From the NCBI GenBank assembly GCA_963829525.1, contig CAWHIJ010000003.1:960001-1024000 (forward strand): 64,000 nucleotides of DNA, given 5' to 3'. Made by a program: the position numbers and the translations under genes. Source of the stretch: an uncultured Actinomycetota bacterium. GTDB lineage: Bacteria; Actinomycetota; Actinomycetes; JAHEKZ01. The notes under the pieces were generated by a model. That model was not told where the DNA came from. It saw only the letters and a list, made by a program, of their open reading frames with translations, and did not search any database. Of the stretch, positions 1 to 64,000 are shown one piece after another (the stretch's first letter is position 1; each line of letters starts with the position of its first letter).

Positions 1-260
1 ACGGAGGTGTCGTCGTCCTCGATGTGCCCGCCGAACTGCAGCCACAGGCCAACCTTGCGATGCAAGCAGAGCAGCACTCGGGAGCCGGAGCTGTCGACGA
101 CAAGGGCCGACGCAGTCAGGTGGTCGGGGCGGCAAACTCGACTGCACCCATCGTCGTGGACCGCCAGATGCGAGACGAATGCGTCCCGCAAGGAAGCCTG
201 CGAGGGCGTGGGCGGCTGCCAGTTTGCGAGCTCATCCCGGGCGGAGGCCGACAGGCTCAT
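1..260 (-). CDS. NUDIX-family hydrolase (3' end runs off the window)
   Basis: Minus-strand frame from ATG at 260 reads MSLSASARDELANWQPP...HLTASALVVD...LLCLHRKVGLWLQFGGHIEDDD, the start of a Nudix box. It overlaps the upstream stop (ATGA) and is absent from the ORF track because it is truncated. Confidence 0.85.
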   Translation of the reverse strand, partial: MSLSASARDELANWQPPTPSQASLRDAFVSHLAVHDDGCSRVCRPDHLTASALVVDSSGSRVLLCLHRKVGLWLQFGGHIEDDDTS

Positions 261-1564
261 TCCTGGGGCGGGGGGTGCTCGTCGGGTGACTCGGTGTCGG
301 TGAGGGTGCTGATGTCCCAGTCAGCCGACGCCGCTTTCGTGGCGAAGCCAACGGGATCGTCCAGTGCTGCGAGATCGGGAAGCAGGTCAGGATGCGACCA
401 CAGGTCGTCCCGCTCTGCCATGGAACGGTGCTCGGCCACCGCACGCCAGAGTGCTGACGCCTCGCGTAGCCGCCGGGGGCGCAGGTTGAGACCGACCAAC
501 GTCTCGAAGGTGTGCTCGGCGGGACCGCCAGAGGCGCGGCGGCGTCTCATTGTCTCGCGCAAGGCACCAGCAGCGGGGAGCCGAGTGTCGGCCGCTTGGC
601 TGGTGACGTCGTCGACCCATCCCTCCACCAACGCGAGGAGATGCTCGATGCGGTCGAGTGCCGCTTGCTGATCCGCTGTCGTTGGCGGTTCGAAGACTCC
701 GGACGACATGAGCTCGGCCATCGCTTGCGGCTGGGAGGGGTCGATGCCGCCGAGAGCCTGTTCGATCCCGGCCATGTCCACCGAGATGCCCCTGGCATAG
801 TCGGTCACGGCGGCTTCGATGCGAGAAGTCAGCCAGGTCGCGTGCTGGAAGAGTCGGACGTGCGCGCACTCGCGCAGGGCCAGGTAGATCCGCACTTGGT
901 CGGGAGGAACGCCGAGACCGGCGCCGAACTCAGTCACGTTTCGGGGAATGAGCGCCACGACACCAGTCGGTGCAAGGGGAACGCCGATGTCAGTCGAGGT
1001 GAGGACCTCTTGGGCGAGAGCGCCGAGGCCTTGGCCGACCTGTCCGCCGAACATCACCCCCGACATCTGTCCCATCATCCCCATCAACGGCGCGGCCATC
1101 GCGCGCATCTCCTCGGGCATCTGGCCGGGCATCGCTTCCGCCGAGGCTTGAGCCATGCGCTCAGCCAGGGGCATGACGAGCAGCTTCCACCTCGGCAACG
1201 TCTGTTCGACCCACTCCGACCGGCTCCAGGCCCGTGCGGTGATGCCTGCTGATGGCAACGTGGTCGCCTCGTTGAGCCAGACGTCGGCGATCTCGACAGC
1301 TTCGCTGACCGACGCGCGTTCAAGGGACGAGACCGACGGGTCTCCTTCGGCTGCCACGAGCTGGCGCGCTGTGTCATGGGCCAACTGCCAGTGCACCGGG
1401 CCCGACGACGTCGACAGCAGCTGTCCGAATCGCTGAAGCGCTGCGCCGAGGTCGGCGGCCCCTGCACCGCCGAACATCGCGGCGAAGGGGTCAGCGGGGG
1501 TGTCTGAACTCTTGTCTGGGTCTTCGGGATCGGGTAACCCGAAACCGAACGGAACGTCGCTCAC
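257..1564 (-). CDS. Zinc-dependent metalloprotease-like protein (zincin/DUF2342 family)
   Basis: Motifs WSRSEWVEQT, LRECAHVRLF, LALVEGWVD and LRPRRLREA. A GTG start 6 nt after TACGGT suggests leaderless translation; ATG 1567 is an alternative. Confidence 0.85.
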   Translation of the reverse strand: MSDVPFGFGLPDPEDPDKSSDTPADPFAAMFGGAGAADLGAALQRFGQLLSTSSGPVHWQLAHDTARQLVAAEGDPSVSSLERASVSEAVEIADVWLNEATTLPSAGITARAWSRSEWVEQTLPRWKLLVMPLAERMAQASAEAMPGQMPEEMRAMAAPLMGMMGQMSGVMFGGQVGQGLGALAQEVLTSTDIGVPLAPTGVVALIPRNVTEFGAGLGVPPDQVRIYLALRECAHVRLFQHATWLTSRIEAAVTDYARGISVDMAGIEQALGGIDPSQPQAMAELMSSGVFEPPTTADQQAALDRIEHLLALVEGWVDDVTSQAADTRLPAAGALRETMRRRRASGGPAEHTFETLVGLNLRPRRLREASALWRAVAEHRSMAERDDLWSHPDLLPDLAALDDPVGFATKAASADWDISTLTDTESPDEHPPPQE

Positions 1565-1652
1565 CATGTCACCGTAACCGCCGCCGCTACCTGTTGCGTC
1601 CTGAGATCGCTCCCGGCGTAACGGGTCGGATCGTCCCGATAGGTTCGACCCC

Positions 1653-2081
1653 ATGCAGTCAGCTGTGGCCATTGTCGACACCCCACTCTCGGTGGACGCC
1701 GTGCTCGCTGCCGTCACCCACCCTGGGGCAGGCGGTGTCGTCGTCTTTGTTGGCGCCGTTCGTGACCACGACGGGCTCGAGGGGGCCGAGCAGGCAGTCC
1801 GTGCGCTGGAGTACTCCGCACACCCCAGCGCGCTCGGCGAGCTCGAGCGGGTGGTGGCTGCCGTGGCTGCGGCGCATCCAGAGGCGCGGTTGGCGGCCCA
1901 TCACCGCACCGGATCCCTGCAGATCGGTGATCTCGCTGTCGTAGTGGCGGCAGCTGCTGCCCACCGCGACGATGCGTTCGAGGCAGCCCGTCGCCTGATC
2001 GACGACCTCAAGGCACAGGTGCCGATCTGGAAGCACCAAACCTTCACGGATGGTTCTGAGGAGTGGGTGGGCCTGCCGTAG
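1653..2081 (+). CDS. moaE: Molybdopterin synthase catalytic subunit MoaE
   Basis: Motifs GGVVVFVGAVRDHD, LEYSAHP, HRTGSLQIGD and LKAQVPIWKHQ. Confidence 0.95.
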   Translation: MQSAVAIVDTPLSVDAVLAAVTHPGAGGVVVFVGAVRDHDGLEGAEQAVRALEYSAHPSALGELERVVAAVAAAHPEARLAAHHRTGSLQIGDLAVVVAAAAAHRDDAFEAARRLIDDLKAQVPIWKHQTFTDGSEEWVGLP

Positions 2082-2124
2082 CATGGTCCCAGCACCCAAG
2101 CATTTCTGACGAGAGGCGAATGCC

Positions 2125-2349
2125 GTGGAAGCGATGGCATGGTGGTTGATTCCCATCGTCGCCACGTTCCTCGCCGTGGTTTGGGTCACCTGGCGGGCAC
2201 GGCCTCGGCGTCCCGTCGATCCCCACGACTCGCTCGCCGCACACCGCCGATTCACCGAGGCTTTGAGCCCGCCGGCCCCACCGCCTGACGTGAACCGGGT
2301 GGCTGAGGGCGAGGCCGAGCTGTCGCGCCAGAACCGTCGCTCGGCCTGA
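2125..2349 (+). CDS. Small single-TM hypothetical protein
   Basis: Hydrophobic N-terminus (WWLIPIVATFLAVVWVTW) followed by a basic patch; lies in the operon between moaE and the PDZ protease. Confidence 0.65.
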   Translation: MEAMAWWLIPIVATFLAVVWVTWRARPRRPVDPHDSLAAHRRFTEALSPPAPPPDVNRVAEGEAELSRQNRRSA

Positions 2350-2353
2350 GCTC

Positions 2354-3415
2354 GTGACGCGCCGGGCGCGCACGACCGCCCTGATTCTGACGTTTGTCGC
2401 TCTCGTTGCGACGATGGCCGTTGCACTCTCCCGCCCGGTTCCCTACGTGCAGCTCTCACCTGGCCCGGTGTACGACGCGCTGGGTGACAACCAGGGGGAC
2501 CCTGTCGTCTCCATCTCCGGCGCAAAGACATACCCCACCGATGGATCATTGGGGATAACCACCGTCTACGAGACGGGGGCTCCAGGCAGTCGGCTGACGC
2601 TGGCGCAGGCATTCCGTGGCTGGATCGACCCTGCCGTCGACGTTGTGCCCCGAGACCTGCTCTTCCCACCGGACGCCTTCAATGGCGACGATCCCGGTGA
2701 CGCCTTTCAGCGCCAGGGCGCCGCGCAGATGAGCGAGTCCGAGCAGAGTGCGGTGGCGGCCGCACTGAACTATGTCGGCGAGCCGGTCACCTACGAAGTG
2801 GTGATTGACCAGGTCCAGCCGGATGCGCCAGCCGAGGGCGCTCTTGTGCCCGGCGACACTCTGCTCAAGATCAACGGCATACCGGTGCCCGACTATCGCA
2901 GCGTTCAGCGCGTCATGAGTGATGTGCAACCTGGCGACGAAGTCACCATCAAGGTGCGCAGGGACGGCGCGGTGGTGGCCGAAACAGTCACGACCGAGGC
3001 TAACCCTGACGATGCAGAGCGTGCCTACCTCGGTGTACTGCTGCGGCTCGGGTTCACCAGCCCAGTCGACGTCCAGTTGAATCTCAACAACGTCGGTGGA
3101 CCGAGTGCGGGATTGATCTTCAGCCTTGCGATCGTCGACTCCCTGACACCAGATCAGCTGGCAGCGGGCCGGGCGGTCGCCGGTACTGGCACGATCAGCC
3201 CAGAGGGGCGCGTCGGGCCGATCGGTGGGATCGTTCAGAAGATGTACGGGGCGCGCGAGGACGGCGCGAGTATCTTCTTGGCCCCACGGTCGAACTGCGG
3301 CGAGGTCGTTGGCAACGAGCCCGATGGCTTGAAGGTCATCGCTGTCCGGACTCTGGATGAGGCGGTCAGTGCGCTCGACGGTGACGGCAAGCCACAAAGC
3401 TGCCCGACTGATTAG
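2354..3415 (+). CDS. PDZ-domain Lon-like (S16) protease, YlbL type
   Basis: N-terminal TM, PYVQLSPGP, a PDZ segment, catalytic GPSAG and GTGTI...VGPIGGIVQK (Ser-Lys dyad). Confidence 0.92.
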   Translation: MTRRARTTALILTFVALVATMAVALSRPVPYVQLSPGPVYDALGDNQGDPVVSISGAKTYPTDGSLGITTVYETGAPGSRLTLAQAFRGWIDPAVDVVPRDLLFPPDAFNGDDPGDAFQRQGAAQMSESEQSAVAAALNYVGEPVTYEVVIDQVQPDAPAEGALVPGDTLLKINGIPVPDYRSVQRVMSDVQPGDEVTIKVRRDGAVVAETVTTEANPDDAERAYLGVLLRLGFTSPVDVQLNLNNVGGPSAGLIFSLAIVDSLTPDQLAAGRAVAGTGTISPEGRVGPIGGIVQKMYGAREDGASIFLAPRSNCGEVVGNEPDGLKVIAVRTLDEAVSALDGDGKPQSCPTD

Positions 3416-3428
3416 GAAGTTGTTGCCC

Positions 3429-3896
3429 TCAGCTGAGGGTGTGCATCAGCAAGTCGCCGAGGCCGGAGATCAAGTCGGTTCCGACGATCACGGTCTCTGG
3501 CGAGTCGTGCTCCCGAAGCCGCAAAACCGTGCAGCGACTCCCATCACGCAGAACGGCCATCGTCAAGCGGAGTTCGTGCTGAGACTCCCGATCTGACCCG
3601 GCTGGTGGCACCATGATGCGCTCGGCGCTCACGGCGACCCCGTCGACTGAGGGTGGCCACCCGATCCCTCCGAGCAGCTCATCAAGATCACCGTGCGCTG
3701 GCAGGCCCTCTTGCTCGATCGTGGTCCAGGGGCTGTCTGCGGGGCTTCCCAGGAGTTGAGCGGCCAGAGAGGGCTCGCGCTCGAGAAGTTGGCGCGTGTC
3801 GGAGATGGCGAATAGCCGAGTCGGCTGGTCCCATCCGTCGTGGGCGACGAAGATGTCGAGGTCTCGGGCTGTCTGCTCCAGGGCTGGAGGAATCAC
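3429..3896 (-). CDS. PPA1309-family protein
   Basis: C-terminal part of ORF 3429..5312 carries GWDQPTRLFA, IEQEGLP, IGWPPSVDGVA and ELRLTMAVLRDG. GTG start at 3896; typical neighbour of UPF0182. Confidence 0.8.
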   Translation of the reverse strand: MIPPALEQTARDLDIFVAHDGWDQPTRLFAISDTRQLLEREPSLAAQLLGSPADSPWTTIEQEGLPAHGDLDELLGGIGWPPSVDGVAVSAERIMVPPAGSDRESQHELRLTMAVLRDGSRCTVLRLREHDSPETVIVGTDLISGLGDLLMHTLS

Positions 3897-3974
3897 GAGC
3901 CCATGGTGGCACGTGTCGTCGGCGGAGGGGACCACGGTGCGCGCCGATGCGCGAAGCACAGTTAGTGTGATGGG

Positions 3975-6974
3975 GTGAGTTTCGACGCCCCACCGCCATC
4001 GGCCCCTCCTCAGGGACCGCCGACCGGACCGACGCCCAGAGGTTCGCGCCGCCGGGGAGCACTGCTGCCGACGCTGGCAATCTTGGCCGTGCTGCTCGTC
4101 GCGTTCGCGATCTTCGCCGGCTACTACACCGACTGGCTCTGGTACAAAGCAGCGGGATTCACCTCCGTCTACACGACTCAACTCGGCGTGCGTCTCGCAC
4201 TCTTCGTGGTGTTCTTCCTGGTGGCCGGTGGTGCCATCGTGCTCAACGGCTACCTTGCGTACCGGTTCCGTCCGATCTTCCGGGCGATCTCCCTGGAGCA
4301 GCAGAGTCTGGACCGCTACCGCCTGGCGCTCGACCCGTTCCGACGCATCCTGCTGATCGGGTTCGGCATCCTGGTGGGCTTCTTCTTCGGCGCCGCGGCC
4401 ATGTCGGAGTGGCGCACGCTCTTGGCGTGGATGAATAGAACGGCCTTCGGAGCGACCGATCCCGAGTTCGGCGTCGACATCTCCTTCTATGTCTTCTCGT
4501 TGCCGTGGTGGCGCTTCATCATCGACAGCAGCATGGTCATCGTGGTTCTCTGCGGTCTTGTTGCTGCAGCGATTCACTACCTGTACGGCGGAATCAGTCC
4601 CGGAACGCCAGGCGAGCGCACGACTCCGGCGGCGCGGGTACAGCTGTCGATCCTCATCGGTCTGTTCATGCTGCTCAAGGCCGCTGCCTACTGGCTTGAT
4701 CGGTACGAACTGGTCATCGCACCGAACTCGCTCTTCACCGGGGCCGGCTACACCGACGTCAAGGCACTTATACCGGCAAAGACCATCCTTACGTTTGTCG
4801 CGCTCATCTGCGCCGCGCTCTTCTTCGTGAATGTCTTCCGCAAGACTTGGCGCCTTGCGGTCCTGAGCCTTGGGCTGCTGGTGCTGAGCTCGGTTGCCAT
4901 CGGCTGGGTGTATCCGAGTCTGGTGCAGCGCCTCCAGGTGAAGCCAACACCGGACGTCAAGGAAGAGCCATACATCCAACGGGCGATCGACTCGACCCGT
5001 GCCGCCTACGATGTCGACAACATCAAAGTTGAGGAGTACATCCCTGCGGCTAATCCCGACGCGCGCGCGTTCGAGGAGTCCAGGGGGACAATCGAGAACG
5101 TCAGGCTGATGGACCCGTCTCGGCTGAGCGACACCTTTGATCAGTTGCAGCAGGTCAAGGGTTTCTACACCTTCCAGGATCCGCTCGACATTGACAGGTA
5201 CACGATCAATGGGAAACAGGCAGACGTCATCGTTGCTCCCCGCGAGATCGACCTGTCCGGGGTTCCCACCGACTCGCGTAACTGGATCAACGACCATCTG
5301 ACGTATACGCACGGATTCGGGCTCGTCGCAGCCTATGGAAACCGGGCCACCGCCAACGGCGAGCCTGACTTTGTCGAGTCAGACCTTCCGCCGCAGGGTG
5401 ACTTGAACATCGATCAGCCCCGGATCTACTTCGGTGAGAAGGTTCCTGACTACTCGATTGTTGGGGCTCCGGAGTCTGTCGAACCGCGTGAGCTGGACTT
5501 CCCCGATGACACTGCCGAGAACGGGCAACAGTCGTACTCCTACACCGGCGATGGGGGCGTGCCGATCGGTTCGTTCTTCGACCAGTTGATGTATGCGTGG
5601 CGATTCCAAGAGACGAACATCTTGCTGTCCGACCGCATCAACTCCGAGTCGCAGATCCTCTACGTGCGCGATCCCCGTGAGCGCGTTGAGCGGGCGGCTC
5701 CATGGCTCACTCTCGACGCAGATCCGTACGCAACCGTGATCGATGGTCGCATCGTCTGGATCGTGGACGGATACACGACAACCGACTCCTATCCGTATTC
5801 GCAGCGCCAGGCTTTTGGTGAGGCGACCACTGACTCGCTCACCACGCAGACGGGCGCCCCAGTCGTTCCGATTCGCGACGAGATCAACTACTTGCGGAAC
5901 TCGGTCAAAGCCACTGTCGATGCCTATGACGGAACTGTCACGCTCTACGCATGGGATGAGTCCGACCCGATTCTTCAGACCTGGTCGAAGGCCTTCCCTG
6001 ACACGGTCAAGCCGCGGGCGGAGATCAGTGAAGAACTGTTGGCTCACATTCGCTACCCCGAAGACATGTTCAAAGTGCAGCGTGAGGTCTACACCCGCTA
6101 CCACGTGACCGACCCGCAGATCTTCTTCGGGGGACAGGACGCTTGGCAGGTGCCGAGCGACCCGACGTCGCCGAGCGGCGGCGAGGTTGCGCAACCGCCG
6201 TACTACCTGACTCTGCAGATGCCAGGCGACGTCGATCCGAAGTTCTCGCTCACAACGACGTTCGCCCCATCTGGCCGCGAGACGCTAGCCGCCTTCATGG
6301 CGGTGAACAGCGAGGCAGGCGATCCGGACTTCGGTCAGATCCGCGCTCTAGCGCTTCCGAGAAACACCACGTTCCCCGGGCCGAGCCAGATGCAGAACAA
6401 CATCGAGTCGAACACCGATGTGTCGAACGCGCTGCTCTCGCTTCGACGAAGCGGCAGCACAGAGGTGGAGATTGGAAACCTGTTGTCCCTGCCGGTGGCC
6501 GGCGGATTGATGTACGTCGAGCCGGTCTACGCACGCGCGACCGAGGGGGCCTCATACCCGAGGCTGAGCAAGGTCATCGTCTCCTTCGGCGACACTGTGT
6601 CGATCGCTGATACCTACGAAGAAGCGCTGCAGCTCTACTTTGGCGGAGTAGCGATTGACAACGGTAATGGCGGGGGCGGGGGTGGCAACGGCGGCGGGAA
6701 TGGCGGTGGCGGCAACGGCGGCGGTGGTGGTGGCGGTTCGAACACAGCCCAGACGCAACAGCGATTGCAGCAAGCCCTGGCCGACGCAGGGGCAGCCTAC
6801 GACCGTGGCCAGCAGGCTTTGGCCAATGGTGACTTCGCCACATATGGCCAGGCTCAAGATGACCTGTTCGCAGCACTGCAGCGAGCAGAGGCCGCTGCCA
6901 ATCAACTTGGTCTGAACGAAACAGCGGCGGTGCCCGATCTTTCTGGTGGGTCAGCGAGCGGTGGTGGGCCTTGA
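3975..6974 (+). CDS. UPF0182-family integral membrane protein
   Basis: 999 aa with multiple N-terminal TMs and motifs YTDWLWY, DPEFGVDISFYVFSLP, YTHGFG and NYLRNSVKATVDAYDG. Confidence 0.95.
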   Translation: MSFDAPPPSAPPQGPPTGPTPRGSRRRGALLPTLAILAVLLVAFAIFAGYYTDWLWYKAAGFTSVYTTQLGVRLALFVVFFLVAGGAIVLNGYLAYRFRPIFRAISLEQQSLDRYRLALDPFRRILLIGFGILVGFFFGAAAMSEWRTLLAWMNRTAFGATDPEFGVDISFYVFSLPWWRFIIDSSMVIVVLCGLVAAAIHYLYGGISPGTPGERTTPAARVQLSILIGLFMLLKAAAYWLDRYELVIAPNSLFTGAGYTDVKALIPAKTILTFVALICAALFFVNVFRKTWRLAVLSLGLLVLSSVAIGWVYPSLVQRLQVKPTPDVKEEPYIQRAIDSTRAAYDVDNIKVEEYIPAANPDARAFEESRGTIENVRLMDPSRLSDTFDQLQQVKGFYTFQDPLDIDRYTINGKQADVIVAPREIDLSGVPTDSRNWINDHLTYTHGFGLVAAYGNRATANGEPDFVESDLPPQGDLNIDQPRIYFGEKVPDYSIVGAPESVEPRELDFPDDTAENGQQSYSYTGDGGVPIGSFFDQLMYAWRFQETNILLSDRINSESQILYVRDPRERVERAAPWLTLDADPYATVIDGRIVWIVDGYTTTDSYPYSQRQAFGEATTDSLTTQTGAPVVPIRDEINYLRNSVKATVDAYDGTVTLYAWDESDPILQTWSKAFPDTVKPRAEISEELLAHIRYPEDMFKVQREVYTRYHVTDPQIFFGGQDAWQVPSDPTSPSGGEVAQPPYYLTLQMPGDVDPKFSLTTTFAPSGRETLAAFMAVNSEAGDPDFGQIRALALPRNTTFPGPSQMQNNIESNTDVSNALLSLRRSGSTEVEIGNLLSLPVAGGLMYVEPVYARATEGASYPRLSKVIVSFGDTVSIADTYEEALQLYFGGVAIDNGNGGGGGGNGGGNGGGGNGGGGGGGSNTAQTQQRLQQALADAGAAYDRGQQALANGDFATYGQAQDDLFAALQRAEAAANQLGLNETAAVPDLSGGSASGGGP
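6658..6740 (+). repeat. Gly/Asn low-complexity coding tract (GGC/AAC repeats)
   Basis: Encodes DNGNGGGGGGNGGGNGGGGNGGGGGGS inside UPF0182. Confidence 0.7.
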
Positions 6975-7026
6975 CCACCCGGTTTGGATGCCTCGGCGTG
7001 AACCACGTAGGCTAGGCGAGCGCCAA

Positions 7027-7103
7027 CGCGGGGTGGAGCAGCTCGGTAGCTCGCTGGGCTCATAACCCAGAGGTCGCAGGTTCAAATCCTGCCCCCGCTA
7101 CCA
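7027..7103 (+). tRNA. tRNA-fMet (CAT), initiator
   Basis: CGCGGGGTGGAGCAGCTCGGTAGCTCGCTGGGCTCATAACCCAG...GGTTCAAATCC...ACCA. Shows the C1:A72 mismatch, a GGG/CCC anticodon stem and an encoded CCA; TAGGCT -10 at 7008. Confidence 0.98.
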
Positions 7104-7124
7104 ATCGCCGTAGGTCAGCGAGGT

Positions 7125-7155
7125 GAAAGCCCCCCGAAGTCTTCGGGGGGCTTTC
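7125..7155 (+). terminator. Intrinsic terminator hairpin after tRNA
   Basis: GAAAGCCCCCCGAAG-T-CTTCGGGGGGCTTTC perfect inverted repeat. Confidence 0.85.
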
Positions 7156-7341
7156 CTCATGCTCACAAGAGGCAGACAGCTCATCCGAGTAGGTGTCCCA
7201 AGGCTTCGGCTGCTGCCTATGCCGTCATGCCGTCCGAGGGCCCTTGAGGGCTTGAGCGACCCTGTCCGCGCGGTCCTGCGGCTGCTACGTTGAGCAGCCT
7301 GGCCGCCGCGGCAGGCGCGCTGAGAAACGAGTGGAGGGCCG

Positions 7342-7758
7342 ATGTCTGACTACAAGGCGGTAGCGCAGGAGATGTTCGGAGCCATAGCCGCTGGCGGAGA
7401 CGTCGATGCAGCCGTAGACAAGTACATGGCAGAGGACTTCATCGAACATGAGGAGATCCCCGGGATGGGCAACACCCGGGACACACCCCGGCAACTGTTC
7501 AAGATGATGCATGCGGCCATCACCGACTTCCACGTGGACGTTCACGACCTGCTCCAAGAAGGCGACAAAGTAGTCGCACGGGTCTCGTTCGTCGGCACCC
7601 ACACGGGTGAGTTCATGGGCGTGCCTGCAAGCGGTAACCCGGTGGACATCAACGCCATCGACATCCTGCAGTTCCGCGGTGACCAGTGCGTCGCTCATTG
7701 GGGTGTCATGGACATGGCCGGCGCACTCGCTCAGATGGGCGCAGGGCCACCCGCCTAA
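7342..7758 (+). CDS. SnoaL-like ester cyclase family protein
   Basis: [26 protein letters not shown]...HWGVMD; GGAGG RBS. Confidence 0.9.
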
Positions 7759-8012
7759 TCGGGCGTGTCCCTGATTGGCTCGGTCCTTGGTCTACCAGAC
7801 TTTGCACGACGCCTCCTACCACGGGGCCCGCATCGCTCGTCGTCCATGATGCGCAGCTGCCAGATCTTGTCGGCCAGCCGCTCGGCGTCCTGCTCACTGT
7901 CGGTGTGCGTGACGCCGACGAGGACGACGAGCCCGGGGCCGTCGAAGCCGCCGACGCGCTCGCCGTCGACGTGAACCGCCGCACCGGACGCCACCTGCAC
8001 CACAGCTCGCAT
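7755..8012 (-). pseudogene. dtd: Truncated D-aminoacyl-tRNA deacylase (N-terminal ~60 aa only)
   Basis: MRAVVQV...[34 protein letters not shown] is followed by unrelated sequence. The SQFTL catalytic motif is absent and there is no room for it. Confidence 0.8.
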
Positions 8013-8159
8013 GGGGCTCATTCTGCAGGCGAGGAGACGTTCTTCCGCTGACTGCGGAGCGAAAACCGCGCCAGGTGCGGATATTGATCCGAAGTCACCA
8101 GGTCGTGACCGCCCCCCTAATGTGTCGCCGCAAGACGGGAGGCCACGTGGGGGAGTTGG

Positions 8160-8660
8160 TCAGCCGCGGCCGAGCAGCTTTGTCGGGCCGGCGTTTCCGC
8201 CCATCGTCGAACCGCCGTAGTTCAGACCCTCAACCGAGACGCGGATTCGGTTCGGCGCCTCGGCAAGGCAAGCCCGGGGCATGAAGACGCGGTAGGCGCC
8301 GGTGTCACGATTCCGCGTGACCTCGAAGTTGCGACACCTGACGGACTTCTGGTCCTGGATGTCGCCGGTTGGGGTGTATAGCAGGCTAGCTGCCCAGTCT
8401 GTACCTGCGTAGCAAGCGGCCTGCGCGAAGTAGGTGATTGCGCCACTACGGGTGAGTACGTAGACGCTCAATTGCTTGGCCCCTCCACAGGGCTTGCCCA
8501 GCCCGAAGACTTTGGTGGTGACGGCGTCTTGACCGTTGTCGACAACGATCTTCTTCACGTCGCCCGAACCTTGGACCGTCTGTGACTCGGCGTTGGCGAT
8601 CGCCCCGCCGCCCATCACCAGAATCGTTGCTGCCATACCGGCAAGCATCTGCGCCTTCAC
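8160..8660 (-). CDS. Secreted hypothetical protein with 4 Cys
   Basis: GTG start after an AAGGGA RBS; signal peptide MKAQMLAGMAATILVMGGGAIANA-ES. Confidence 0.7.
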   Translation of the reverse strand: MKAQMLAGMAATILVMGGGAIANAESQTVQGSGDVKKIVVDNGQDAVTTKVFGLGKPCGGAKQLSVYVLTRSGAITYFAQAACYAGTDWAASLLYTPTGDIQDQKSVRCRNFEVTRNRDTGAYRVFMPRACLAEAPNRIRVSVEGLNYGGSTMGGNAGPTKLLGRG

Positions 8661-8798
8661 TGAGAGTCCCTTCTTTGGCTGCTGGCAGCATAGGTGAGCA
8701 GCCACGTGTCGTCTGGCAAACCGGTATATCGCGCAGTGAAGGCGACTATGCGTTGTGCAGCGAGGTGGTCGGTTGGTGACCTTGAGCGTCAGCGGAGG

Positions 8799-9336
8799 CT
8801 GACGCTGCCGCCGCTCGCGGCGGAGTGGCCGTCCTACGTCGCCTACGTTGCGGCTTTCGCGATGATCGGATCCGTCTGGCTGCACCACCACCTGGCGTTC
8901 GCTCGCCTCCGCCGGGCGGACATCGGGGTGATTCTCACCAACCTCGTACTCCTACTGACGGTTTCGGTACTGCCGTTCCCGACGGCTGTCCTGTCCAGCG
9001 CCTGGCGGCTGGGGGAGCGCAGCGACCGTGTCGTCGCTGCGCTGCTGTTCGCGCTCGTGTCGGTGGCGATCTCCGGGGCTTACGTCGGACTGTGCAGCCA
9101 CATGGCGCGACACGCCGAGCTGCTTAGTGATGCAGGCGCGAGCGCCTTCCTCCTCGGCGAGCGTCGACGCGGCGCCATCGCGATCCTTGGCACCGGTGGC
9201 GGCCGCTCTCCTCGCTTTCGCGGCGTCGATGCTCGCCCTCGTCCTCTTCGCGGTTACGCCGGTCTTCTACCTGACGACGGTGCAGCGCATGGCAGACGGT
9301 GACCCCGAGGCCGAGGTCTCTGAGCCGGCTCCTTGA
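8799..9336 (+). pseudogene. TMEM175/DUF1211 K+ channel remnant (N-terminus missing, +1 frameshift near 9194)
   Basis: WPSYVAYVAAFAMIGSVWLHHH...NLVLLLTVSVLPFPT is present, but the RLEAFSD first helix is not seen. The hydrophobic C-terminus continues in the frame ending at 9336. Confidence 0.7.
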
Positions 9337-9446
9337 CTCGGCCCACCGGACAGTGGCCGCGAAGGGGCGACAAGGGCTCCGACCAAGCCGGCTGGGCGAC
9401 CTTGCGGGAGCCGCTGCAGTAACGACTTGTCGCAACCCTCGAAGTC

Positions 9447-9475
9447 AGGTGTCCAACCGAAATGGCAGCACTTCA
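9447..9475. mobile_element. Possible solitary IS3-like terminal inverted repeat
   Basis: Reverse complement TGAAGTGCTGCCATTTCGGTTGGACACCT resembles TGAA...TTGGACA IS3-family ends. No transposase nearby. Confidence 0.3.
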
Positions 9476-9536
9476 AATTTGGGGAACGGCGCGGCACGCG
9501 CACCTCCCAGTGCGAGGTGACCCAGCACTCGGGAAG

Positions 9537-10100
9537 TCAGACTTCGCGTACCGGGACGACGACTTCGTTGCGACGTCGGAACCACGGCGTCCACGGCGGG
9601 TCGAAGCGTGCGAAACGTGGTGGACCGGTCGTCTCGAGCCCGTCTCCCCGCACCGCCCGCAGCAGTCGGTCGGTCTGCTTCTCGTACGCAGTGGACGTCC
9701 ATCGCCCGGAGTACCTCGCGACGGCGGCGAGTTCCTCGGGAACCGCCCGGATCGTGACCTGGGCATCGCCAGGGTCCGGGAGTGACTCGCTCGTCGCACC
9801 CTGCGGCATGACGAATGAGACGACGTAGCGGCCGGGTGCGGTCTCGGTGGTCACCGTCTCCGCGGCCGCCGGAGTGTGGTCGGTGTCGTCGCGGCGCTGG
9901 AGTACCGGGGCGGTCATCGCCAGGCTCTCGCTGGTCCGGTTCTGCCCACGGATGTAGGCCACCAATGGACGGAAGGCCGCGTTGCCGGCGCCTTCGAAAG
10001 AGCCGTCGACCTCGACCTCGGCGACCAGGTGTGCGGGATAGCGACGTAGCTGGAATCCCGGCCCCTGCCGTATCACCTCGTACCGCTGCTGCTCGGTCAT
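9537..10100 (-). CDS. SOUL-family heme-binding protein
   Basis: MTEQQRYEV...LRRYP...AFRPLVAYIRG...AMTAPV...FVMP...ARFDPPWTPWFRRRNEV. Confidence 0.9.
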   Translation of the reverse strand: MTEQQRYEVIRQGPGFQLRRYPAHLVAEVEVDGSFEGAGNAAFRPLVAYIRGQNRTSESLAMTAPVLQRRDDTDHTPAAAETVTTETAPGRYVVSFVMPQGATSESLPDPGDAQVTIRAVPEELAAVARYSGRWTSTAYEKQTDRLLRAVRGDGLETTGPPRFARFDPPWTPWFRRRNEVVVPVREV

Positions 10101-10308
10101 GACGACCTCTCGCATCCTTCTCGCCGCTGGTGCCGCTCTCACGAACCGTACGCCGATAGTGGACTTTCGCGCCCGCTTTGGCGCCGTCACACCGAGAGTG
10201 GGCGCGGCCCGGCTGACCAGCCCGAACGCTCGGTAGTGCCGGTTCGATCGTCCGTGAGAGGCACTTACGTTGGCTTGCCGGTTGGAATCGGTGGCGCGTT
10301 CCGCCGGA

Positions 10309-10797
10309 TCACCCCGGCGGGAAGGGGGGCGGGCCCAGGATCTCGATTCCTCCGTTGGTGACGGCGGACTCGCGGACCCGGTCGAAGTCGACCACTCGAT
10401 CGGTATCGGAGGTGAGTGGCTCGCTCGCGCCGAGGTAGAACGCCTGGCAGGTGCCGGGAGTGTGCAAGGTGAGCATGGTTGCGGTCTCCGAGAGCACCAG
10501 GAATGCGTGCGGAACCGTGCGAGGGGCGATGACGAGGCCCCCGGCGCTGAGTGTGTGTTCCTGACCATCGAGGTGGACGAGGATCTCGCCATCGACGACG
10601 TAGAGCGACTCGTCCGACGGATGGGTGTGCAGGGGCGTGCACTTGCCCTTGTCCATGGCGTCCGAGAACAGCAGGAACGCGCCGGCGGTCTCTTCGGCCG
10701 TGGCCAGCCAGCTGTGCACCCCACCACCGAAGAACCATCGCTGATCGGCTTGCTCTGCAGAACGCAGGACGGGGCTGGCGGTCGTTGTCTCTGACAT
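10309..10797 (-). CDS. Cupin-domain protein
   Basis: TPLHTHPSDESLYVVDGEI...PRTVPHAF; GGAGG RBS. Confidence 0.9.
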   Translation of the reverse strand: MSETTTASPVLRSAEQADQRWFFGGGVHSWLATAEETAGAFLLFSDAMDKGKCTPLHTHPSDESLYVVDGEILVHLDGQEHTLSAGGLVIAPRTVPHAFLVLSETATMLTLHTPGTCQAFYLGASEPLTSDTDRVVDFDRVRESAVTNGGIEILGPPPFPPG

Positions 10798-10812
10798 GGG
10801 GCCTCCCGATTA

Positions 10813-10830
10813 ATGGGACTTAAGTCCCAT
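10813..10830. promoter_or_regulatory. Perfect 18-bp palindrome, probable operator
   Basis: ATGGGACTT|AAGTCCCAT lies between the divergent cupin and TetR genes. Confidence 0.75.
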
Positions 10831-10848
10831 GACGGATAGTCCAGTACC

Positions 10849-11523
10849 ATGAACGTCGTGTCAACCCCCTACGAGGCGGGCGGTCGAACCCGTCAGAAGC
10901 AGCGCACTCGAGAGAGCCTCGTCGCCGCCGCACGGATTCTGGTGAGGGACGGAGCCACCCCGACCGTGGAGGAGGTGGCCGAAGAGGCCGGCATCTCGCG
11001 AACGACCGCCTACCGCTACTTCGCCAACCAGCGATCGCTGCTCGTCGCGGCCCACCCAGAGACGGGCGCGACGACCCTTCTGCCCGATGGCGTCTCGGCA
11101 GACCCTCAGGAGCGTCTTGACGCTGTGGCCACGCGATTCATCCGACTCATCATCGACACCGAGGCCGCTCAGCGCACCATGCTGCGCCTGTCGCTCAGCG
11201 CCAATCCGCAGGAGCGTGGCGGGCTGCCGCTGCGTCAAGGTCGTGCGATCGCATGGATCACCGAAGCCCTCCAACCGCTGCGTGGCCGACTGACCGATGA
11301 GGAGGTGCATCGGCTCGCCCTGGCTGTCCGGAGCGCCATCGGAGTGGAGGCCCTCGTCTGGTTGACCGACATCGGTGGGCTGTCGCGTGAAGAGGCTGCG
11401 GTAAACATGAGGTGGTCCGCACAGTCTCTGCTTTCGGCCGCCATGAATGCGAGCCCGCCTCCCACACCGGCGACGAAACGTCGCGCCGACCAGCGAACCG
11501 CGCGACCTGGAGCGAAGGCGTAA
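10849..11523 (+). CDS. TetR/AcrR-family regulator
   Basis: HTH TVEEVAEEAGISRTTAYRYF. Confidence 0.92.
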   Translation: MNVVSTPYEAGGRTRQKQRTRESLVAAARILVRDGATPTVEEVAEEAGISRTTAYRYFANQRSLLVAAHPETGATTLLPDGVSADPQERLDAVATRFIRLIIDTEAAQRTMLRLSLSANPQERGGLPLRQGRAIAWITEALQPLRGRLTDEEVHRLALAVRSAIGVEALVWLTDIGGLSREEAAVNMRWSAQSLLSAAMNASPPPTPATKRRADQRTARPGAKA

Positions 11524-11631
11524 TCCGCGGCGATCTAAACGTCGGTCAGGTCATGAACCCAGCTTCCACTGTCGCGTTTCACCGTCGCGCGCGTGGTAGC
11601 TCCGCGGGGAAGTGTCGTTTCGGCACATCTC

Positions 11632-12744
11632 TCACCCACCGGGCGTGTGCCCGGTGCCCAAAGCACGGGCGAGCACTGTGACGCGATCATGTGCACCGGT
11701 CTTGGTGAAGATCGACTTGAGGTGGTCTTGAACGGTGTGTTCGGACAATGCCATCTGGCGAGCCATCGCCCGGGTGTCGGCGCCGGCGGCGAGCAGTCTC
11801 ACCAGCTCGTACTCACGAGGAGTGAGCGCGAAGGCGCGCCCGAAGAGCTCGAGACGCTCGGTGGCCGACGTCTCCTCGATCGTCACGACGATGCCTGCTG
11901 TGGAAGGGTCAGTTGCGATCGAGTGTGGCTCGTCGTTAGCGATTCTGGCGGCGCGAAGGGTGAGCCAGAAGCCGTCGCTGAGGTGCGTGCGGGTAGACGC
12001 CGGGTGGTGGTCAACGCCCCCTTCGATGGCCAAGAGCTGCGCAGCGACGTTGTAGACGCTCGCCGGGACGGCGTGTGAGCCGGGGCCGGGTGGGAGCAGG
12101 GCCTCCAGCCAGTTCTGGGATGCTGCAGTTCGACTGGTGATCCGCAGATCGTCGTCGAGTGTGAGCACGACTGGCCCGACGTCGTCCCGGTGCGGTGTTG
12201 CTGCTTCGACGAATGTGCGCGCCTGGCATTCACGCAGTGCGACGGTCACCGTCGGGGCGACGGCCGCCAGGAACTTGGCTTCTGGCCCACCAAATGGTTC
12301 GCTCTCGTCATTGCGCCACAGGTCCAGAAATCCCCAGCAACCGAACTGGTCCGCGAAGACCGTCGAGGCCACGTCGCGGACCGTGTGCCTGTCCAGCAGC
12401 TCGAGCCACTCCCTGCGTTGACCCAGGTCGTCATCTGTCGCGTTGCTCAGCAGCCCCACAGGCGAAGTCTTCTCCATCAGGTCGGTCCAGCGGTTAACGT
12501 CCATGCCGTACTTGGCCCGGATGAGCGCCGGCAGTTCCGAGAGTGGGAGCCTGGGAACGTCGGCCAACGGGGCGGCACCGACGGTTGTCACCGGATCGGT
12601 CAGCAGCCACACGTATGCGTCGAAACCAACCACCTCGGCGAGGACGTCGAGGACCGCTTCACGCAGGATTACGCAGTCGGGCGTCTGCCGGACGACGTCC
12701 TCGATCCGCTCGCGGGCTCGAGACTGCGCCCATGTGCTGGCCAC
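11632..12744 (-). CDS. LuxR-type HTH regulator with N-terminal GAF-like sensor
   Basis: C-terminal LTPREYELVRLLAAG...LSEHTVQDHLKSIFTK; GTG start 6 nt after TACGCT. Confidence 0.88.
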   Translation of the reverse strand: MASTWAQSRARERIEDVVRQTPDCVILREAVLDVLAEVVGFDAYVWLLTDPVTTVGAAPLADVPRLPLSELPALIRAKYGMDVNRWTDLMEKTSPVGLLSNATDDDLGQRREWLELLDRHTVRDVASTVFADQFGCWGFLDLWRNDESEPFGGPEAKFLAAVAPTVTVALRECQARTFVEAATPHRDDVGPVVLTLDDDLRITSRTAASQNWLEALLPPGPGSHAVPASVYNVAAQLLAIEGGVDHHPASTRTHLSDGFWLTLRAARIANDEPHSIATDPSTAGIVVTIEETSATERLELFGRAFALTPREYELVRLLAAGADTRAMARQMALSEHTVQDHLKSIFTKTGAHDRVTVLARALGTGHTPGG

Positions 12745-12802
12745 GGGCTGAGCGTACGTGGCGATCGACAACACCCGGCGAAGTTGCTCAGTCCGGCTGC
12801 GG

Positions 12803-12820
12803 ACCCCAGGAATCTGGGAT
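12803..12820. promoter_or_regulatory. CCCAG-N4-CTGGG palindrome, probable LuxR-type site
   Basis: ACCCCAGGAATCTGGGAT in the divergent intergenic region. Confidence 0.45.
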
Positions 12821-12893
12821 GTTGCGCAGCACGGGTAGCGACCTACCGTGATGGTCCATCAGCAAACGCCCGCCGGACCGATCGGATAGCCCA

Positions 12894-13211
12894 ATGACCA
12901 CGTTGCGCATCGAGCACACGATCCATGACTACGACCGGTGGAAGGCGGCGTTCGACGGCTTCGCCCAGGTGCGTGTCGACGCCGGGGTCCGCGGCTACGC
13001 GATCCGTCGGCCCGTGGACGATCCGCGGTACCTCATGCTCGACCTGGAGTTCGACACCGCGGACGCTGCAGGGAATTTCGCACGGTTCCTGGAGCAGCAG
13101 GTCTGGTCCTCACCGGAATCTGCCCCCGCACTCGCTGGCGTCCCTCGTACCCGTCTCCTCGAACTCCGGGGAACCGAATGGGGGACCGCCGCCCCGGGCG
13201 AGACGGACTGA
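12894..13211 (+). CDS. Small dimeric alpha/beta-barrel-like protein
   Basis: MTTLRIEHTIHDYDRWKAAFD...IRRPVDDPRYLMLDLEF, a pattern typical of small ferredoxin-like barrel proteins. Confidence 0.7.
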   Translation: MTTLRIEHTIHDYDRWKAAFDGFAQVRVDAGVRGYAIRRPVDDPRYLMLDLEFDTADAAGNFARFLEQQVWSSPESAPALAGVPRTRLLELRGTEWGTAAPGETD

Positions 13212-13239
13212 ACTCCGTCATCGGGCCCAGGATGCCGCC

Positions 13240-13869
13240 TCAGTCGGGGCGGTGGGGCGTCGAGGTCCGTGGACTCGCGATGGTCACCATGCCGAGCATG
13301 AGTTCGACTGCGGAGCGGTTGGACAGGCCCTGGACCACGCAGAGGGACCGCCAGGTTTCGAAGGCGGCTGCATGCCCAATCGCCGCCGGCAAGATCCGGG
13401 GGCTGCGGCGGGGGAACGGCTGGAGAAGCGCTTCGACCCATCGCCTCTGCGCTCGGACCCGGTTCGCCCTGACGGATGGCGGAACGGACTCCGCGTCGCG
13501 GTTGATGAGGGTGAGCATCTGCTCGCCAGACCGGTAGTAGCGGTAGATGTCGGTGAGACCGACACGCAGGCGAACCAGCGGGTCGTCGTGCGCCGTCCAC
13601 GCATCCACGTCGGGGAGCCGCTGGCGCGACAGCCATTGGTTCGAACAGGCGAGGAACAGGGACTCCTCATCGGAGAAGTGTCGGTAGACCGTAGCCCGGG
13701 TCACAGCGGCATGCTCGGCGATCGCCGAAACGCTGGTGCGCGACGGACCAAGCGTCTGATGGAGTTCCTCGGCCGCATCGACGATCCGTGCCCGGGTCCG
13801 TTTCTCGTCCTCGAGGCGCTTGGTCTTCTGGTACCTGCGGCGCCGCGTCGGGCTCGACTGTTCTTGCAC
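13240..13869 (-). CDS. TetR/AcrR-family regulator
   Basis: HTH TSVSAIAEHAAVTRATVYRHF; GTG start after an AGGGAG RBS. Confidence 0.9.
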   Translation of the reverse strand: MQEQSSPTRRRRYQKTKRLEDEKRTRARIVDAAEELHQTLGPSRTSVSAIAEHAAVTRATVYRHFSDEESLFLACSNQWLSRQRLPDVDAWTAHDDPLVRLRVGLTDIYRYYRSGEQMLTLINRDAESVPPSVRANRVRAQRRWVEALLQPFPRRSPRILPAAIGHAAAFETWRSLCVVQGLSNRSAVELMLGMVTIASPRTSTPHRPD

Positions 13870-13949
13870 AACTATTGACTCCCTGGCTACCGAGGTGTCT
13901 ATTTGGAGATACACAACTGTACTTTGAAATTATTGAGGGAGCTGCAACC

Positions 13950-14465
13950 GTGGAGAGTGTCGAAGCGCCGGAACTGACCGTGGTGCGCCCGGGAGAGGGG
14001 GAGACCCGAGATCTGGGGACGATCGGGGTGGTGTTCAAACTCTTCGGCGAGCAGACCAACGGCAATGTGTCCATCGTCGAGCACCCGTTCCCGGTCGGCG
14101 CCTGCGTGCCTCCCCACCTTCACACGCGTGAGGATGAGTACTCCATCGTCACCGAGGGGGAGATCGGCTTCCGGTCCGGTGACCGCGAGGTCGTCCTGGG
14201 AGCCGGCGGCTACATCACCAAACCCCGCGGTGAGACGCACACCATGTGGAACGCGGGGTCTGTTCCAGCCCGGATGATCGAGGTGATCAGCCCAGCAGGC
14301 TTCGAGCACTTCTTCTGGGGGATCGGAGAGGCGATGGCGTCCGGCGGCCTCGCTCCGGAGGTGGTCGCGGCTCTCGCGGAGGAGCACGGGCTCGTCTTCG
14401 GGGACGCTCCGTGGCTGGACGATGTCATCGCGCGCTATAACCTCCGCCAGCCGCCGGGCCGCTGA
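13950..14465 (+). CDS. Cupin-domain protein
   Basis: PPHLHTREDEYSIVTEGEI...KPRGETHTMWN...ISPAGFE; GAGGGAG RBS. Confidence 0.9.
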   Translation: MESVEAPELTVVRPGEGETRDLGTIGVVFKLFGEQTNGNVSIVEHPFPVGACVPPHLHTREDEYSIVTEGEIGFRSGDREVVLGAGGYITKPRGETHTMWNAGSVPARMIEVISPAGFEHFFWGIGEAMASGGLAPEVVAALAEEHGLVFGDAPWLDDVIARYNLRQPPGR

Positions 14466-14566
14466 CCGTGGTTCGTCGGCGCTTCTTCGGTCAGGCATCG
14501 TCCCCGGCAATTTCTTGGGGGATGCGGAAGTGGCCGTCGGGCAGGGCCGTACGAAATCTCCAACAA

Positions 14567-15739
14567 TCACCTGAGTGTGGTGAGGGCGTTGACGAGCGCG
14601 CTGATGTCACTGCTGTCGTTGTAGTGATGAAGTGAGACGCGGATGCCACCTCCGCGGGAGCTAACCACGACGCCAGCTTCCTCGAGGAGTCGCTGTACCT
14701 CGACGGCGGTGAGGGTGGGGTGTCGGAGGGAGAGGATGTGGCTTGTGGAGGCACTGGAGTCCAGCGAGCGGAAGGGCGCCCAACCCAGCGGTGCGGCGCG
14801 GGAGACGAGTTCGTTTGCCAGCTCGGCAGCGTGCTCGGCGACCGTCGGCATCCCGATTTCTGCCAATAGGGAGAGGGACGCGGAAAGGCTGACCGCTGAG
14901 CCGTACGCCATCGTCGAGAGTTCGAATCGTCGGGCGTCGGGAGCAAGGGAAAGTTGGTCGGCGTGGAAGTCGAAGGGGTCTGCCGCGCCCTTCCATCCGA
15001 CGAGGTGCGGCGTCTCTTCGGCCAGTTCATCGTCCACCGCCAGCAGGGCCACACCGCCATGCCCGGACAGCCACTTGTAGCCGCTGCAAACCACGGCGTC
15101 TGCGCCCCAGTCGCGCATGCTCATTGGTGCCGCTCCCGCCAACTGTGTGACGTCAACGATCACTTTTGCGCCGACCTGGTGCGCCTGTCGCACAATTTCG
15201 TGGACGTTGACTCCCGAACCGGTTGCGTACTGGACGGCACTGACGCAGATCGTCGATGTGTCTGTGTCTATCGCTTCGAGCAGGGCCTCGGTGAGGTCCT
15301 TTGCGGGTTGGTCATCGACCCACCGGATCTTGGTACCCATGCGTCGCTGCGCGCCGAGCCAAGGGTAGGTGACGCTCGGGAAGTCAGTCCGGATCAGGAC
15401 AACCGCACCAGGACGTGACGCCAGGATCGCGGCTAGTTGCCCGAGCCCCTCGCTGGCGCCGCCCACGACCGCCACCGAGCCCGCTGGGGCGCCCAGAAAG
15501 GCGGCGGCGGCCGCGCGCAGCTCGTCGAGAATTCTGGCCTCCTGCGCGTCCGACAGAAGCACGTTGCCGTGTTGTGCGACATCGACGACGAAGCGCACCA
15601 TCGCCTCTGTCGAGGCTTCAGGGACAAGACCCAGTGATGCCTGATTGAGGTAGAAGCAGCTTCGCAAGGCTGCGAAGGTTTCGCGCGGCACCAGCGAGTT
15701 CACGCTCACAGGTCTCGCCTCCAAAGAGCTCTCGGCCAT
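14567..15739 (-). CDS. Class-V PLP-dependent aminotransferase/lyase
   Basis: Motifs YLNQASLG, VDVTQLAG, SGYKWL (PLP lysine) and IRVSLHHYN. Start uncertain (15739 or 15775). Confidence 0.88.
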   Translation of the reverse strand: MAESSLEARPVSVNSLVPRETFAALRSCFYLNQASLGLVPEASTEAMVRFVVDVAQHGNVLLSDAQEARILDELRAAAAAFLGAPAGSVAVVGGASEGLGQLAAILASRPGAVVLIRTDFPSVTYPWLGAQRRMGTKIRWVDDQPAKDLTEALLEAIDTDTSTICVSAVQYATGSGVNVHEIVRQAHQVGAKVIVDVTQLAGAAPMSMRDWGADAVVCSGYKWLSGHGGVALLAVDDELAEETPHLVGWKGAADPFDFHADQLSLAPDARRFELSTMAYGSAVSLSASLSLLAEIGMPTVAEHAAELANELVSRAAPLGWAPFRSLDSSASTSHILSLRHPTLTAVEVQRLLEEAGVVVSSRGGGIRVSLHHYNDSSDISALVNALTTLR

Positions 15740-15789
15740 GACTTCGTCGCACCTCTTGAGTTGCTCGACGATCATGGCAGGCTCGGGGC

Positions 15790-16995
15790 GTGCCCCGGCC
15801 GAAGTGGATGACCCGCAACTTGAAGGTCCTGTCGGCGGTTTCGCTGATGCAGGACGCGGCGAGCGAGTTGGTCTATCCGATTTTGCCGATCTTGCTGACA
15901 TCCGTTTTGGGTGCTCCTGCGGCGGTTGTCGGCCTCGTTGAGGGGGTGGCTGAGGGCGCTGCCGCTCTCACGAAGTACGTCAGTGGCCGAGTTTCGGATC
16001 GCACGGGACGTAAGCCGTTGGTCGGGCTTGGGTATGGCATGGCGGCCTTAGGGAAGGTGATTGTCGCCGCCGCGGGAGTGTGGCCGATTGTGCTGGTTGG
16101 TCGGGTGGTTGACCGGGTCGGCAAGGGCATTCGTGGGGCACCGCGTGATGCGCTGCTCGCAGATGGGGTCGACCACGCTCAGCTTGGCCGCGTATTCGGG
16201 TTCCACCGTGCGGCCGACACTTTGGGAGCCGTCATCGGCCCACTGATCGGACTTGCAGTTCTTGCGTTGACTGGTGGAAACATCCAGCTCGTGCTGTGGG
16301 TGGCGGTCGTACCCGCAGTTCTGTCGGTGGTTCTGGTCCTGTGGGTTCGCGAACCGCGTCGCCCGACCGACACCGTCCGTGCGGGACTAAGCAGCGACAA
16401 ACCAATGCCCGACCGGTCCGAGCCGTTACCGCCTGAGTTCAGGCGGGTAGTGGGTGCGCTTACGCTGATTGCGTTGGTGAACTTTCCCGACGCACTCATC
16501 CTGCTACGCGTGTCGGAGGTGGGTTTCTCGGTCTCGGGTGTGGTTGCTGCATACGTGATCTACAACCTTTCCTACGCGCTGATTTCCTACCCGGCTGGTG
16601 CACTCTCAGATCACCTTCCGCGGGCCCGCGTCTACGCGTTGGGGTTGGTCTGTTTCGCCACTGGATACATAGGGCTCGGCCTGGTCGACGGCGGCTGGCC
16701 GGTGATTGTCTTGCTGTGTGTGTACGGCGGCTTCAATGCGATGACTGACGGAGTCGGCAAGGCGTGGGTCTCGTCGTTGGTGAAACGGCAAGTGCGCGGG
16801 CGAGCGCAGGGCGTGTTCCAGGGACTGGCTGGCGGTGCTGTCCTGTTCGCTGGCCTATGGGCCGGCCTCGCATGGGAACTGGGTCCCGGCAACGGAACCG
16901 TCCCGCTGATCGTCGCTGGGTGCGTGGCAGTGGCCGCGGCACCAATTCTGTGGCTTTCCAGTCGACGTCTGGAAGTGGGATCAGCCAGTGTGTGA
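15790..16995 (+). CDS. MFS transporter
   Basis: Motifs GRVSDRTGRK, DRVGKGIRGAPRDALLA and FGFHRAADT; about 12 TMs. Confidence 0.92.
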   Translation: MPRPKWMTRNLKVLSAVSLMQDAASELVYPILPILLTSVLGAPAAVVGLVEGVAEGAAALTKYVSGRVSDRTGRKPLVGLGYGMAALGKVIVAAAGVWPIVLVGRVVDRVGKGIRGAPRDALLADGVDHAQLGRVFGFHRAADTLGAVIGPLIGLAVLALTGGNIQLVLWVAVVPAVLSVVLVLWVREPRRPTDTVRAGLSSDKPMPDRSEPLPPEFRRVVGALTLIALVNFPDALILLRVSEVGFSVSGVVAAYVIYNLSYALISYPAGALSDHLPRARVYALGLVCFATGYIGLGLVDGGWPVIVLLCVYGGFNAMTDGVGKAWVSSLVKRQVRGRAQGVFQGLAGGAVLFAGLWAGLAWELGPGNGTVPLIVAGCVAVAAAPILWLSSRRLEVGSASV

Positions 16996-17216
16996 GGAGC
17001 GTCGGGGGCCGCTGCAGTGCGAAGGTTAGCCCGAGTTGATTGGGTAAATGCTTGGGTTTTGGGGTCCGTCCGGTAGGATGCTGGAATCAGCTCGTTGAGT
17101 TCTTGCCGCGAGTTGTCCGCACGTTGTAGCGCGTGACATCCGCTCCGTGTGTAGCCGGCCGAGTCATTCGGATTTCCGGTTGTCGGTGAGAAACCCGCAC
17201 AGATAGCGATCTTTAC

Positions 17217-18656
17217 TTGTCCTCTTTCTCTGACGTCGGCGTGCCCGAACGTCTTACCACTGTCCTCTCCGGCCTGGGGATCGATACCCCCACGCCTATC
17301 CAATCCGCCACTTTGCCCGACGCCTTTGCCGGGCGCGATGTCCTCGGCCGTGGCCGCACAGGGTCCGGCAAGACCTACGCCTTCTTGCTGCCGCTGGTCG
17401 CCCGGCTGTCTGACGGCAGCAGGGCCCGGCCGAAGGCACCACGAGCGCTCATCCTGGCGCCGACCCGTGAGCTTGTCAGTCAGATCGACCAGGCACTCGC
17501 GCCGCTGGCGCAGGCTGCCGGCCTGACCTCGCGGACGGTCTTCGGTGGCGTCGGTCAGAACCCGCAGGTGACCGCGCTCAGCCGAGGTGTCGACATCCTC
17601 GTTGCCTGCCCGGGACGTCTCGAGGACCTGATCGGGCAGGGGCACTGCAGCTTGGCCGCTATCGAGGTCACTGTTCTCGATGAGGCTGATCACATGGCCG
17701 ACCTCGGGTTCTTGCCCGCGGTGCGCCGGCTGCTCGCGCAGACGCCCCGCGGCGGTCAACGGCTCCTTTTCTCGGCCACGCTCGACCGAGCGATCGACGG
17801 CCTCGTACGGCAGTTCTTGGTGAACCCGGTCACTCACGAGGCCGACTCCGCGCAGTCACCGATCAGCGCGATGTCGCACCATGTGCTGCACGTAGATCGT
17901 GAACACCGACTGCCGATCCTGGTTGACCTGATCAGTGCGCCCGGTCGCACCGTCGTCTTCACTCGCACCAAGCGCGGCGCCAAGACACTGGCCCGGCAGT
18001 TCAACAACAGTGGTGTCTCGGCGGTCGAGCTGCACGGAAATCTCGCCCAGAACGCGCGCACCCGCAACCTCGACGCGTTCCACGACGGTCGAGCGTCGAC
18101 GCTGGTCGCCACCGACATTGCCGCACGGGGGATCCACGTCGACGACGTGTCACTGGTCGTCCACGCCGACCCTCCGGCCGAGCACAAGGCGTACCAGCAC
18201 CGCTCCGGGCGCACGGCCCGTGCGGGAAGCGCCGGGACGGTGGTCACCATCATGACCAGCGACCAGGTGAACGACGTCCGCGTGCTCACTCGGGCGGCCG
18301 GCATCTCACCGACGACGACCCGGATCCAGGGCGCAACGCACCCCGTGTTGGCCGAGTTGGCCCCGGGTGCACGCGTGGTGTCTGGTCCAATCAAGAGCGC
18401 CGCTCCCGCAGCCTCGGCGTCACGGCCGGTGAAGGCGGCCAAGCCGCGCCCCCGCAACCGCCGGGGTAGTCAGGACCGCTCTGGCAGCCTGAACCAATCG
18501 GCCTCGGGCACCCCGAAGTCGACTGGCTCGGGCTCCTCTTCGGCGCAGGTTTCGGGGCAGAAGGTCAAGTCCGGCCGCACTCCGCGCCGCACGCCTGGGC
18601 GGCCAAGCTCCCAAGGCGGCCACAGTGCGGCCGCCTTCAGCGCTGGCCGCCGCTGA
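17217..18656 (+). CDS. DEAD-box RNA helicase with basic disordered tail
   Basis: Motifs PTPIQ, TGSGKT, PTREL, DEAD, SAT, ARGIH and HRSGRTAR. Confidence 0.95.
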   Translation: MSSFSDVGVPERLTTVLSGLGIDTPTPIQSATLPDAFAGRDVLGRGRTGSGKTYAFLLPLVARLSDGSRARPKAPRALILAPTRELVSQIDQALAPLAQAAGLTSRTVFGGVGQNPQVTALSRGVDILVACPGRLEDLIGQGHCSLAAIEVTVLDEADHMADLGFLPAVRRLLAQTPRGGQRLLFSATLDRAIDGLVRQFLVNPVTHEADSAQSPISAMSHHVLHVDREHRLPILVDLISAPGRTVVFTRTKRGAKTLARQFNNSGVSAVELHGNLAQNARTRNLDAFHDGRASTLVATDIAARGIHVDDVSLVVHADPPAEHKAYQHRSGRTARAGSAGTVVTIMTSDQVNDVRVLTRAAGISPTTTRIQGATHPVLAELAPGARVVSGPIKSAAPAASASRPVKAAKPRPRNRRGSQDRSGSLNQSASGTPKSTGSGSSSAQVSGQKVKSGRTPRRTPGRPSSQGGHSAAAFSAGRR

Positions 18657-18716
18657 GGAACCCGCTCCGCCAGCCCACGCCCCTGGCCATTCAGGTTTGG
18701 GAACGCCCGGCGGGTG

Positions 18717-18920
18717 TCAGGCCAGACCCAGAGACTCGGCGGTCACATGCGTGACGTGATCGAAGACGGCGTCGAGATCAGTGAGCGTGTCGTTGAACTG
18801 ACCGTCGAGCTCGAGGCTGACGTGCCCGAAGAGCTGCGTGTGCGCCATAAGTCCGGCGATGAGGAACGATCCGGGTACGGTGTCCGGCACGAATTCGCAC
18901 AGCAGTGTCGTTCCGCGCAT
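18717..18920 (-). pseudogene. Remnant of TetR WHG-type C-terminal domain
   Basis: HTQLFGHVSLELDGQFNDTLTDLDAVFDH with strong GC3 codon bias; no HTH upstream. Confidence 0.5.
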
Positions 18921-19083
18921 GCTCCTTCCTGCAGGGCGCTGTGAGGGGCAGACTGTCGATGATCTCGTCAGGACAAGGCACTCGCCGTGCGACACCGTCG
19001 TCGGCATCTGGACACCTCGGGCGAAAACAGAGTTGCCCGGTTCATCGACCCTGCAGGAATCGTCCCCACCAGGAGGAGCGGTC

Positions 19084-19128
19084 ATGGCAACCCGAAGAAT
19101 CGTTTCAGTCAGGGGCAAAGCAGCATGA
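19084..19128 (+). CDS. 14-aa upstream ORF (MATRRIVSVRGKAA) coupled to tyrosinase
   Basis: AGGAGG at 19071-19076, 7 nt before the ATG; its stop overlaps the tyrosinase ATG (ATGA). Confidence 0.45.
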   Translation: MATRRIVSVRGKAA

Positions 19129-19817
19129 CGACGGTACGCAAGAACCAAGCAAAACTGACGCCGAATGAGCGACAACGGTTCGTGCGCGCGGTCAACAAGC
19201 TGCACGGCACCTCAGCGGATGCGCCGGCGTACCGGGCGTTCGTGGCGGTGCACGCCCATGCGATGTCAATGGCAGGAATGGATTGGCACGTCCACACGAT
19301 GGGAGTAGGGATGCCGGGCACGAACTTTCTGGCCTGGCACCGGCACTTCCTCCTGCGCTTCGAGCAGCGTCTGCAGCAAGTAGACCCGGCAGTGAGCATC
19401 CCGTACTGGGACTGGATCGCCGACCCGACCATCCCAAGGTTCCTGGACGACCCGGACCTGCTGGCCAGTTGGAATGTGGAGCGGAGTTTCAACCGCCACG
19501 AGATGCCCAGCGAAGCTGAGCTGAACCTGGCCATGGGGATCGGTCGCTTCGCTCGGTTCCAGCGCAAACTAGAACTTGGCCCACACAACGACGTGCACAT
19601 CTCGGTGGGCGGCACGATGGCCACCGCAGCGTCGCCGGCTGATCCGTTGTTCTGGCTGCACCATGCCAATCTCGACCGGCTCTGGACCGAGTGGCAGGAG
19701 TCGCATCCCAAGGCAAGACCCGCCAAGCCGCGGACGATCCTGCAACCGTCGAAGCTGTTCAACGTCACGGTGGCCAGCCAGCTCGACATCACCGCGCTCG
19801 ACTACCAGTACCGCTGA
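19125..19817 (+). CDS. Tyrosinase (type-3 copper protein)
   Basis: CuA His residues (VAVH, HVH, FLAWHR), IPYWDW, and CuB PHNDVH...DPLFWLHHANLDRLW. Confidence 0.92.
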   Translation: MTTVRKNQAKLTPNERQRFVRAVNKLHGTSADAPAYRAFVAVHAHAMSMAGMDWHVHTMGVGMPGTNFLAWHRHFLLRFEQRLQQVDPAVSIPYWDWIADPTIPRFLDDPDLLASWNVERSFNRHEMPSEAELNLAMGIGRFARFQRKLELGPHNDVHISVGGTMATAASPADPLFWLHHANLDRLWTEWQESHPKARPAKPRTILQPSKLFNVTVASQLDITALDYQYR

Positions 19818-19835
19818 GTGCGCGTTCCGCTGCAT

Positions 19836-20435
19836 TCAGTAGGACGGCCGGTCGCTGTTGAAGAACCAGAGTGAGGAGGTCAGCCAGATCGTCACCAGGA
19901 CGGTGAAGAGGACTCCTCCGAGAACCGGAAGTGCCCAGGCGGGTAACCGGCTGCTTCTGACTGCCAGCATCTTGGTGACAAAGATCCCGTAGAACGCGCA
20001 ACCCATGACCGAGTGAACCAGCACCCTGGTGCTGTACGTGCCGAAGCCCAGCGACCACAGGCAGTGGAACGCCACCGGCAGGGTCAACGCGACGGCGACG
20101 ACCCCTGAGATCCGATGTGTCAGCGCCGCGGCCGACCTACTGGGCCCCGCACCTATGCGTCCGTAGATCCGCAGGGCTGTACCGACTTGAACGAACGCGA
20201 AGACCACGGCAGCTGTGGCAAGCCAGACCTTTATGTCCAGCAAAGTCGGGAACCCCAGCGTCGTGATCGGGCGTCCGGTCGGAACATGGTTGCGTGAGTA
20301 GGACCCGATCGCTACTGAAACGGCGGCGCCGATCAGCACGAAACCGACGAAGAGTCCGGTGCCCGCGCCGCTGGAGCGATCCGAACTCGGTGAGTTCGAC
20401 AACTGCGAATCGTGGTTCAGGTCACCACCCCGCAC
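19836..20435 (-). CDS. DUF6529-like multi-TM membrane protein (His-containing)
   Basis: Motifs KVWLAT, THRISG, VAFHCL and VHSVMGCAFYGIFVTKM. Start uncertain. Confidence 0.75.
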   Translation of the reverse strand: MRGGDLNHDSQLSNSPSSDRSSGAGTGLFVGFVLIGAAVSVAIGSYSRNHVPTGRPITTLGFPTLLDIKVWLATAAVVFAFVQVGTALRIYGRIGAGPSRSAAALTHRISGVVAVALTLPVAFHCLWSLGFGTYSTRVLVHSVMGCAFYGIFVTKMLAVRSSRLPAWALPVLGGVLFTVLVTIWLTSSLWFFNSDRPSY

Positions 20436-20632
20436 TAATCATCTATCGTCTTGGACCTCGGTCAACCCCCCGTGGTGCCAGAACCCGACGACTGTCGGGT
20501 GCGCTAGTCGGTGACGTCTTTGGTGGTGAAGTGTGCCCAGGCGGCACACTTGGAAGATTGGGCACCACGGTGACGAGCTTTGTGTCCTGGCCACCATCGT
20601 TGGTCTTGTGATCTACGAGACACGCACGGGAT

Positions 20633-20665
20633 TGGGGCGGGCGAAATCCCACTCCGCTCGCCCCA
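20633..20665. terminator. GC-rich hairpin downstream of FMN-binding gene
   Basis: TGGGGCGGGCG-N11-CGCTCGCCCCA. Confidence 0.5.
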
Positions 20666-20685
20666 TCCGAACCCGCCAGGGGTCG

Positions 20686-21162
20686 TTAGGCCTTGTTCAG
20701 GGCGGATTGAACAGACTGGGCGTACGCGTTTGAGGTAAAGGTCGCTCCCGAGGCAGCCGCGACGCTCGTCGACTGGGCGGCAATGATCTTGGACTTCATG
20801 TCGGGAATGGCCCGGTCGGTGTAGGGCTGGAAGCTGCCACCCGGGGCGATGAGCGTGGTGATGTCGGTGATGGTCGTTCCGTTCAACGTGACCTTCACCT
20901 GGACGGTGCCGTACTGGAAGCTGACGGCGTCACCAGTGATGACTTGCTGCGTGTTGGCAGTGGGGGTAGTGGCTTGATTGGGTTTAGTGGTTTTGCCGTG
21001 CGACTTCTTCGTCGGTGAGGGAGAGGCCTGAGGTGCGCCGATGTTCTCCGCGGAGGTTGGGTCGCTGTCCCCTCCTCCAGGCAGCAGATAGAGCAGAACG
21101 CCACCGGCTACCGCAAGCACAACAGCTGGGGCAACTCTTCGGGCGAAGCCGGGCTCACTCAT
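20686..21162 (-). CDS. Extracytoplasmic FMN-binding domain protein
   Basis: N-terminal TM, YGTVQVKV, and flavinylation motif ASGATFTS. Confidence 0.9.
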   Translation of the reverse strand: MSEPGFARRVAPAVVLAVAGGVLLYLLPGGGDSDPTSAENIGAPQASPSPTKKSHGKTTKPNQATTPTANTQQVITGDAVSFQYGTVQVKVTLNGTTITDITTLIAPGGSFQPYTDRAIPDMKSKIIAAQSTSVAAASGATFTSNAYAQSVQSALNKA

Positions 21163-21168
21163 TTCTGG

Positions 21169-22578
21169 TCACCACCAAATCCGTTCGAAGTGAATGTCAT
21201 CCTCATCCACGCCGCAGGAGCGCAGGCAGTGGAAGGCAGCTCTGATCATCGGCTGAGAGCCGCACACGACCGCGACCCGCTGGGCAACGTCGGGCACCAG
21301 CCTTCGCATCACGTCAGGGTCGAAGGGGTTGCCGTCCTTTAGCTCGCTCGTACGTCCGACCACTGGGATGATCCGGCCATTCCTTGTTTCAGCCAAACTG
21401 ACGAGCTCGTCGTAGTGAACGATCTCCTCGGCCCGGCGAGCCCGGTAAATGACGACAGGCTGGGCATCGGGTTCGAAGTCCTCCAACAGGGACCGAACGG
21501 GACCAATCCCGACTCCACCGGCGATCAAGAGCAACTTGTCGCCGCGCAGCTCCTCGTAGATCTTTGTTCCATACGGACCTTCCACGGCCACCTTGGTTCC
21601 GACCGGGAGTCGGGTCATCAGATCGCTTGCTCCGCCGAGCGCCTTGACCGTGAAACGAATGCGGTCGACGCGCGGCGCTGCCGAGATTGAGTACGGGTGC
21701 GGCTGCCAGACCAACGCGGGGGTCAGCGGACGCAGAAGAGCGAACTGCCCGGCCGCTGCTCTGAGGTCGGATACATTACGCCCGCCGAGCTCGATGGCAG
21801 CCGCAACATCGTTCAGTGGCGTCACGGACAGAACGGTCAACGGACGCGCGATCGACCTGATCACCTTGCCCCATCGGCTGAAGACCACGATCAGCAGCAC
21901 GATCACGCTGACGGCGATCCAGAAGGCCCGCGCCAGGGGGTCGAAGGCAAGGTCTGACCCCAGGTAGATCTCATGGGCGAACGCAAGCCCCAACGACGCA
22001 TAGATCAACAGGTGGATGAAGTACCACGTCTCGTACGCGAGGTGGCGTCGGATGAACCCGAGGGAAAGCACCGTGATGAGCAGCATGCCAAGGGCGCCAA
22101 CGGTCGCCATCGCCATGTACTGCTCTTCGCCGGTCAACTCGACGACGGCGTCACGCAGGCTGGAGAGGCTCGTGTAGGCGACCAAGGTCGTCACGATGTG
22201 CGCTACGAGGAGCAGCGCTGCCGTCTCGCCCATCCACCGATGCCAGAGCAGTGAACGGTCGAGGCCGATCGCTCGCTCGAAACGGTGCGTTCGAGCCGCG
22301 AATGTGATTCCTATCAGGGCCACCGATGTCGCTAGGAGGCCGGTGAGCGCTCCGATCGACTCCCAGGTCTCGGCCCACACCCCACCCGTTACCGCTGCCC
22401 AACCGCCGTGCCGCACCCATATCCCGATCGTGACGACGATCAGGGCAACTGCCACCGTGACGGCGTCACTGAGGGCGGGTCCGGGATGCCGGGGACGCTG
22501 AGCACGGTGTGGATGGGCGATGCCGGGGGAGAGCACCTTGGGTGCTGTCGGTGCCTTGTTCCGATGAGTCTTAGACAT
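21169..22578 (-). CDS. Ferric-reductase-like TM cytochrome fused to FAD/NAD(P)-binding domain
   Basis: Heme His motifs WHRWMG, AHIV, FIHLLIY and FAHE; then HPYSIS, EGPYG, LIAGGVGIGP, VCGS and HFE. Confidence 0.92.
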   Translation of the reverse strand: MSKTHRNKAPTAPKVLSPGIAHPHRAQRPRHPGPALSDAVTVAVALIVVTIGIWVRHGGWAAVTGGVWAETWESIGALTGLLATSVALIGITFAARTHRFERAIGLDRSLLWHRWMGETAALLLVAHIVTTLVAYTSLSSLRDAVVELTGEEQYMAMATVGALGMLLITVLSLGFIRRHLAYETWYFIHLLIYASLGLAFAHEIYLGSDLAFDPLARAFWIAVSVIVLLIVVFSRWGKVIRSIARPLTVLSVTPLNDVAAAIELGGRNVSDLRAAAGQFALLRPLTPALVWQPHPYSISAAPRVDRIRFTVKALGGASDLMTRLPVGTKVAVEGPYGTKIYEELRGDKLLLIAGGVGIGPVRSLLEDFEPDAQPVVIYRARRAEEIVHYDELVSLAETRNGRIIPVVGRTSELKDGNPFDPDVMRRLVPDVAQRVAVVCGSQPMIRAAFHCLRSCGVDEDDIHFERIWW

Positions 22579-22597
22579 GGTGGAGACTCCCGTACAC

Positions 22598-23464
22598 ATG
22601 ACCGATTCCGCTGGCGGACCGCTTGGAGAGTCGATGGGAACTTCGCGTAGCGACAGCGAGGTGCTGGACGGCTGGGATCATGGCATTTCCGGTTCGGTTG
22701 TGCGTGAGGACCGCGTGGTCCACGTCGAGCACATCTGGGGAACGGCCATCACCATCAACCTATCGGGAACCAAGGGATCGGAGGACCACGCACTCTCCGC
22801 AATTGACCGGGCCCGGGAGTTCTTCGTCACAGTTGACCAGACCTTTTCCACCTACAAGCCCCACACTGAGGTGGCGCTCTACCGAGCCGGTCTGGAGCGC
22901 CCGGGGCAGCAGTCGGACGACTTCGAAGAGGTTAAGCGTTCCTGCCGCCAGTTGTGCGACTTCACTGGTGGCGCCTTCGACCCATGGTCCGTCCCGGGTG
23001 GTTACGACCCGTCGGGATACGTCAAAGGCTGGGCCGTAGGACGTGCCAGCGAGCGCCTGGCCGCCGCGGGGTTCCCCGATCACCTGGTCAATGCGGGGGG
23101 TGACATCTGTGCGAGGGGAGACGAACTACCCCGATCAGGACAGGGATGGCCAACAGGGATTCTCAATCCTCATGCCCCCACGGAGGTCATCGAGGTGGTC
23201 GACTTGCGCAACGAGTCGATGGCCACGTCCGGTCGCTATGAACGTGGCGACCATGTCATCGACCCGTCGACCGGCCGACCGGCCATCGATGTCGACAGTG
23301 CAACTGTGGTCGGTCCTGACCCCGGCGCCGCCGATGCGTTGGCGTCAGCTGCGCTGGTGCGAGGAACCGACAGTGTCGCCTGGTTCGACCTGTTGGGTCC
23401 GGACTGGTCTCTGTACCTGGTGATAGGTGAGACGGCACGCTCGTTCGGGCGCGCCTTCGAGTAG
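22598..23464 (+). CDS. apbE: FAD:protein FMN transferase ApbE
   Basis: Motifs FSTYK, GAFDP, DPSGYVKGWAV, NAGGDI, MATSG, HVIDP and ADALAS. Start uncertain. Confidence 0.92.
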   Translation: MTDSAGGPLGESMGTSRSDSEVLDGWDHGISGSVVREDRVVHVEHIWGTAITINLSGTKGSEDHALSAIDRAREFFVTVDQTFSTYKPHTEVALYRAGLERPGQQSDDFEEVKRSCRQLCDFTGGAFDPWSVPGGYDPSGYVKGWAVGRASERLAAAGFPDHLVNAGGDICARGDELPRSGQGWPTGILNPHAPTEVIEVVDLRNESMATSGRYERGDHVIDPSTGRPAIDVDSATVVGPDPGAADALASAALVRGTDSVAWFDLLGPDWSLYLVIGETARSFGRAFE

Positions 23465-23473
23465 GCACACCGC

Positions 23474-24226
23474 TTACCTGTCTCTCAGCTGCCGACGTTT
23501 CGCTGGGTCCTGACCGTAGAAGTGACGGAAGACGTCGTACAGATCCGGCCGGTCTTCGGCAAGCTCTGCCCCACGCGTGAAGAAGATCTCAGTGGTGACA
23601 GCGAAAAACTCACTTGGGTTGGTGCCGGCGTACTCGGACAGTAATGCGCTCCCATGGCCCAGACGCAGAGATCGGTACTCGGCGTCGCAGACCTCGATCC
23701 ATCGCCGTCGCTCAGCTCGATCGGACAGTCGCGGGGTGCCGTCGAGCGTCCCGTCCTCGGCGTCCAGCTTGTGTGCGAACTCGTGGAAGACAACGTTGTA
23801 TCCCTGATCGGGGTGTGTCGCCTGCTGCAGGGCGTCATCCCACGCAATGAAGACCGGTCCATGTGCCGTGGTGTGACCGAGCACGGGGAGCGCATGAGCA
23901 TCGACCGTGCCGGGAATTGCGCCGGAGCGAGGCCCCCGAATCGTGATTGTTGCTGGATGGACGACTATGGCGGTGACGTTCTTGAAGACTGGATCCGGCA
24001 GGCCCACGGCGAGCAGCGCTGCATGCCCCGCGACCGTCCCACGGATGTTGTCGTCCAACGAGAACCCCCGAGAAGCTTCCCAGTTGACGCGCTTGACCAA
24101 TCTTTCGGCAACCTCTCGTAGGCGAAGCTGCTCACTCGGTGTGAGCAGTTCCCATTCGGGCAATGTCGCCGAGATCACCGCAGTGAGCCATGTCGAAGCA
24201 TGGCGGTCACGGCGACCACCGGTCAC
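23474..24226 (-). CDS. MtfA-like zinc peptidase (M90)
   Basis: NVVFHEFAHKLD and YAGTNPSEFFAVTTE. Confidence 0.9.
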   Translation of the reverse strand: MTGGRRDRHASTWLTAVISATLPEWELLTPSEQLRLREVAERLVKRVNWEASRGFSLDDNIRGTVAGHAALLAVGLPDPVFKNVTAIVVHPATITIRGPRSGAIPGTVDAHALPVLGHTTAHGPVFIAWDDALQQATHPDQGYNVVFHEFAHKLDAEDGTLDGTPRLSDRAERRRWIEVCDAEYRSLRLGHGSALLSEYAGTNPSEFFAVTTEIFFTRGAELAEDRPDLYDVFRHFYGQDPAKRRQLRDR

Positions 24227-24269
24227 CTCACGTCCTCGAGTTCCGATTCCGTCGGTCCATTCGCCATAC

Positions 24270-25301
24270 TCACCAAGTCAATCGTTCGACTTCTGCCGAG
24301 CACGGGTGGCCAGGAGCCAGCCACAGCGACCGAGTTTCGGGCTCGCAGACCATGGCAAACAAGATGGTGGCGCCTTCGTCACCCTGGGCAGGTTCAGGAT
24401 GCACGCAGATGTCTTGACCTTCGGCCGCATGGTCGGAGAGCAATCCGATCATGCCGTCGACAGTGGGGGCTGTGACCCCTGCGAGTGCGCGGGCGCGGGC
24501 GAGTCTCGATCGGCTTCCCTCCGACGGGTCGCAGGACGCGGCCGCCACTGTCGCGTCGATTGCGTGGTTCGTGTGTTCGGTGACCGAGAGGTAGGCGGCA
24601 GTGGTGGCTGTCGTCTCGATCGCGCACGTTTGGCCACCCGGGAAGGCACACAGGTAGGAGTAGCCCCCGGCGCGACCTTCTGGGGTTGCACGAGCGAAGG
24701 CGTCCTTAAGGTCGCGGGAGTCCAGCACGTTCCTGGCCACGAGCGCTCGGGGTATCCCGACCCGTTCATCGGTCGCTGTCAGTGACATGGTCCCGAACGC
24801 GCCACCCAGCTCGTTCAGTCCGACCAGCGGCAGAGTCCCCGCGACGATCGGCGCAAGAACCGCTGGTCCATCGTTCGGTACATCCAGAACGACACCAACG
24901 GCGCCGTCATCACCGGCATACCACTGCTCGTTGTGCCCGAGAAGGGTGTTTTTGGTCGACCGAAGAACGACGTCGGTGCATCGCTCAAGTGGGGTGACGG
25001 ATGGCGTGCCGAGCTCGACAATCCCGTACACCTCTTCGAAGGCGTTTGCGAAGAAGAGGTCGAGGAAAGGCTGCTCGGCCCCGTCGGCCATTCCGCGCAC
25101 CTGTGCGAGCAGGTGCGGTACGGCGTCGCCCGAGGCGTCCAGGTAAGGAGCGAGGATGTCCTTGAGGTCACCGCGACCGATCTTGTGCGATTCGAGGTAA
25201 CGACTGTTGAAGGCAACCGATCGAGCGGTGGCCTCAGCAAAGGCCTCACCAATCAGGGCCCCTCGCTCGTAGGGGGTTCCCGAAACTCGAACCGGCTGCA
25301 C
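24270..25301 (-). CDS. C45-family autoproteolytic acyltransferase/hydrolase (Ntn)
   Basis: GTPYERG, the Cys nucleophile site ERCT, GHNEQW and HTNH; GTG start 6 nt after TAGGGT. Confidence 0.85.
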   Translation of the reverse strand: MQPVRVSGTPYERGALIGEAFAEATARSVAFNSRYLESHKIGRGDLKDILAPYLDASGDAVPHLLAQVRGMADGAEQPFLDLFFANAFEEVYGIVELGTPSVTPLERCTDVVLRSTKNTLLGHNEQWYAGDDGAVGVVLDVPNDGPAVLAPIVAGTLPLVGLNELGGAFGTMSLTATDERVGIPRALVARNVLDSRDLKDAFARATPEGRAGGYSYLCAFPGGQTCAIETTATTAAYLSVTEHTNHAIDATVAAASCDPSEGSRSRLARARALAGVTAPTVDGMIGLLSDHAAEGQDICVHPEPAQGDEGATILFAMVCEPETRSLWLAPGHPCSAEVERLTW

Positions 25302-25392
25302 GAGGTCACCCTAGGTGAGGGACGTACGCTCGCGGCGCCTTTGGGGGGTTGACGGCGTACTCTGGGCAGACGGTGAGCAATGAGGAGGCGTG

Positions 25393-25569
25393 ATGTTCGA
25401 GTACCTGATCGGCGGTCTGGTCATCGCCTTTCTTGTGGTTCTGGTTCTCGGGGCTGTCACCGGTCGTGTCAAATCGCGAAGCTGCTGCAGCATCGCTGAC
25501 CCTCGACAGGATCTCCGTATGCGCGCCGCCTTTGAGGGTGAGTCTGCGCCACCGGGCGCTACATCCTGA
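25393..25569 (+). CDS. 58-aa single-TM protein with Cys-Cys motif
   Basis: GAGGAGG RBS; reads MFEYLIGGLVIAFLVVLVLGAVTGRVKSRSCCSIADPRQDLRMRAAFEGESAPPGATS. Below the ORF-track cutoff. Confidence 0.7.
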   Translation: MFEYLIGGLVIAFLVVLVLGAVTGRVKSRSCCSIADPRQDLRMRAAFEGESAPPGATS

Positions 25570-28015
25570 TGCGCAGTCCTTGGGGATCGTACGGCGCTCG
25601 TCGATGTAACGACGCGGTGCAGACGGCGCCTCCGATGTTGACCTCGTACGTCTCAGAGTCCAGGTAGTCAGTGGTCACGGCGCCTCCATCGCTCCGCCAG
25701 ATGTAGGCGAGCGCAACGCACGCACCGACGGTCTCTCCCCATGCGGCGGAGGTCACTTGTCCGACCGCCTCTCCGTTGCGAAGTACAAGTTCTCCACCCC
25801 ACATCATGACGTTGGGATCGTCTAGGACGATCGAGACCAGCTTCCGTCGTGGACCGGCGCGAGAAGCCTCCTCAAGCGCGGCTCTGCCGATGAATTCGAT
25901 GTCGGTGCGCAGCTTGCAGGCGAAGGTGAGACCTGCGTCGAGTGGTGTGTAGTCCGGCGTCAGGTCTGTGCCGAAGGCGCGGTATCCCTTCTCCAGCCGG
26001 AGGGAGTTGATCGAGTAGTAGCCGGCAGGAACCAGGCCGAAGCCCGTCCCGGCGCTCATAAGCATCTCGTAGACGTCCACCGCGAACTCCACGGGAACGT
26101 AGAGCTCCCATCCGAGCTCGCCGACGTACGTGATGCGGGTGGCACGGACTGTCGCCTGGCCGAGGTCCACCTCGCGGCTGGACGCGAACGGGAAGCCCCC
26201 GTCAGAGAAGTCAGATCGGGAAAGGGTCTGCAGCAGGTCGCGGGACCGCGGGCCCATTACCGCTAAGACGGCGTAGAGCGCGGAGACATCAACGGTGCTT
26301 ACTTGCTCTTCGGGGTCGGCATGACGCCGGAGCCAGTCGATGTCGCGGACAATGGATGCAGCCCCCGTAACGAGCAGGTACTCATCTTGTGCAATGCGGG
26401 TGACGGTGACGTCAGCCTCGTATCCGGCACGGTGGTTAAGCATCCCCGTGTACACCGCTCGTCCCACCGGAGTTGCCACGTCCGCCGTGCAGACGCGTTG
26501 CAGCAGCGATTCGGCGTCGCGTCCTTGGACCAGAACCTTGCCGAAGGAGGACTGGTCGAAGAGGGCCACGGCCTGGCGCGCCGCGCGCTGCTCCACGGCT
26601 GACCACTCGATCCAAGTTGGCTTGCCCCAGGTGTAGTCCAATGCGGGATTCGTATCCGCTGGCGCGAACACATTGGCCCGCTCCCACCCCATCTTTGAAC
26701 CGAAGACTGCACCTTGTGCTTCCAACAAGTGGTGAACCGATGATCGGCGAAAGGGTCGTGCCGTCGCGAGTTCGCGGTTGGGCCACGGGATCGCATAGTG
26801 CAGTCCCAGTACTTCGGCGACGCGGCCATGCAGCCACTGTCGATTCCCGTTGAAGGACGCGAAACGCCGGATGTCGACTGCTGTGAGGTCCGAGGTTGGC
26901 TCGCCGTTCACGATCCACTCGGCGAGAGCTCGACCCGCTCCGCCCGCCGATGCGATGCCGACCGAGTTGAACCCCGCGCCGACGAAGAAGTTTCTGAGCT
27001 CGGGAGCCTCGCCCAGAATGAACTGGTTGTCAGGGGTGAAGCTCTCCGGTCCGTTGTAGAACTTCTTGATTCCGGTCTCGCGCAACGCGGGGATCCGCAG
27101 CAGGGCATTCTCCATCAGAATCTCGAAGTGCTCCCAGTCCTCCTCGAGTAGCTGGAACTCAAAGGGGTAGGGGATCTGGTCTGGTGAAACCCACGGCTTT
27201 GCCTCTGGCTCGAAGCCACCCACGACCAAGCCGCCTACTTCTTCCTTCATGTAGGTGTAGCCATCGGGGTCTCGGAGGATCGGCAGGTCACGGTGCACTC
27301 CCTCGATCTGTTCGGTGACGACGTAGAAGTGCTCAGCGGAATGAAGGGGAACAGTGACGCCCGCCTGGGCCGCGATCGCGTTCGCCCACTGACCGCCGCA
27401 GTTGACGACGACCTCAGCCTCGATGTCGCCGCGGTCCGTCTGAACACCAGAGACCGATCCCTTGTCTGACAGGACTCCGAGCATTCGAACCCCCTCGGCG
27501 ATCGTGACACCGCGGTTTCGTGCGCCCTTTGCCAGCGACTGGGTGACATCGGTCGGGTTGGCTGTGCAGTCACCGGGAAGCCAGATCGCGCCCAGCAGAT
27601 CGTCTGTGGCCAGAATGGGATAGAGCTCTTTGGCGCGACCTGGCGTGATGAGCTCACACTCGAGGTCGTATGCCTCGGCCGCCGCCGCGGTGCGTTGCAG
27701 CTGCACCATACGGTCTGGTGTGCGGGCGACTGTGACGCCTCCACACCGCTTCAGGCCGGTGCCGAGGCCGGTCTCCTGCTCAAGGCGCTCATAGAGCGAG
27801 GCGGAGTACTGCACCAAGCGTGTGCCGCTCTCGGTCGCGCGTAACTGACCAACGAGGCCTGCGGCATGCCAGGTAGTACCGCCAGAGAGGCGTCCCTGCT
27901 CAATGAGGACAACGTCGGTGCAGCCGAGCTCGGCCAAGTGGTATGCGACGCTCGTGCCGACGATCCCTCCGCCGATGATGACAACCTGGACTCGAGCGGG
28001 CAGATCTTGGGTCAT
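25559..28015 (-). CDS. FAD-dependent oxidoreductase with GcvT (THF-binding) domain, sarcosine/dimethylglycine dehydrogenase family
   Basis: Motifs IGGGIVG, GTTWHAAG (covalent FAD His), NGPESFTPD, RITYVGELGWE and LRLEKGY. Confidence 0.93.
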   Translation of the reverse strand: MTQDLPARVQVVIIGGGIVGTSVAYHLAELGCTDVVLIEQGRLSGGTTWHAAGLVGQLRATESGTRLVQYSASLYERLEQETGLGTGLKRCGGVTVARTPDRMVQLQRTAAAAEAYDLECELITPGRAKELYPILATDDLLGAIWLPGDCTANPTDVTQSLAKGARNRGVTIAEGVRMLGVLSDKGSVSGVQTDRGDIEAEVVVNCGGQWANAIAAQAGVTVPLHSAEHFYVVTEQIEGVHRDLPILRDPDGYTYMKEEVGGLVVGGFEPEAKPWVSPDQIPYPFEFQLLEEDWEHFEILMENALLRIPALRETGIKKFYNGPESFTPDNQFILGEAPELRNFFVGAGFNSVGIASAGGAGRALAEWIVNGEPTSDLTAVDIRRFASFNGNRQWLHGRVAEVLGLHYAIPWPNRELATARPFRRSSVHHLLEAQGAVFGSKMGWERANVFAPADTNPALDYTWGKPTWIEWSAVEQRAARQAVALFDQSSFGKVLVQGRDAESLLQRVCTADVATPVGRAVYTGMLNHRAGYEADVTVTRIAQDEYLLVTGAASIVRDIDWLRRHADPEEQVSTVDVSALYAVLAVMGPRSRDLLQTLSRSDFSDGGFPFASSREVDLGQATVRATRITYVGELGWELYVPVEFAVDVYEMLMSAGTGFGLVPAGYYSINSLRLEKGYRAFGTDLTPDYTPLDAGLTFACKLRTDIEFIGRAALEEASRAGPRRKLVSIVLDDPNVMMWGGELVLRNGEAVGQVTSAAWGETVGACVALAYIWRSDGGAVTTDYLDSETYEVNIGGAVCTASLHRRAPYDPQGLRIRM

Positions 28016-28063
28016 CAAGGGCCCCCGTCGACGGAGTTATGGCGAGGAGCGTAGCCGCGAAAA

Positions 28064-28072
28064 GGTCTAGAC
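28064..28072. promoter_or_regulatory. GntR/HutC-type operator-like site upstream of GcvT-family gene
   Basis: GGTCTAGAC; a related core recurs at 33202, 33233 and 28902. Confidence 0.55.
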
Positions 28073-28080
28073 GGAACAGG

Positions 28081-28899
28081 TCAGGGAGTTTCGTCGGTTC
28101 GCCGAACATCGACTCCGAGACCGGTGCGGAACGTGATGCGCACCTTGTCGGGGCGGAAGAGGTCGCGCGCGTACTCGACGGGCAGACCGGCGGCGGTAGA
28201 TGCGGTTCGTTCAATAGCCATGAGCGCGCTCGTCGCCTCGACTCCAAGCATCTCGGCCTCGGAGGCACCTGCGATTATCGGTTCGAGGTTCTCGGACGCG
28301 ACATACGGCGTCTGGCCGTAGTGGCGACGAAGCAGGTCGTACAGCGAACCGGTCAGTCGGTGGGTGAGAAGGTCAGGAAAGACCTCAGCCGGGAAGTACG
28401 ACCGTTCGAGTGCAAGTGGTTGACGACGCGCTGTACGCACTCGGACGATCTCGTGGACATCATCGCCTCGCGGGATTGACAGTGCGCCAGCCACAGCAGC
28501 GGTGGCGGGAAGGGTGAGGGCTGAGACCACACGTGCCCCCGCTCGGATGTTCGCTCGGCGCATCTGCTCGGTGAAGCCGGCCAGGCCGGTCAGGTCACAT
28601 TCGATACGTGGCTCGCTGACGTAGGTGCCTCCCGACCTTCCAGGTCTGCGGACAACGGTTCCCTGAGCTTCCATCGTCGACAGGGCCTGCCGCAGCGTCA
28701 TTCGGCTGACGCCGAGTGCGGCAGCGAGGTCGCCTTCCCGTGGAAGGCGGTCACCGCTGACAAGATCGCCGCGTCCAATAACGTCGATCAGCCAGCGTTC
28801 GATCTGTGCATGCAGCGGAGATCCCGCTGTGGCTGCAAACGCGGGTACCGACGCGAGCCATTGTGGTTCGGACTCTGCGTTTGCGTCGTTGGGGCTCAC
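28081..28899 (-). CDS. GntR-family regulator (HutC/UTRA subfamily)
   Basis: RLPREGDLAAALGVSRMTLRQAL HTH; UTRA domain with GSLYDLL and PVEYAR. Confidence 0.93.
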   Translation of the reverse strand: MSPNDANAESEPQWLASVPAFAATAGSPLHAQIERWLIDVIGRGDLVSGDRLPREGDLAAALGVSRMTLRQALSTMEAQGTVVRRPGRSGGTYVSEPRIECDLTGLAGFTEQMRRANIRAGARVVSALTLPATAAVAGALSIPRGDDVHEIVRVRTARRQPLALERSYFPAEVFPDLLTHRLTGSLYDLLRRHYGQTPYVASENLEPIIAGASEAEMLGVEATSALMAIERTASTAAGLPVEYARDLFRPDKVRITFRTGLGVDVRRTDETP

Positions 28900-28919
28900 G
28901 AGTCTATATGCTAGGCCGC

Positions 28920-29612
28920 ATGACACCGGTAATCGGCGTTTCTTGCTATGGAGAGCCGGCGCAATGGGGTGCCTGGAGTACAGATGCAGTGCTGATCCAC
29001 CGTGAGTACGTGGCCGCCATCCAGGGGGTGGGAGCGGCCGCAATACTGGTTCCACCCGGTGTCACGGCAGAGACCGTGCGCTCGACCGTTGAGCGGGTCG
29101 ATGGGCTGGTCATCGCCGGTGGCCCCGACATCGACCCTGATCTCTATGGCGCCGTGGCGCATGCCACCACTGATCGGCCGCGCGCCGACCGTGACCAGAC
29201 TGAGCTGTTGCTCTATCGCACAGCGAGGGAACGCCAGATCCCCGTGCTCGGCATCTGTCGGGGAATGCAGATGATGGCGGTGGCCAGTGGAGGCTCCCTG
29301 GTGCAAGACCTGCCATCGGCCGGGTATGGCCTCCTGCACCGCGAAGCTCCCGGCGCATTTCTTGACCACGGAGCGACGTTCACGGACTCCTCCTTGGTGG
29401 CTCAGATCTTGGGTCGTGAGTTGGTTGTCAACTCGAGCCACCACCAGTGCGTTGACGATCCGGGGAGCCTCACGGTGACGGGCCGCGCTGAAGACGGAAC
29501 CATCGAGGTACTTGAAGATCCCGAAGCCGACTTCGTTCTAGGGGTGCAGTGGCATCCGGAGATGACTGACGACCGACGCCTCTTCGCGGCCCTCGTTGAC
29601 GCTGCTGGCTGA
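28920..29612 (+). CDS. Gamma-glutamyl-amide hydrolase (peptidase C26, PuuD-like)
   Basis: Motifs GGPDIDP, LGICRGMQ, NSSHHQ and GVQWHPE; ATG 7 nt after TATGCT. Confidence 0.92.
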   Translation: MTPVIGVSCYGEPAQWGAWSTDAVLIHREYVAAIQGVGAAAILVPPGVTAETVRSTVERVDGLVIAGGPDIDPDLYGAVAHATTDRPRADRDQTELLLYRTARERQIPVLGICRGMQMMAVASGGSLVQDLPSAGYGLLHREAPGAFLDHGATFTDSSLVAQILGRELVVNSSHHQCVDDPGSLTVTGRAEDGTIEVLEDPEADFVLGVQWHPEMTDDRRLFAALVDAAG

Positions 29613-29618
29613 TTCCGG

Positions 29619-30383
29619 CTACAGCGGGGTGACGTACGCCCCCGAGATTCCGCCGTCGACAAGGAAGTTGCTCGCGGTGATGAAGGATGAGTCGTCGCTG
29701 CCCAGGAACGCGACCGCCGCGGCGATCTCACTTGCTTCGGCGAATCGCCCAACAGGGATGTGGACCAGACGACGGGCCGCCCGCTCGGGATCTTTGGCAA
29801 AGAGCTCGATGAGCAGCGGGGTGTTCACCGGTCCGGGGGAGAGGGCGTTGACTCGGATTCCCTCGCGAGCAAACTGAACGCCGAGTTCGCGGCTCATCGC
29901 TAGCACTCCGCCCTTGGATGCGGTGTAGGAGATCTGCGAGGTGGCCGCTCCCATCGTCGCCACGAATGACGCCGTGTTGACGATCGAGCCTTTGCCTTGG
30001 CGCTGCATGTAGGGGATGACTTCCTTGCAGCAGAGGTAGACCGACGTCAGGTTGACACGCTGCACGCGCTCCCACGCCTCGATACCGGTGTCGAGGATGG
30101 AGTCGTCGTCGGGAGGGGAGATTCCGGCGTTGTGGAACGACACGTCGATCGACCCGTAGGTGTCGTGTGCTGTCTTGAACATCCGGGCGACGTCATCAGC
30201 GTTGGTGACGTCTGCCTGAACGGCAATGCCACCTACCTCGTCGGCAGCGGACTGACCGGCCTCGAGGTTCATGTCGACGATGACGACCTTGGCGCCCTCG
30301 GAGGCGAGCCGGAGGGCTGTTGCACGCCCGATGCCGCTTGCCCCTCCGGTGATGACGGCAGTGCGGTCGGTGAAGCGGTCCAC
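29619..30383 (-). CDS. Short-chain dehydrogenase/reductase
   Basis: Motifs TGGASGIG, NAGI, YTASK and PGPVNT. Confidence 0.93.
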   Translation of the reverse strand: MDRFTDRTAVITGGASGIGRATALRLASEGAKVVIVDMNLEAGQSAADEVGGIAVQADVTNADDVARMFKTAHDTYGSIDVSFHNAGISPPDDDSILDTGIEAWERVQRVNLTSVYLCCKEVIPYMQRQGKGSIVNTASFVATMGAATSQISYTASKGGVLAMSRELGVQFAREGIRVNALSPGPVNTPLLIELFAKDPERAARRLVHIPVGRFAEASEIAAAVAFLGSDDSSFITASNFLVDGGISGAYVTPL

Positions 30384-30386
30384 AGT

Positions 30387-31754
30387 TCAGCCTTCCGTTG
30401 AGATGAACACGTTCTTGACCTCGGTGAAGGCCTCTAGCGCGTCGGGCCCGAGTTCTCGGCCAAGGCCGGACTTCTTGAAGCCGCCGAACGGCGTCCAGTA
30501 ACGCACCGAGGAGTGCGAGTTGACCGAAAGGTTTCCGGCATCGATGCCACGGCTGACCCGGAGTGCACGGCCGACGTCTCGGGTGAAGATGGAACCGGAC
30601 AGTCCGTACTCGCTGTCGTTGGCGATGCGGATGGCATCGGCCTCGTCATCGAACGGAACGACCGCCACAACGGGCCCGAAGATCTCCTCGTGCAAGACCG
30701 GGTCCTCCGCACTCTGCGGGAGGACAACAGTTGGTGGGTACCAGTACCCCGGCCCGTCTGGCACCGATCCCTTGATCACGACGTTGGTGGCATCTGTGAC
30801 GAAGGACGCAACGCGGTCACGTTGGCCGGCGCTGATGAGCGGACCCATCTGCGATGTCTCACGGCTTGGGTCCTCGACGCGAACGCCCTGCACCGCCGGT
30901 TCCAGCAGCTCAAGGAACGAGTCAAGCGCTGACCGCTCCACCAGGATTCGCGATCGCGCGCAGCAGTCCTGGCCCGCGTTGTCGAAGACGGCATAGGGCG
31001 CGGTCGCGGCAGCGGCTTTGAGATCAGCGTCGGCGAAGATGACGTTGGCGCTCTTGCCACCAAGCTCGAGCGTGACGGGTTTAACCTGTCGTGCGCAGCC
31101 TTCGGCAACCCTCGTCCCGACCTCGGTCGATCCGGTGAAGACCACCTTTGCAACGTCTGGGTGAGTGACGAAGCGCTCGCCAACAACGGACCCGCGTCCG
31201 GTGAGCACCTGGAACACGTGCTCGGGCAGGCCGGCCTCCAAGGCGAGCTCGCCGAGCCGCATCGCGGTCATCGGAGTGAGCTCGGCCGGCTTGAGAACCA
31301 CGGTGTTGCCGGCGGCGAGGGCGGGGGCAAAGCCCCAGCCGGCGATGGGCATGGGGAAGTTCCAGGGAACGATGACTCCGACGACACCCAGTGGTTCTCG
31401 GAAGGTGATGTCTACGCCGCCGGCTACTGGGATCTGGTGCCCCAGCAGCCGCTCAGGTGCGCCCGCGTAGTAGGCGAGGACGTCGCGCACATTGCCGGCT
31501 TCCCATCGAGCATTGCTGATGGTGTGTCCGGCGTTGGGAACTTCCAACTGGGCAAGCTCTTCGATGTGGTCATCGACGACCGCTGAGAACCGTCGCAGCA
31601 GTCGGGCGCGGTCTCCTGGCGCGACGTGTCTCCACGTGGCAAAGGCTCGCTTGCCCAAGGCGATGGCGTCGTCGGTCTCTTCGACCGAGAGCGACGGAAC
31701 CGAGGTGATGACCGTTTCGGTCACCGGGTTGATGACGTCGTGCATGGCACTCAC
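30387..31754 (-). CDS. Aldehyde dehydrogenase
   Basis: Motifs PWNFP, FTGS, LELGGKS, NAGQDCC and EEIFGPV. Confidence 0.95.
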   Translation of the reverse strand: MSAMHDVINPVTETVITSVPSLSVEETDDAIALGKRAFATWRHVAPGDRARLLRRFSAVVDDHIEELAQLEVPNAGHTISNARWEAGNVRDVLAYYAGAPERLLGHQIPVAGGVDITFREPLGVVGVIVPWNFPMPIAGWGFAPALAAGNTVVLKPAELTPMTAMRLGELALEAGLPEHVFQVLTGRGSVVGERFVTHPDVAKVVFTGSTEVGTRVAEGCARQVKPVTLELGGKSANVIFADADLKAAAATAPYAVFDNAGQDCCARSRILVERSALDSFLELLEPAVQGVRVEDPSRETSQMGPLISAGQRDRVASFVTDATNVVIKGSVPDGPGYWYPPTVVLPQSAEDPVLHEEIFGPVVAVVPFDDEADAIRIANDSEYGLSGSIFTRDVGRALRVSRGIDAGNLSVNSHSSVRYWTPFGGFKKSGLGRELGPDALEAFTEVKNVFISTEG

Positions 31755-33127
31755 ATTCGCTCGAAGCTGCGGATTCGCTCCCAGTCGGTGACTGAGCGAT
31801 CAAAGGCGTCGACCTCGATGCGACCCATGTTGGCGTAGTGCGCCTGCACGTCCTCGCCGAAGGTCTCGGCCACCCACTCCGAGCGCTCCCAGAGCTCGAC
31901 AGCGTCCACCAGTCGCCAAGGAGCGCGCTCGCCCCCGGCCTGGTACGCGTTACCTGCAAACTCGTCGCGCAGCTCGAGCTTGTTCTCGATGCCAGACAGG
32001 CTCGCTGCCACCATCCCGGCGACCGCAAGGTAGGGGTTGACGTCTCCGCCGGGAATTCGGTTCTCGACCCGGAGCCCGGCGCCACGACCGACCAGTCGGA
32101 GCGCGCACGTCCGGTTGTCGCGTCCCCACTCGATGGAGGTGGGGGCGAAAGAGCCAGGTGCAAAGCGTTTGTAGGAGTTGATGTTCGGTGCGAAGAGCAG
32201 GGAGAGCTCGCGCAGATGGGCCAGCTGTCCTGCGATGAACTGGCGTCCGACGTCGGACATCCCGTGTGTGGTGTCAGCAGGGTCGGCCATCACCATGGCG
32301 CCGTCGGTTCCGCGGAATGACAGGTGGATGTGGCAGGAGTTTCCCTCACGTTCGTTGTACTTGGCCATGAAGGTGAGGGCGTAGCCATCTTGGGCGGCAA
32401 TCTCTTTGGCTGCTGTCTTGTAGACGACGTGGTTGTCGCAGGACTTCAAAGCAGATTCGTACAGGAAGGCGATCTCATGCTGGCCGAGGTTGCACTCGCC
32501 CTTGGCGCTTTCGACCTGCAACCCTGACTCCGACATCGCCAGGCGAATCCGGCGCAACAGCGGCTCGACTCGCGAAGTGCCGATGATCGAGTAGTCGACG
32601 TTGTAGCTGTTCGATGGGGTGAGGTCTCGGTAGTGGCGCTCCCAAGCGTCCTCGTAGGAGTTGTTGAACAGGATGAACTCGAGCTCGGTGCCGACGAAGG
32701 CCTCCATACCGGCGTCAGCGAGCCGGGCAAGCTGCCTCTTCAGCACTTGACGGGGCGAGGCAACCACGTCGGTGCCATCGAGCCACTGGACGTCGGCCTG
32801 CACCATGGCGGTCTTGGGATGCCATGGCACGAGTCGAAGCGTGTCCAGGTCATGTGCCATGACGAAGTCGCCGTAGCCGGCATCCCAGCTGGACATCTGG
32901 TAGCCGTCGACGGTGTTCATGTCGACGTCGACGGCCAGCAGGTAGTTGCATCCCTCGGTGCCGTGGGCGAGCACGTGGTCGACGAAGTATCGGGCGTCCA
33001 GGCGCTTGCCCTGAAGGCGCCCCTGCATGTCGGTGATCGCAAGGATGACCGTGTCGAAACGGCCGTTGGATACCCCGGTCTTCAGCTCGTCGATGGACAG
33101 CGGCGCGCCGTGCATCTGGTCTGTCAT
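31751..33127 (-). CDS. Glutamine synthetase-like gamma-glutamyl-amine ligase (GlnA4/PuuA type)
   Basis: Motifs DMQGRLQGKR, ELEF, KGECNLGQHE, GNSCHIH, NSYKR, DNRT and ENRIPG; in an operon with ALDH and SDR. Confidence 0.92.
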   Translation of the reverse strand: MTDQMHGAPLSIDELKTGVSNGRFDTVILAITDMQGRLQGKRLDARYFVDHVLAHGTEGCNYLLAVDVDMNTVDGYQMSSWDAGYGDFVMAHDLDTLRLVPWHPKTAMVQADVQWLDGTDVVASPRQVLKRQLARLADAGMEAFVGTELEFILFNNSYEDAWERHYRDLTPSNSYNVDYSIIGTSRVEPLLRRIRLAMSESGLQVESAKGECNLGQHEIAFLYESALKSCDNHVVYKTAAKEIAAQDGYALTFMAKYNEREGNSCHIHLSFRGTDGAMVMADPADTTHGMSDVGRQFIAGQLAHLRELSLLFAPNINSYKRFAPGSFAPTSIEWGRDNRTCALRLVGRGAGLRVENRIPGGDVNPYLAVAGMVAASLSGIENKLELRDEFAGNAYQAGGERAPWRLVDAVELWERSEWVAETFGEDVQAHYANMGRIEVDAFDRSVTDWERIRSFERM

Positions 33128-33201
33128 CCCACATCCCTTCGGCTGCACACACCCTGACACGAGCGAGGACGCCCGGAAGGGAGGATGAGCGGGTGTATCG
33201 A

Positions 33202-33243
33202 TCTAGACCGAAAACCTACCTTTCTGATCATTACTGGTCTAGA
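33202..33243. promoter_or_regulatory. Pair of inverted GntR/HutC-type operator sites
   Basis: TCTAGACC (33202-33209) and ACTGGTCTAGA (33233-33243) lie between the divergent ligase and kinase operons. Confidence 0.6.
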
Positions 33244-33271
33244 GTCCGGGGCCATCGCACTGGGAGGGTGT

Positions 33272-34201
33272 GTGGCGGTCTTGACAGAGGATGGCGTCAG
33301 CGCTGAGTTACTGGCGCGCCTTGACGCAGTCCCAGAGTTGGCAGACCGATCCGACGTCGTCGTGCTCTCCGGTGGGTTGACCAACCAGAACCTCAAGGTG
33401 ACGACGCCGGTTGGCGTCTACGTGGCGCGGCTGTCGACTCCCGAGAGCTCGCTCCTGGCCATCGACCGCGCCCATGAGCACGTGAACTCGGTGGCCGCCG
33501 CTCAGTCGGGGGCTGCGCCATCGGTGGTTGCCTATGTGGCGGAAGCGAGCATCCTCGTCGTCGACTACGTCGACGGTCGGACGTGGGACAGCGTCGACAT
33601 CCTGGTGCCCGCCAACGCTGGCCGAATCGCAGAGGTGTGCCATTTGCTGCACGCTGGCCCGGCCTTCGGAAACGACTTCAACATGCTTTTGCTCCAGCGC
33701 CACTACCTGACGATCGTCCAGGAGCGCGACCTTCGGCTCCCCGATCGGTACTTGGAATTCGCGGGGCATGCGCAGGCGATCGAGCAAGCTCTCGCGACGC
33801 GCCCGGTGGCTGCGGCACCCTGCAACAACGACCTGCTCGCCGCCAACTTCATCGATACCGGCGACCGGGTGTGGCTCATCGACTACGAGTACTCCGGGAA
33901 CAACGATCCGTTCTTCGAGATCGGCAACATCTGGAGCGAGGCCTCAGGGACGCCGGACGATCTCGCCCGGCTGGTGACCGCCTACGCGGGGCGACGTTCC
34001 CGCGCCTTGACGGCTCGTGCCTGGTTGTGGGGGTTGATGAGCAAGTACGGATGGACGCTCTGGGCGTCGATTCAGGACGGAACGAGCGAACTTGAGTTCG
34101 ATTTCTGGGCGTGGGGGATGGAGAAGTACGAGCGCGTGATCGCCGAGTTCGATTCAGCAGATTTCGGCCGTGCGTTGGAGGAGGTGCGCCAGAGCGACTG
34201 A
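33272..34201 (+). CDS. Choline/ethanolamine kinase-family phosphotransferase
   Basis: LSGGLTNQN, Brenner motif CNNDLLAANF, and LIDYEYS; GTG start after GGGAGG. Confidence 0.9.
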   Translation: MAVLTEDGVSAELLARLDAVPELADRSDVVVLSGGLTNQNLKVTTPVGVYVARLSTPESSLLAIDRAHEHVNSVAAAQSGAAPSVVAYVAEASILVVDYVDGRTWDSVDILVPANAGRIAEVCHLLHAGPAFGNDFNMLLLQRHYLTIVQERDLRLPDRYLEFAGHAQAIEQALATRPVAAAPCNNDLLAANFIDTGDRVWLIDYEYSGNNDPFFEIGNIWSEASGTPDDLARLVTAYAGRRSRALTARAWLWGLMSKYGWTLWASIQDGTSELEFDFWAWGMEKYERVIAEFDSADFGRALEEVRQSD

Positions 34202-34324
34202 CGTGTGGTGGAGAAACCGGTTCCGCGTGTCGCAAGACGAGAACCGTCTCCAGTGCCACACTGCGACCAAGGTCACGGCGCCGCCGTGGCTGACGCTGGG
34301 GGTTTCGGAAAGAGGAGTCACCAG

Positions 34325-36022
34325 ATGGCGGACATTTCAAGGTTGACCGATGACGAACAGAAGCTCGCAGATCTCGGATACAAGCAAGAGCTGAGCCGCT
34401 CTTGGTCGGGCTTCTCAAACTTCGCCATCTCGTTCTCGATCATTTCGATCCTGGCCGGCTGTTTCACCACATTCTACTTCGGGTGGAACAACGGTGGGCC
34501 TATTGCAATAGCGCTCGGTTGGCCACTGATCTCGGCATTCATCCTGATCATCGGCTTCTGCCTGTCGGAGATGGTCTCGGCCTACCCGACGTCCGGAGGG
34601 ATCTACTGGTGGGCCTCCAAGCTCGGCAGCGTCAAGGCTGGCTACTACACCGGCTGGCTCAACCTGGTCGGGCTGATTGCGATCGTTGCCTCGGTGGCCT
34701 ACGGCACCGCCACGTTCATGGACTACTCGTTGTCGAGGTTCAGCGACTCGTGGGCCGAGGGGTACGACCTCACCCGAGTCTTCTACATGTTCCTCGGAGT
34801 CTTGGTCTTCGTCTCGCTGGTCAATATCTTCTCGAGCCACCTGCTTGCGGTCTTCAACAACATCTCGGTGTGGTGGCACGTCATCGGAGCCAGCGTCGTT
34901 GTCATCATCCTCTGGCTCTTCCTGCAGGATGGCGCCAGTCACTGGAACGTCAGCGATGTCTTCACCGGAACGGTTAACAACACCGGTGGGCTCTACGAGG
35001 GGTCGACCAGCAACTTGGGCTTCTGGTTCTACGTCCTGCCGCTCGGGTTCCTGCTGACTCAGTACACGATCACCGGTTATGACGCTTCGGCCCACTTGTC
35101 CGAAGAGACCCACGGCGCTGCGGATGCGGCCGCCAAGGGCATCTGGCGGTCGATCTTCTACTCAGCGATCGGTGGCTGGATCCTGCTGCTGTCGTTCCTG
35201 TTCGCGGTGCAGGATGCGGACGCTGTCACCGCTGGAGGCGGAGGGGTCCAGGTCATCTTCGACCAGGCACTGTCGCCGACGATGTCGGGGCTAGTGCTGC
35301 TCATCGCGACGATCGGCCAGCTCTTCTGCACGACTGCCTGCCTCACGTCGGCTTCGCGCATGCTCTTCGCATTCAGCCGCGACGGTGCTGTGCCGGGTGC
35401 GAAGTACTGGTCGAAACTGAACGGCCAGAAGACTCCGGTGTACGCGGTGCTGGCAGTGGCGGTCTCCGGGCTGATCCTGACCCTTCCCGCCCTGTGGGAG
35501 GTCAACATCGGAACAGCGGAGGAGCCGATCATCACGGTGACCGCGTTCTTCGCCGTCGTCTCGATCGGGGTGCTCGGCCTCTATCTCGCCTTCGCGATTC
35601 CGATCTTCTACCGGTGGCGTGCTGGCGCCTCGTTCAAGCAGGGATCGTGGAACCTGGGGAACAAGTGGAAGTGGATGGCGCCGATTGCCATCGCCGAGAT
35701 CCTGATCACCTCGGTCTACTTCATCCTGCCGCTCTACCCTGCTGGAGCGCCAGGGTTCCTCCGAGGCTTCCTTGGGGCTCCCGGGACCGACGAGGTCCCG
35801 TTCGACTGGAAGTTCGTCAACTACGCGCCGCTGGTGCTCGGGGCCATCTTCCTCCTGCTCTGGATCGGCTGGCATGTATCGGCCAAGCACTGGTTCACCG
35901 GGCCCAAGCACACGATCGACCTGCCTGCCGGTGTGACGAGTGCAGACGAGCTGGCCCTCGAGCACGAGCACGACGGGTTCCTCACTGGGGAGCACCAGAA
36001 GCACCATCCGGACGACAAGTAG
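34325..36022 (+). CDS. APC-superfamily amino acid/amine permease
   Basis: Motifs LGYKQEL, FSNFAISFSIIS, SAYPTSGGIY and GYDASAHLSEET; GAGGAG RBS. Confidence 0.93.
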   Translation: MADISRLTDDEQKLADLGYKQELSRSWSGFSNFAISFSIISILAGCFTTFYFGWNNGGPIAIALGWPLISAFILIIGFCLSEMVSAYPTSGGIYWWASKLGSVKAGYYTGWLNLVGLIAIVASVAYGTATFMDYSLSRFSDSWAEGYDLTRVFYMFLGVLVFVSLVNIFSSHLLAVFNNISVWWHVIGASVVVIILWLFLQDGASHWNVSDVFTGTVNNTGGLYEGSTSNLGFWFYVLPLGFLLTQYTITGYDASAHLSEETHGAADAAAKGIWRSIFYSAIGGWILLLSFLFAVQDADAVTAGGGGVQVIFDQALSPTMSGLVLLIATIGQLFCTTACLTSASRMLFAFSRDGAVPGAKYWSKLNGQKTPVYAVLAVAVSGLILTLPALWEVNIGTAEEPIITVTAFFAVVSIGVLGLYLAFAIPIFYRWRAGASFKQGSWNLGNKWKWMAPIAIAEILITSVYFILPLYPAGAPGFLRGFLGAPGTDEVPFDWKFVNYAPLVLGAIFLLLWIGWHVSAKHWFTGPKHTIDLPAGVTSADELALEHEHDGFLTGEHQKHHPDDK

Positions 36023-36034
36023 TCCTGTTCTGAC

Positions 36035-36072
36035 CAGAGGGAGGGTGGCCCGGAAGGGTCGCCCTCCCTCTG
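36035..36072 (+). terminator. Intrinsic terminator hairpin
   Basis: CAGAGGGAGGGTGGCCC-GGAA-GGGTCGCCCTCCCTCTG. Confidence 0.75.
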
Positions 36073-36100
36073 TCGTTCCGTTCGCAGCTACCTTTGAGGC

Positions 36101-36778
36101 ATGGGTCGTCCTACGCGCTGGGTCACTGACACCGACGAAAATCACTCTCAGTGGTACATCGAGCGTTTCCGCGGGATGGAGACCGAGGGTGTCGACCTGG
36201 GCGGCGAAGCCCGCCTACTGGACGCGATGCTCCCGCCGCGGTCGCGAATCCTCGATGCCGGTTGCGGACCCGGTCGAGTCGGGGCACGGCTGCACCAGCG
36301 TGGCCATGACGTGGTCGGGGTCGACGCCGATCCTGAGCTGATCGCCGCCGCCCGCGAGGATCACCCTGGCCCGCAGTGGCTGGTCGCCGATCTTGCCGAG
36401 CTCGACCTCGCCCGACATGGTGTCATCGAGCCATTCGCCGGTGCGGTATTGGCGGGAAACGTAATGGCTTTCGTTGCTCCGGGCACAGAGTCGGACGTCC
36501 TCACCGCGATCGCCGCTCACCTCGCCCCCGACGGCATCCTCGTCGTGGGTTTTGGCGCCGATCGTGGCTACGCACTGGACGACTTCGACCGGCACGCAGG
36601 ATCAGCTGGTCTTCGCATGGAGCACCGGTTCGCCACCTGGGATCTACGTCCGTGGCAGCAGTCCTCCGACTTCGCGGTCACGGTGCTTCGGGCCCGCATC
36701 CATGAGACGGTGGCGCCTGAATCGACCCCGGGAGTGAACGATGAACAAGGCTTTCCGCAAGTACCTGACCGACGCTGA
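36101..36778 (+). CDS. Class I SAM-dependent methyltransferase
   Basis: ILDAGCGPGR and VGVDAD; TACCTT 6 nt before the ATG. Confidence 0.9.
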   Translation: MGRPTRWVTDTDENHSQWYIERFRGMETEGVDLGGEARLLDAMLPPRSRILDAGCGPGRVGARLHQRGHDVVGVDADPELIAAAREDHPGPQWLVADLAELDLARHGVIEPFAGAVLAGNVMAFVAPGTESDVLTAIAAHLAPDGILVVGFGADRGYALDDFDRHAGSAGLRMEHRFATWDLRPWQQSSDFAVTVLRARIHETVAPESTPGVNDEQGFPQVPDRR

Positions 36779-37235
36779 GGTCCAGCTGATCGAGGAGACC
36801 AAGCCGGCAGCTCTGGCCGAGCTCGACGAGGATGAGCTCGGAGACCTGCACGATCGTGTTCGGCGGGCCAGCAGTAAATACCGCAAGTTGCACCGAAGGC
36901 AGGCAAGTGCTCAGGTGCGGAGCGACCGTGGCAGGGGAAAGGCGGCTGCCAAGAACCCGAGGTCGGCGGTTAAGGCGGAAGTCTTCGAGGACGCACTGGC
37001 GCGGGTGAGTCGAGCCCTGAGCAAGGCGGCGAAGGCGTCAGCCGCCGAGCTGAAAGCAAAGCGTTTGGCGGCTGCAAAGGCCGGTTCTGCAGGGCCCAAG
37101 AAGGCTCCGGCCCCAGGTCAGGGACCTGGTAGTGGCCGCACCGCTGCGAAGAGGCGGTCGCCCGTCGTGAAGAAGAAGAATGCCGCCACTCTCGCAGCCG
37201 GCTCTCGGAGGCAGGCCAAGCGCGACGCCCGTTAG
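36741..37235 (+). CDS. Basic, Lys/Arg/Ala-rich hypothetical protein
   Basis: Good codon bias and a GGGAG RBS; motifs LDEDELGDLHDRVRR and KAEVFEDALARVS. Confidence 0.75.
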   Translation: MNKAFRKYLTDAEVQLIEETKPAALAELDEDELGDLHDRVRRASSKYRKLHRRQASAQVRSDRGRGKAAAKNPRSAVKAEVFEDALARVSRALSKAAKASAAELKAKRLAAAKAGSAGPKKAPAPGQGPGSGRTAAKRRSPVVKKKNAATLAAGSRRQAKRDAR

Positions 37236-37445
37236 GCGAGCCTCACTTGGTTGGCTAGGACTCGTGTGTCTCGAACCGGTGACGACGGGTTGCGACTTCG
37301 TAACGTCATGGCGTGGGGTAGGTCCCTACCACGACCCACCGCTGTTATGGTGCGGGCGACTGAGTAGGTCTATCCAGGCCGCACAGTCGCTGGATCAGGG
37401 ACCCTGAGCCGGCGTAGGTACCCCCATCGATCAGGGAGAGATGCA

Positions 37446-39143
37446 GTGGGAAGCACGCGTAAGAAAGCGTCGGCGTGGGCCGTCCTAGTCGGAGCATCGC
37501 TGGTTCTTGCAGCGTGCACAGGCGGGGGATCAAGCGACAACAACGCCGACACGTCCAACGCCCCCGTCAAGTTCACGTATGCCTACGAGCAGGAGTGGCA
37601 GGCATACAACACCGGCACTGCTGCGACGAATGCCAGCCAGAACGCCATCCCGATGAACCGAGTTACCCTTGGCTTTTGGTACTTCGCTCCCGATGGTTCC
37701 GTCGCTCCTGAGACCGATTTCGGTACCTACGAGAAGGTCAGTGACGACCCCCTGACCATCAACTACTCCTTCGCTGACGACGCGGTGTGGAGCGATGGTG
37801 AGCCGATCGACTGTGACGACGCTTACCTCGCCTGGTACGCCAACAGCGGCAAGACCAAGACCTTCAAGACCATCAGCACAGACGGTTACGAAGACATCAA
37901 GACCGTCCAGTGCGCCGACGGCGACAAAGACTTCACGGTCGTGTACGACAAGCCATACGCCGACTGGGTCGCCAACTTCGGTTCGATGCTCCCGGCACAC
38001 GTAGTCGAGAAGCAGGCCGGCATTGACGACCTGATCAAGGCAATCGATGACAACGACCCCAAGCTGGATGCCGCAGGTGACTTCTGGACCAAGGGCTGGG
38101 TCTTCAAGCCCGGTGAGCTGCCGGACCCGTCACTCATCCCGTCGTCCGGGCCATACAAGCTCTCCAAGTGGGAATCGGGCAACAGCCTGACGCTCGCGGC
38201 GAATGAGAACTTCTACGGCGACGCCCCGCTGGCGGACACGGTTGTCATCCGCTTCATTGCCGCCACGTCACAGGCTCAGGCCTTGGAGAATGGCGAGATC
38301 CAGGCGATGGATCCGCAACCGAACCCTGACCTGCAAAAGCAGCTCCAGCAGCTTGGCGACTCGATTGTCTTTGAGACGAAGGACCAGTTCACCTGGGAGC
38401 ACTACGACTTCAACTTCAAGGGTGCGTTCGGCGACAAGGCACTCCGCGAAGCGTTCGCGCTCTGCCTTCCCCGACAGACCATCGTCGACAACTTGATCAA
38501 GCCGGACAATCCCGACGCGATCGTGTTGAACTCGCGCTACTTCCTCCCGTTCCAGCCCGATTACCAAGAAGTAGCTGACGCGATCACTCCGGCGGAATAC
38601 GCCACGCAGGACATCGCAAAGGCCAAGCAGATCCTTGAAGATGCCAACGCGGTAGGGACCCAGCTTCGACTCGGTTACATCTTGCCGAATGACCGGCGTG
38701 CAGCTGAGGCACAGCTGGTCGTGGATGCATGTGGTCCGAAGGGCGCTGGCTTCGACGTGGTGGACGAGGGAGATAAGACCTTCTTCAACGCCGATGGAGC
38801 TCTTGTCACCGGCAACTTCGACGTTGCCCTGTTCGCCTGGGCCGGTTCCCCGCTGGTGACCGGTTCGTCATCCATCTACGTGACCGACGGTGGAAGCAAC
38901 TACGGCAAGTACTCGAACAAGAAGGTCGACGAGTTGATCAACACGCTCAACCAGACCTCCGACCCCGAGGCACAGAAGCAGATCATCATCGAGATGGAAA
39001 CCATCCTCTGGGACGATCTGGCCACTATCCCCGTGTTCGCATTCCCCGGCATTGTCGCCTATCAGGCCAATGCCCAGGGTGTGGAGTACAACGCCACGCA
39101 GGCTGGTCTGACCTGGAACATGCAGGACTGGACCATCTCCTAA
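37446..39143 (+). CDS. ABC transporter substrate-binding lipoprotein (family 5, peptide/nickel)
   Basis: Lipobox LAAC; motifs WSDGEPIDCDD, SSGPYKL and LREAFALC. Confidence 0.93.
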   Translation: MGSTRKKASAWAVLVGASLVLAACTGGGSSDNNADTSNAPVKFTYAYEQEWQAYNTGTAATNASQNAIPMNRVTLGFWYFAPDGSVAPETDFGTYEKVSDDPLTINYSFADDAVWSDGEPIDCDDAYLAWYANSGKTKTFKTISTDGYEDIKTVQCADGDKDFTVVYDKPYADWVANFGSMLPAHVVEKQAGIDDLIKAIDDNDPKLDAAGDFWTKGWVFKPGELPDPSLIPSSGPYKLSKWESGNSLTLAANENFYGDAPLADTVVIRFIAATSQAQALENGEIQAMDPQPNPDLQKQLQQLGDSIVFETKDQFTWEHYDFNFKGAFGDKALREAFALCLPRQTIVDNLIKPDNPDAIVLNSRYFLPFQPDYQEVADAITPAEYATQDIAKAKQILEDANAVGTQLRLGYILPNDRRAAEAQLVVDACGPKGAGFDVVDEGDKTFFNADGALVTGNFDVALFAWAGSPLVTGSSSIYVTDGGSNYGKYSNKKVDELINTLNQTSDPEAQKQIIIEMETILWDDLATIPVFAFPGIVAYQANAQGVEYNATQAGLTWNMQDWTIS

Positions 39144-39154
39144 AGTTGTGACGC

Positions 39155-39192
39155 GGCGGGTGGTGGTGTCGATTCCGACGCCACCACCCGCC
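39155..39192 (+). terminator. Stem-loop after SBP gene (terminator or mRNA stabiliser)
   Basis: GGCGGGTGGTGGTGTCG-ATTC-CGACGCCACCACCCGCC. Confidence 0.75.
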
Positions 39193-39246
39193 AATCAACG
39201 TCTAGCAGGACCGGCAACGCCGGTACCTAACTAGGGAGGGAGCCGA

Positions 39247-40780
39247 GTGGCTGCGTACATCATCCGTCGGGTTTTGGCGTCCCTGTTGATCCTGTTGGCC
39301 GCGACGTTCTTAATGTTCGCTTTGGTCAGTCTGAGCGGCGACCCGTTGGCTGAGTTCGTCAACAACCCCGATCCGGACCAGAAGGCTCTCCTGATCCAGG
39401 CACGGACCGAGGCGCTCAACCTCGACAAGCCGTTCCTCGTCCAGTACCTCCTGTGGCTCGGCGGTGCGGTGGGCTGCATCGTCCCCGGGATGGGGTGTGA
39501 CTTAGGCGTCAACCTCAGCAACCAGCCGGTGACGTCGCTTCTCTCCGATGCATTCCCCACGACGCTGCAGCTCGTCTTGGCCGCAACGGTGTTGTCGATC
39601 GTGTTGGGTGTCGCAATCGGAATCATCTCGGCGATCCGCCAGTACAGCGCTTTCGACTACACCATCACCTTCGCGGCATTCCTCTTCTTCTCGCTCCCGA
39701 TCTTTTGGGTCGCAGTGCTGCTGAAGGAGTTCGGCGCCATCAAGATCAACAACTGGTTGGCCGGATCCGGCCGTCACCATCCCAGTGGCGCTGGTGATGG
39801 CCGGGTTTAGCGCACTCTTCTTCAGCGCCATCATTGGTGGCACCCGAAAACGGCGAACCCTGGTAGCGCTCGCGGCCGCAGTGGGGGGCGTTGCCGTGTT
39901 TGCTCTCCTCGTCACTTCTGGGTGGTTCGTAAACCCGGGTATGGGCCCTGGCCTTGTCACGCTGGGAGCTCTGGCGGGCGCAGTGGGAGCGACACTTCTG
40001 TTCACCAACCTGGAGAACCGCCGGGTCTTGTTCATCTCGCTGGCCACTGCTGTCGTAGGCGTTGTGATCGCCTATAGCGCGACTCCCTTGCTTGAGGACC
40101 CTTCTTGGTTCACTTTGTTTGGGCTCGGCGTTGTCGCGACCCTTGTTGGTGTCGGTATTGCAGCGCTCTTCGGTGACATCGATCGAGCAGCAGCGATCAG
40201 GGCGTCGGTTGTTACCTCTGTCATTGTTGGGCTTCTTGTCTTCATGGACAAGACGATCTCGAGCTTTGCGGCTTACTCAGCGTCTGTGAACGGACGCCCA
40301 ATCGCCACGGTCGGAAGCAAGACCCCGAACTTCGAGGGAACCTTCTGGGAGACGACCCTCGACACCATGACGCACCTGGCACTGCCGACGATCGCGATCA
40401 TGTTGATTTCTTTTGCGGGTTACAGTCGCTACTCGCGAGCCTCGATGCTCGAGGTGATGAATGCCGACTACGTACGTACGGCGCGTGCCAAGGGCTTGAC
40501 CGAGCGGACCGTGGTGCTGCGCCACGCTTTCCGCAACGCCCTGATCCCCATCGCAACGCTGGCGGCGCTCGATTTCGGTGCCGTCATCGGTGGCGCGATC
40601 ATCACCGAGACGGTCTTCGGGTGGAAGGGTATGGGCGTGCTCTTTACTTCGGCGGTGGGCAACTTCGACACCTACCAGATCATGGGGGTCTTCATCGTGA
40701 CCGCAATTGCGGTGCTGATCTTCAACCTGATCGCCGACATCAGTTACGCCGTGCTCGACCCAAGAATCAGGCTCTCATGA
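39247..40780 (+). CDS. ABC permease (DppB/OppB-like), +1 frameshift near 39762
   Basis: N-half YIIRR...FSLPIFWVA and C-half RASMLEV...ARAKGL...HAFRNAL. Removing one base gives NWLADPAVTIPVALV. Confidence 0.85.
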
Positions 40781-40808
40781 GAGCGCAGCGAGCCCTGGGG
40801 GTACACCA

Positions 40809-41796
40809 ATGAGCTTGTCCAACTTGCGTCTTGAGCCTGAGACTCAAAGCTGACACCCCCGAGCGCGAGTTCACCATCAAAGCGCGCACCCAAGGCCAGA
40901 TGGTTCGCGCTCGGTTCTTCCGCCACCGCGGCGCAATGATCGGCTTCGGCGCGATTATGTTCGTTGTGATCATCGCTTATACATCGATTGGGTTCGGGCC
41001 GATCCCGGGATGGTGGGGCCTCGACTTTTCGTCGACGGGCGAATTGGTGAATGAAGGAAGGCCGACCCTTGACTTGATTCCTTTCGTCGATGGTGATGGT
41101 CTCACCATTGGCGCCCACCCCTTCGGACAAGACACGATCGGTCGTGACTACTTCGCCCTGACGATGCGAGGGACGCAGATCTCGCTGATGGTTGCTTTCG
41201 TTATTGGCATCCTTTCAACATTTCTGGGCACGGTGGCCGGAGCGATCTCTGGGTACTACGGCGGCAAGTCTGAGGCGGTGATCATGCGGTTTACCGACCT
41301 CCTGCTCACCATCCCGGTGCTGATCGTTGCGGCGGTAGTCGGGCAGGGATTCGGCGACAGCGGTCCGTTCTTCCTTGCGGTTGTTCTGTCCCTTCTGATC
41401 TGGACGTATCTGGCCAGATTGGTTCGGGGTGAGTTCTTGTCGCTGCGTGAGAAGGAGTTCGTCGAGGCGGCGCGAGCCATGGGGGCGTCATCGACCCGCA
41501 TCATTTTCAGACACATGCTGCCGAACTGCATCGGTACCATCATCGTCAGCGCGACATTGACGATCGCTGCTGCCATTCTGATCGAAGCGGCACTCAGCTA
41601 CCTCGGGTTCGGCGTTCAGTCTCCCGATACGTCTCTAGGACTGCTCATCTCGACGTACCAGACCGCCTTCAGTACCCGACCGTGGCTCTTCTGGTGGCCA
41701 GGTCTTTTCATCATCACCATCGCGCTCTCGGTCAACTTCATCGGAGATGGACTACGCGACGCCTTCGACCCCAGGCAGACCAGGGTGCGTGCTTGA
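40809..41796 (+). CDS. ABC permease (DppC/OppC-like); possible +1 frameshift at 40846-40848
   Basis: Motifs HPFGQDTIGRD, EFVEAARAMGAS and HMLPN. ATG 40809 joins the main frame if one A is removed; otherwise TTG 40831 is the start. Confidence 0.88.
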
Positions 41797-42818
41797 TGAG
41801 CACTGAGATTCTCAACGTCAGCGACCTCACCGTCGGTTTCCCCACCGACGACGGGTTGGTCACCGCGGTTCGCGGTGTGTCGTACTCGCTGAAGGAGCGC
41901 GAAGTCCTGGCGATTGTAGGGGAATCCGGCTCGGGCAAGTCGGTGTCGGCGATGGCACTCATGGGGCTGCTGCCCAAGACTGCCCGCATCACCGGAAGCA
42001 TCCGCTTCCGCGATGAAGAAGTCCTCGACATGACACCGAGGCGCTACAGGGAGATACGCGGCCAGAACATCGCCATGATCTTCCAAGATCCGATGACATC
42101 GATGAATCCGGTGTACACCGTTGGCGACCAGCTCGCCGAGGCGTATCGATCGCACCACCGGGTCGAGCGGAAGGTAGCGCTGGGAAAGGCGGTCGAGATG
42201 CTTGACCGAGTGGGCATCCCCCAGGCCAAGGATCGTGCGCGCTCCTACCCGCACGAGTTCTCCGGGGGTATGCGTCAACGGGCGATGATTGCGATGGCGA
42301 TCATCAACAGCCCCGACATCATCATCGCCGATGAGCCGACCACGGCGCTTGACGTCACCGTCCAGGCACAGATCCTCGAAACGCTGGTCGAGGTCAAGGA
42401 CTCGGTCAACGCAGCGGTCATCTTGATCACCCATGACCTCGGCGTGGTCGCGGGGATGGCTCACCGGGTGCTGGTCATGTATGCCGGGCGAGGGGTCGAG
42501 AGGTGCGATGTCGAAGACATCTACCGGCGGCCGCGGATGCCCTACACCGCAGGACTTCTGGGATCCATCCCCGCACTGGACAGCGCAGGCGGCAAACTGC
42601 ATCCGATTGCCGGCGCCCCGCCGTCACTGATCAACCTTCCGGCGGGCTGCCCGTTCTCCCCGCGCTGCCCGCTGGTGAGTGACCGCTGTCAGATCGAGGA
42701 GCCGCAGCTTCTCCCGACCGATTTGGCGCACCACGAGGTTGCCTGCCACAACTGGGAGCAGGTCGCCGCAGCACCTGACCCGACGCTGATCTTCCGCACT
42801 GAGGCGGTGGAGGCGTGA
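41796..42818 (+). CDS. ABC ATP-binding protein (DppD-like)
   Basis: GESGSGKS, FSGGMRQR, DEPTTALD and the C-terminal GCPFSPRC. Confidence 0.95.
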   Translation: MSTEILNVSDLTVGFPTDDGLVTAVRGVSYSLKEREVLAIVGESGSGKSVSAMALMGLLPKTARITGSIRFRDEEVLDMTPRRYREIRGQNIAMIFQDPMTSMNPVYTVGDQLAEAYRSHHRVERKVALGKAVEMLDRVGIPQAKDRARSYPHEFSGGMRQRAMIAMAIINSPDIIIADEPTTALDVTVQAQILETLVEVKDSVNAAVILITHDLGVVAGMAHRVLVMYAGRGVERCDVEDIYRRPRMPYTAGLLGSIPALDSAGGKLHPIAGAPPSLINLPAGCPFSPRCPLVSDRCQIEEPQLLPTDLAHHEVACHNWEQVAAAPDPTLIFRTEAVEA

Positions 42819-43831
42819 CGCAGGCTGACGACACAGCAGCGACATCAAGTCACTTGCTCGAGGTGGAGAACCTCGTCAAGGAGTTCCCGGTCAAGGGCGG
42901 GGGGCTGATTCGGCGGACAGTTGGCGCTGTGCAGGCAGTTTCCGACGTCAGCTTCCACCTCGACTCAGGGGAGACTCTCGGGTTGGTCGGAGAGTCTGGC
43001 TGCGGGAAGTCGACCACCGGTCGAGCTGTGCTCCAGCTGCACAAGCCGACGTCAGGGTCGGTTCGTTACAACGGCCGTGAGCTGACGACGCTGTCGCAGA
43101 AGGAGATGCGACCGGTTCGCCGTGACCTGCAGATCGTCTTCCAGGACCCCTACGCGTCACTCAATCCGAAGATGCCGGTCAACGACATCGTCGGCGAGCC
43201 CATGCGAGTCCATGGGATCCGTGGACCTCAGGTGATGGATCGGGTGGCCGATCTGCTCGAGCGGGTAGGGCTGAATCCCGAGCACGGCAATCGCTATCCC
43301 CATGAGTTCTCTGGTGGGCAGCGACAACGCGTGGGGGTGGCTCGCGCACTGGCCCTTGACCCGAAGATCATCATCTTGGACGAGCCGGTCTCAGCACTCG
43401 ACGTCTCCGTGCAGGCGGGCATCGTGAACCTGCTGGAGGAGCTGCAGGAACAGCTCGGTCTGGCCTACCTGTTCATCGCTCACGACCTGTCGGTCATTCG
43501 GCACATCTCCGACCGAGTTGCGGTGATGTATCTGGGTCGGATCGTCGAGATTGGTACCCGTAACGAGGTGTACGAGCAGTCGTCCCACCCGTACACGCAG
43601 GCGCTGCTCTCGTCGGCGCCGATTGCTGACCCGGACAAGGAGCGCGCCCGCGAGCGGATCGTTCTCGAGGGCGACGTCCCGAGCCCGGTAGATCCACCGT
43701 CCGGCTGCCGGTTCCGCACCCGGTGCTGGAAGGCACAGGACATCTGCGCGACCGAGACCCCCGCACTGGTTGACCGCGGTATGGGGCACCCAGTGGCTTG
43801 CCACTTCGCCGAGGTGCGCGAAGTCGTCTAG
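42815..43831 (+). CDS. ABC ATP-binding protein (DppF-like)
   Basis: GESGCGKS, FSGGQRQR, DEPVSALD and PSGCRFRTRC. Confidence 0.95.
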   Translation: MTQADDTAATSSHLLEVENLVKEFPVKGGGLIRRTVGAVQAVSDVSFHLDSGETLGLVGESGCGKSTTGRAVLQLHKPTSGSVRYNGRELTTLSQKEMRPVRRDLQIVFQDPYASLNPKMPVNDIVGEPMRVHGIRGPQVMDRVADLLERVGLNPEHGNRYPHEFSGGQRQRVGVARALALDPKIIILDEPVSALDVSVQAGIVNLLEELQEQLGLAYLFIAHDLSVIRHISDRVAVMYLGRIVEIGTRNEVYEQSSHPYTQALLSSAPIADPDKERARERIVLEGDVPSPVDPPSGCRFRTRCWKAQDICATETPALVDRGMGHPVACHFAEVREVV

Positions 43832-43844
43832 GGGGTCAGGACCG

Positions 43845-44856
43845 TCAGGGGCGGTTGCGCCCTGGCTGTCGCATCTGTTTGTGAAGCGACTTCCAGCGGG
43901 CCCGCTCTGCGGCGGCGAGGCGGGCATCGCCCCGGCGTTCTTGGTAGGCGGCCTCGCGAAGGAGTTTTCGGTAGCTGTCGAGCCGCCGCGTCGGCAGAGC
44001 ACCGGATTCAATCGCGGCCAGAACGGCGCAACCTGGCTCGGTGCGGTGTTCGCAGTCGGTGAAGCGACATGATTCGGCAAGCTCACCGATCTCAGCGAAC
44101 ACCTGGTCCAGGCCGTCAGTGCTGGCCAAGCCGATGCTGCGCAGCCCAGGCGTATCGATGACGTACGAGCCGTCGTCGAGAACGTGAAGCTCGCGATGTG
44201 CGGTGGTGTGTCGACCTTTGCCGTCATCGCGAACATGGCTGACCGCCATGGCATGCGGAGCCAAGCAGCGCGTTGAGCAACGTGGACTTGCCTGCGCCGG
44301 ATGGTCCGAGCAGCACGAGGGCCTGACCAGGGTCTGTCAGGGAACCGACGGCGGCCACGCCGACGTTGCTCGGGATGCTGACCGTGACAACCGTGGCACC
44401 CAAGGCGAGTGCCCTGACGTCCGCGGCGGTGCGATCGACATCTGGGTCAAGGTCCGCCTTCGTCAGCAGGACAGCCGGCTGTGCGCCGCACTCCCATGCG
44501 AGCGCGAGCAGCCGCTCGACACGTCCTGCGGCTGGCGCCGGATGGCAGGGTTCGCAGATGGCCAGAACGTCGACGTTGGCAGCGAGTACTTGCTGCTGGC
44601 TGCTGCCTGGCTCGACCGAGGCTCGCGTGACGGCATTGCGGCGGGGGAGCACGGTGTCGAGCCAGGTCTGGTCGCCGTCGAGGCGCAGCAGCACCTCGTC
44701 GCCAACACAAGGGACGGCGTCCAGTGAGTGGCTGGCCTCAGCTGACACCGCAGCCGACCAACGGGCGCGGGTGCTTCCGGCGGGCGTCAGGACGTCGCAG
44801 ATCCCTCGGTCGACGCGGCTGACCCGGCCATGTGGCGCGGGTGGGGTCGGATGCAT
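43845..44856 (-). CDS. rsgA: Ribosome small-subunit-dependent GTPase A, +1 frameshift near 44255
   Basis: TKAD and GPSGAGKSTLLN lie in one frame; GRHTT, IDTPG and the Zn finger CRFTDCEHRTEPGC lie in the next. Confidence 0.88.
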
Positions 44857-44908
44857 GCTGCGAAGGTAGGAGCAGTGGGACGATCTGCGCCATTGGATTA
44901 TGCTGGAA

Positions 44909-44926
44909 TACTTGAATCATCAAGTA
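44909..44926. promoter_or_regulatory. Palindromic operator upstream of pirin
   Basis: TACTTGA-ATCA-TCAAGTA. Confidence 0.65.
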
Positions 44927-44969
44927 AGTTCTGCAGGGTGAGACCCTACCGTCTGAAAAGGAGGCTGCC

Positions 44970-45932
44970 GTGCCTGCGGTGACCGTCGACGATATCCTGA
45001 CCCTTCCGCGGATCCGCGAGGTTGACCTAGCCGTCGATCAACCGCGTCCAATCCAGAGCGTCACCTCGGCGCCGACGGGCCTCGAGGGCGAGGGCTTCCC
45101 GGTCCGCCGAGCGTTCGCCGGAGTCGACCTCCGTGCGCTGGACCCGTTCATCCACATGGACCAGATGGGTGAGGTCGAGTACGCGCCGGGGGAGCCCAAG
45201 GGGACGCCGTGGCATCCACACCGCGGGTTCGAGACGGTCACCTATATGATCGACGGACTCATGCAGCACCAGGATTCCAACGGTGGCGGCGGCATGATCA
45301 GCGACGGTGACACCCAGTGGATGACTGCTGGCTCCGGCATCTTGCACATCGAGGCTCCGCCCGAGCAAGTGGTGGTATCGGGCGGTCTCTTCCATGGGCT
45401 GCAGCTCTGGGTCAACCTGCCGAGCGCGTTGAAGATGGCACAACCGCGCTATCAGGACATCACTTCGAGCAAGGTCAGCCTGCTGACCTCTCCCGATGGA
45501 GGTGCCCTGGTGCGGCTGATTGCCGGCGATCTGGACGGCCATGCCGGTCCGGGCGCTACCTACACCCCGATCACTCTGGTGCACGCCACCATCGCGCCGG
45601 GCGCCTCGCTCACGCTCCCCTGGCGAGAAGACTTCAACGCTTTGGTCTACGGGCTCTCTGGCAAGGGCTCGGTGGGCGCCGAGCGGCGTCCGATGTCATG
45701 GGGCCAGTTGGCTGTCTATGGGGGAGGCACCTCGCTGACGGTCGCTGCGGACGAGCGTCAGGACGCTCGTGACTCGGCATTCGACGTCTATATCCTCGGC
45801 GGTCAGCCGATCCGCGAACCCGTCGCCGCATACGGCCCCTTCGTGATGAACACCAAGGCCGAGCTCATCGAAGCCTTCGAGGACTTCCAGGCCGGCCGTC
45901 TCGGAACGATCCCGGCATCCCCGGACGCATAA
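44970..45932 (+). CDS. Pirin-family bicupin
   Basis: Motifs DPFIHMD, HPHRGFETVTY, WMTAGSGILHIE, QLWVNLP and GPFVMN. Confidence 0.95.
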   Translation: MPAVTVDDILTLPRIREVDLAVDQPRPIQSVTSAPTGLEGEGFPVRRAFAGVDLRALDPFIHMDQMGEVEYAPGEPKGTPWHPHRGFETVTYMIDGLMQHQDSNGGGGMISDGDTQWMTAGSGILHIEAPPEQVVVSGGLFHGLQLWVNLPSALKMAQPRYQDITSSKVSLLTSPDGGALVRLIAGDLDGHAGPGATYTPITLVHATIAPGASLTLPWREDFNALVYGLSGKGSVGAERRPMSWGQLAVYGGGTSLTVAADERQDARDSAFDVYILGGQPIREPVAAYGPFVMNTKAELIEAFEDFQAGRLGTIPASPDA

Positions 45933-45935
45933 CCA

Positions 45936-46673
45936 TTACACCTTGGTGCGGTCCCACCCCGGGCGGGGCGTCCGGTTGCCGACCGCTCCCGTGTTGCGGG
46001 TGCGGTAGACCACGTATGGGCGGAACAGGTAGCCCACCGGGGCGCTGAACGCGTGGACGAGGCGGGTGAACGGCCAGACGAGGAACAGCGCCATGCCGGC
46101 GAGTGCATGCACCCGGAAGGCCAAGGGCGTGTCGGCCATCAACTCCCCCTGGGGCTGCAAAATGAAGATCGACCGGAACCAGACGGAGACCGTCTCGCGG
46201 TAGTTGTAGCCATCGCCGAGCACGCCGGACCCCGTCATGGTCGCTACCAATCCAAGACAGATCGCAGCAACGAGGAAGATGTACATGACCTTGTCGTTCT
46301 TCGTGGTGGCCGCAAACACCGGGCCAGTGGTACGCCGTCGATAGATCAGCATGGCCACGCCCACCAGGGTTGCTGCGCCAGCCACTGCACCTAGTGCCAT
46401 GGCGTTGAGGTGGTAGAAGTGCTCGCTGACGCCGACCGCCTGGGTCCATGACTCCGGGATCAGCAGGCCGATGATGTGACCACCAAGCACGGCCAACATG
46501 CCGAGGTGAAAGAGCGGGCTGGCGATCCGCAGCAACGAGCGTTCATAGAGCTGCGACGACCGCGTCGTCCAGCCGAACTTGTCGTAACGAAACCGCCAGA
46601 ACATCCCGACGACGAAGACGGCGATAGTGACGTAAGGGAGCGCGTCCCACAGCAAGATCTGGGTGGTCGTCAT
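45936..46673 (-). CDS. narI: Respiratory nitrate reductase gamma subunit
   Basis: Motifs WTTRSSQLYE, LFHLG...GH and PFTRLVH. Confidence 0.96.
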   Translation of the reverse strand: MTTTQILLWDALPYVTIAVFVVGMFWRFRYDKFGWTTRSSQLYERSLLRIASPLFHLGMLAVLGGHIIGLLIPESWTQAVGVSEHFYHLNAMALGAVAGAATLVGVAMLIYRRRTTGPVFAATTKNDKVMYIFLVAAICLGLVATMTGSGVLGDGYNYRETVSVWFRSIFILQPQGELMADTPLAFRVHALAGMALFLVWPFTRLVHAFSAPVGYLFRPYVVYRTRNTGAVGNRTPRPGWDRTKV

Positions 46674-47326
46674 CGTCGGGCCCCCATCGTGGTGTCAGAG
46701 GACTGGACGCCGAACGGTGCCAGCGTGAGATCGACGGGTCCCGCCATGCCGACGCTCTCAGTCGGCGGTCCCGCCAGGGCCAACTGCTTCATGAGCAGCT
46801 CGTCTTCGGGTGTGAGGGTGCTCGTCGTTGCTAGTACGGCCGCCAACACATTGGCGTAAGGCGTCTCCATGTCGACCAGGGCCTGATGGAGCAGACCGAT
46901 GACCCCTCGGTGCTCGGCCAACAAGGCGTTCCCGAGCTCAGCGTCGTTGCAGGCGGCAAACTCAAGCACAACTGCGAGATGGTCAGGTAGCTCCTGCTCG
47001 TCAATGGTGACGCCCGCCTCGCGGTAGGCTTCTTTGAAGTGCAACAACGCCATTCCGCGGTTTCGAGTATCCCCATGCGTCCAGTAGGTCAGGTAGGGCG
47101 AGCATTTGCGACGCATGTCGAAGGTCTCGACGTAGTGCCGTTGGGCGTCCATGAGAGGTCTCTCGGCCAAGTAGTCCAGGAACTTGCTGAGAGGCGCTGA
47201 AGTCTTGCTGGGAAGAGTGCCGACCACCTGGCCAAGCTCAGGAATCAGGTCGACGAGCATCCCCTCCGGATACTGCAGCAGCAGCGAACAGATCTGCTGC
47301 GAACGAGCGCGGGCGATGGCGTTCAT
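46670..47326 (-). CDS. narJ: Nitrate reductase Mo-cofactor assembly chaperone
   Basis: Motifs LLQYP, YVETFD, GDTRNRG and ELPDHL. Confidence 0.95.
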   Translation of the reverse strand: MNAIARARSQQICSLLLQYPEGMLVDLIPELGQVVGTLPSKTSAPLSKFLDYLAERPLMDAQRHYVETFDMRRKCSPYLTYWTHGDTRNRGMALLHFKEAYREAGVTIDEQELPDHLAVVLEFAACNDAELGNALLAEHRGVIGLLHQALVDMETPYANVLAAVLATTSTLTPEDELLMKQLALAGPPTESVGMAGPVDLTLAPFGVQSSDTTMGARR

Positions 47327-48993
47327 CGGATCTCCGTTCCGGCGTCATCGGGGAAGATGCCAGATGGCGCGCCTTTGCCGTCCCAGTTCAGCAGGTTCAC
47401 CCGACCCTTACGGCTCGTGGTGTCCAAGACTGCTTCGGAGGTCTGACGAGCCTTGAGTGCATGAAAGTTCTCGACGGCGACAGGTACCGGAAGCCCGGAC
47501 GCTTCGCCAAACGGACCGGAGCCATACATGCCGGGGCCCTCGTCAAAGTCCAACGAACACGCCGTTTCCTCGAGCTGCTTGGCCTGCTCGTTGTGCGCGG
47601 CCGGGATCACATATCGCTCTTCATACTTGGCAATGGCAAGAAGCCGGTACAGCTCGAGCACCGTGGTCTCGTCAAAGCCGACCGCCTGCGCCGCGCTCAG
47701 ATCCACGTCACGGCCGAGATTGACGTCACGCATCGTCGAACGCATGGCGGCCAACTTGCGAAGCACCTTGTCGATGACGTCGGTGTCGCCAGCGGTGAAG
47801 AGCTCGGCGAGGTACTCCTTCGGGATGCGAAGCGCGTCGATGGCTCCGAAGAGGTTTCGGGCGTCCTCGCCGTCGTTACCCGTCTCGGCGAGCGCGTCGA
47901 CCACGGGCGAGAGCGGGGGGATGTACCAAACCATCGGCATTGTCCGATACTCCGGGTGCAGCGGGAGCGCGATCTCGAACTCCTTGGCCAGTCTGTAGAC
48001 CGGCGAGTTCTGTGCAGCGGTGATCCAGTCGGGAGGAATCCCATCTCGTCGCGCGGCCTCCACAACTTGGGGGTCGTGAGGGTCGAGCATCAGGTCGAGC
48101 TGAGCCCGATAGAGATCCTTCTCTTCCTCAACAGCCGCGGCCTCCAGGACGCGATCGGCGTCGTAGAGGAAGAGACCGAGGTAGCGAAGTCGGCCGACGC
48201 AGGTCTCCGAGCAGACCGTCGGCATTCCGACCTCGATGCGCGGGTAACAGAAGGTGCACTTCTCGGCCTTCCCGGTCTTATGGTTGAAGTAGACCTTCTT
48301 GTACGGACAGCCGGAGACGCACATCCGCCAGCCACGGCAACGATCCTGGTCGACGAGGACGATCCCGTCCTCGGCGCGCTTGTACATCGCACCTGACGGA
48401 CAGGATGCGACACAGGACGGATTCAGACAGTGCTCGCAGATTCGTGGAAGGTAGAACATGAACGCTCGCTCGAAGTCGAGTCGAACGCGGTCAGCCACCT
48501 GGTCGCGGATCTTGACCAGGATGGGGTCGTCAGAGATGACCTCGGGACCACCACCGAGGTCGTCATCCCAGTTGGCCGACCACTCGATCTTCATCGGCTT
48601 GCCAGAGATCAGCGACTTAGGCTGCGCCACTGGTGTGTGCTCGCCCAACGGGGCAGAGATGAGCGTGTCGTAGTCGTACGTCCACGGCTCGTAGTAGTCG
48701 TTGAGGCTGGGCAGCTTGGGGTTGGCGAAGATCGAGGCCAGCTTCTTGAAGCGACCCCCACCCTTGAGCCGAAGGCCACCGCGGCGGGTCCTCTCCCAGC
48801 CGCCACGCCACACCTCTTGGTCTTCGTAGGTCCGCGGGTAACCCAGACCAGGCCTGGTCTCGACGTTGTTGAACCAGACGTACTCGACACCCGTGCGGTT
48901 CGTCCACGCCTGCTTGCAGGTGACGGAGCAGGTGTGGCACCCGATGCACTTATCGAGGTTCATCACCATGCCCATTTGGGCCATGACCTTCAT
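47323..48993 (-). CDS. narH: Nitrate reductase beta subunit
   Basis: Motifs NLDKCIGCHTCSVTCK, CEHCLNPSC and CRGWRMCVSGCPY. Confidence 0.98.
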   Translation of the reverse strand: MKVMAQMGMVMNLDKCIGCHTCSVTCKQAWTNRTGVEYVWFNNVETRPGLGYPRTYEDQEVWRGGWERTRRGGLRLKGGGRFKKLASIFANPKLPSLNDYYEPWTYDYDTLISAPLGEHTPVAQPKSLISGKPMKIEWSANWDDDLGGGPEVISDDPILVKIRDQVADRVRLDFERAFMFYLPRICEHCLNPSCVASCPSGAMYKRAEDGIVLVDQDRCRGWRMCVSGCPYKKVYFNHKTGKAEKCTFCYPRIEVGMPTVCSETCVGRLRYLGLFLYDADRVLEAAAVEEEKDLYRAQLDLMLDPHDPQVVEAARRDGIPPDWITAAQNSPVYRLAKEFEIALPLHPEYRTMPMVWYIPPLSPVVDALAETGNDGEDARNLFGAIDALRIPKEYLAELFTAGDTDVIDKVLRKLAAMRSTMRDVNLGRDVDLSAAQAVGFDETTVLELYRLLAIAKYEERYVIPAAHNEQAKQLEETACSLDFDEGPGMYGSGPFGEASGLPVPVAVENFHALKARQTSEAVLDTTSRKGRVNLLNWDGKGAPSGIFPDDAGTEIR

Positions 48994-51900
48994 CAGTACA
49001 CGACCTCCTGTGAGCGACGACGGATCACAGTGACCTCATCGCGTTGATTACCTGTCGGCCCGAGGTAATTGAAGAAGAAGGAGAGCTGGGCGTAGCCGCC
49101 GACGAGATGGCTCGGCTTGAGCATCAGTCGCGTCAGCGAGTTGTGAATCCCGCCGCGCATGCCTGATGTCTCGGTGCGGGGGACGTCGACCACTCGATCC
49201 TTTGCGTGGTACATGAACACCGTGCCCTTAGGCATCCGGTGTGAAACGATGGCACGAGCCACCACCACGCCGTTGCGGTTGTACGCCTCTATCCACTCGT
49301 TGTCCTTGACGCCGATCTGCTCGGCGTCCTCCACGCTCATCCAAATCTCCGGCCCTCCGCGTGAAAGGGAGAGCATGAAGAGGTTGTCCTGGTACTCGGA
49401 GTGAATGGACCACTTCGAGTGTGGTGTCAGGTACCGAACCGTCACCTCCTTACCAACGCCGCTGCCTTGATCACCGAAGATTCGGTGCATGTTGAGTGGC
49501 GGCCGGTAGATCGGCAACTGCTCACCGAGCTCGGTCATCCAGTCGTGGTCGAGGAAGAAGTGCATCCGGCCTGTCAGGGTGTGCCATGGCTTGAGACGGT
49601 CTACGTTGATGGAGAAGGCGGTGTATCGGCGGCCACCGTGCTCTGAACCTGACCACTCGGGACTGGTGATGACGGGGACCGGGCGCGCCTGGGTGTCGGG
49701 GAAGGTGATCCGCTTTCCCTCGTTGTCCAGCGCAAGGTCGGCGAGCTGACGCCCGGTGCGGGCCTCAAGCTGTCGGAACCCTTCCACAGCGACGCGGCCG
49801 TTGGTCGTCCCCGAAAGCGCCAGGATCGTCTCGCAGACGTGGACGTCCGTCACCAGTGAAGGCCGTCCGGCCGCGACGCCATCTGCGATCACGCCGTTGG
49901 TGCGGGCCAGTGCCTCGACTTCGGGGCCGGGTCTGACGTTGACACCCTTGGTAAGGGTGCCGAGCTTCTCGACGAGCGGGCCCAGCGCAGACATCTTGGC
50001 ACCGATAGCGGTGTAGTCGCGCTTGACGACGACGAACTTCGGCATCGTCACGCCAGGAACGGCCTCCACCTCGCCCGCACGCCAGTCCTTGACGATCCCG
50101 TGGGGCACAGACATCGCATCTGGGGTGTCGTGCAGCAGCGGGACCATGACGAGGTCTTCACGCTCGTCGAGGTGTCCGGCAGCAAGGTCGGAGACCTTGC
50201 GGCCAAGGGCGTGGAAGATATCGTGGTCGCTCTTGGTCTCCCACGGTGGATCGATGGCCGGGGTGAAGGCGTGCACGAATGGGTGCATGTCCGTGCTGGA
50301 AAGGTCATGCTTCTCGTACCAGGTAGCTGCCGGCAGCAGGATGTCGCTGTAGAGACCGGTACCGGTCATCCGGAAGTCGATGGAGACGAGCAAGTCGAGC
50401 TTGCCCTCGTCCGGAGTCTCGCGCCACGCGACATCTCGTGGCCGATGCTCTTCAGCGCTCTCCTCCGCCCGCACAGCGTGGTCGGTTCCGAGTAGATGCT
50501 TGAGGAAGTACTCGTTGCCCTTGCTCGACGAACCGAGCAGGTTGGCGCGCCAGACGGTGAGGATGCGTGGCCAGTTCTCCGGGGCGTCCGGGTCGTCGAT
50601 CGCGAACGAGAGATCGCCGGACTTGATCTGTTCCACGACATAGTCGTCAGCGTCAGCGCCGGCGGCTCGCGCCTCGTCGGCGAGGTCGAGAGAGTTGCGG
50701 TTGAGCGAGGGGTAGGACGGCATCCAGCCCGATCGCGCCGACTGCGCGAGTGTGTCGATGGCGGTCATCCCGTTCCAACGGCCGGAGCCAAGGGGAGAGG
50801 CGAGAGTGTCGGCAGGTAGTCCGTCGTACCGCCACTGCCCGGTATTGACGTACCAGAACGCGGTGCCGATCATCTGCCGCGGTGGACGCTGCCAGTCGAG
50901 GCCGAAAGCGAGCTGGGCCCACCCGGTGACCGGACGACACTTCTCTTGCCCGACGTAGTGCGCCCACCCGCCACCGTTGATCCCTTGGCAGCCGGTCAGG
51001 GTCACGAGCGCCAGGAAGGTCCGGTAGATCGTGTCGGAGTGGAACCAGTGATTGGTCCCGGCTCCCATCAGAATCATCGATCTGCCCCCGGAGTCCTCGG
51101 CGTTCTGTGCGAACTCCCGCCCTATGCGTAGGGCTTGCTCAGCGGGAACGCCCGTAATCTCTTCCTGCCACGCCGGGGTGTAAGGCGCTGGATCGTCGTA
51201 CCCTGTCGGCCACTGGCCTGGAAGTCCGTCGCGCCCAACGCCGTACTGCGCGAGCATGAGATCAAAGACTGTGGTGACGGTCATATCGCCGAGTTGAGCG
51301 ACCGGAACGCCGCGACGCAGGATGCCGCCGCCCTCGTTCTGCTCCTGACCGAGATCGAAGCGCGGGAGGAGGATTTCGGCGGTGTCAGTGTTCTCCGCCC
51401 CGTGCAGTGAGAGCGCCGGCTCGACGCCTTCGAGGTCGAGGTTCCAGTGCCCCTTGCCTGACTCACTGAAACGGTCTCCGAGCGATCCATGCGGAACGTG
51501 CGGGCGCCCAGTTGCCGAGTCGACCAGAACCGGCTTCCACGCGGCGGCTTCGGTCTCGATGCCGAGGTCCTCGGCGGTCACGAACTTGTCAGGTACCCAT
51601 GCCCCGTCCTGCTCACGAAGCCGAACCAGGTAGGGCAAGTCGGTGTACTGCTGGACGTAGTCGATGAACCGAGGCACCTGACGGTCGACAAAGAACTCTT
51701 TGAGCACAACATGGCCCATGGCCATGCCCAGTGCACCGTCGGTCCCTGGATGAGGGGCGAGCCACTCGTCAGCGAACTTTGTGTTGTCGGCGTAGTCAGG
51801 GCTGACGACGACGACCTTCTGGCCGCGGTAGCGCGCCTCGGTCATGAAGTGAGCGTCCGGCGTCCTCGTTACCGGGACGTTCGAGCCCCACATGATGAGG

Positions 51901-52670
51901 TAGCTGGAGTTGAACCAGTCGGCTGACTCTGGGACGTCGGTCTGGTCACCGAATACCTGGGGTGATGCGACGGGCAGGTCGGCGTACCAGTCGTAGAACG
52001 ACAGCATGGCCCCTCCCAGCATGCTGATGAATCGGGCGCCAGCTGCGTGCGAGGCCATTGACATGGCCGGAATCGGGCTGAACCCGAAGACTCGGTCAGG
52101 ACCGTACTTCTTGATGGTGTGCACATGAGCCGCTGCAACGAGTTCGGCAACCTCATCCCAGTGGGCGCGCACCAAGCCACCCTTGCCGCGTGCGCGTTGG
52201 TAGCGGCGACGCTTCTCTGGGTCGTCGACCACGGCAGCCCACGCAGCTACTGGGTCACCATGCAGCTTCTTGGCTTCGCGGTACATCTCGAGCAGGGCGC
52301 CGCGCACGTATGGGTAACGAAGCCGCGTGGGGGAGTAGGTGTACCAACTGAAGGCAGCACCCCTTGGGCATCCACGTGGCTCGTACTCCGGTGAGTTCGC
52401 TCCGATCGAGGGATAGTCGGTCTGTTGCGTTTCCCAGGTGATGATGCCGTCCTTGACGTAGACCTTCCACGAGCACGACCCGGTGCAGTTGACGCCGTGG
52501 GTTGAGCGGACGACCTTGTCGTGGCTCCAACGGTCGCGGTAGAAGATGTCGCCCTCACGACCACCTTCGTGGGTGACGGTGCGGAGATCGCCAGACACTT
52601 CGGACCGGCGAAGCAGTCGTCCGGCTTTGACAAGCAGGTCAGCAGCTGGACCGTCGGTGCGAATGGTCAT
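48993..52670 (-). CDS. narG: Nitrate reductase alpha subunit
   Basis: Motifs STHGVNCTGSCSW, EPRGCPRG, SFYDWYADLP and TPHSKWSIHSEY. Confidence 0.98.
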   Translation of the reverse strand: MTIRTDGPAADLLVKAGRLLRRSEVSGDLRTVTHEGGREGDIFYRDRWSHDKVVRSTHGVNCTGSCSWKVYVKDGIITWETQQTDYPSIGANSPEYEPRGCPRGAAFSWYTYSPTRLRYPYVRGALLEMYREAKKLHGDPVAAWAAVVDDPEKRRRYQRARGKGGLVRAHWDEVAELVAAAHVHTIKKYGPDRVFGFSPIPAMSMASHAAGARFISMLGGAMLSFYDWYADLPVASPQVFGDQTDVPESADWFNSSYLIMWGSNVPVTRTPDAHFMTEARYRGQKVVVVSPDYADNTKFADEWLAPHPGTDGALGMAMGHVVLKEFFVDRQVPRFIDYVQQYTDLPYLVRLREQDGAWVPDKFVTAEDLGIETEAAAWKPVLVDSATGRPHVPHGSLGDRFSESGKGHWNLDLEGVEPALSLHGAENTDTAEILLPRFDLGQEQNEGGGILRRGVPVAQLGDMTVTTVFDLMLAQYGVGRDGLPGQWPTGYDDPAPYTPAWQEEITGVPAEQALRIGREFAQNAEDSGGRSMILMGAGTNHWFHSDTIYRTFLALVTLTGCQGINGGGWAHYVGQEKCRPVTGWAQLAFGLDWQRPPRQMIGTAFWYVNTGQWRYDGLPADTLASPLGSGRWNGMTAIDTLAQSARSGWMPSYPSLNRNSLDLADEARAAGADADDYVVEQIKSGDLSFAIDDPDAPENWPRILTVWRANLLGSSSKGNEYFLKHLLGTDHAVRAEESAEEHRPRDVAWRETPDEGKLDLLVSIDFRMTGTGLYSDILLPAATWYEKHDLSSTDMHPFVHAFTPAIDPPWETKSDHDIFHALGRKVSDLAAGHLDEREDLVMVPLLHDTPDAMSVPHGIVKDWRAGEVEAVPGVTMPKFVVVKRDYTAIGAKMSALGPLVEKLGTLTKGVNVRPGPEVEALARTNGVIADGVAAGRPSLVTDVHVCETILALSGTTNGRVAVEGFRQLEARTGRQLADLALDNEGKRITFPDTQARPVPVITSPEWSGSEHGGRRYTAFSINVDRLKPWHTLTGRMHFFLDHDWMTELGEQLPIYRPPLNMHRIFGDQGSGVGKEVTVRYLTPHSKWSIHSEYQDNLFMLSLSRGGPEIWMSVEDAEQIGVKDNEWIEAYNRNGVVVARAIVSHRMPKGTVFMYHAKDRVVDVPRTETSGMRGGIHNSLTRLMLKPSHLVGGYAQLSFFFNYLGPTGNQRDEVTVIRRRSQEVVY

Positions 52671-52692
52671 GAGGCTTCCTTTGTCTCTTTGG

Positions 52693-53346
52693 CTACGCCG
52701 AGGGTGTGACGGGCCCGAGGTGGGCGACGCAAAGGCCAGGTCGGGCATCTATGTCGAAGTCGTTCACGGCAAGTCCGGACTCGGTGACGGCCAATGATCC
52801 GCGCATGAGCCCGAGGTGAATCTCGCAAACGCCGGGGAAGGCTTCCCGGATCGACGAGTAGGGGCAGGCGCGCAGGTAGATGCGATCGGAGAGTGGTTCG
52901 GTGGCAGCGTCGAAACCGAGCTCGGAGAACAGGGTCGTTACCTGCTCGACGGCATCGGCAGACGACGAGGTGGCTCGGAGGCGACCTTCTTCCACCAAAG
53001 CCTGGGCCCAGAGCAGACCGGCTTCGTCAGCCGTTCGCTGGTCGGTGCCGCCGATGATCGTGAGCTCGTTGGCGAGCGCTGCGGCGAGAGTCTTGTAGGC
53101 GTCCTGCTGCCGAGGCTCATCGGGTGCAAGTTCGTAGAGGACGCGTGGTCGTCCGCGCCCTCCGGTGTGCTCGCTCTCGCGGCTCACGATGCCGAGGTGG
53201 ACGAGCAGTTCCAGGTGACCGCGCACTGTGTTGACGTGAAGACCGACCTGCTCGGCGATGTCGGCGACGGAGAGCGGTGCATGCGCTTCCCGGATGGCCT
53301 GCAGGACCGCCTGGCGGCCTTGCCTGGCCTCCCGCTCGTCGCCCAT
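52693..53346 (-). CDS. Winged-HTH regulator with three C-terminal Cys (ArnR/SufR-like)
   Basis: HTH GLHVNTVRGHL and GRGRPRVLY; Cys motifs LRACPY, VCEIHLG and LCVAHL. Confidence 0.82.
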   Translation of the reverse strand: MGDEREARQGRQAVLQAIREAHAPLSVADIAEQVGLHVNTVRGHLELLVHLGIVSRESEHTGGRGRPRVLYELAPDEPRQQDAYKTLAAALANELTIIGGTDQRTADEAGLLWAQALVEEGRLRATSSSADAVEQVTTLFSELGFDAATEPLSDRIYLRACPYSSIREAFPGVCEIHLGLMRGSLAVTESGLAVNDFDIDARPGLCVAHLGPVTPSA

Positions 53347-53413
53347 CGCTGCTCCCGCGCTTGATTCCGTTTTAATGGCCAGTTGGATCCTTGCGCGTCG
53401 GTGACGCCAGGTC

Positions 53414-53431
53414 TTGGGACTTTGGTCCCGC
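53414..53431. promoter_or_regulatory. DosR/DevR-box-like site
   Basis: TTGGGACTTTGGTCCCGC compared with consensus TTSGGGACTWWAGTCCCSAA; a weaker copy GGGACCGTGGAACC lies at 53508-53521. Confidence 0.6.
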
Positions 53432-53579
53432 TTTCTGACGCCTTTCTGAGCGTGAGAGTCGATGAGCCATTTGAAACGGAGGGCAGCGATTTCAGCTGAT
53501 TAAGCACGGGACCGTGGAACCTGATTGCCGAGTGACTGCCCTTCTACCGTCGAGTGGGCATTCGACGAAGGAGCAACTC

Positions 53580-54962
53580 ATGACGACCACCGCCCCCGCG
53601 GCCCCCGACAGGACGTCGGAGCCGACGATGGCACGCCAAGAGGCACCCGGAAGTACCCGCGTCCTGGTGCTGTCGACCCTGTCGTTCACCTTGATGTTCG
53701 GTGTCTGGCTGATGTTCGGAGTTCTCGGCATTCCGATCCAGGCCGAGTTTGGGCTCTCGGACTCGCAGTTGGCGTGGATCGTGGCTGTCGCCATCTTGAA
53801 CGGCTCGCTCTGGCGTCTGCTGCTAGGAGTACTGACCGACCGCATCGGTGGACGCGTTATCACCATCACCATGCTGTTGGTCACCGCAGTACCGACATTT
53901 CTGGTATCCCAGCTCGACCTGACCTACGGGCTGCTCTTGCTGCTGGCCTTCCTGATCGGCTTCGCCGGCAACCTCTTCAGCGTGGGCATCGCTTGGAATG
54001 CTGCCTGGTTCACCCGGGCCCATCAGGGCTTCGCGCTGGGCATCTTTGGAGCAGGCAACGTCGGCGCGTCGTTGACGAAGTTCTTCGGGCCGGTGCTCAT
54101 CACTGCAACGGCCGGCAGTGTCTATCTTGGGGGACGGATCGAGGGCGGGTGGCGGCTCATCCCCGTGATCTACTCCGTCGCGCTCGTCGGCATGGCGATC
54201 ATCGTTTGGGTTCTGGCGCCGCGGCACGATCGAAAGCCAGGTCAGAGCAGGCCGCTCGGCGAGATGTTCCGGCCGCTGCGCGACGTTCGGGTGTGGCGTT
54301 TCAGTCTCTACTACGTGGCGGTGTTCGGCGCCTATGTCGCTCTGGCGGCTTGGCTACCGCACTACTACGTGAACGTGTACGGACTTGAGCTGCAGGCCGC
54401 CGCACTGCTCACAGCGCTCTTCATCTTTCCTGCGTCACTCCTTCGCCCCTTGGGGGGCTGGATGTCAGACCGGTACGGCGCTCGCCGGCTCATGTACTTC
54501 ACCTTTGGTCTCATGCTGACCGCACTGCTTTTCCTCGCTGCGCCCTTTGGCTACATCGTGCTCGAAACTTCGGAAGGCGCCCGAGAGGTAATGCCGTACT
54601 CGCTCGGCGTCGTTCCGTTCACGGTCTTGATCTTCCTTGTCGGCGTAGCAATGGGCATCGGTAAGGCAGCGGTCTACAAGCACATCCCCGAGTACTTCCC
54701 GGAGGACGTCGGTGCAGTGGGCGGCCTTGTGGGGATGCTCGGCGCCCTGGGGGGATTCTTCCTCCCTCCCCTCTTTGTGGCTGCGACCAGCTGGGTCGGG
54801 ATTCCTCAAGCCACGTTCATGGTGCTGTTCGTCCTCACCGCCTTCTGCGCAATTTGGATGCACCTCACTGTGATGCAGATGCTTCATCGGGCTAGCCCTG
54901 AGCTGAGTCGAAACCTTGAACAAAAGTCCCCAGCAAGTTCATCTGTCACGTCAGGAGTCTGA
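53580..54962 (+). CDS. narK: Nitrate/nitrite transporter (NNP/MFS)
   Basis: Nitrate signatures GFALGIFGAGNVG and GAVGGLVGMLGALGGF; AAGGAG RBS. Confidence 0.92.
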   Translation: MTTTAPAAPDRTSEPTMARQEAPGSTRVLVLSTLSFTLMFGVWLMFGVLGIPIQAEFGLSDSQLAWIVAVAILNGSLWRLLLGVLTDRIGGRVITITMLLVTAVPTFLVSQLDLTYGLLLLLAFLIGFAGNLFSVGIAWNAAWFTRAHQGFALGIFGAGNVGASLTKFFGPVLITATAGSVYLGGRIEGGWRLIPVIYSVALVGMAIIVWVLAPRHDRKPGQSRPLGEMFRPLRDVRVWRFSLYYVAVFGAYVALAAWLPHYYVNVYGLELQAAALLTALFIFPASLLRPLGGWMSDRYGARRLMYFTFGLMLTALLFLAAPFGYIVLETSEGAREVMPYSLGVVPFTVLIFLVGVAMGIGKAAVYKHIPEYFPEDVGAVGGLVGMLGALGGFFLPPLFVAATSWVGIPQATFMVLFVLTAFCAIWMHLTVMQMLHRASPELSRNLEQKSPASSSVTSGV

Positions 54963-54964
54963 GC

Positions 54965-56368
54965 ATGTCCGGATCAACCCAACTCGACCACCCTCGCGGC
55001 AAGGAGTGGCTCACCAACTGGGACCCAGAGAATGCCGATACTTGGGACTCTCCGCTCGCCTGGCGGACGCTCGGGGTCACCACATTCGCCCTGACGCTCG
55101 CGTTCTCCACCTGGTTTCTTGCGAGCGCTTTAGCACCGATCCTGACCAACCTCGGATTTGTCCTGAGCAAGGGCCAGCTCTACTGGCTCGCTGCCATGCC
55201 TGGCCTGGCTGGCGGATCGTTGCGGCTGATCTGGATGTTCCTGCCGCCCATTCTGGGAACCCGAAAACTTGTCACAGTCACGACGGCGCTGTTACTGCTG
55301 CCGTTGGCTGGATGGGCCATTGCGATCCAGAACAACGAAACCCCCTATTGGGTGCTGATGACCCTGGCCTTCTTCGCGGGTATCGGTGGCGGTGCTTTCA
55401 GCGGCTTCATGCCGAGCACGTCGTACTTCTTTCCGCGGCGCCTGCAGGGCACCGCACTGGGTCTGCAGGCCGGCATCGGGAACTTCGGTGTCAGCCTCGT
55501 ACAGTTCCTCACCCCCCTCGTGGTGGGCGTCAGCATGGTCGGCGCCTCGCAGGTGTTCACCGATCCGGCGACCGGAGACACGAAAGACGTCTGGTACCAG
55601 AACGCGGCCCTCGTGTACGTGCCGCTGGTGCTGATCGCGGCCATTCTGGCGTGGACGATGCTCAAGAGCGTTCCGGTCATCGCCAACTTCAAGCAGCAGA
55701 TGGATATCTACAGCAACCAGGACACCTGGTGGATGACCTACCTCTATGTGATGACCTTCGGCACCTTTGCCGGACTCAGTGCGCAGTTCGGGTTGTTGCT
55801 GAAGAACCTCTACGGAGCCGGTAACACCGCGATCGTCGAGACAGCTGCCAACGGATCAACCCAACTACTCATCCAGGGCTACTCCGTGCCCAATCCGATC
55901 AAGTATGTGTGGCTTGGCCCGTTGATCGGAGCCGGTGCGCGAGTGGTGTTCAGTCCGTTGACCGACAAGATGGGTGGCGCGATCTGGACACTTATCTCGG
56001 GGATCGGCCTTGTGGCCACCATCTCGTACACGATCACGACGCTGTCCCCAGACCCCACTGCGGGGGCTGAGGCACTGCACACCGACTTCACCCACTTCCT
56101 CTGGGGCATGCTCGCCATCTTCTTGTTCGCTGGCATCGGGAACGCCTCCACCTTCAAGCAGATGCCGATGATCTTCGAACGACGACAGGCCGGTGGGGTG
56201 ATTGGGTGGACGGCTGCGATCGCGGCGTTCGGGCCGTTCTTCTTCGGAGCGATTCTGGCCTGGTCCGAGCCGGAGCTCTTCTTCTCCCTTGGTGTCATCT
56301 ACGCCGTCATCGGCGTCGGCATCACCTGGGTGCGGTACGCGCGACCGGGAGCACCCAAGCCCGGCTAA
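54965..56368 (+). CDS. narK: Second nitrate/nitrite transporter (NarK2-like)
   Basis: Motifs WDPEN, GIGGGAFSGFMPSTSYFFP, GIGNFGVS and GIGNASTFK. Confidence 0.92.
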   Translation: MSGSTQLDHPRGKEWLTNWDPENADTWDSPLAWRTLGVTTFALTLAFSTWFLASALAPILTNLGFVLSKGQLYWLAAMPGLAGGSLRLIWMFLPPILGTRKLVTVTTALLLLPLAGWAIAIQNNETPYWVLMTLAFFAGIGGGAFSGFMPSTSYFFPRRLQGTALGLQAGIGNFGVSLVQFLTPLVVGVSMVGASQVFTDPATGDTKDVWYQNAALVYVPLVLIAAILAWTMLKSVPVIANFKQQMDIYSNQDTWWMTYLYVMTFGTFAGLSAQFGLLLKNLYGAGNTAIVETAANGSTQLLIQGYSVPNPIKYVWLGPLIGAGARVVFSPLTDKMGGAIWTLISGIGLVATISYTITTLSPDPTAGAEALHTDFTHFLWGMLAIFLFAGIGNASTFKQMPMIFERRQAGGVIGWTAAIAAFGPFFFGAILAWSEPELFFSLGVIYAVIGVGITWVRYARPGAPKPG

Positions 56369-56383
56369 CCCCCATCAGGGCGG

Positions 56384-58592
56384 TCAGGGGGTGAAGGACC
56401 TCAGCCTGAGGGAGTTCCCCATCACAAAGAGGCTGGACGCCGCCATGGCCAGGCCAGCGATGATGGGGTTCAAAAGGCCAGCAGCAGCGAGCGGGATCGC
56501 GGCGACGTTATAGGCGAAAGCCCAGAAGAGGTTGCCCTTGATGGTGGCCAACACTCTGCGCGAGAGCTTGATGGCGTCCGGTGCGGCGCGAAGGTCACCG
56601 CGCACCAGCGTCAGATCGCTGGCCTGCATCGCAGCGTCGGTCCCGGTGCCCATCGCCAGTCCGAGGTCTGCAGTCGCAAGCGCGGGAGCGTCGTTGACGC
56701 CGTCACCGACCATGGCGACCACGCGGCCCTCTTGTTGAAGGCGTCGGACCTCGTCGACCTTGCCCTCGGGGAGCACCCCGGACACCACCAGGTCGATGCC
56801 GACCTCGGCGGCCACCGCTGATGCGGTTGTCGCATGGTCGCCGGTGAGCAGGATTGGCTCGAGCCCGAGATGGCGCAGCTCGCCGATGGCTTCGGCGCTG
56901 GTGGGCTTGACCGTGTCGCTGACCGCAATGTATCCGTGAACCGTGCCGTCCCAGGCAACGACGGCAACCGTGGCGCCACGGCCCTGTGCCTCTGAGACCG
57001 CGCGAGCCGTTCGGTCGGGGATGGGCACGCTCCAGTCAGCCATCCACGCGAGTTGGCCGACCACGACGGCGCGGCCGTCGACCACGCCGACGACGCCACG
57101 ACCACCATGGTTGGCGAACCCGTCGACGGGAGGGAGCGCCCCAACAGCCGCACGTGCGTGGGTCGCGATTGCCCTGCCGACCGGGTGCTCAGAGGCGTCC
57201 TCTACGGCCCCAGCAATGCGGAGGAGTTCGGTCTGATCGGTGCCGGGCATGCGCCACTACTTCCGTCACCGACATGCGTCCGGTGGTCACCGTCCCGGTC
57301 TTGTCGAGAACGATCGTGTCGATGCTGCGCGTCGACTCCAGAATCTCTGGACCGCGAATGACGATGCCGAGCTGCGCACCGCGTCCTGTCCCGACCAACA
57401 GCGCGGTTGGTGTCGCCAGCCCCAGAGCACAGGGGCAGGCGATGATCAGGACAGCAACTGCAGAGGTGAAAGCTTCAGCCGTTGACCCGGTGGCGAGATA
57501 CCAGCCGACCCACGTTGCCGCGGCGATAGCGATGACGAATGGCACGAAGACAGCTGCAACCCGGTCGGCGAGGCGCTGGACGGGTGCCTTGCCCGCTTGA
57601 GCCGCTGAGACCAGGGCAGCCATCTGCGCGAGCTGCGTGTCGGCGCCGACGCGGGTTGCACGAACCACCAGACGGCCACCGACGTTCACCGTCGCACCGA
57701 CGACGGCATCGCCGGCACCAACCTCGACCGGGACACTCTCTCCGGTCAGCATCGAGGTGTCGACAGCCGATAGCCCTTCGAGGACAACTCCGTCGGTGGC
57801 GATCTGCTCACCCGGGCGTACGACGAAGAGGTCGCCGACGGCGAGCTGTTCAATGGGGATGCGCGACTCCACGTCGTCGCGGAGGACTGCGACATCCTTG
57901 GCACCGAGGCTGAGGAGCGCGCGGAGGGCGGCACCGGACTGTTGCTTGGCGCGCCTTTCGAGGTAGCGACCGGCCACGATGAAGACCGTCACGACCGACG
58001 CGACCTCTAGGTAGATCTCTTCGTCACCAGATGCGTTGAGACTGACGGTCATCGTCATGCCGGTCATGCCGGCGTCACCGAAGAAGAGTGCGTACACCGA
58101 CCAGAGGTATGCAGCGCCAACACCGACGCTGATCAAGGTGTCCATCGTCGTTGTGCCATGTCGGAGGTTGACCCAGGCGGCCTGGTGGAACGGCCACGCC
58201 CCCCAAACGGCGACGGGCGAGGCCAGAGTGAGCGCCAGCCACTGCCAGTTGTCGAACTGCAGTGCCGGAATCATCGACATGAGGAGGACCGGGGTCGCCA
58301 ACACGGTGGAGACGATGAGTCGCTGACGCCACATCGCCGTCTCGGGGTCGAGGCTGTCGGCTGCTGGCTCGTTGTCGAGAGTCGGCAGCGCTGCTGAGTA
58401 TCCGAGCTTCTCGACGGTCGCGATTATCGCGTCGGTGCCGATGGAACCATCCGAGACGTTCACACGAGCGGTCTCGGTGGCGTAGTTGACGCTCGCCGAC
58501 ACGCCCTCGAGTTTGTTGAGCTTCTTCTCGATCCGGGCCGCGCAAGATGCGCAGGTCATGCCGTCGATCGTGAGCTCGACCGACTCGCTCAT
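56384..58592 (-). CDS. copA: Cu(I)-type P1B ATPase, +1 frameshift near 57251
   Basis: GMTCASC, TGES, CPC and DKTGT lie in one frame; SEHP, TGD, GDGVND, YN and MAASS lie in the next. Confidence 0.9.
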
Positions 58593-58798
58593 GGGGCGAG
58601 GGCGTAGCCGGCCTCATCGACGGCTGCGGCGACGGCGTCCTGGGTGAGGGCCTCTGAGCTGACCACGGTGACGGCACCGCTCGAGAGCTCGACGTCGACA
58701 CGCTGGACGCCATCGAGCGCCGTGATCTCGTCGGTGACGGCCTTGACACAGTGACCGCAGGTCATGCCGGTCACTCGGTAGGTGCTGGTCACGGACAT
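58589..58798 (-). CDS. copZ: Copper chaperone (HMA domain)
   Basis: GMTCGHC...AVDEAGY. Confidence 0.92.
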
Positions 58799-58855
58799 TG
58801 GTTCTCCCGAAGGTTTCAGCGCGGTAGTAGACGTCCCGTGGCCTTCAACCAAAGC

Positions 58856-59236
58856 CTAGGCCTTGATGTTCCCCCAGGCGCGCACGACGTCCCGCATCGA
58901 GATGATCCCCACCACGCTGCTGCCCTCGACTACGACGAGGTGCCGGAAGCCTCCTCGTTTCATCGCATCGGTTGCTTCGTCCAGGCTCCACCCCGGCGAG
59001 CCGTAGGCGGAGTCCTTGGTCAGGTGGTCAGTGGCCGTCGAAGTGTCGAGGTCGACGCCTCCGGCGACCGCACTCACGATGTCGCGCTCAGTCAAGATCC
59101 CCGGGCCGTCAGCTTCAGGGTCGTGAACGACAACCGACCCGATCTTTCGGTCGGCCATCACCTTGCTGGCCTCCCGCAGCGAGTGCGACGGACCGATGGT
59201 GACCACATCAGTGGTCATGGCGTCGGAGACGATCAT
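58856..59236 (-). CDS. Stand-alone tandem CBS-domain protein
   Basis: GILTERDIV and FRHLVVV...GIISMRDV; GGAGG RBS. Confidence 0.9.
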   Translation of the reverse strand: MIVSDAMTTDVVTIGPSHSLREASKVMADRKIGSVVVHDPEADGPGILTERDIVSAVAGGVDLDTSTATDHLTKDSAYGSPGWSLDEATDAMKRGGFRHLVVVEGSSVVGIISMRDVVRAWGNIKA

Positions 59237-59325
59237 GGTGCACCTCCCGGGGCAGTACCTCCATGATCGATCTCGAGCGAGCCGCAAAGCAATGGCTGCA
59301 CGGAGTCATCTCGGTCAACCCTGAT

Positions 59326-59347
59326 AATCGATTTGACACTATCGATT
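59326..59347 (+). promoter_or_regulatory. TTGACA -35 box flanked by AATCGAT/ATCGATT inverted repeat
   Basis: AATCGAT-TTGACACT-ATCGATT; no clear canonical -10. Confidence 0.5.
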
Positions 59348-59368
59348 CCTACCCAACTTCCCGAATCC

Positions 59369-59575
59369 GTGCTGGCCACCCTGGGCCGAGCCGCTAGGAG
59401 GGTGACAAACGGAAAGCCACTCCTCTTGATAGACCTCGTCGACGAGGGGCGCGAGAGGGGGTTGATTGATAAGGCTGGGAAACGTCCCTCAGGAAGCCGA
59501 GTCCGAGCCGGAAATGGGCTTACCCCCGCCATGCGCGTTTCGGCGGACGGTTCCTCACCCGGGCGATATCGGCAC
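59369..59575 (+). ncRNA. Candidate ~210-nt structured non-coding RNA
   Basis: Long-range closing stems and several internal hairpins with G-U pairs favouring the + strand; no credible ORF. Confidence 0.45.
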
Positions 59576-60511
59576 CTATGCGTGAGTGGCGGCGAGCCAA
59601 TCGAACAGCGCGGCCCGAACGGCGTCGGGCTGCTCGTACTGCGGCAGGTGCCCTGCGTCGCTGATCTCGACGTAGCGTGCATCCCGGATGGCTCGGGCGA
59701 TGGGCTTGTTCCACTCCGGGCCGCAGACGATGTCGTGCTCACCCGCGATCACCAAGGTCGGGCAGCTGACGGTCGACAGAGACGGCAGGGTGTTGGTCCG
59801 TGCATCGATCGGGTCGTCCGACCCGTACCACGCCAACTGCATGTCCATGTTCACCCGAAAGTCGTCCTGGATTCGGCGCACGTGTGGCGCGGACAGTGGC
59901 GTGGTGGGGTCGGAGAAGTACAACGGCCATGCCGGCCGGTAGGAGGCGTTGCCCTCCTCCTCGCTGATCTCGATGCCCGACTCGTACTGCGCCACCTCGT
60001 CGTTCAACCCATGGACGCCCGCGTCGTAGTAAGACCGACCCTCGTGACGGGCCAGGTTGCGCTCCCGCTCGGCAGTCGTGCGCTCGTAGTCGATTTCGGG
60101 GTTGCCATCAGCGCCACCGGGGTACCCGTTGATCACGATGAGTTTCTCGATCGACTCAGGGTGTGCGGCTGCCCACGCGGGAGCCAGGACGCCGCCCCAC
60201 GAGTGACCCATGATCGTCACTCGATCGAACCCGAGCGCCTTTCGGACCTGTTCCCACCAGTCGATGAGAGCGTCCAGTTCGTAGCCTGACGGGTCAACGG
60301 GTGGCGATGTCCGGCCGCAGCCTGGAGCGTTGACCAAGTGGCACCGGAACACGTCCTGGATCAACTCAGCGTCGGGTCGGGCCAGGTGCGCCCAGATGCC
60401 AGGGCCACCCTCGACCCAGATCAGCGGGGGGCCGTCGCCTACGGCCTCCCACTCGACGATCCCATCGTCCAGAGTCAGGGTGTCGGCCAGTTCGAAGTCC
60501 ACCAAGGTCAC
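59576..60511 (-). CDS. Alpha/beta hydrolase (proline iminopeptidase-like)
   Basis: GGPG, GHSWGG nucleophile, GEHD and AGHLP; GTG start 6 nt after TACTGT. Confidence 0.9.
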   Translation of the reverse strand: MTLVDFELADTLTLDDGIVEWEAVGDGPPLIWVEGGPGIWAHLARPDAELIQDVFRCHLVNAPGCGRTSPPVDPSGYELDALIDWWEQVRKALGFDRVTIMGHSWGGVLAPAWAAAHPESIEKLIVINGYPGGADGNPEIDYERTTAERERNLARHEGRSYYDAGVHGLNDEVAQYESGIEISEEEGNASYRPAWPLYFSDPTTPLSAPHVRRIQDDFRVNMDMQLAWYGSDDPIDARTNTLPSLSTVSCPTLVIAGEHDIVCGPEWNKPIARAIRDARYVEISDAGHLPQYEQPDAVRAALFDWLAATHA

Positions 60512-60926
60512 CCCGAGACAGTATCCCCGGAACACTCAGAGACCGCCCCGAATGCCGGATACAGATCCGCTATGCAGCCTTGCCCACGGTGGCCCCGACG
60601 ATCGCCTACAGCCAGTCAAGGCGTCTTGAGGAGCACACGGGCCCACTAGCTCAGAGCGCACCTACCCAGCCCCCGACAGATGGGGGGAAGCCTTGGGAAG
60701 GGTGAACAGTCACGCACGACAGCATCTTGAGAGGGGCAGAGATCAGTACCGCTTAGGGCTCTCGCTCACTGTCGTGGCCTCGATCTCGACGACGCTGCGT
60801 TGCGTTGACAATGTCACCCAGGTGGCCACGACTGGCCCGAGCTGTGCGCGTGCGGCTACTCGTGCTCGTATCGCCCTGGACCACTATCGTTCGTCCCCGA
60901 ACAGGTGAACGGAGTGTGGAGGGGAC

Positions 60927-62862
60927 GTGAGTGAGTATCGGGAGCCGCTGACCGCTAGAGCGTCGGCATGGCTTCCGATCCTTTCCTGGTTGCCGCTCTA
61001 CCACCGGCGGCGGCTGAGTGCGGATCTGCTGGCTGGTGCCGTGGTCGCTGCACTCGTCATCCCTCAGGCGCTGGGGTACGCAGGGATCGCTGGGGTGCCG
61101 ATCCAAGTGGGTCTTTATGCGGTTCCGCTGGCTCTGGTCGCTTACGCGCTGCTCGGTTCCTCCCGACAGCTGATCGTCGGACCGGTGTCGACTGTTTCAG
61201 TGCTCTCGGGTTCGCTGGTGGCGACGTGGTCGAGTGGTGATCCAGCGTTGGCACTCAAACTCACTACAGCGTTGGCCATCACCTGCGGCGTGGTTCTCGT
61301 TGTCACCGGACTGCTTGGCCTGGGCTGGACGGCCGAGTTCTTGTCTAAGCCCATCGTCACCGGATTTGTGTTCGGCCTTACCGTCGTCATCGTGGTCGGT
61401 GAGATCCCCAGCATCCTGGGCGTGCCGCGCACTTCGGGGGACGTTCTTCAACAAGTGGTCGAGCTTGCCTACCACCTTGACGACATCCAATGGGACACGC
61501 TTGTCGTCGGGGTCGTCTCCTTGGTCTTGCTGTTTGCCGGCTCGCGGTTCGTTCCCCACGTGCCCTGGGGTTTGGTGGTCCTCTTGGTCGGCATCGTCGT
61601 CTCGCAGGGTGCCGACCTCGCAGCGCGGGGCGTAGCCACGGTAGGTCACGTGCCGACAGGACTACCGCCGCTTACGCTTCCAGGAATTCCAGCGGACCAA
61701 ATCCCCAATGTGCTTTTCGGCGGTGTCGCCATTGCGCTGGTGGGTCTGGCAGAGGGGCTCAGCGCAGCGCGACTGTTTGCTCAGTCCGGCGGCTACCGCA
61801 TCGAGTCCAACCAGGAACTCGTCGCAACCGGAGCAGCCAACATCGGGGCCGGGCTTTCCGGGGGGCTGGGAGTGGCTGGGAGTCTGTCCAAGACGGCGGC
61901 ATCAGTTCGGGCCGGCGGCGGTTCGCAGATCGTCGGGCTCTTTGCCGCAATGATTGTCGCAGTCGCAGTGGTGGCATTCATCGGATCAATTGAACCGCTG
62001 CCTCGTGCCGTGCTCTCGGCCATCGTGATCCATGCTGTTTGGGGCTTGATGGACGTCGATGCAATTCGTCGATACCGCCGAAATTAGACGCAACGACTTC
62101 ATCGGCTGCATGGCTGCACTGGGCGGAGTGCTTGTCTTTGGCACCCTCTACGGGCTGCTTGCGGCGATTGGTCTGTCGGTCCTTGGGCTTGTCTACCGGT
62201 CCAGCCAAGTGGATGCCGATGTCATGGGCAAAATCAGCGATGAAAAGGCCGCATGGGGAAGTGTGGCACGCCACCCAGAGCGCTCCACCGTTGATGGGGT
62301 TCTCGTGTTGAGGCTCGACGCTCCAGTCTTCTGGGTCAACGCTGCTGAGGTGCGCGAACGTATCCTGGCCGAAGTTGATGCCGACCCAAGCGTTCACGTC
62401 CTGATCCTTGACCTCGAGTCGACGAATCAGCTGGACGTGACTAGCGCAGACATGCTCGACGGGTTGCTCGATGACCTCCGAAGTCGCGGAGTGGACCTTC
62501 ACCTCGTGAGGGTGTTTCACTTTGTCAGGAGGGTGCTGAGAGCCAGTGGCTTTGAGGAGCGGTTGGGTGCAGATCACATGTGGCACAGCATCTCCCAGGG
62601 TGTCCGTTCCGCAAAGGCGCAAAGCAAGGCGCTGGTCGAGGGTGCAGATGCCGAGGCAACGCCTTCTGCCGAGAGCATCGCGGTCGAGGATGAACCCTTC
62701 AACGGTCTGACGGAAGACGAGGAGGAGCCATCTTTGCTGGGCTCGGGCAAGCAGCGCAAGAAGTCTGAGCTAGCCACAAAGAAGCACCACAAGAAGAGTC
62801 CGAAGACCGCAAAGAACAAGAGGCAGGGTAGGCACCCCGACCGACCTCACGGTGGAACGTAG
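60927..62862 (+). CDS. SulP-family anion transporter with STAS domain, +1 frameshift near 62076
   Basis: Motifs DLLAG, PQALGYA, GSSRQL and NQELVA. The second frame holds the last TMs and STAS (RLDAPVFWVNA, LDVTSA). Confidence 0.88.
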
Positions 62863-62947
62863 CCGGTGAGATCAGCCGTTGAATCGATCGAAAGGAGCGG
62901 CACCCTCCGGCGCCCGGTCGAACCGATGCGACCGGCTCCCGCCAGAC

Positions 62948-63403
62948 TCAGAGCCGTCCCTTGTGCTGCGCGAAGACCATTGACGTCACCAACAGCACTG
63001 AGGTGGCCACCGTGACCGCCCACAGACCACGGTCGAGCCAGAACATCGGGGCACCCATGGCAACAATGCCTCCGAAGAAGAGCACGAGGTAGGGCACCAG
63101 AACCGACGGACGGGGCGGTGCGCGGAACTCGATCGGTCGCCAGTAGTCGACGACCAGCATCAGGATCACGAAGGTGACGAAGACCGCAGGTCCGACCCAC
63201 TGAGCACTCCCCTCGCGAATGAGCTGGACCAGGGCAGCACCGGCAGGAACCGCCAACGCCGCAATCACGAGGCCAATCCTGCGATTCGGACCCATCCCCC
63301 TCGAGGGTCGCAGGACGAAGCCGATCGACTGCAACACGTTGACCAAGTTCACCACCAGCCAGACGGTCACGGTTGCCCAGCCGAGTTGGTGGAGGGCGGT
63401 CAC
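62948..63403 (-). CDS. Hypothetical multi-TM membrane protein
   Basis: About 5 hydrophobic segments and good codon bias. Confidence 0.65.
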   Translation of the reverse strand: MTALHQLGWATVTVWLVVNLVNVLQSIGFVLRPSRGMGPNRRIGLVIAALAVPAGAALVQLIREGSAQWVGPAVFVTFVILMLVVDYWRPIEFRAPPRPSVLVPYLVLFFGGIVAMGAPMFWLDRGLWAVTVATSVLLVTSMVFAQHKGRL

Positions 63404-63529
63404 AGGCAGACTCTGACACACAGCGGCCCCCGTGACTCCAAGCGAGGGACTGGGGGCAGGTCAGCGAGTCAACAAAAGCGGGGGTCATCTCGACGATCGC
63501 AGGACTGGCGACGCTGGCACACTGGCCTG

Positions 63530-64000
63530 ATGAGTGAGTGGCGGACGCCAGTTGTCGTATTCGCGTGGATCCCCATCACGCTCGGCCTCGACGGTGGTGT
63601 CACGCTCCCTCAGCAGTATCTGCTCGGGCTCATGACGTGGTGCTTGCTGCTGCTCCTCCTCCGTAGCGAGACTCCACTCGTTCGTGTGCAGACAGCGGTG
63701 GTCATCGTCTTTGCCACCCTTGTGGAGTACACGTTCTCGCCGTGGCTTGAGGTCTACACCTACCGCTTCGACAATGTGCCGTCCTTCGTGCCACCTGGCC
63801 ATGGGCTGGTCTACCTGGCGGCACTCTGCATGGGGCGGTCGACCTTCTTTCGAACGCATGCGCGTTCACTGGTGACGGCGACGATCATCGTCAGTGGTCT
63901 GTATGCAATGTGGGGCATCAGTCCGTGGTCGCCAAGATCAGACCTTCTCGGCTTCTTATGGTTCGGGTGCCTGCTGGGATTCCTTGCCTGGGGCCGGTCA
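63530..64000 (+). CDS. Hypothetical multi-TM membrane protein (runs off window)
   Basis: Open frame from ATG 63530: MSEWRTPVVVFAW...VEYTFSPWLEVYTYRFDNVPSFVPPGHGLVYL; not in the ORF track. Confidence 0.75.
   Translation, partial: MSEWRTPVVVFAWIPITLGLDGGVTLPQQYLLGLMTWCLLLLLLRSETPLVRVQTAVVIVFATLVEYTFSPWLEVYTYRFDNVPSFVPPGHGLVYLAALCMGRSTFFRTHARSLVTATIIVSGLYAMWGISPWSPRSDLLGFLWFGCLLGFLAWGRS

Follow-up and report, generated by a model that had tools for sequence, protein, structure and literature searches.

A kinase gene and the gene of a DAO-GcvT flavoprotein form a conserved unit, and this pair is widespread in Actinomycetota. It was studied in an uncultured member of the phylum (JAHEKZ01; GCA_963829525.1, contig CAWHIJ010000003.1), and the window denotes below the whole 64-kb stretch that was analysed (positions 960,001-1,024,000). 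We assign a probability of about 45 per cent to the reading that the known ethanolamine-to-glycine gene set is joined here with the kinase-demethylase pair under one repressor, in a route whose substrate and order of steps we infer: N-methylethanolamines would be phosphorylated, demethylated to phosphoethanolamine, dephosphorylated, gamma-glutamylated and oxidised to glycine.

All nine genes that an earlier note on this DNA had placed within positions 24270-36022 were recovered there by Pfam and NCBIfam searches. The C45/AAT gene at one end (24270-25301, minus strand; Pfam, and NCBIfam NF040521 at 133 bits, above its cut-off of 85) was absent from all 92 kinase loci of the comparison set; C45 is unrelated to the pathway, as the earlier note had suspected. 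A scan of positions 24000-37500 for consensus promoters returned no sites.

The comparison set consisted of 92 kinase loci from other Actinomycetota, 64 of them with full flanks (at least 8 kb on each side). A DAO-GcvT gene was present in 75 of the 92 loci and in 58 of the 64 with full flanks. All counts over these loci, like the binomial P for operator-site placement, are inflated by kinship among them. The distance between kinase and DAO-GcvT genes was 300 bp or less in 63 of these 75 loci (median gap 72 bp), and the two genes frequently overlapped or abutted. The loci belong to Nonomuraea, Mycolicibacterium, Nakamurella, Planosporangium, Nocardioidaceae, Nanopelagicales, Gaiellales and Solirubrobacterales. 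Unbiased clustering of all open reading frames in the kinase loci revealed no other gene matching the frequency of DAO-GcvT. Within the genus, all 7 kinase-positive genomes but none of the 7 kinase-negative ones had a flavoprotein orthologue (identity 78% or higher); the two genes have been gained and lost jointly. Two DAO-GcvT paralogues flank the kinase in seven of the 92 loci, which is the expectation for two successive demethylations, and the Planosporangium locus contains in addition a serine dehydratase and a purU-like gene, counted as C1/glycine handling. A literature search found no paper on the kinase and DAO-GcvT pair.

The Gln-synt_C protein (31751-33160, minus strand; Pfam) is probably a GlnA4-like gamma-glutamyl-amine ligase. 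It remained below the NCBIfam cut-offs of type I GS, type III GS and gamma-glutamylputrescine synthetase, and its best PDB matches were 11zs (408 bits) and 5dm3 (387 bits). The Aldedh protein (30387-31754, minus; Pfam 518 bits, no NCBIfam equivalog reached) and the SDR (29619-30383, minus; Pfam, NCBIfam NF004713 at 474 bits, above its cut-off of 404) are predicted to be the gamma-glutamyl-aminoacetaldehyde and gamma-glutamyl-ethanolamide dehydrogenases, respectively. Peptidase_C26 (28920-29612, plus strand, start taken from the translation; Pfam 197 bits) has the GICRG and WHPE motifs, with the Cys, His and Glu motifs in the translation, and scored 86 bits with the PuuD equivalog of NCBIfam (cut-off 266); it is predicted to be a class-I amidotransferase-like gamma-glutamyl hydrolase that frees glutamate and glycine.

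The GS-ALDH-SDR set accompanied the kinase/DAO-GcvT pair in 16 of the 64 full-flank loci. Among all 92 loci the GS-like ligase was present in 25, ALDH in 21, an SDR behind the ALDH gene in 20 (orthologues 72-95% identical) and C26 with the ligase set in 16. Ligase and flavoprotein were both found in 16 of the 92 loci; the pair had no ligase set nearby in 59, and in nine the ligase was present with no flavoprotein within the covered flanks, so the modules are separable. In two genomes (G001 and G018) they lie on separate contigs or far apart. When 41 genomes were searched, a GlnA4-like ligase was found somewhere in 15/15 kinase-positive versus 11/26 kinase-negative genomes. The ligase set is an add-on to the kinase/demethylase unit in about a quarter of the loci. 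Of the extended glutamylation locus described in the earlier note, the conserved part is this pair and not the entire island. The idea in that note that kinase and demethylase extend the glutamylation route is partly supported, by co-conservation of the pair, by the adjoining ligase operon in the 16 loci, by the ligase in all kinase-positive genomes, by the common operator and by a flavoprotein that is distinct from the DMGO orthologue of the genome.

The HutC-type GntR-UTRA protein (28081-28899, minus strand, translation including the start; Pfam) is the likely repressor of the regulon. TCTAGA occurs at only three sites in the window, all of them GGTCTAGACC-like half-palindromes resembling operators: GGTCTAGACG (28064-28073), about 45 bp ahead of the start codon of the flavoprotein gene, and GATCTAGACC (33200-33209) and GGTCTAGAGT (33236-33245), both in the 111-bp region between the divergent ligase and kinase genes. 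These promoter regions amount to about 170 bp, and the chromosome as a whole has 55 TCTAGA sites in 2.94 Mb. The GGTCTAGACG site is kept in the comparison loci L003 and L004 and is also found at the DAO-GcvT promoters of L016, L018 and L029, while GATCTAGACC and GGTCTAGAGT are both kept in L003-L005. A perfect GGTCTAGACC is located in the corresponding GS/kinase gap of L016, L018, L019 and L093. Sites precede both the ligase and the DAO-GcvT gene in L016, L018, L044 and L046; L019 and L093 have one site in the common ligase/kinase intergenic gap, and in L035 the gap between kinase and DAO-GcvT and that between permease and ligase have one site each. Exact GTCTAGAC sites number 40 across the 92 loci, and 35 of them fell in upstream zones of core genes, which make up 4.4% of the DNA, the motif having been spotted first and counted later. 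HutC-type orthologues (40-62% identity) accompanied the kinase/DAO-GcvT pair in 30 of the 92 loci, and GTCTAGAC stood at a core promoter in 19 of these 30 versus 9 of the other 62. Because the same palindrome recurs at the promoters of the cluster and at corresponding promoters in distant genera, the common operator points to a single HutC-type regulon that takes in the ligase and kinase operons together with the flavoprotein gene. This operator and the joint occurrence of kinase and DAO-GcvT in the comparison set show that the gene grouping exceeds chance. In the other genera sampled an FCD-type GntR stands beside the ligase set, whereas the window has the HutC type with its GGTCTAGACC operators, and Pfam detected no FCD-type regulator there.

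The flavoprotein (819 residues; 25559 to about 28015-28018, minus strand) has the Pfam domains DAO, FAO_M, GCV_T and GCV_T_C, and appears to be a folate-linked N-demethylase of the DMGDH/DMGO family, belonging to a kinase-linked clade. A PDB search matched rat DMGDH (459 bits) and DMGO (373 bits). It resembles rat and human DMGDH and Arthrobacter globiformis DMGO, as described in the accessible part of PMC5082570, in its four-domain architecture, its folate domain, the covalent-FAD histidine and the equivalents of DMGO His225 and Tyr259, which the alignment showed to be conserved. In the tree it falls in clade 'a', whose 20 tips are all kinase-linked (support 1.0), and every flavoprotein clade is either wholly kinase-linked or wholly unlinked. 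The kinase-linked proteins are spread over more than one clade, so substrates may differ between clades. The genome encodes three DAO-GcvT paralogues. One of them (C3:648385-650904) scored 558 bits with A. globiformis DMGO and is part of a betaine island whose other members include OpuAC, ETF, an MttB-family protein and a pterin-binding methyltransferase; the window flavoprotein, with 373 bits, was therefore rejected as the DMGO orthologue of the genome. It differs from DMGDH and DMGO also in being kinase-linked throughout its clade and in having no ETF or betaine genes adjoining it.

The Choline_kinase/APH reading frame (Pfam) extends from 33185 to 34201 on the plus strand, and GTG 33272 is likely the true start, since homologues are 306-310 residues long and GGAGG precedes this codon by four bases. 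The protein has a predicted choline/ethanolamine-kinase fold and is predicted to act on N-methylethanolamine. Its nearest PDB relatives were 3dxq (1.4e-34), an unassigned 'choline/ethanolamine kinase family protein', and, more weakly, LicA (4.7e-16, 62 bits); the best NCBIfam equivalog, GntI, gave 160 bits, below its cut-off of 357. The P-loop GGxTNxN, the Brenner-type motif and the choline-kinase motif are kept, with Asn in place of the Brenner His (CNNDLLAAN). With Streptococcus pneumoniae LicA, for which the accessible text of PMC4364537 assigns choline-binding roles, it shares the protein-kinase-like fold, P-loop, motifs and aromatic cage with rim glutamate; equivalents of Thr29, Asp176, Tyr197, Glu213, Trp251 and Trp254 are kept, and Tyr268 is replaced by Trp. 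Unlike LicA, whose setting is an operon for phosphocholine decoration, it stands in a catabolic context next to a demethylase gene. The adjoining AA_permease_2 protein (34205-36022, plus strand; Pfam, APC superfamily) is a predicted amino-alcohol importer whose best NCBIfam match was the amino acid/choline transporter type TIGR00907, below cut-off (250 versus 598 bits). A permease gene adjoins the kinase in 25 of the 92 loci, including some without the ligase set. In 10 of the 92, from three lineages, a HAD-IA hydrolase adjoins the kinase (directly downstream in Gaiellaceae), and pairing a kinase with a phosphatase in one unit would be futile unless a further step intervened. The window cluster contains no phosphatase gene, and the best match to the HAD protein in the genome is 29% identical and far away.

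To our knowledge, all characterised DAO-GcvT enzymes use anionic substrates. The substrates of DMGDH and DMGO are N-methyl amino acids (accessible part of PMC5082570). The locus could be a single N-methylated-ethanolamine regulon of two modules under one HutC-type repressor, the repressor role and an effector being presumed. The first module (kinase, DAO-GcvT flavoprotein, APC permease and HutC regulator) would import mono- or dimethylethanolamine and phosphorylate its hydroxyl, the phosphate providing the cationic amino alcohol with an anionic handle for DAO-GcvT recognition. The flavoprotein would then strip the N-methyl groups oxidatively, passing the C1 unit to tetrahydrofolate and leaving phosphoethanolamine. 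After dephosphorylation, for which some lineages may use the phosphatase gene beside the kinase, the second module (GS-like ligase, SDR, ALDH and C26) would convert ethanolamine through gamma-glutamyl-ethanolamide and gamma-glutamyl-glycine to glutamate and glycine.

The same co-conservation and common operator could also be explained if the flavoprotein demethylated the free amine to ethanolamine and the kinase phosphorylated ethanolamine or the methylated amine only to produce a HutC effector or to retain the compound inside the cell. Phosphorylated metabolites are the signals for many HutC-family regulators, and no phosphatase would be needed, as in the window. We nevertheless regard this as unlikely, given the HAD hydrolase in the kinase operon of some lineages, the anionic substrates of characterised fused-family members and gene junctions typical of consecutive enzymes. 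Decidedly unlikely is the same chemistry on another substrate, such as N-methyl-diethanolamine, N-methylaminopropanols or the head group of a lipid or ester set free by the alpha/beta-hydrolase of other genera, with the ligase set taking the resulting primary amino alcohol. Sequence cannot reveal the substrate, the kinase is below every NCBIfam equivalog cut-off, and an alpha/beta-hydrolase and a no-family protein encoded 5' of the kinase in genera g2-g5 suggest an esterified precursor; the preserved LicA choline pocket, the permease type and the match of the ligase set to the S. coelicolor ethanolamine cluster, as far as its accessible description goes, argue instead for ethanolamines.

The earlier note had itself named a plain sarcosine/dimethylglycine dehydrogenase as the alternative. 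On this view N-methylethanolamine would reach sarcosine by the gamma-glutamyl route, or choline-derived dimethylglycine would be imported, the flavoprotein would carry out the last step and the kinase would serve another purpose. The best PDB matches, an ordinary DMGDH-like catalytic set compatible with these substrates and the position next to the ligase set agree with this, but the DMGO orthologue is the betaine-island paralogue, kinase-linked clades are distinct from unlinked ones, and the flavoprotein follows the kinase rather than the ligase, within the genus without exception, which makes it very unlikely. That two unrelated modules are merely adjacent in this lineage would suit the many pairs lacking a ligase set and the separation in G001 and G018; it is barely credible in view of the same operator before both modules in the window, L016, L018, L035, L044 and L046, the lack in the window of the FCD-type regulator usual beside the ligase set, and the ligase in every kinase-positive genome.

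Mycobacterial 1-amino-2-propanol kinase and ethanolamine-phosphate phospho-lyase belong to kinase-plus-phospholyase routes, in which the amino alcohol is likewise phosphorylated before nitrogen removal; here, the phosphate would serve demethylase recognition instead of acting as leaving group, and no class-III aminotransferase-like lyase was found among the conserved neighbours of the kinase loci. The phosphoethanolamine N-methyltransferase route of plants, nematodes and Plasmodium has the same proposed phospho-base intermediates and runs in the opposite direction, by SAM-dependent methylation rather than the oxidative, folate-linked demethylation proposed here. On the gamma-glutamyl ethanolamine cluster of Streptomyces coelicolor, the accessible portion of the review PMC9397018 does not mention 'ethanolamine kinase', 'methylethanolamine' or 'phosphoethanolamine'. 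The S. coelicolor cluster SCO1610-SCO1615, as far as described in the accessible part of PMC6529630, resembles the window in a GS-like ligase followed by dehydrogenase and aldehyde dehydrogenase, a gamma-glutamyl amidohydrolase, a repressor gene adjoining the ligase and, in other Streptomyces, an amino-acid-type permease nearby, but it has neither the kinase nor the DAO-GcvT flavoprotein. Its ligase-SDR-ALDH-C26 route had been taken as established by the earlier note; the same text reports an assay of GlnA4 alone, presents the later steps as predictions and places the proposed hydrolase in the formylglutamate-amidohydrolase family, not C26. If the N-methylethanolamine reading is true, the bacterium could feed on N-methylated ethanolamines.

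All nine genes named in the earlier note were found by Pfam and NCBIfam scans of the window, which belongs to a genome of 2.96 Mb in three contigs with about 64% G+C. The minus strand carries the genes for C45 (24270-25301), the DAO-FAO_M-GCV_T-GCV_T_C flavoprotein (25559-28018), the HutC-type GntR regulator (28081-28899), the SDR (29619-30383), the ALDH (30387-31754) and the GS-like ligase (31751-33160), and the plus strand those for the C26 hydrolase (28920-29612), the choline/ethanolamine-kinase-fold protein (33185-34201) and the APC permease (34205-36022). Because its homologues are 306-310 aa long and a GGAGG precedes GTG 33272 by four bases, this codon is most likely the start of the kinase gene, and the divergent region between ligase and kinase is therefore 111 bp. 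A consensus scan of 24000-37500 gave no promoter-like sites, and terminator-like sites were below the shuffle mean. Between the C45 and flavoprotein genes, which are 257 bp apart, is a 58-aa ORF (25393-25569, plus strand) that has a Cys-Cys motif and a single predicted membrane helix and overlaps the flavoprotein stop codon on the opposite strand.

Conservation of the cluster was studied in 92 loci encoding a relative of the kinase, 13 from 41 related genomes and 79 from species-representative genomes, in which at least 593 such loci were confirmed; presence was called by tblastn with the window proteins at fixed identity thresholds. A DAO-GcvT gene was present in 75 of the 92 loci, in 63 of these 75 within 300 bp of the kinase (median gap 72 bp). 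Where at least 8 kb was available on both sides (64 loci), the flavoprotein was found in 58, the HutC regulator in 26, the ligase, the ALDH and the SDR in 16 each, the C26 hydrolase in 13 and the permease in 12. When all called ORFs (1,370 proteins from 93 loci including the window) were clustered in an unbiased way, no second family came out as frequent as DAO-GcvT. These locus counts and the clustering show that the conserved core is the kinase plus the flavoprotein, often with a HutC regulator and a permease, and that the GlnA4-type set is added in about a quarter of the cases. Thus, of the proposed co-conservation of kinase and flavoprotein with the ligase operon, the part concerning the pair stood, but in most full-flank loci no ligase gene was nearby. 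The named loci belong to Streptosporangiales, Mycobacteriales, Micromonosporales, Propionibacteriales, Nanopelagicales, Gaiellales and Solirubrobacterales. Among the cultured carriers, Nakamurella silvestris (L031) and Planosporangium thailandense (L044) have the entire set, whereas a Nonomuraea has just the pair.

Within the window's genus the kinase occurs in seven genomes (its own included), all seven of which also encode an orthologue of the flavoprotein (78% identity or more); the other seven genomes, 69 to 99% complete, have neither. Searches for the ligase in the 41 genomes were positive for 26, namely 15/15 kinase-positive and 11/26 kinase-negative ones; one unpublished genome (G033), on which none of the conclusions depends, has neither kinase nor ligase. 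As related genomes are not independent, these presence/absence figures are patterns rather than statistical tests. The suspicion that C45 may be unrelated to the cluster was borne out in that tblastn (E ≤ 1e-10, at least 50% coverage) gave no match to it in the 92 loci, the contigs of the three closest relatives ending before that position; the M90 peptidase next to C45 likewise had no tblastn match in the 92 loci, these three contigs being too short to tell. Downstream of the permease (36101-37235, plus strand) lie a class-I SAM methyltransferase and a 164-aa ORF of no family, an arrangement shared with the three nearest relatives only; the methyltransferase (36101-36778) was for that reason not counted as part of the unit. 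Another, different methyltransferase adjoins the ligase gene in one compared locus (L007).

The kinase matched PF01633 with 61.6 bits (cut-off 29), and its nearest solved relatives in a PDB search were 3dxq (1.4e-34), an unassigned 'choline/ethanolamine kinase family protein', and LicA (4.7e-16). Alignment to LicA, for which motif definitions and quaternary-amine cage residues were taken from the available portion of PMC4364537, revealed the P-loop GGLTNQN with its threonine, the Brenner-type motif CNNDLLAAN, in which asparagine takes the place of the histidine, and the choline-kinase motif LIDYEYSGNNDPFFEIGNIWSE. In LicA numbering (PDB chain numbering offset by +20), the cage residues Tyr197, Trp251 and Trp254 are identical, Glu213 is also Glu, and Tyr268 is replaced by Trp. 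No NCBIfam equivalog was reached, the best matches being GntI (160 bits, cut-off 357) and thiamine kinase (84 bits, cut-off 299). By its motifs and its aromatic cage with a glutamate at the rim, the protein can be placed in the choline/ethanolamine kinase family, with such an amino alcohol as the predicted substrate. Its metagenomic homologues, at least 7,833, bear generic public names. Fourteen longer proteins also matched the kinase, nine of them with both DAO and choline-kinase domains; each fused form was a singleton from one contig, and in none did a GCV_T match accompany the kinase match. These forms, possibly overlapping genes merged by frameshifts, were given no weight as evidence.

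The flavoprotein has the architecture DAO + FAO_M + GCV_T + GCV_T_C (Pfam, about 820 aa) of the fused DMGDH/SARDH/DMGO flavoproteins. Because the covalent-FAD histidine (TWHAAGL) and the equivalents of DMGO His225 and Tyr259 (named as in the accessible part of the text and reference list of PMC5082570) are kept in the alignment with DMGDH and DMGO, it looks catalytically competent. The window genome encodes three DAO-GcvT paralogues. One of them, C3:648385-650904 on the window's contig, scored 558 bits against the dimethylglycine oxidase of A. globiformis; the window flavoprotein scored 373 bits against DMGO and 459 bits against rat DMGDH. The DMGO-like paralogue lies in a betaine-type island (L100, G000:C3:642000-660000), together with genes for an OpuAC binding protein, a permease, an MttB-family methyltransferase, a pterin-binding methyltransferase, an MTHFR-C-like protein, a GntR-FCD regulator and ETF β/α. 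Judged by orthology and by this betaine/ETF context, the window flavoprotein is probably not a dimethylglycine oxidase or dehydrogenase proper.

A FastTree phylogeny was built from 64 kinase-linked and 22 unlinked DAO-GcvT sequences; a length filter of 760-900 aa had excluded 19 of the 83 proteins in the DAO-GcvT ORF cluster. The window enzyme fell into an all-linked clade of 20 tips (support 1.0), sister to 14 unlinked paralogues, a second all-linked clade of 42 tips (support 0.998) stood next to eight DMGO-like sequences, and one more linked pair lay apart. Linkage to the kinase is thus a property of whole flavoprotein clades, but taken together the linked clades are not monophyletic. Position 178 is Arg and position 442 Arg or Lys in all linked clades, versus Glu and Ser or Thr, respectively, in the unlinked ones; at position 178 rat DMGDH has Pro and DMGO has Thr. 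That the two basic positions determine specificity is offered as a lead only.

The regulator consists of a GntR HTH and a UTRA domain (Pfam). Operator-like sites are located at 28064 (GGTCTAGACG), between its stop codon and the flavoprotein start codon, and at 33200 (GATCTAGACC) and 33236 (GGTCTAGAGT) in the divergent region between ligase and kinase. The TCTAGA sites of the window, three in all, lie inside the cluster and are confined to some 170 bp of its promoter DNA; with 55 such sites in 2.94 Mb chromosome-wide this is far from expectation, the motif having been noticed before it was counted. A cross-genome check, independent of the window count, found 35 of the 40 exact GTCTAGAC sites in the 92 loci within 280-bp zones 5' of core genes, which make up 4.4% of the DNA. 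Such sites occurred in 19 of the 30 loci with a HutC regulator versus 9 of the 62 without. A perfect GGTCTAGACC palindrome was seen in the kinase/flavoprotein gap of Nonomuraea, in the ligase/kinase gap of four loci (L016, L018, L019, L093) and in both the kinase/flavoprotein and the permease/ligase gaps of two (L035, L046). With its GntR and UTRA domains and with GGTCTAGACC-type palindromes, the putative operators, at core promoters, the window regulator can be assigned to the HutC subfamily. A dedicated FCD-type GntR accompanies the ligase set in other genera; in the window Pfam detected none. We infer that in the window's lineage the ligase operon was recruited to the kinase module's HutC regulon.

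The ligase matched Gln-synt_C with 323 bits (Pfam) and remained below the NCBIfam cut-offs for type I GS (223, cut-off 429), type III GS (236, cut-off 470) and γ-glutamylputrescine synthetase (199, cut-off 650). It thus appears to be a GS-like enzyme rather than a true glutamine synthetase or a γ-glutamylpolyamine synthetase. SDR, Aldedh and Peptidase_C26 genes adjoin it (Pfam), and this half of the cluster matches the GlnA4 cluster of S. coelicolor; the window ligase is predicted to act on ethanolamine. According to the available part of PMC6529630, GlnA4 alone was assayed, conversion of ethanolamine to glycine and glutamate was proposed, and the hydrolase was described as of a different family, unlike the C26 enzyme of the window.

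Some of the compared loci carry further genes that bear on a phospho-ester. A HAD-IA hydrolase gene adjoins the kinase in 10 of the 92 loci (Mycobacteriaceae, Gaiellaceae and Conexibacter), in Gaiellaceae directly 3' of it; Pfam and a genome search with the HAD hydrolase found no phosphatase in the window's cluster. Two flavoprotein paralogues surround the kinase in seven of the 92 loci. In a complete ligase-kinase-demethylase cluster of Planosporangium thailandense (L044), genes for a serine dehydratase (α and β domains) and a purU-like formyl-THF deformylase lie at 15067-17307, 3' of the second DAO-GcvT gene. Both commonly accompany pathways whose products are glycine and methylene-THF.

Taking these data together, we propose, with a probability of roughly 45 per cent, a route in which mono- or dimethylethanolamine would be brought in by the permease and phosphorylated by the kinase, the methyl groups of the phospho-ester would be taken off by the flavoprotein and handed to tetrahydrofolate, ethanolamine would be freed by a phosphatase, and ligase, SDR, ALDH and C26 hydrolase would convert it to glycine and glutamate. 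The inducer of the HutC repressor would possibly be a phosphorylated intermediate. Demethylation could also act on the free amines, with the kinase merely making the inducer; a cluster with no phosphatase gene of its own is compatible with this, the HAD-IA genes beside the kinase elsewhere fit a phospho-ester better, and we consider it rather unlikely. Somewhat less probable still is another hydroxylated N-methylamine as substrate: the sub-cut-off family matches of the kinase leave room for it, and the LicA-like cage and the GlnA4-type ligase set point to ethanolamines.

An ordinary sarcosine or dimethylglycine dehydrogenase, as which the flavoprotein's architecture and score to rat DMGDH could be read, is improbable. 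A plain sarcosine or dimethylglycine dehydrogenase, which the earlier note had named as fatal to its proposal, is thus not the likely identity of the window flavoprotein: the paralogue beside OpuAC, MttB and ETF holds the DMGO place and is the better candidate for DMGO orthologue, and the tree puts the two in separate clades. That two unrelated modules are mere neighbours, as the frequent occurrence of the core without the ligase set might suggest, is hardly credible in view of the ligase in every kinase-positive genome of the 41 and the putative operators shared by both modules.

About 21 kb before the window (L002, G000:C3:937288-939841), three consecutive genes encode a protein of no family, an α/β-hydrolase and a choline-kinase-fold paralogue that is distantly related, sharing 28% identity with the kinase of locus L008. 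The same no-family protein and hydrolase are encoded 5' of the kinase/flavoprotein/ligase cluster in L008, L010, L012, L013 and L014 (other genera of the same family), and the two may set the amino alcohol free from an ester. The no-family protein had no Pfam, NCBIfam or PDB match and fell into Atlas clusters named 'hypothetical' only. Elsewhere in the window, a heavy-metal P-type ATPase is divided between two overlapping ORFs (56384-58592, minus strand; HMA and E1-E2 domains in one, hydrolase domain in the other) and a SulP transporter is split from its own STAS domain (60927-62862, plus strand), through either frameshifts or assembly indels. A tyrosinase with DUF6529, a ferric-reductase-like protein with an FMN-binding protein and ApbE, and the narGHJI respiratory nitrate reductase (18987-23464 and 45936-52748) are neighbours not related to the cluster.

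Phosphatidylcholine metabolism passes through methylated ethanolamines, and anaerobic demethylation of choline produces them as well. No aerobic bacterial route for them is described in the literature searched, and neither that literature nor the available part of a 2022 review (PMC9397018) contains a pathway matching the kinase-flavoprotein half. The enzyme families and the downstream route are known; the kinase-flavoprotein pairing is new, and so, probably, are the substrates. We tentatively suggest, as a possibility somewhat short of an even chance, that kinase and DAO-GcvT protein constitute a so far undescribed 'phospho-base demethylation' pathway, in which di- and monomethylethanolamine are phosphorylated and the phospho-esters oxidatively demethylated onto tetrahydrofolate. 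If true, it would mirror, in catabolism, the phosphoethanolamine methyltransferase route, and its flavoproteins would be the first of the DAO-GcvT enzymes to act on phosphorylated substrates. It would be widespread (at least 593 loci in species representatives and at least 7,833 metagenomic kinase homologues) and reach across Actinomycetota, streamlined freshwater lineages included. The large 'phosphotransferase / thiamine-kinase-like' protein family would gain a function, as would two or more clades of proteins whose present label, 'dimethylglycine dehydrogenase-like', would be a mis-annotation. The cluster would also provide a testable operator-repressor pair and an example of a GlnA4 ethanolamine module recruited into a larger regulon, and models of soil and freshwater Actinomycetota would gain an extra source of C1 units and nitrogen.
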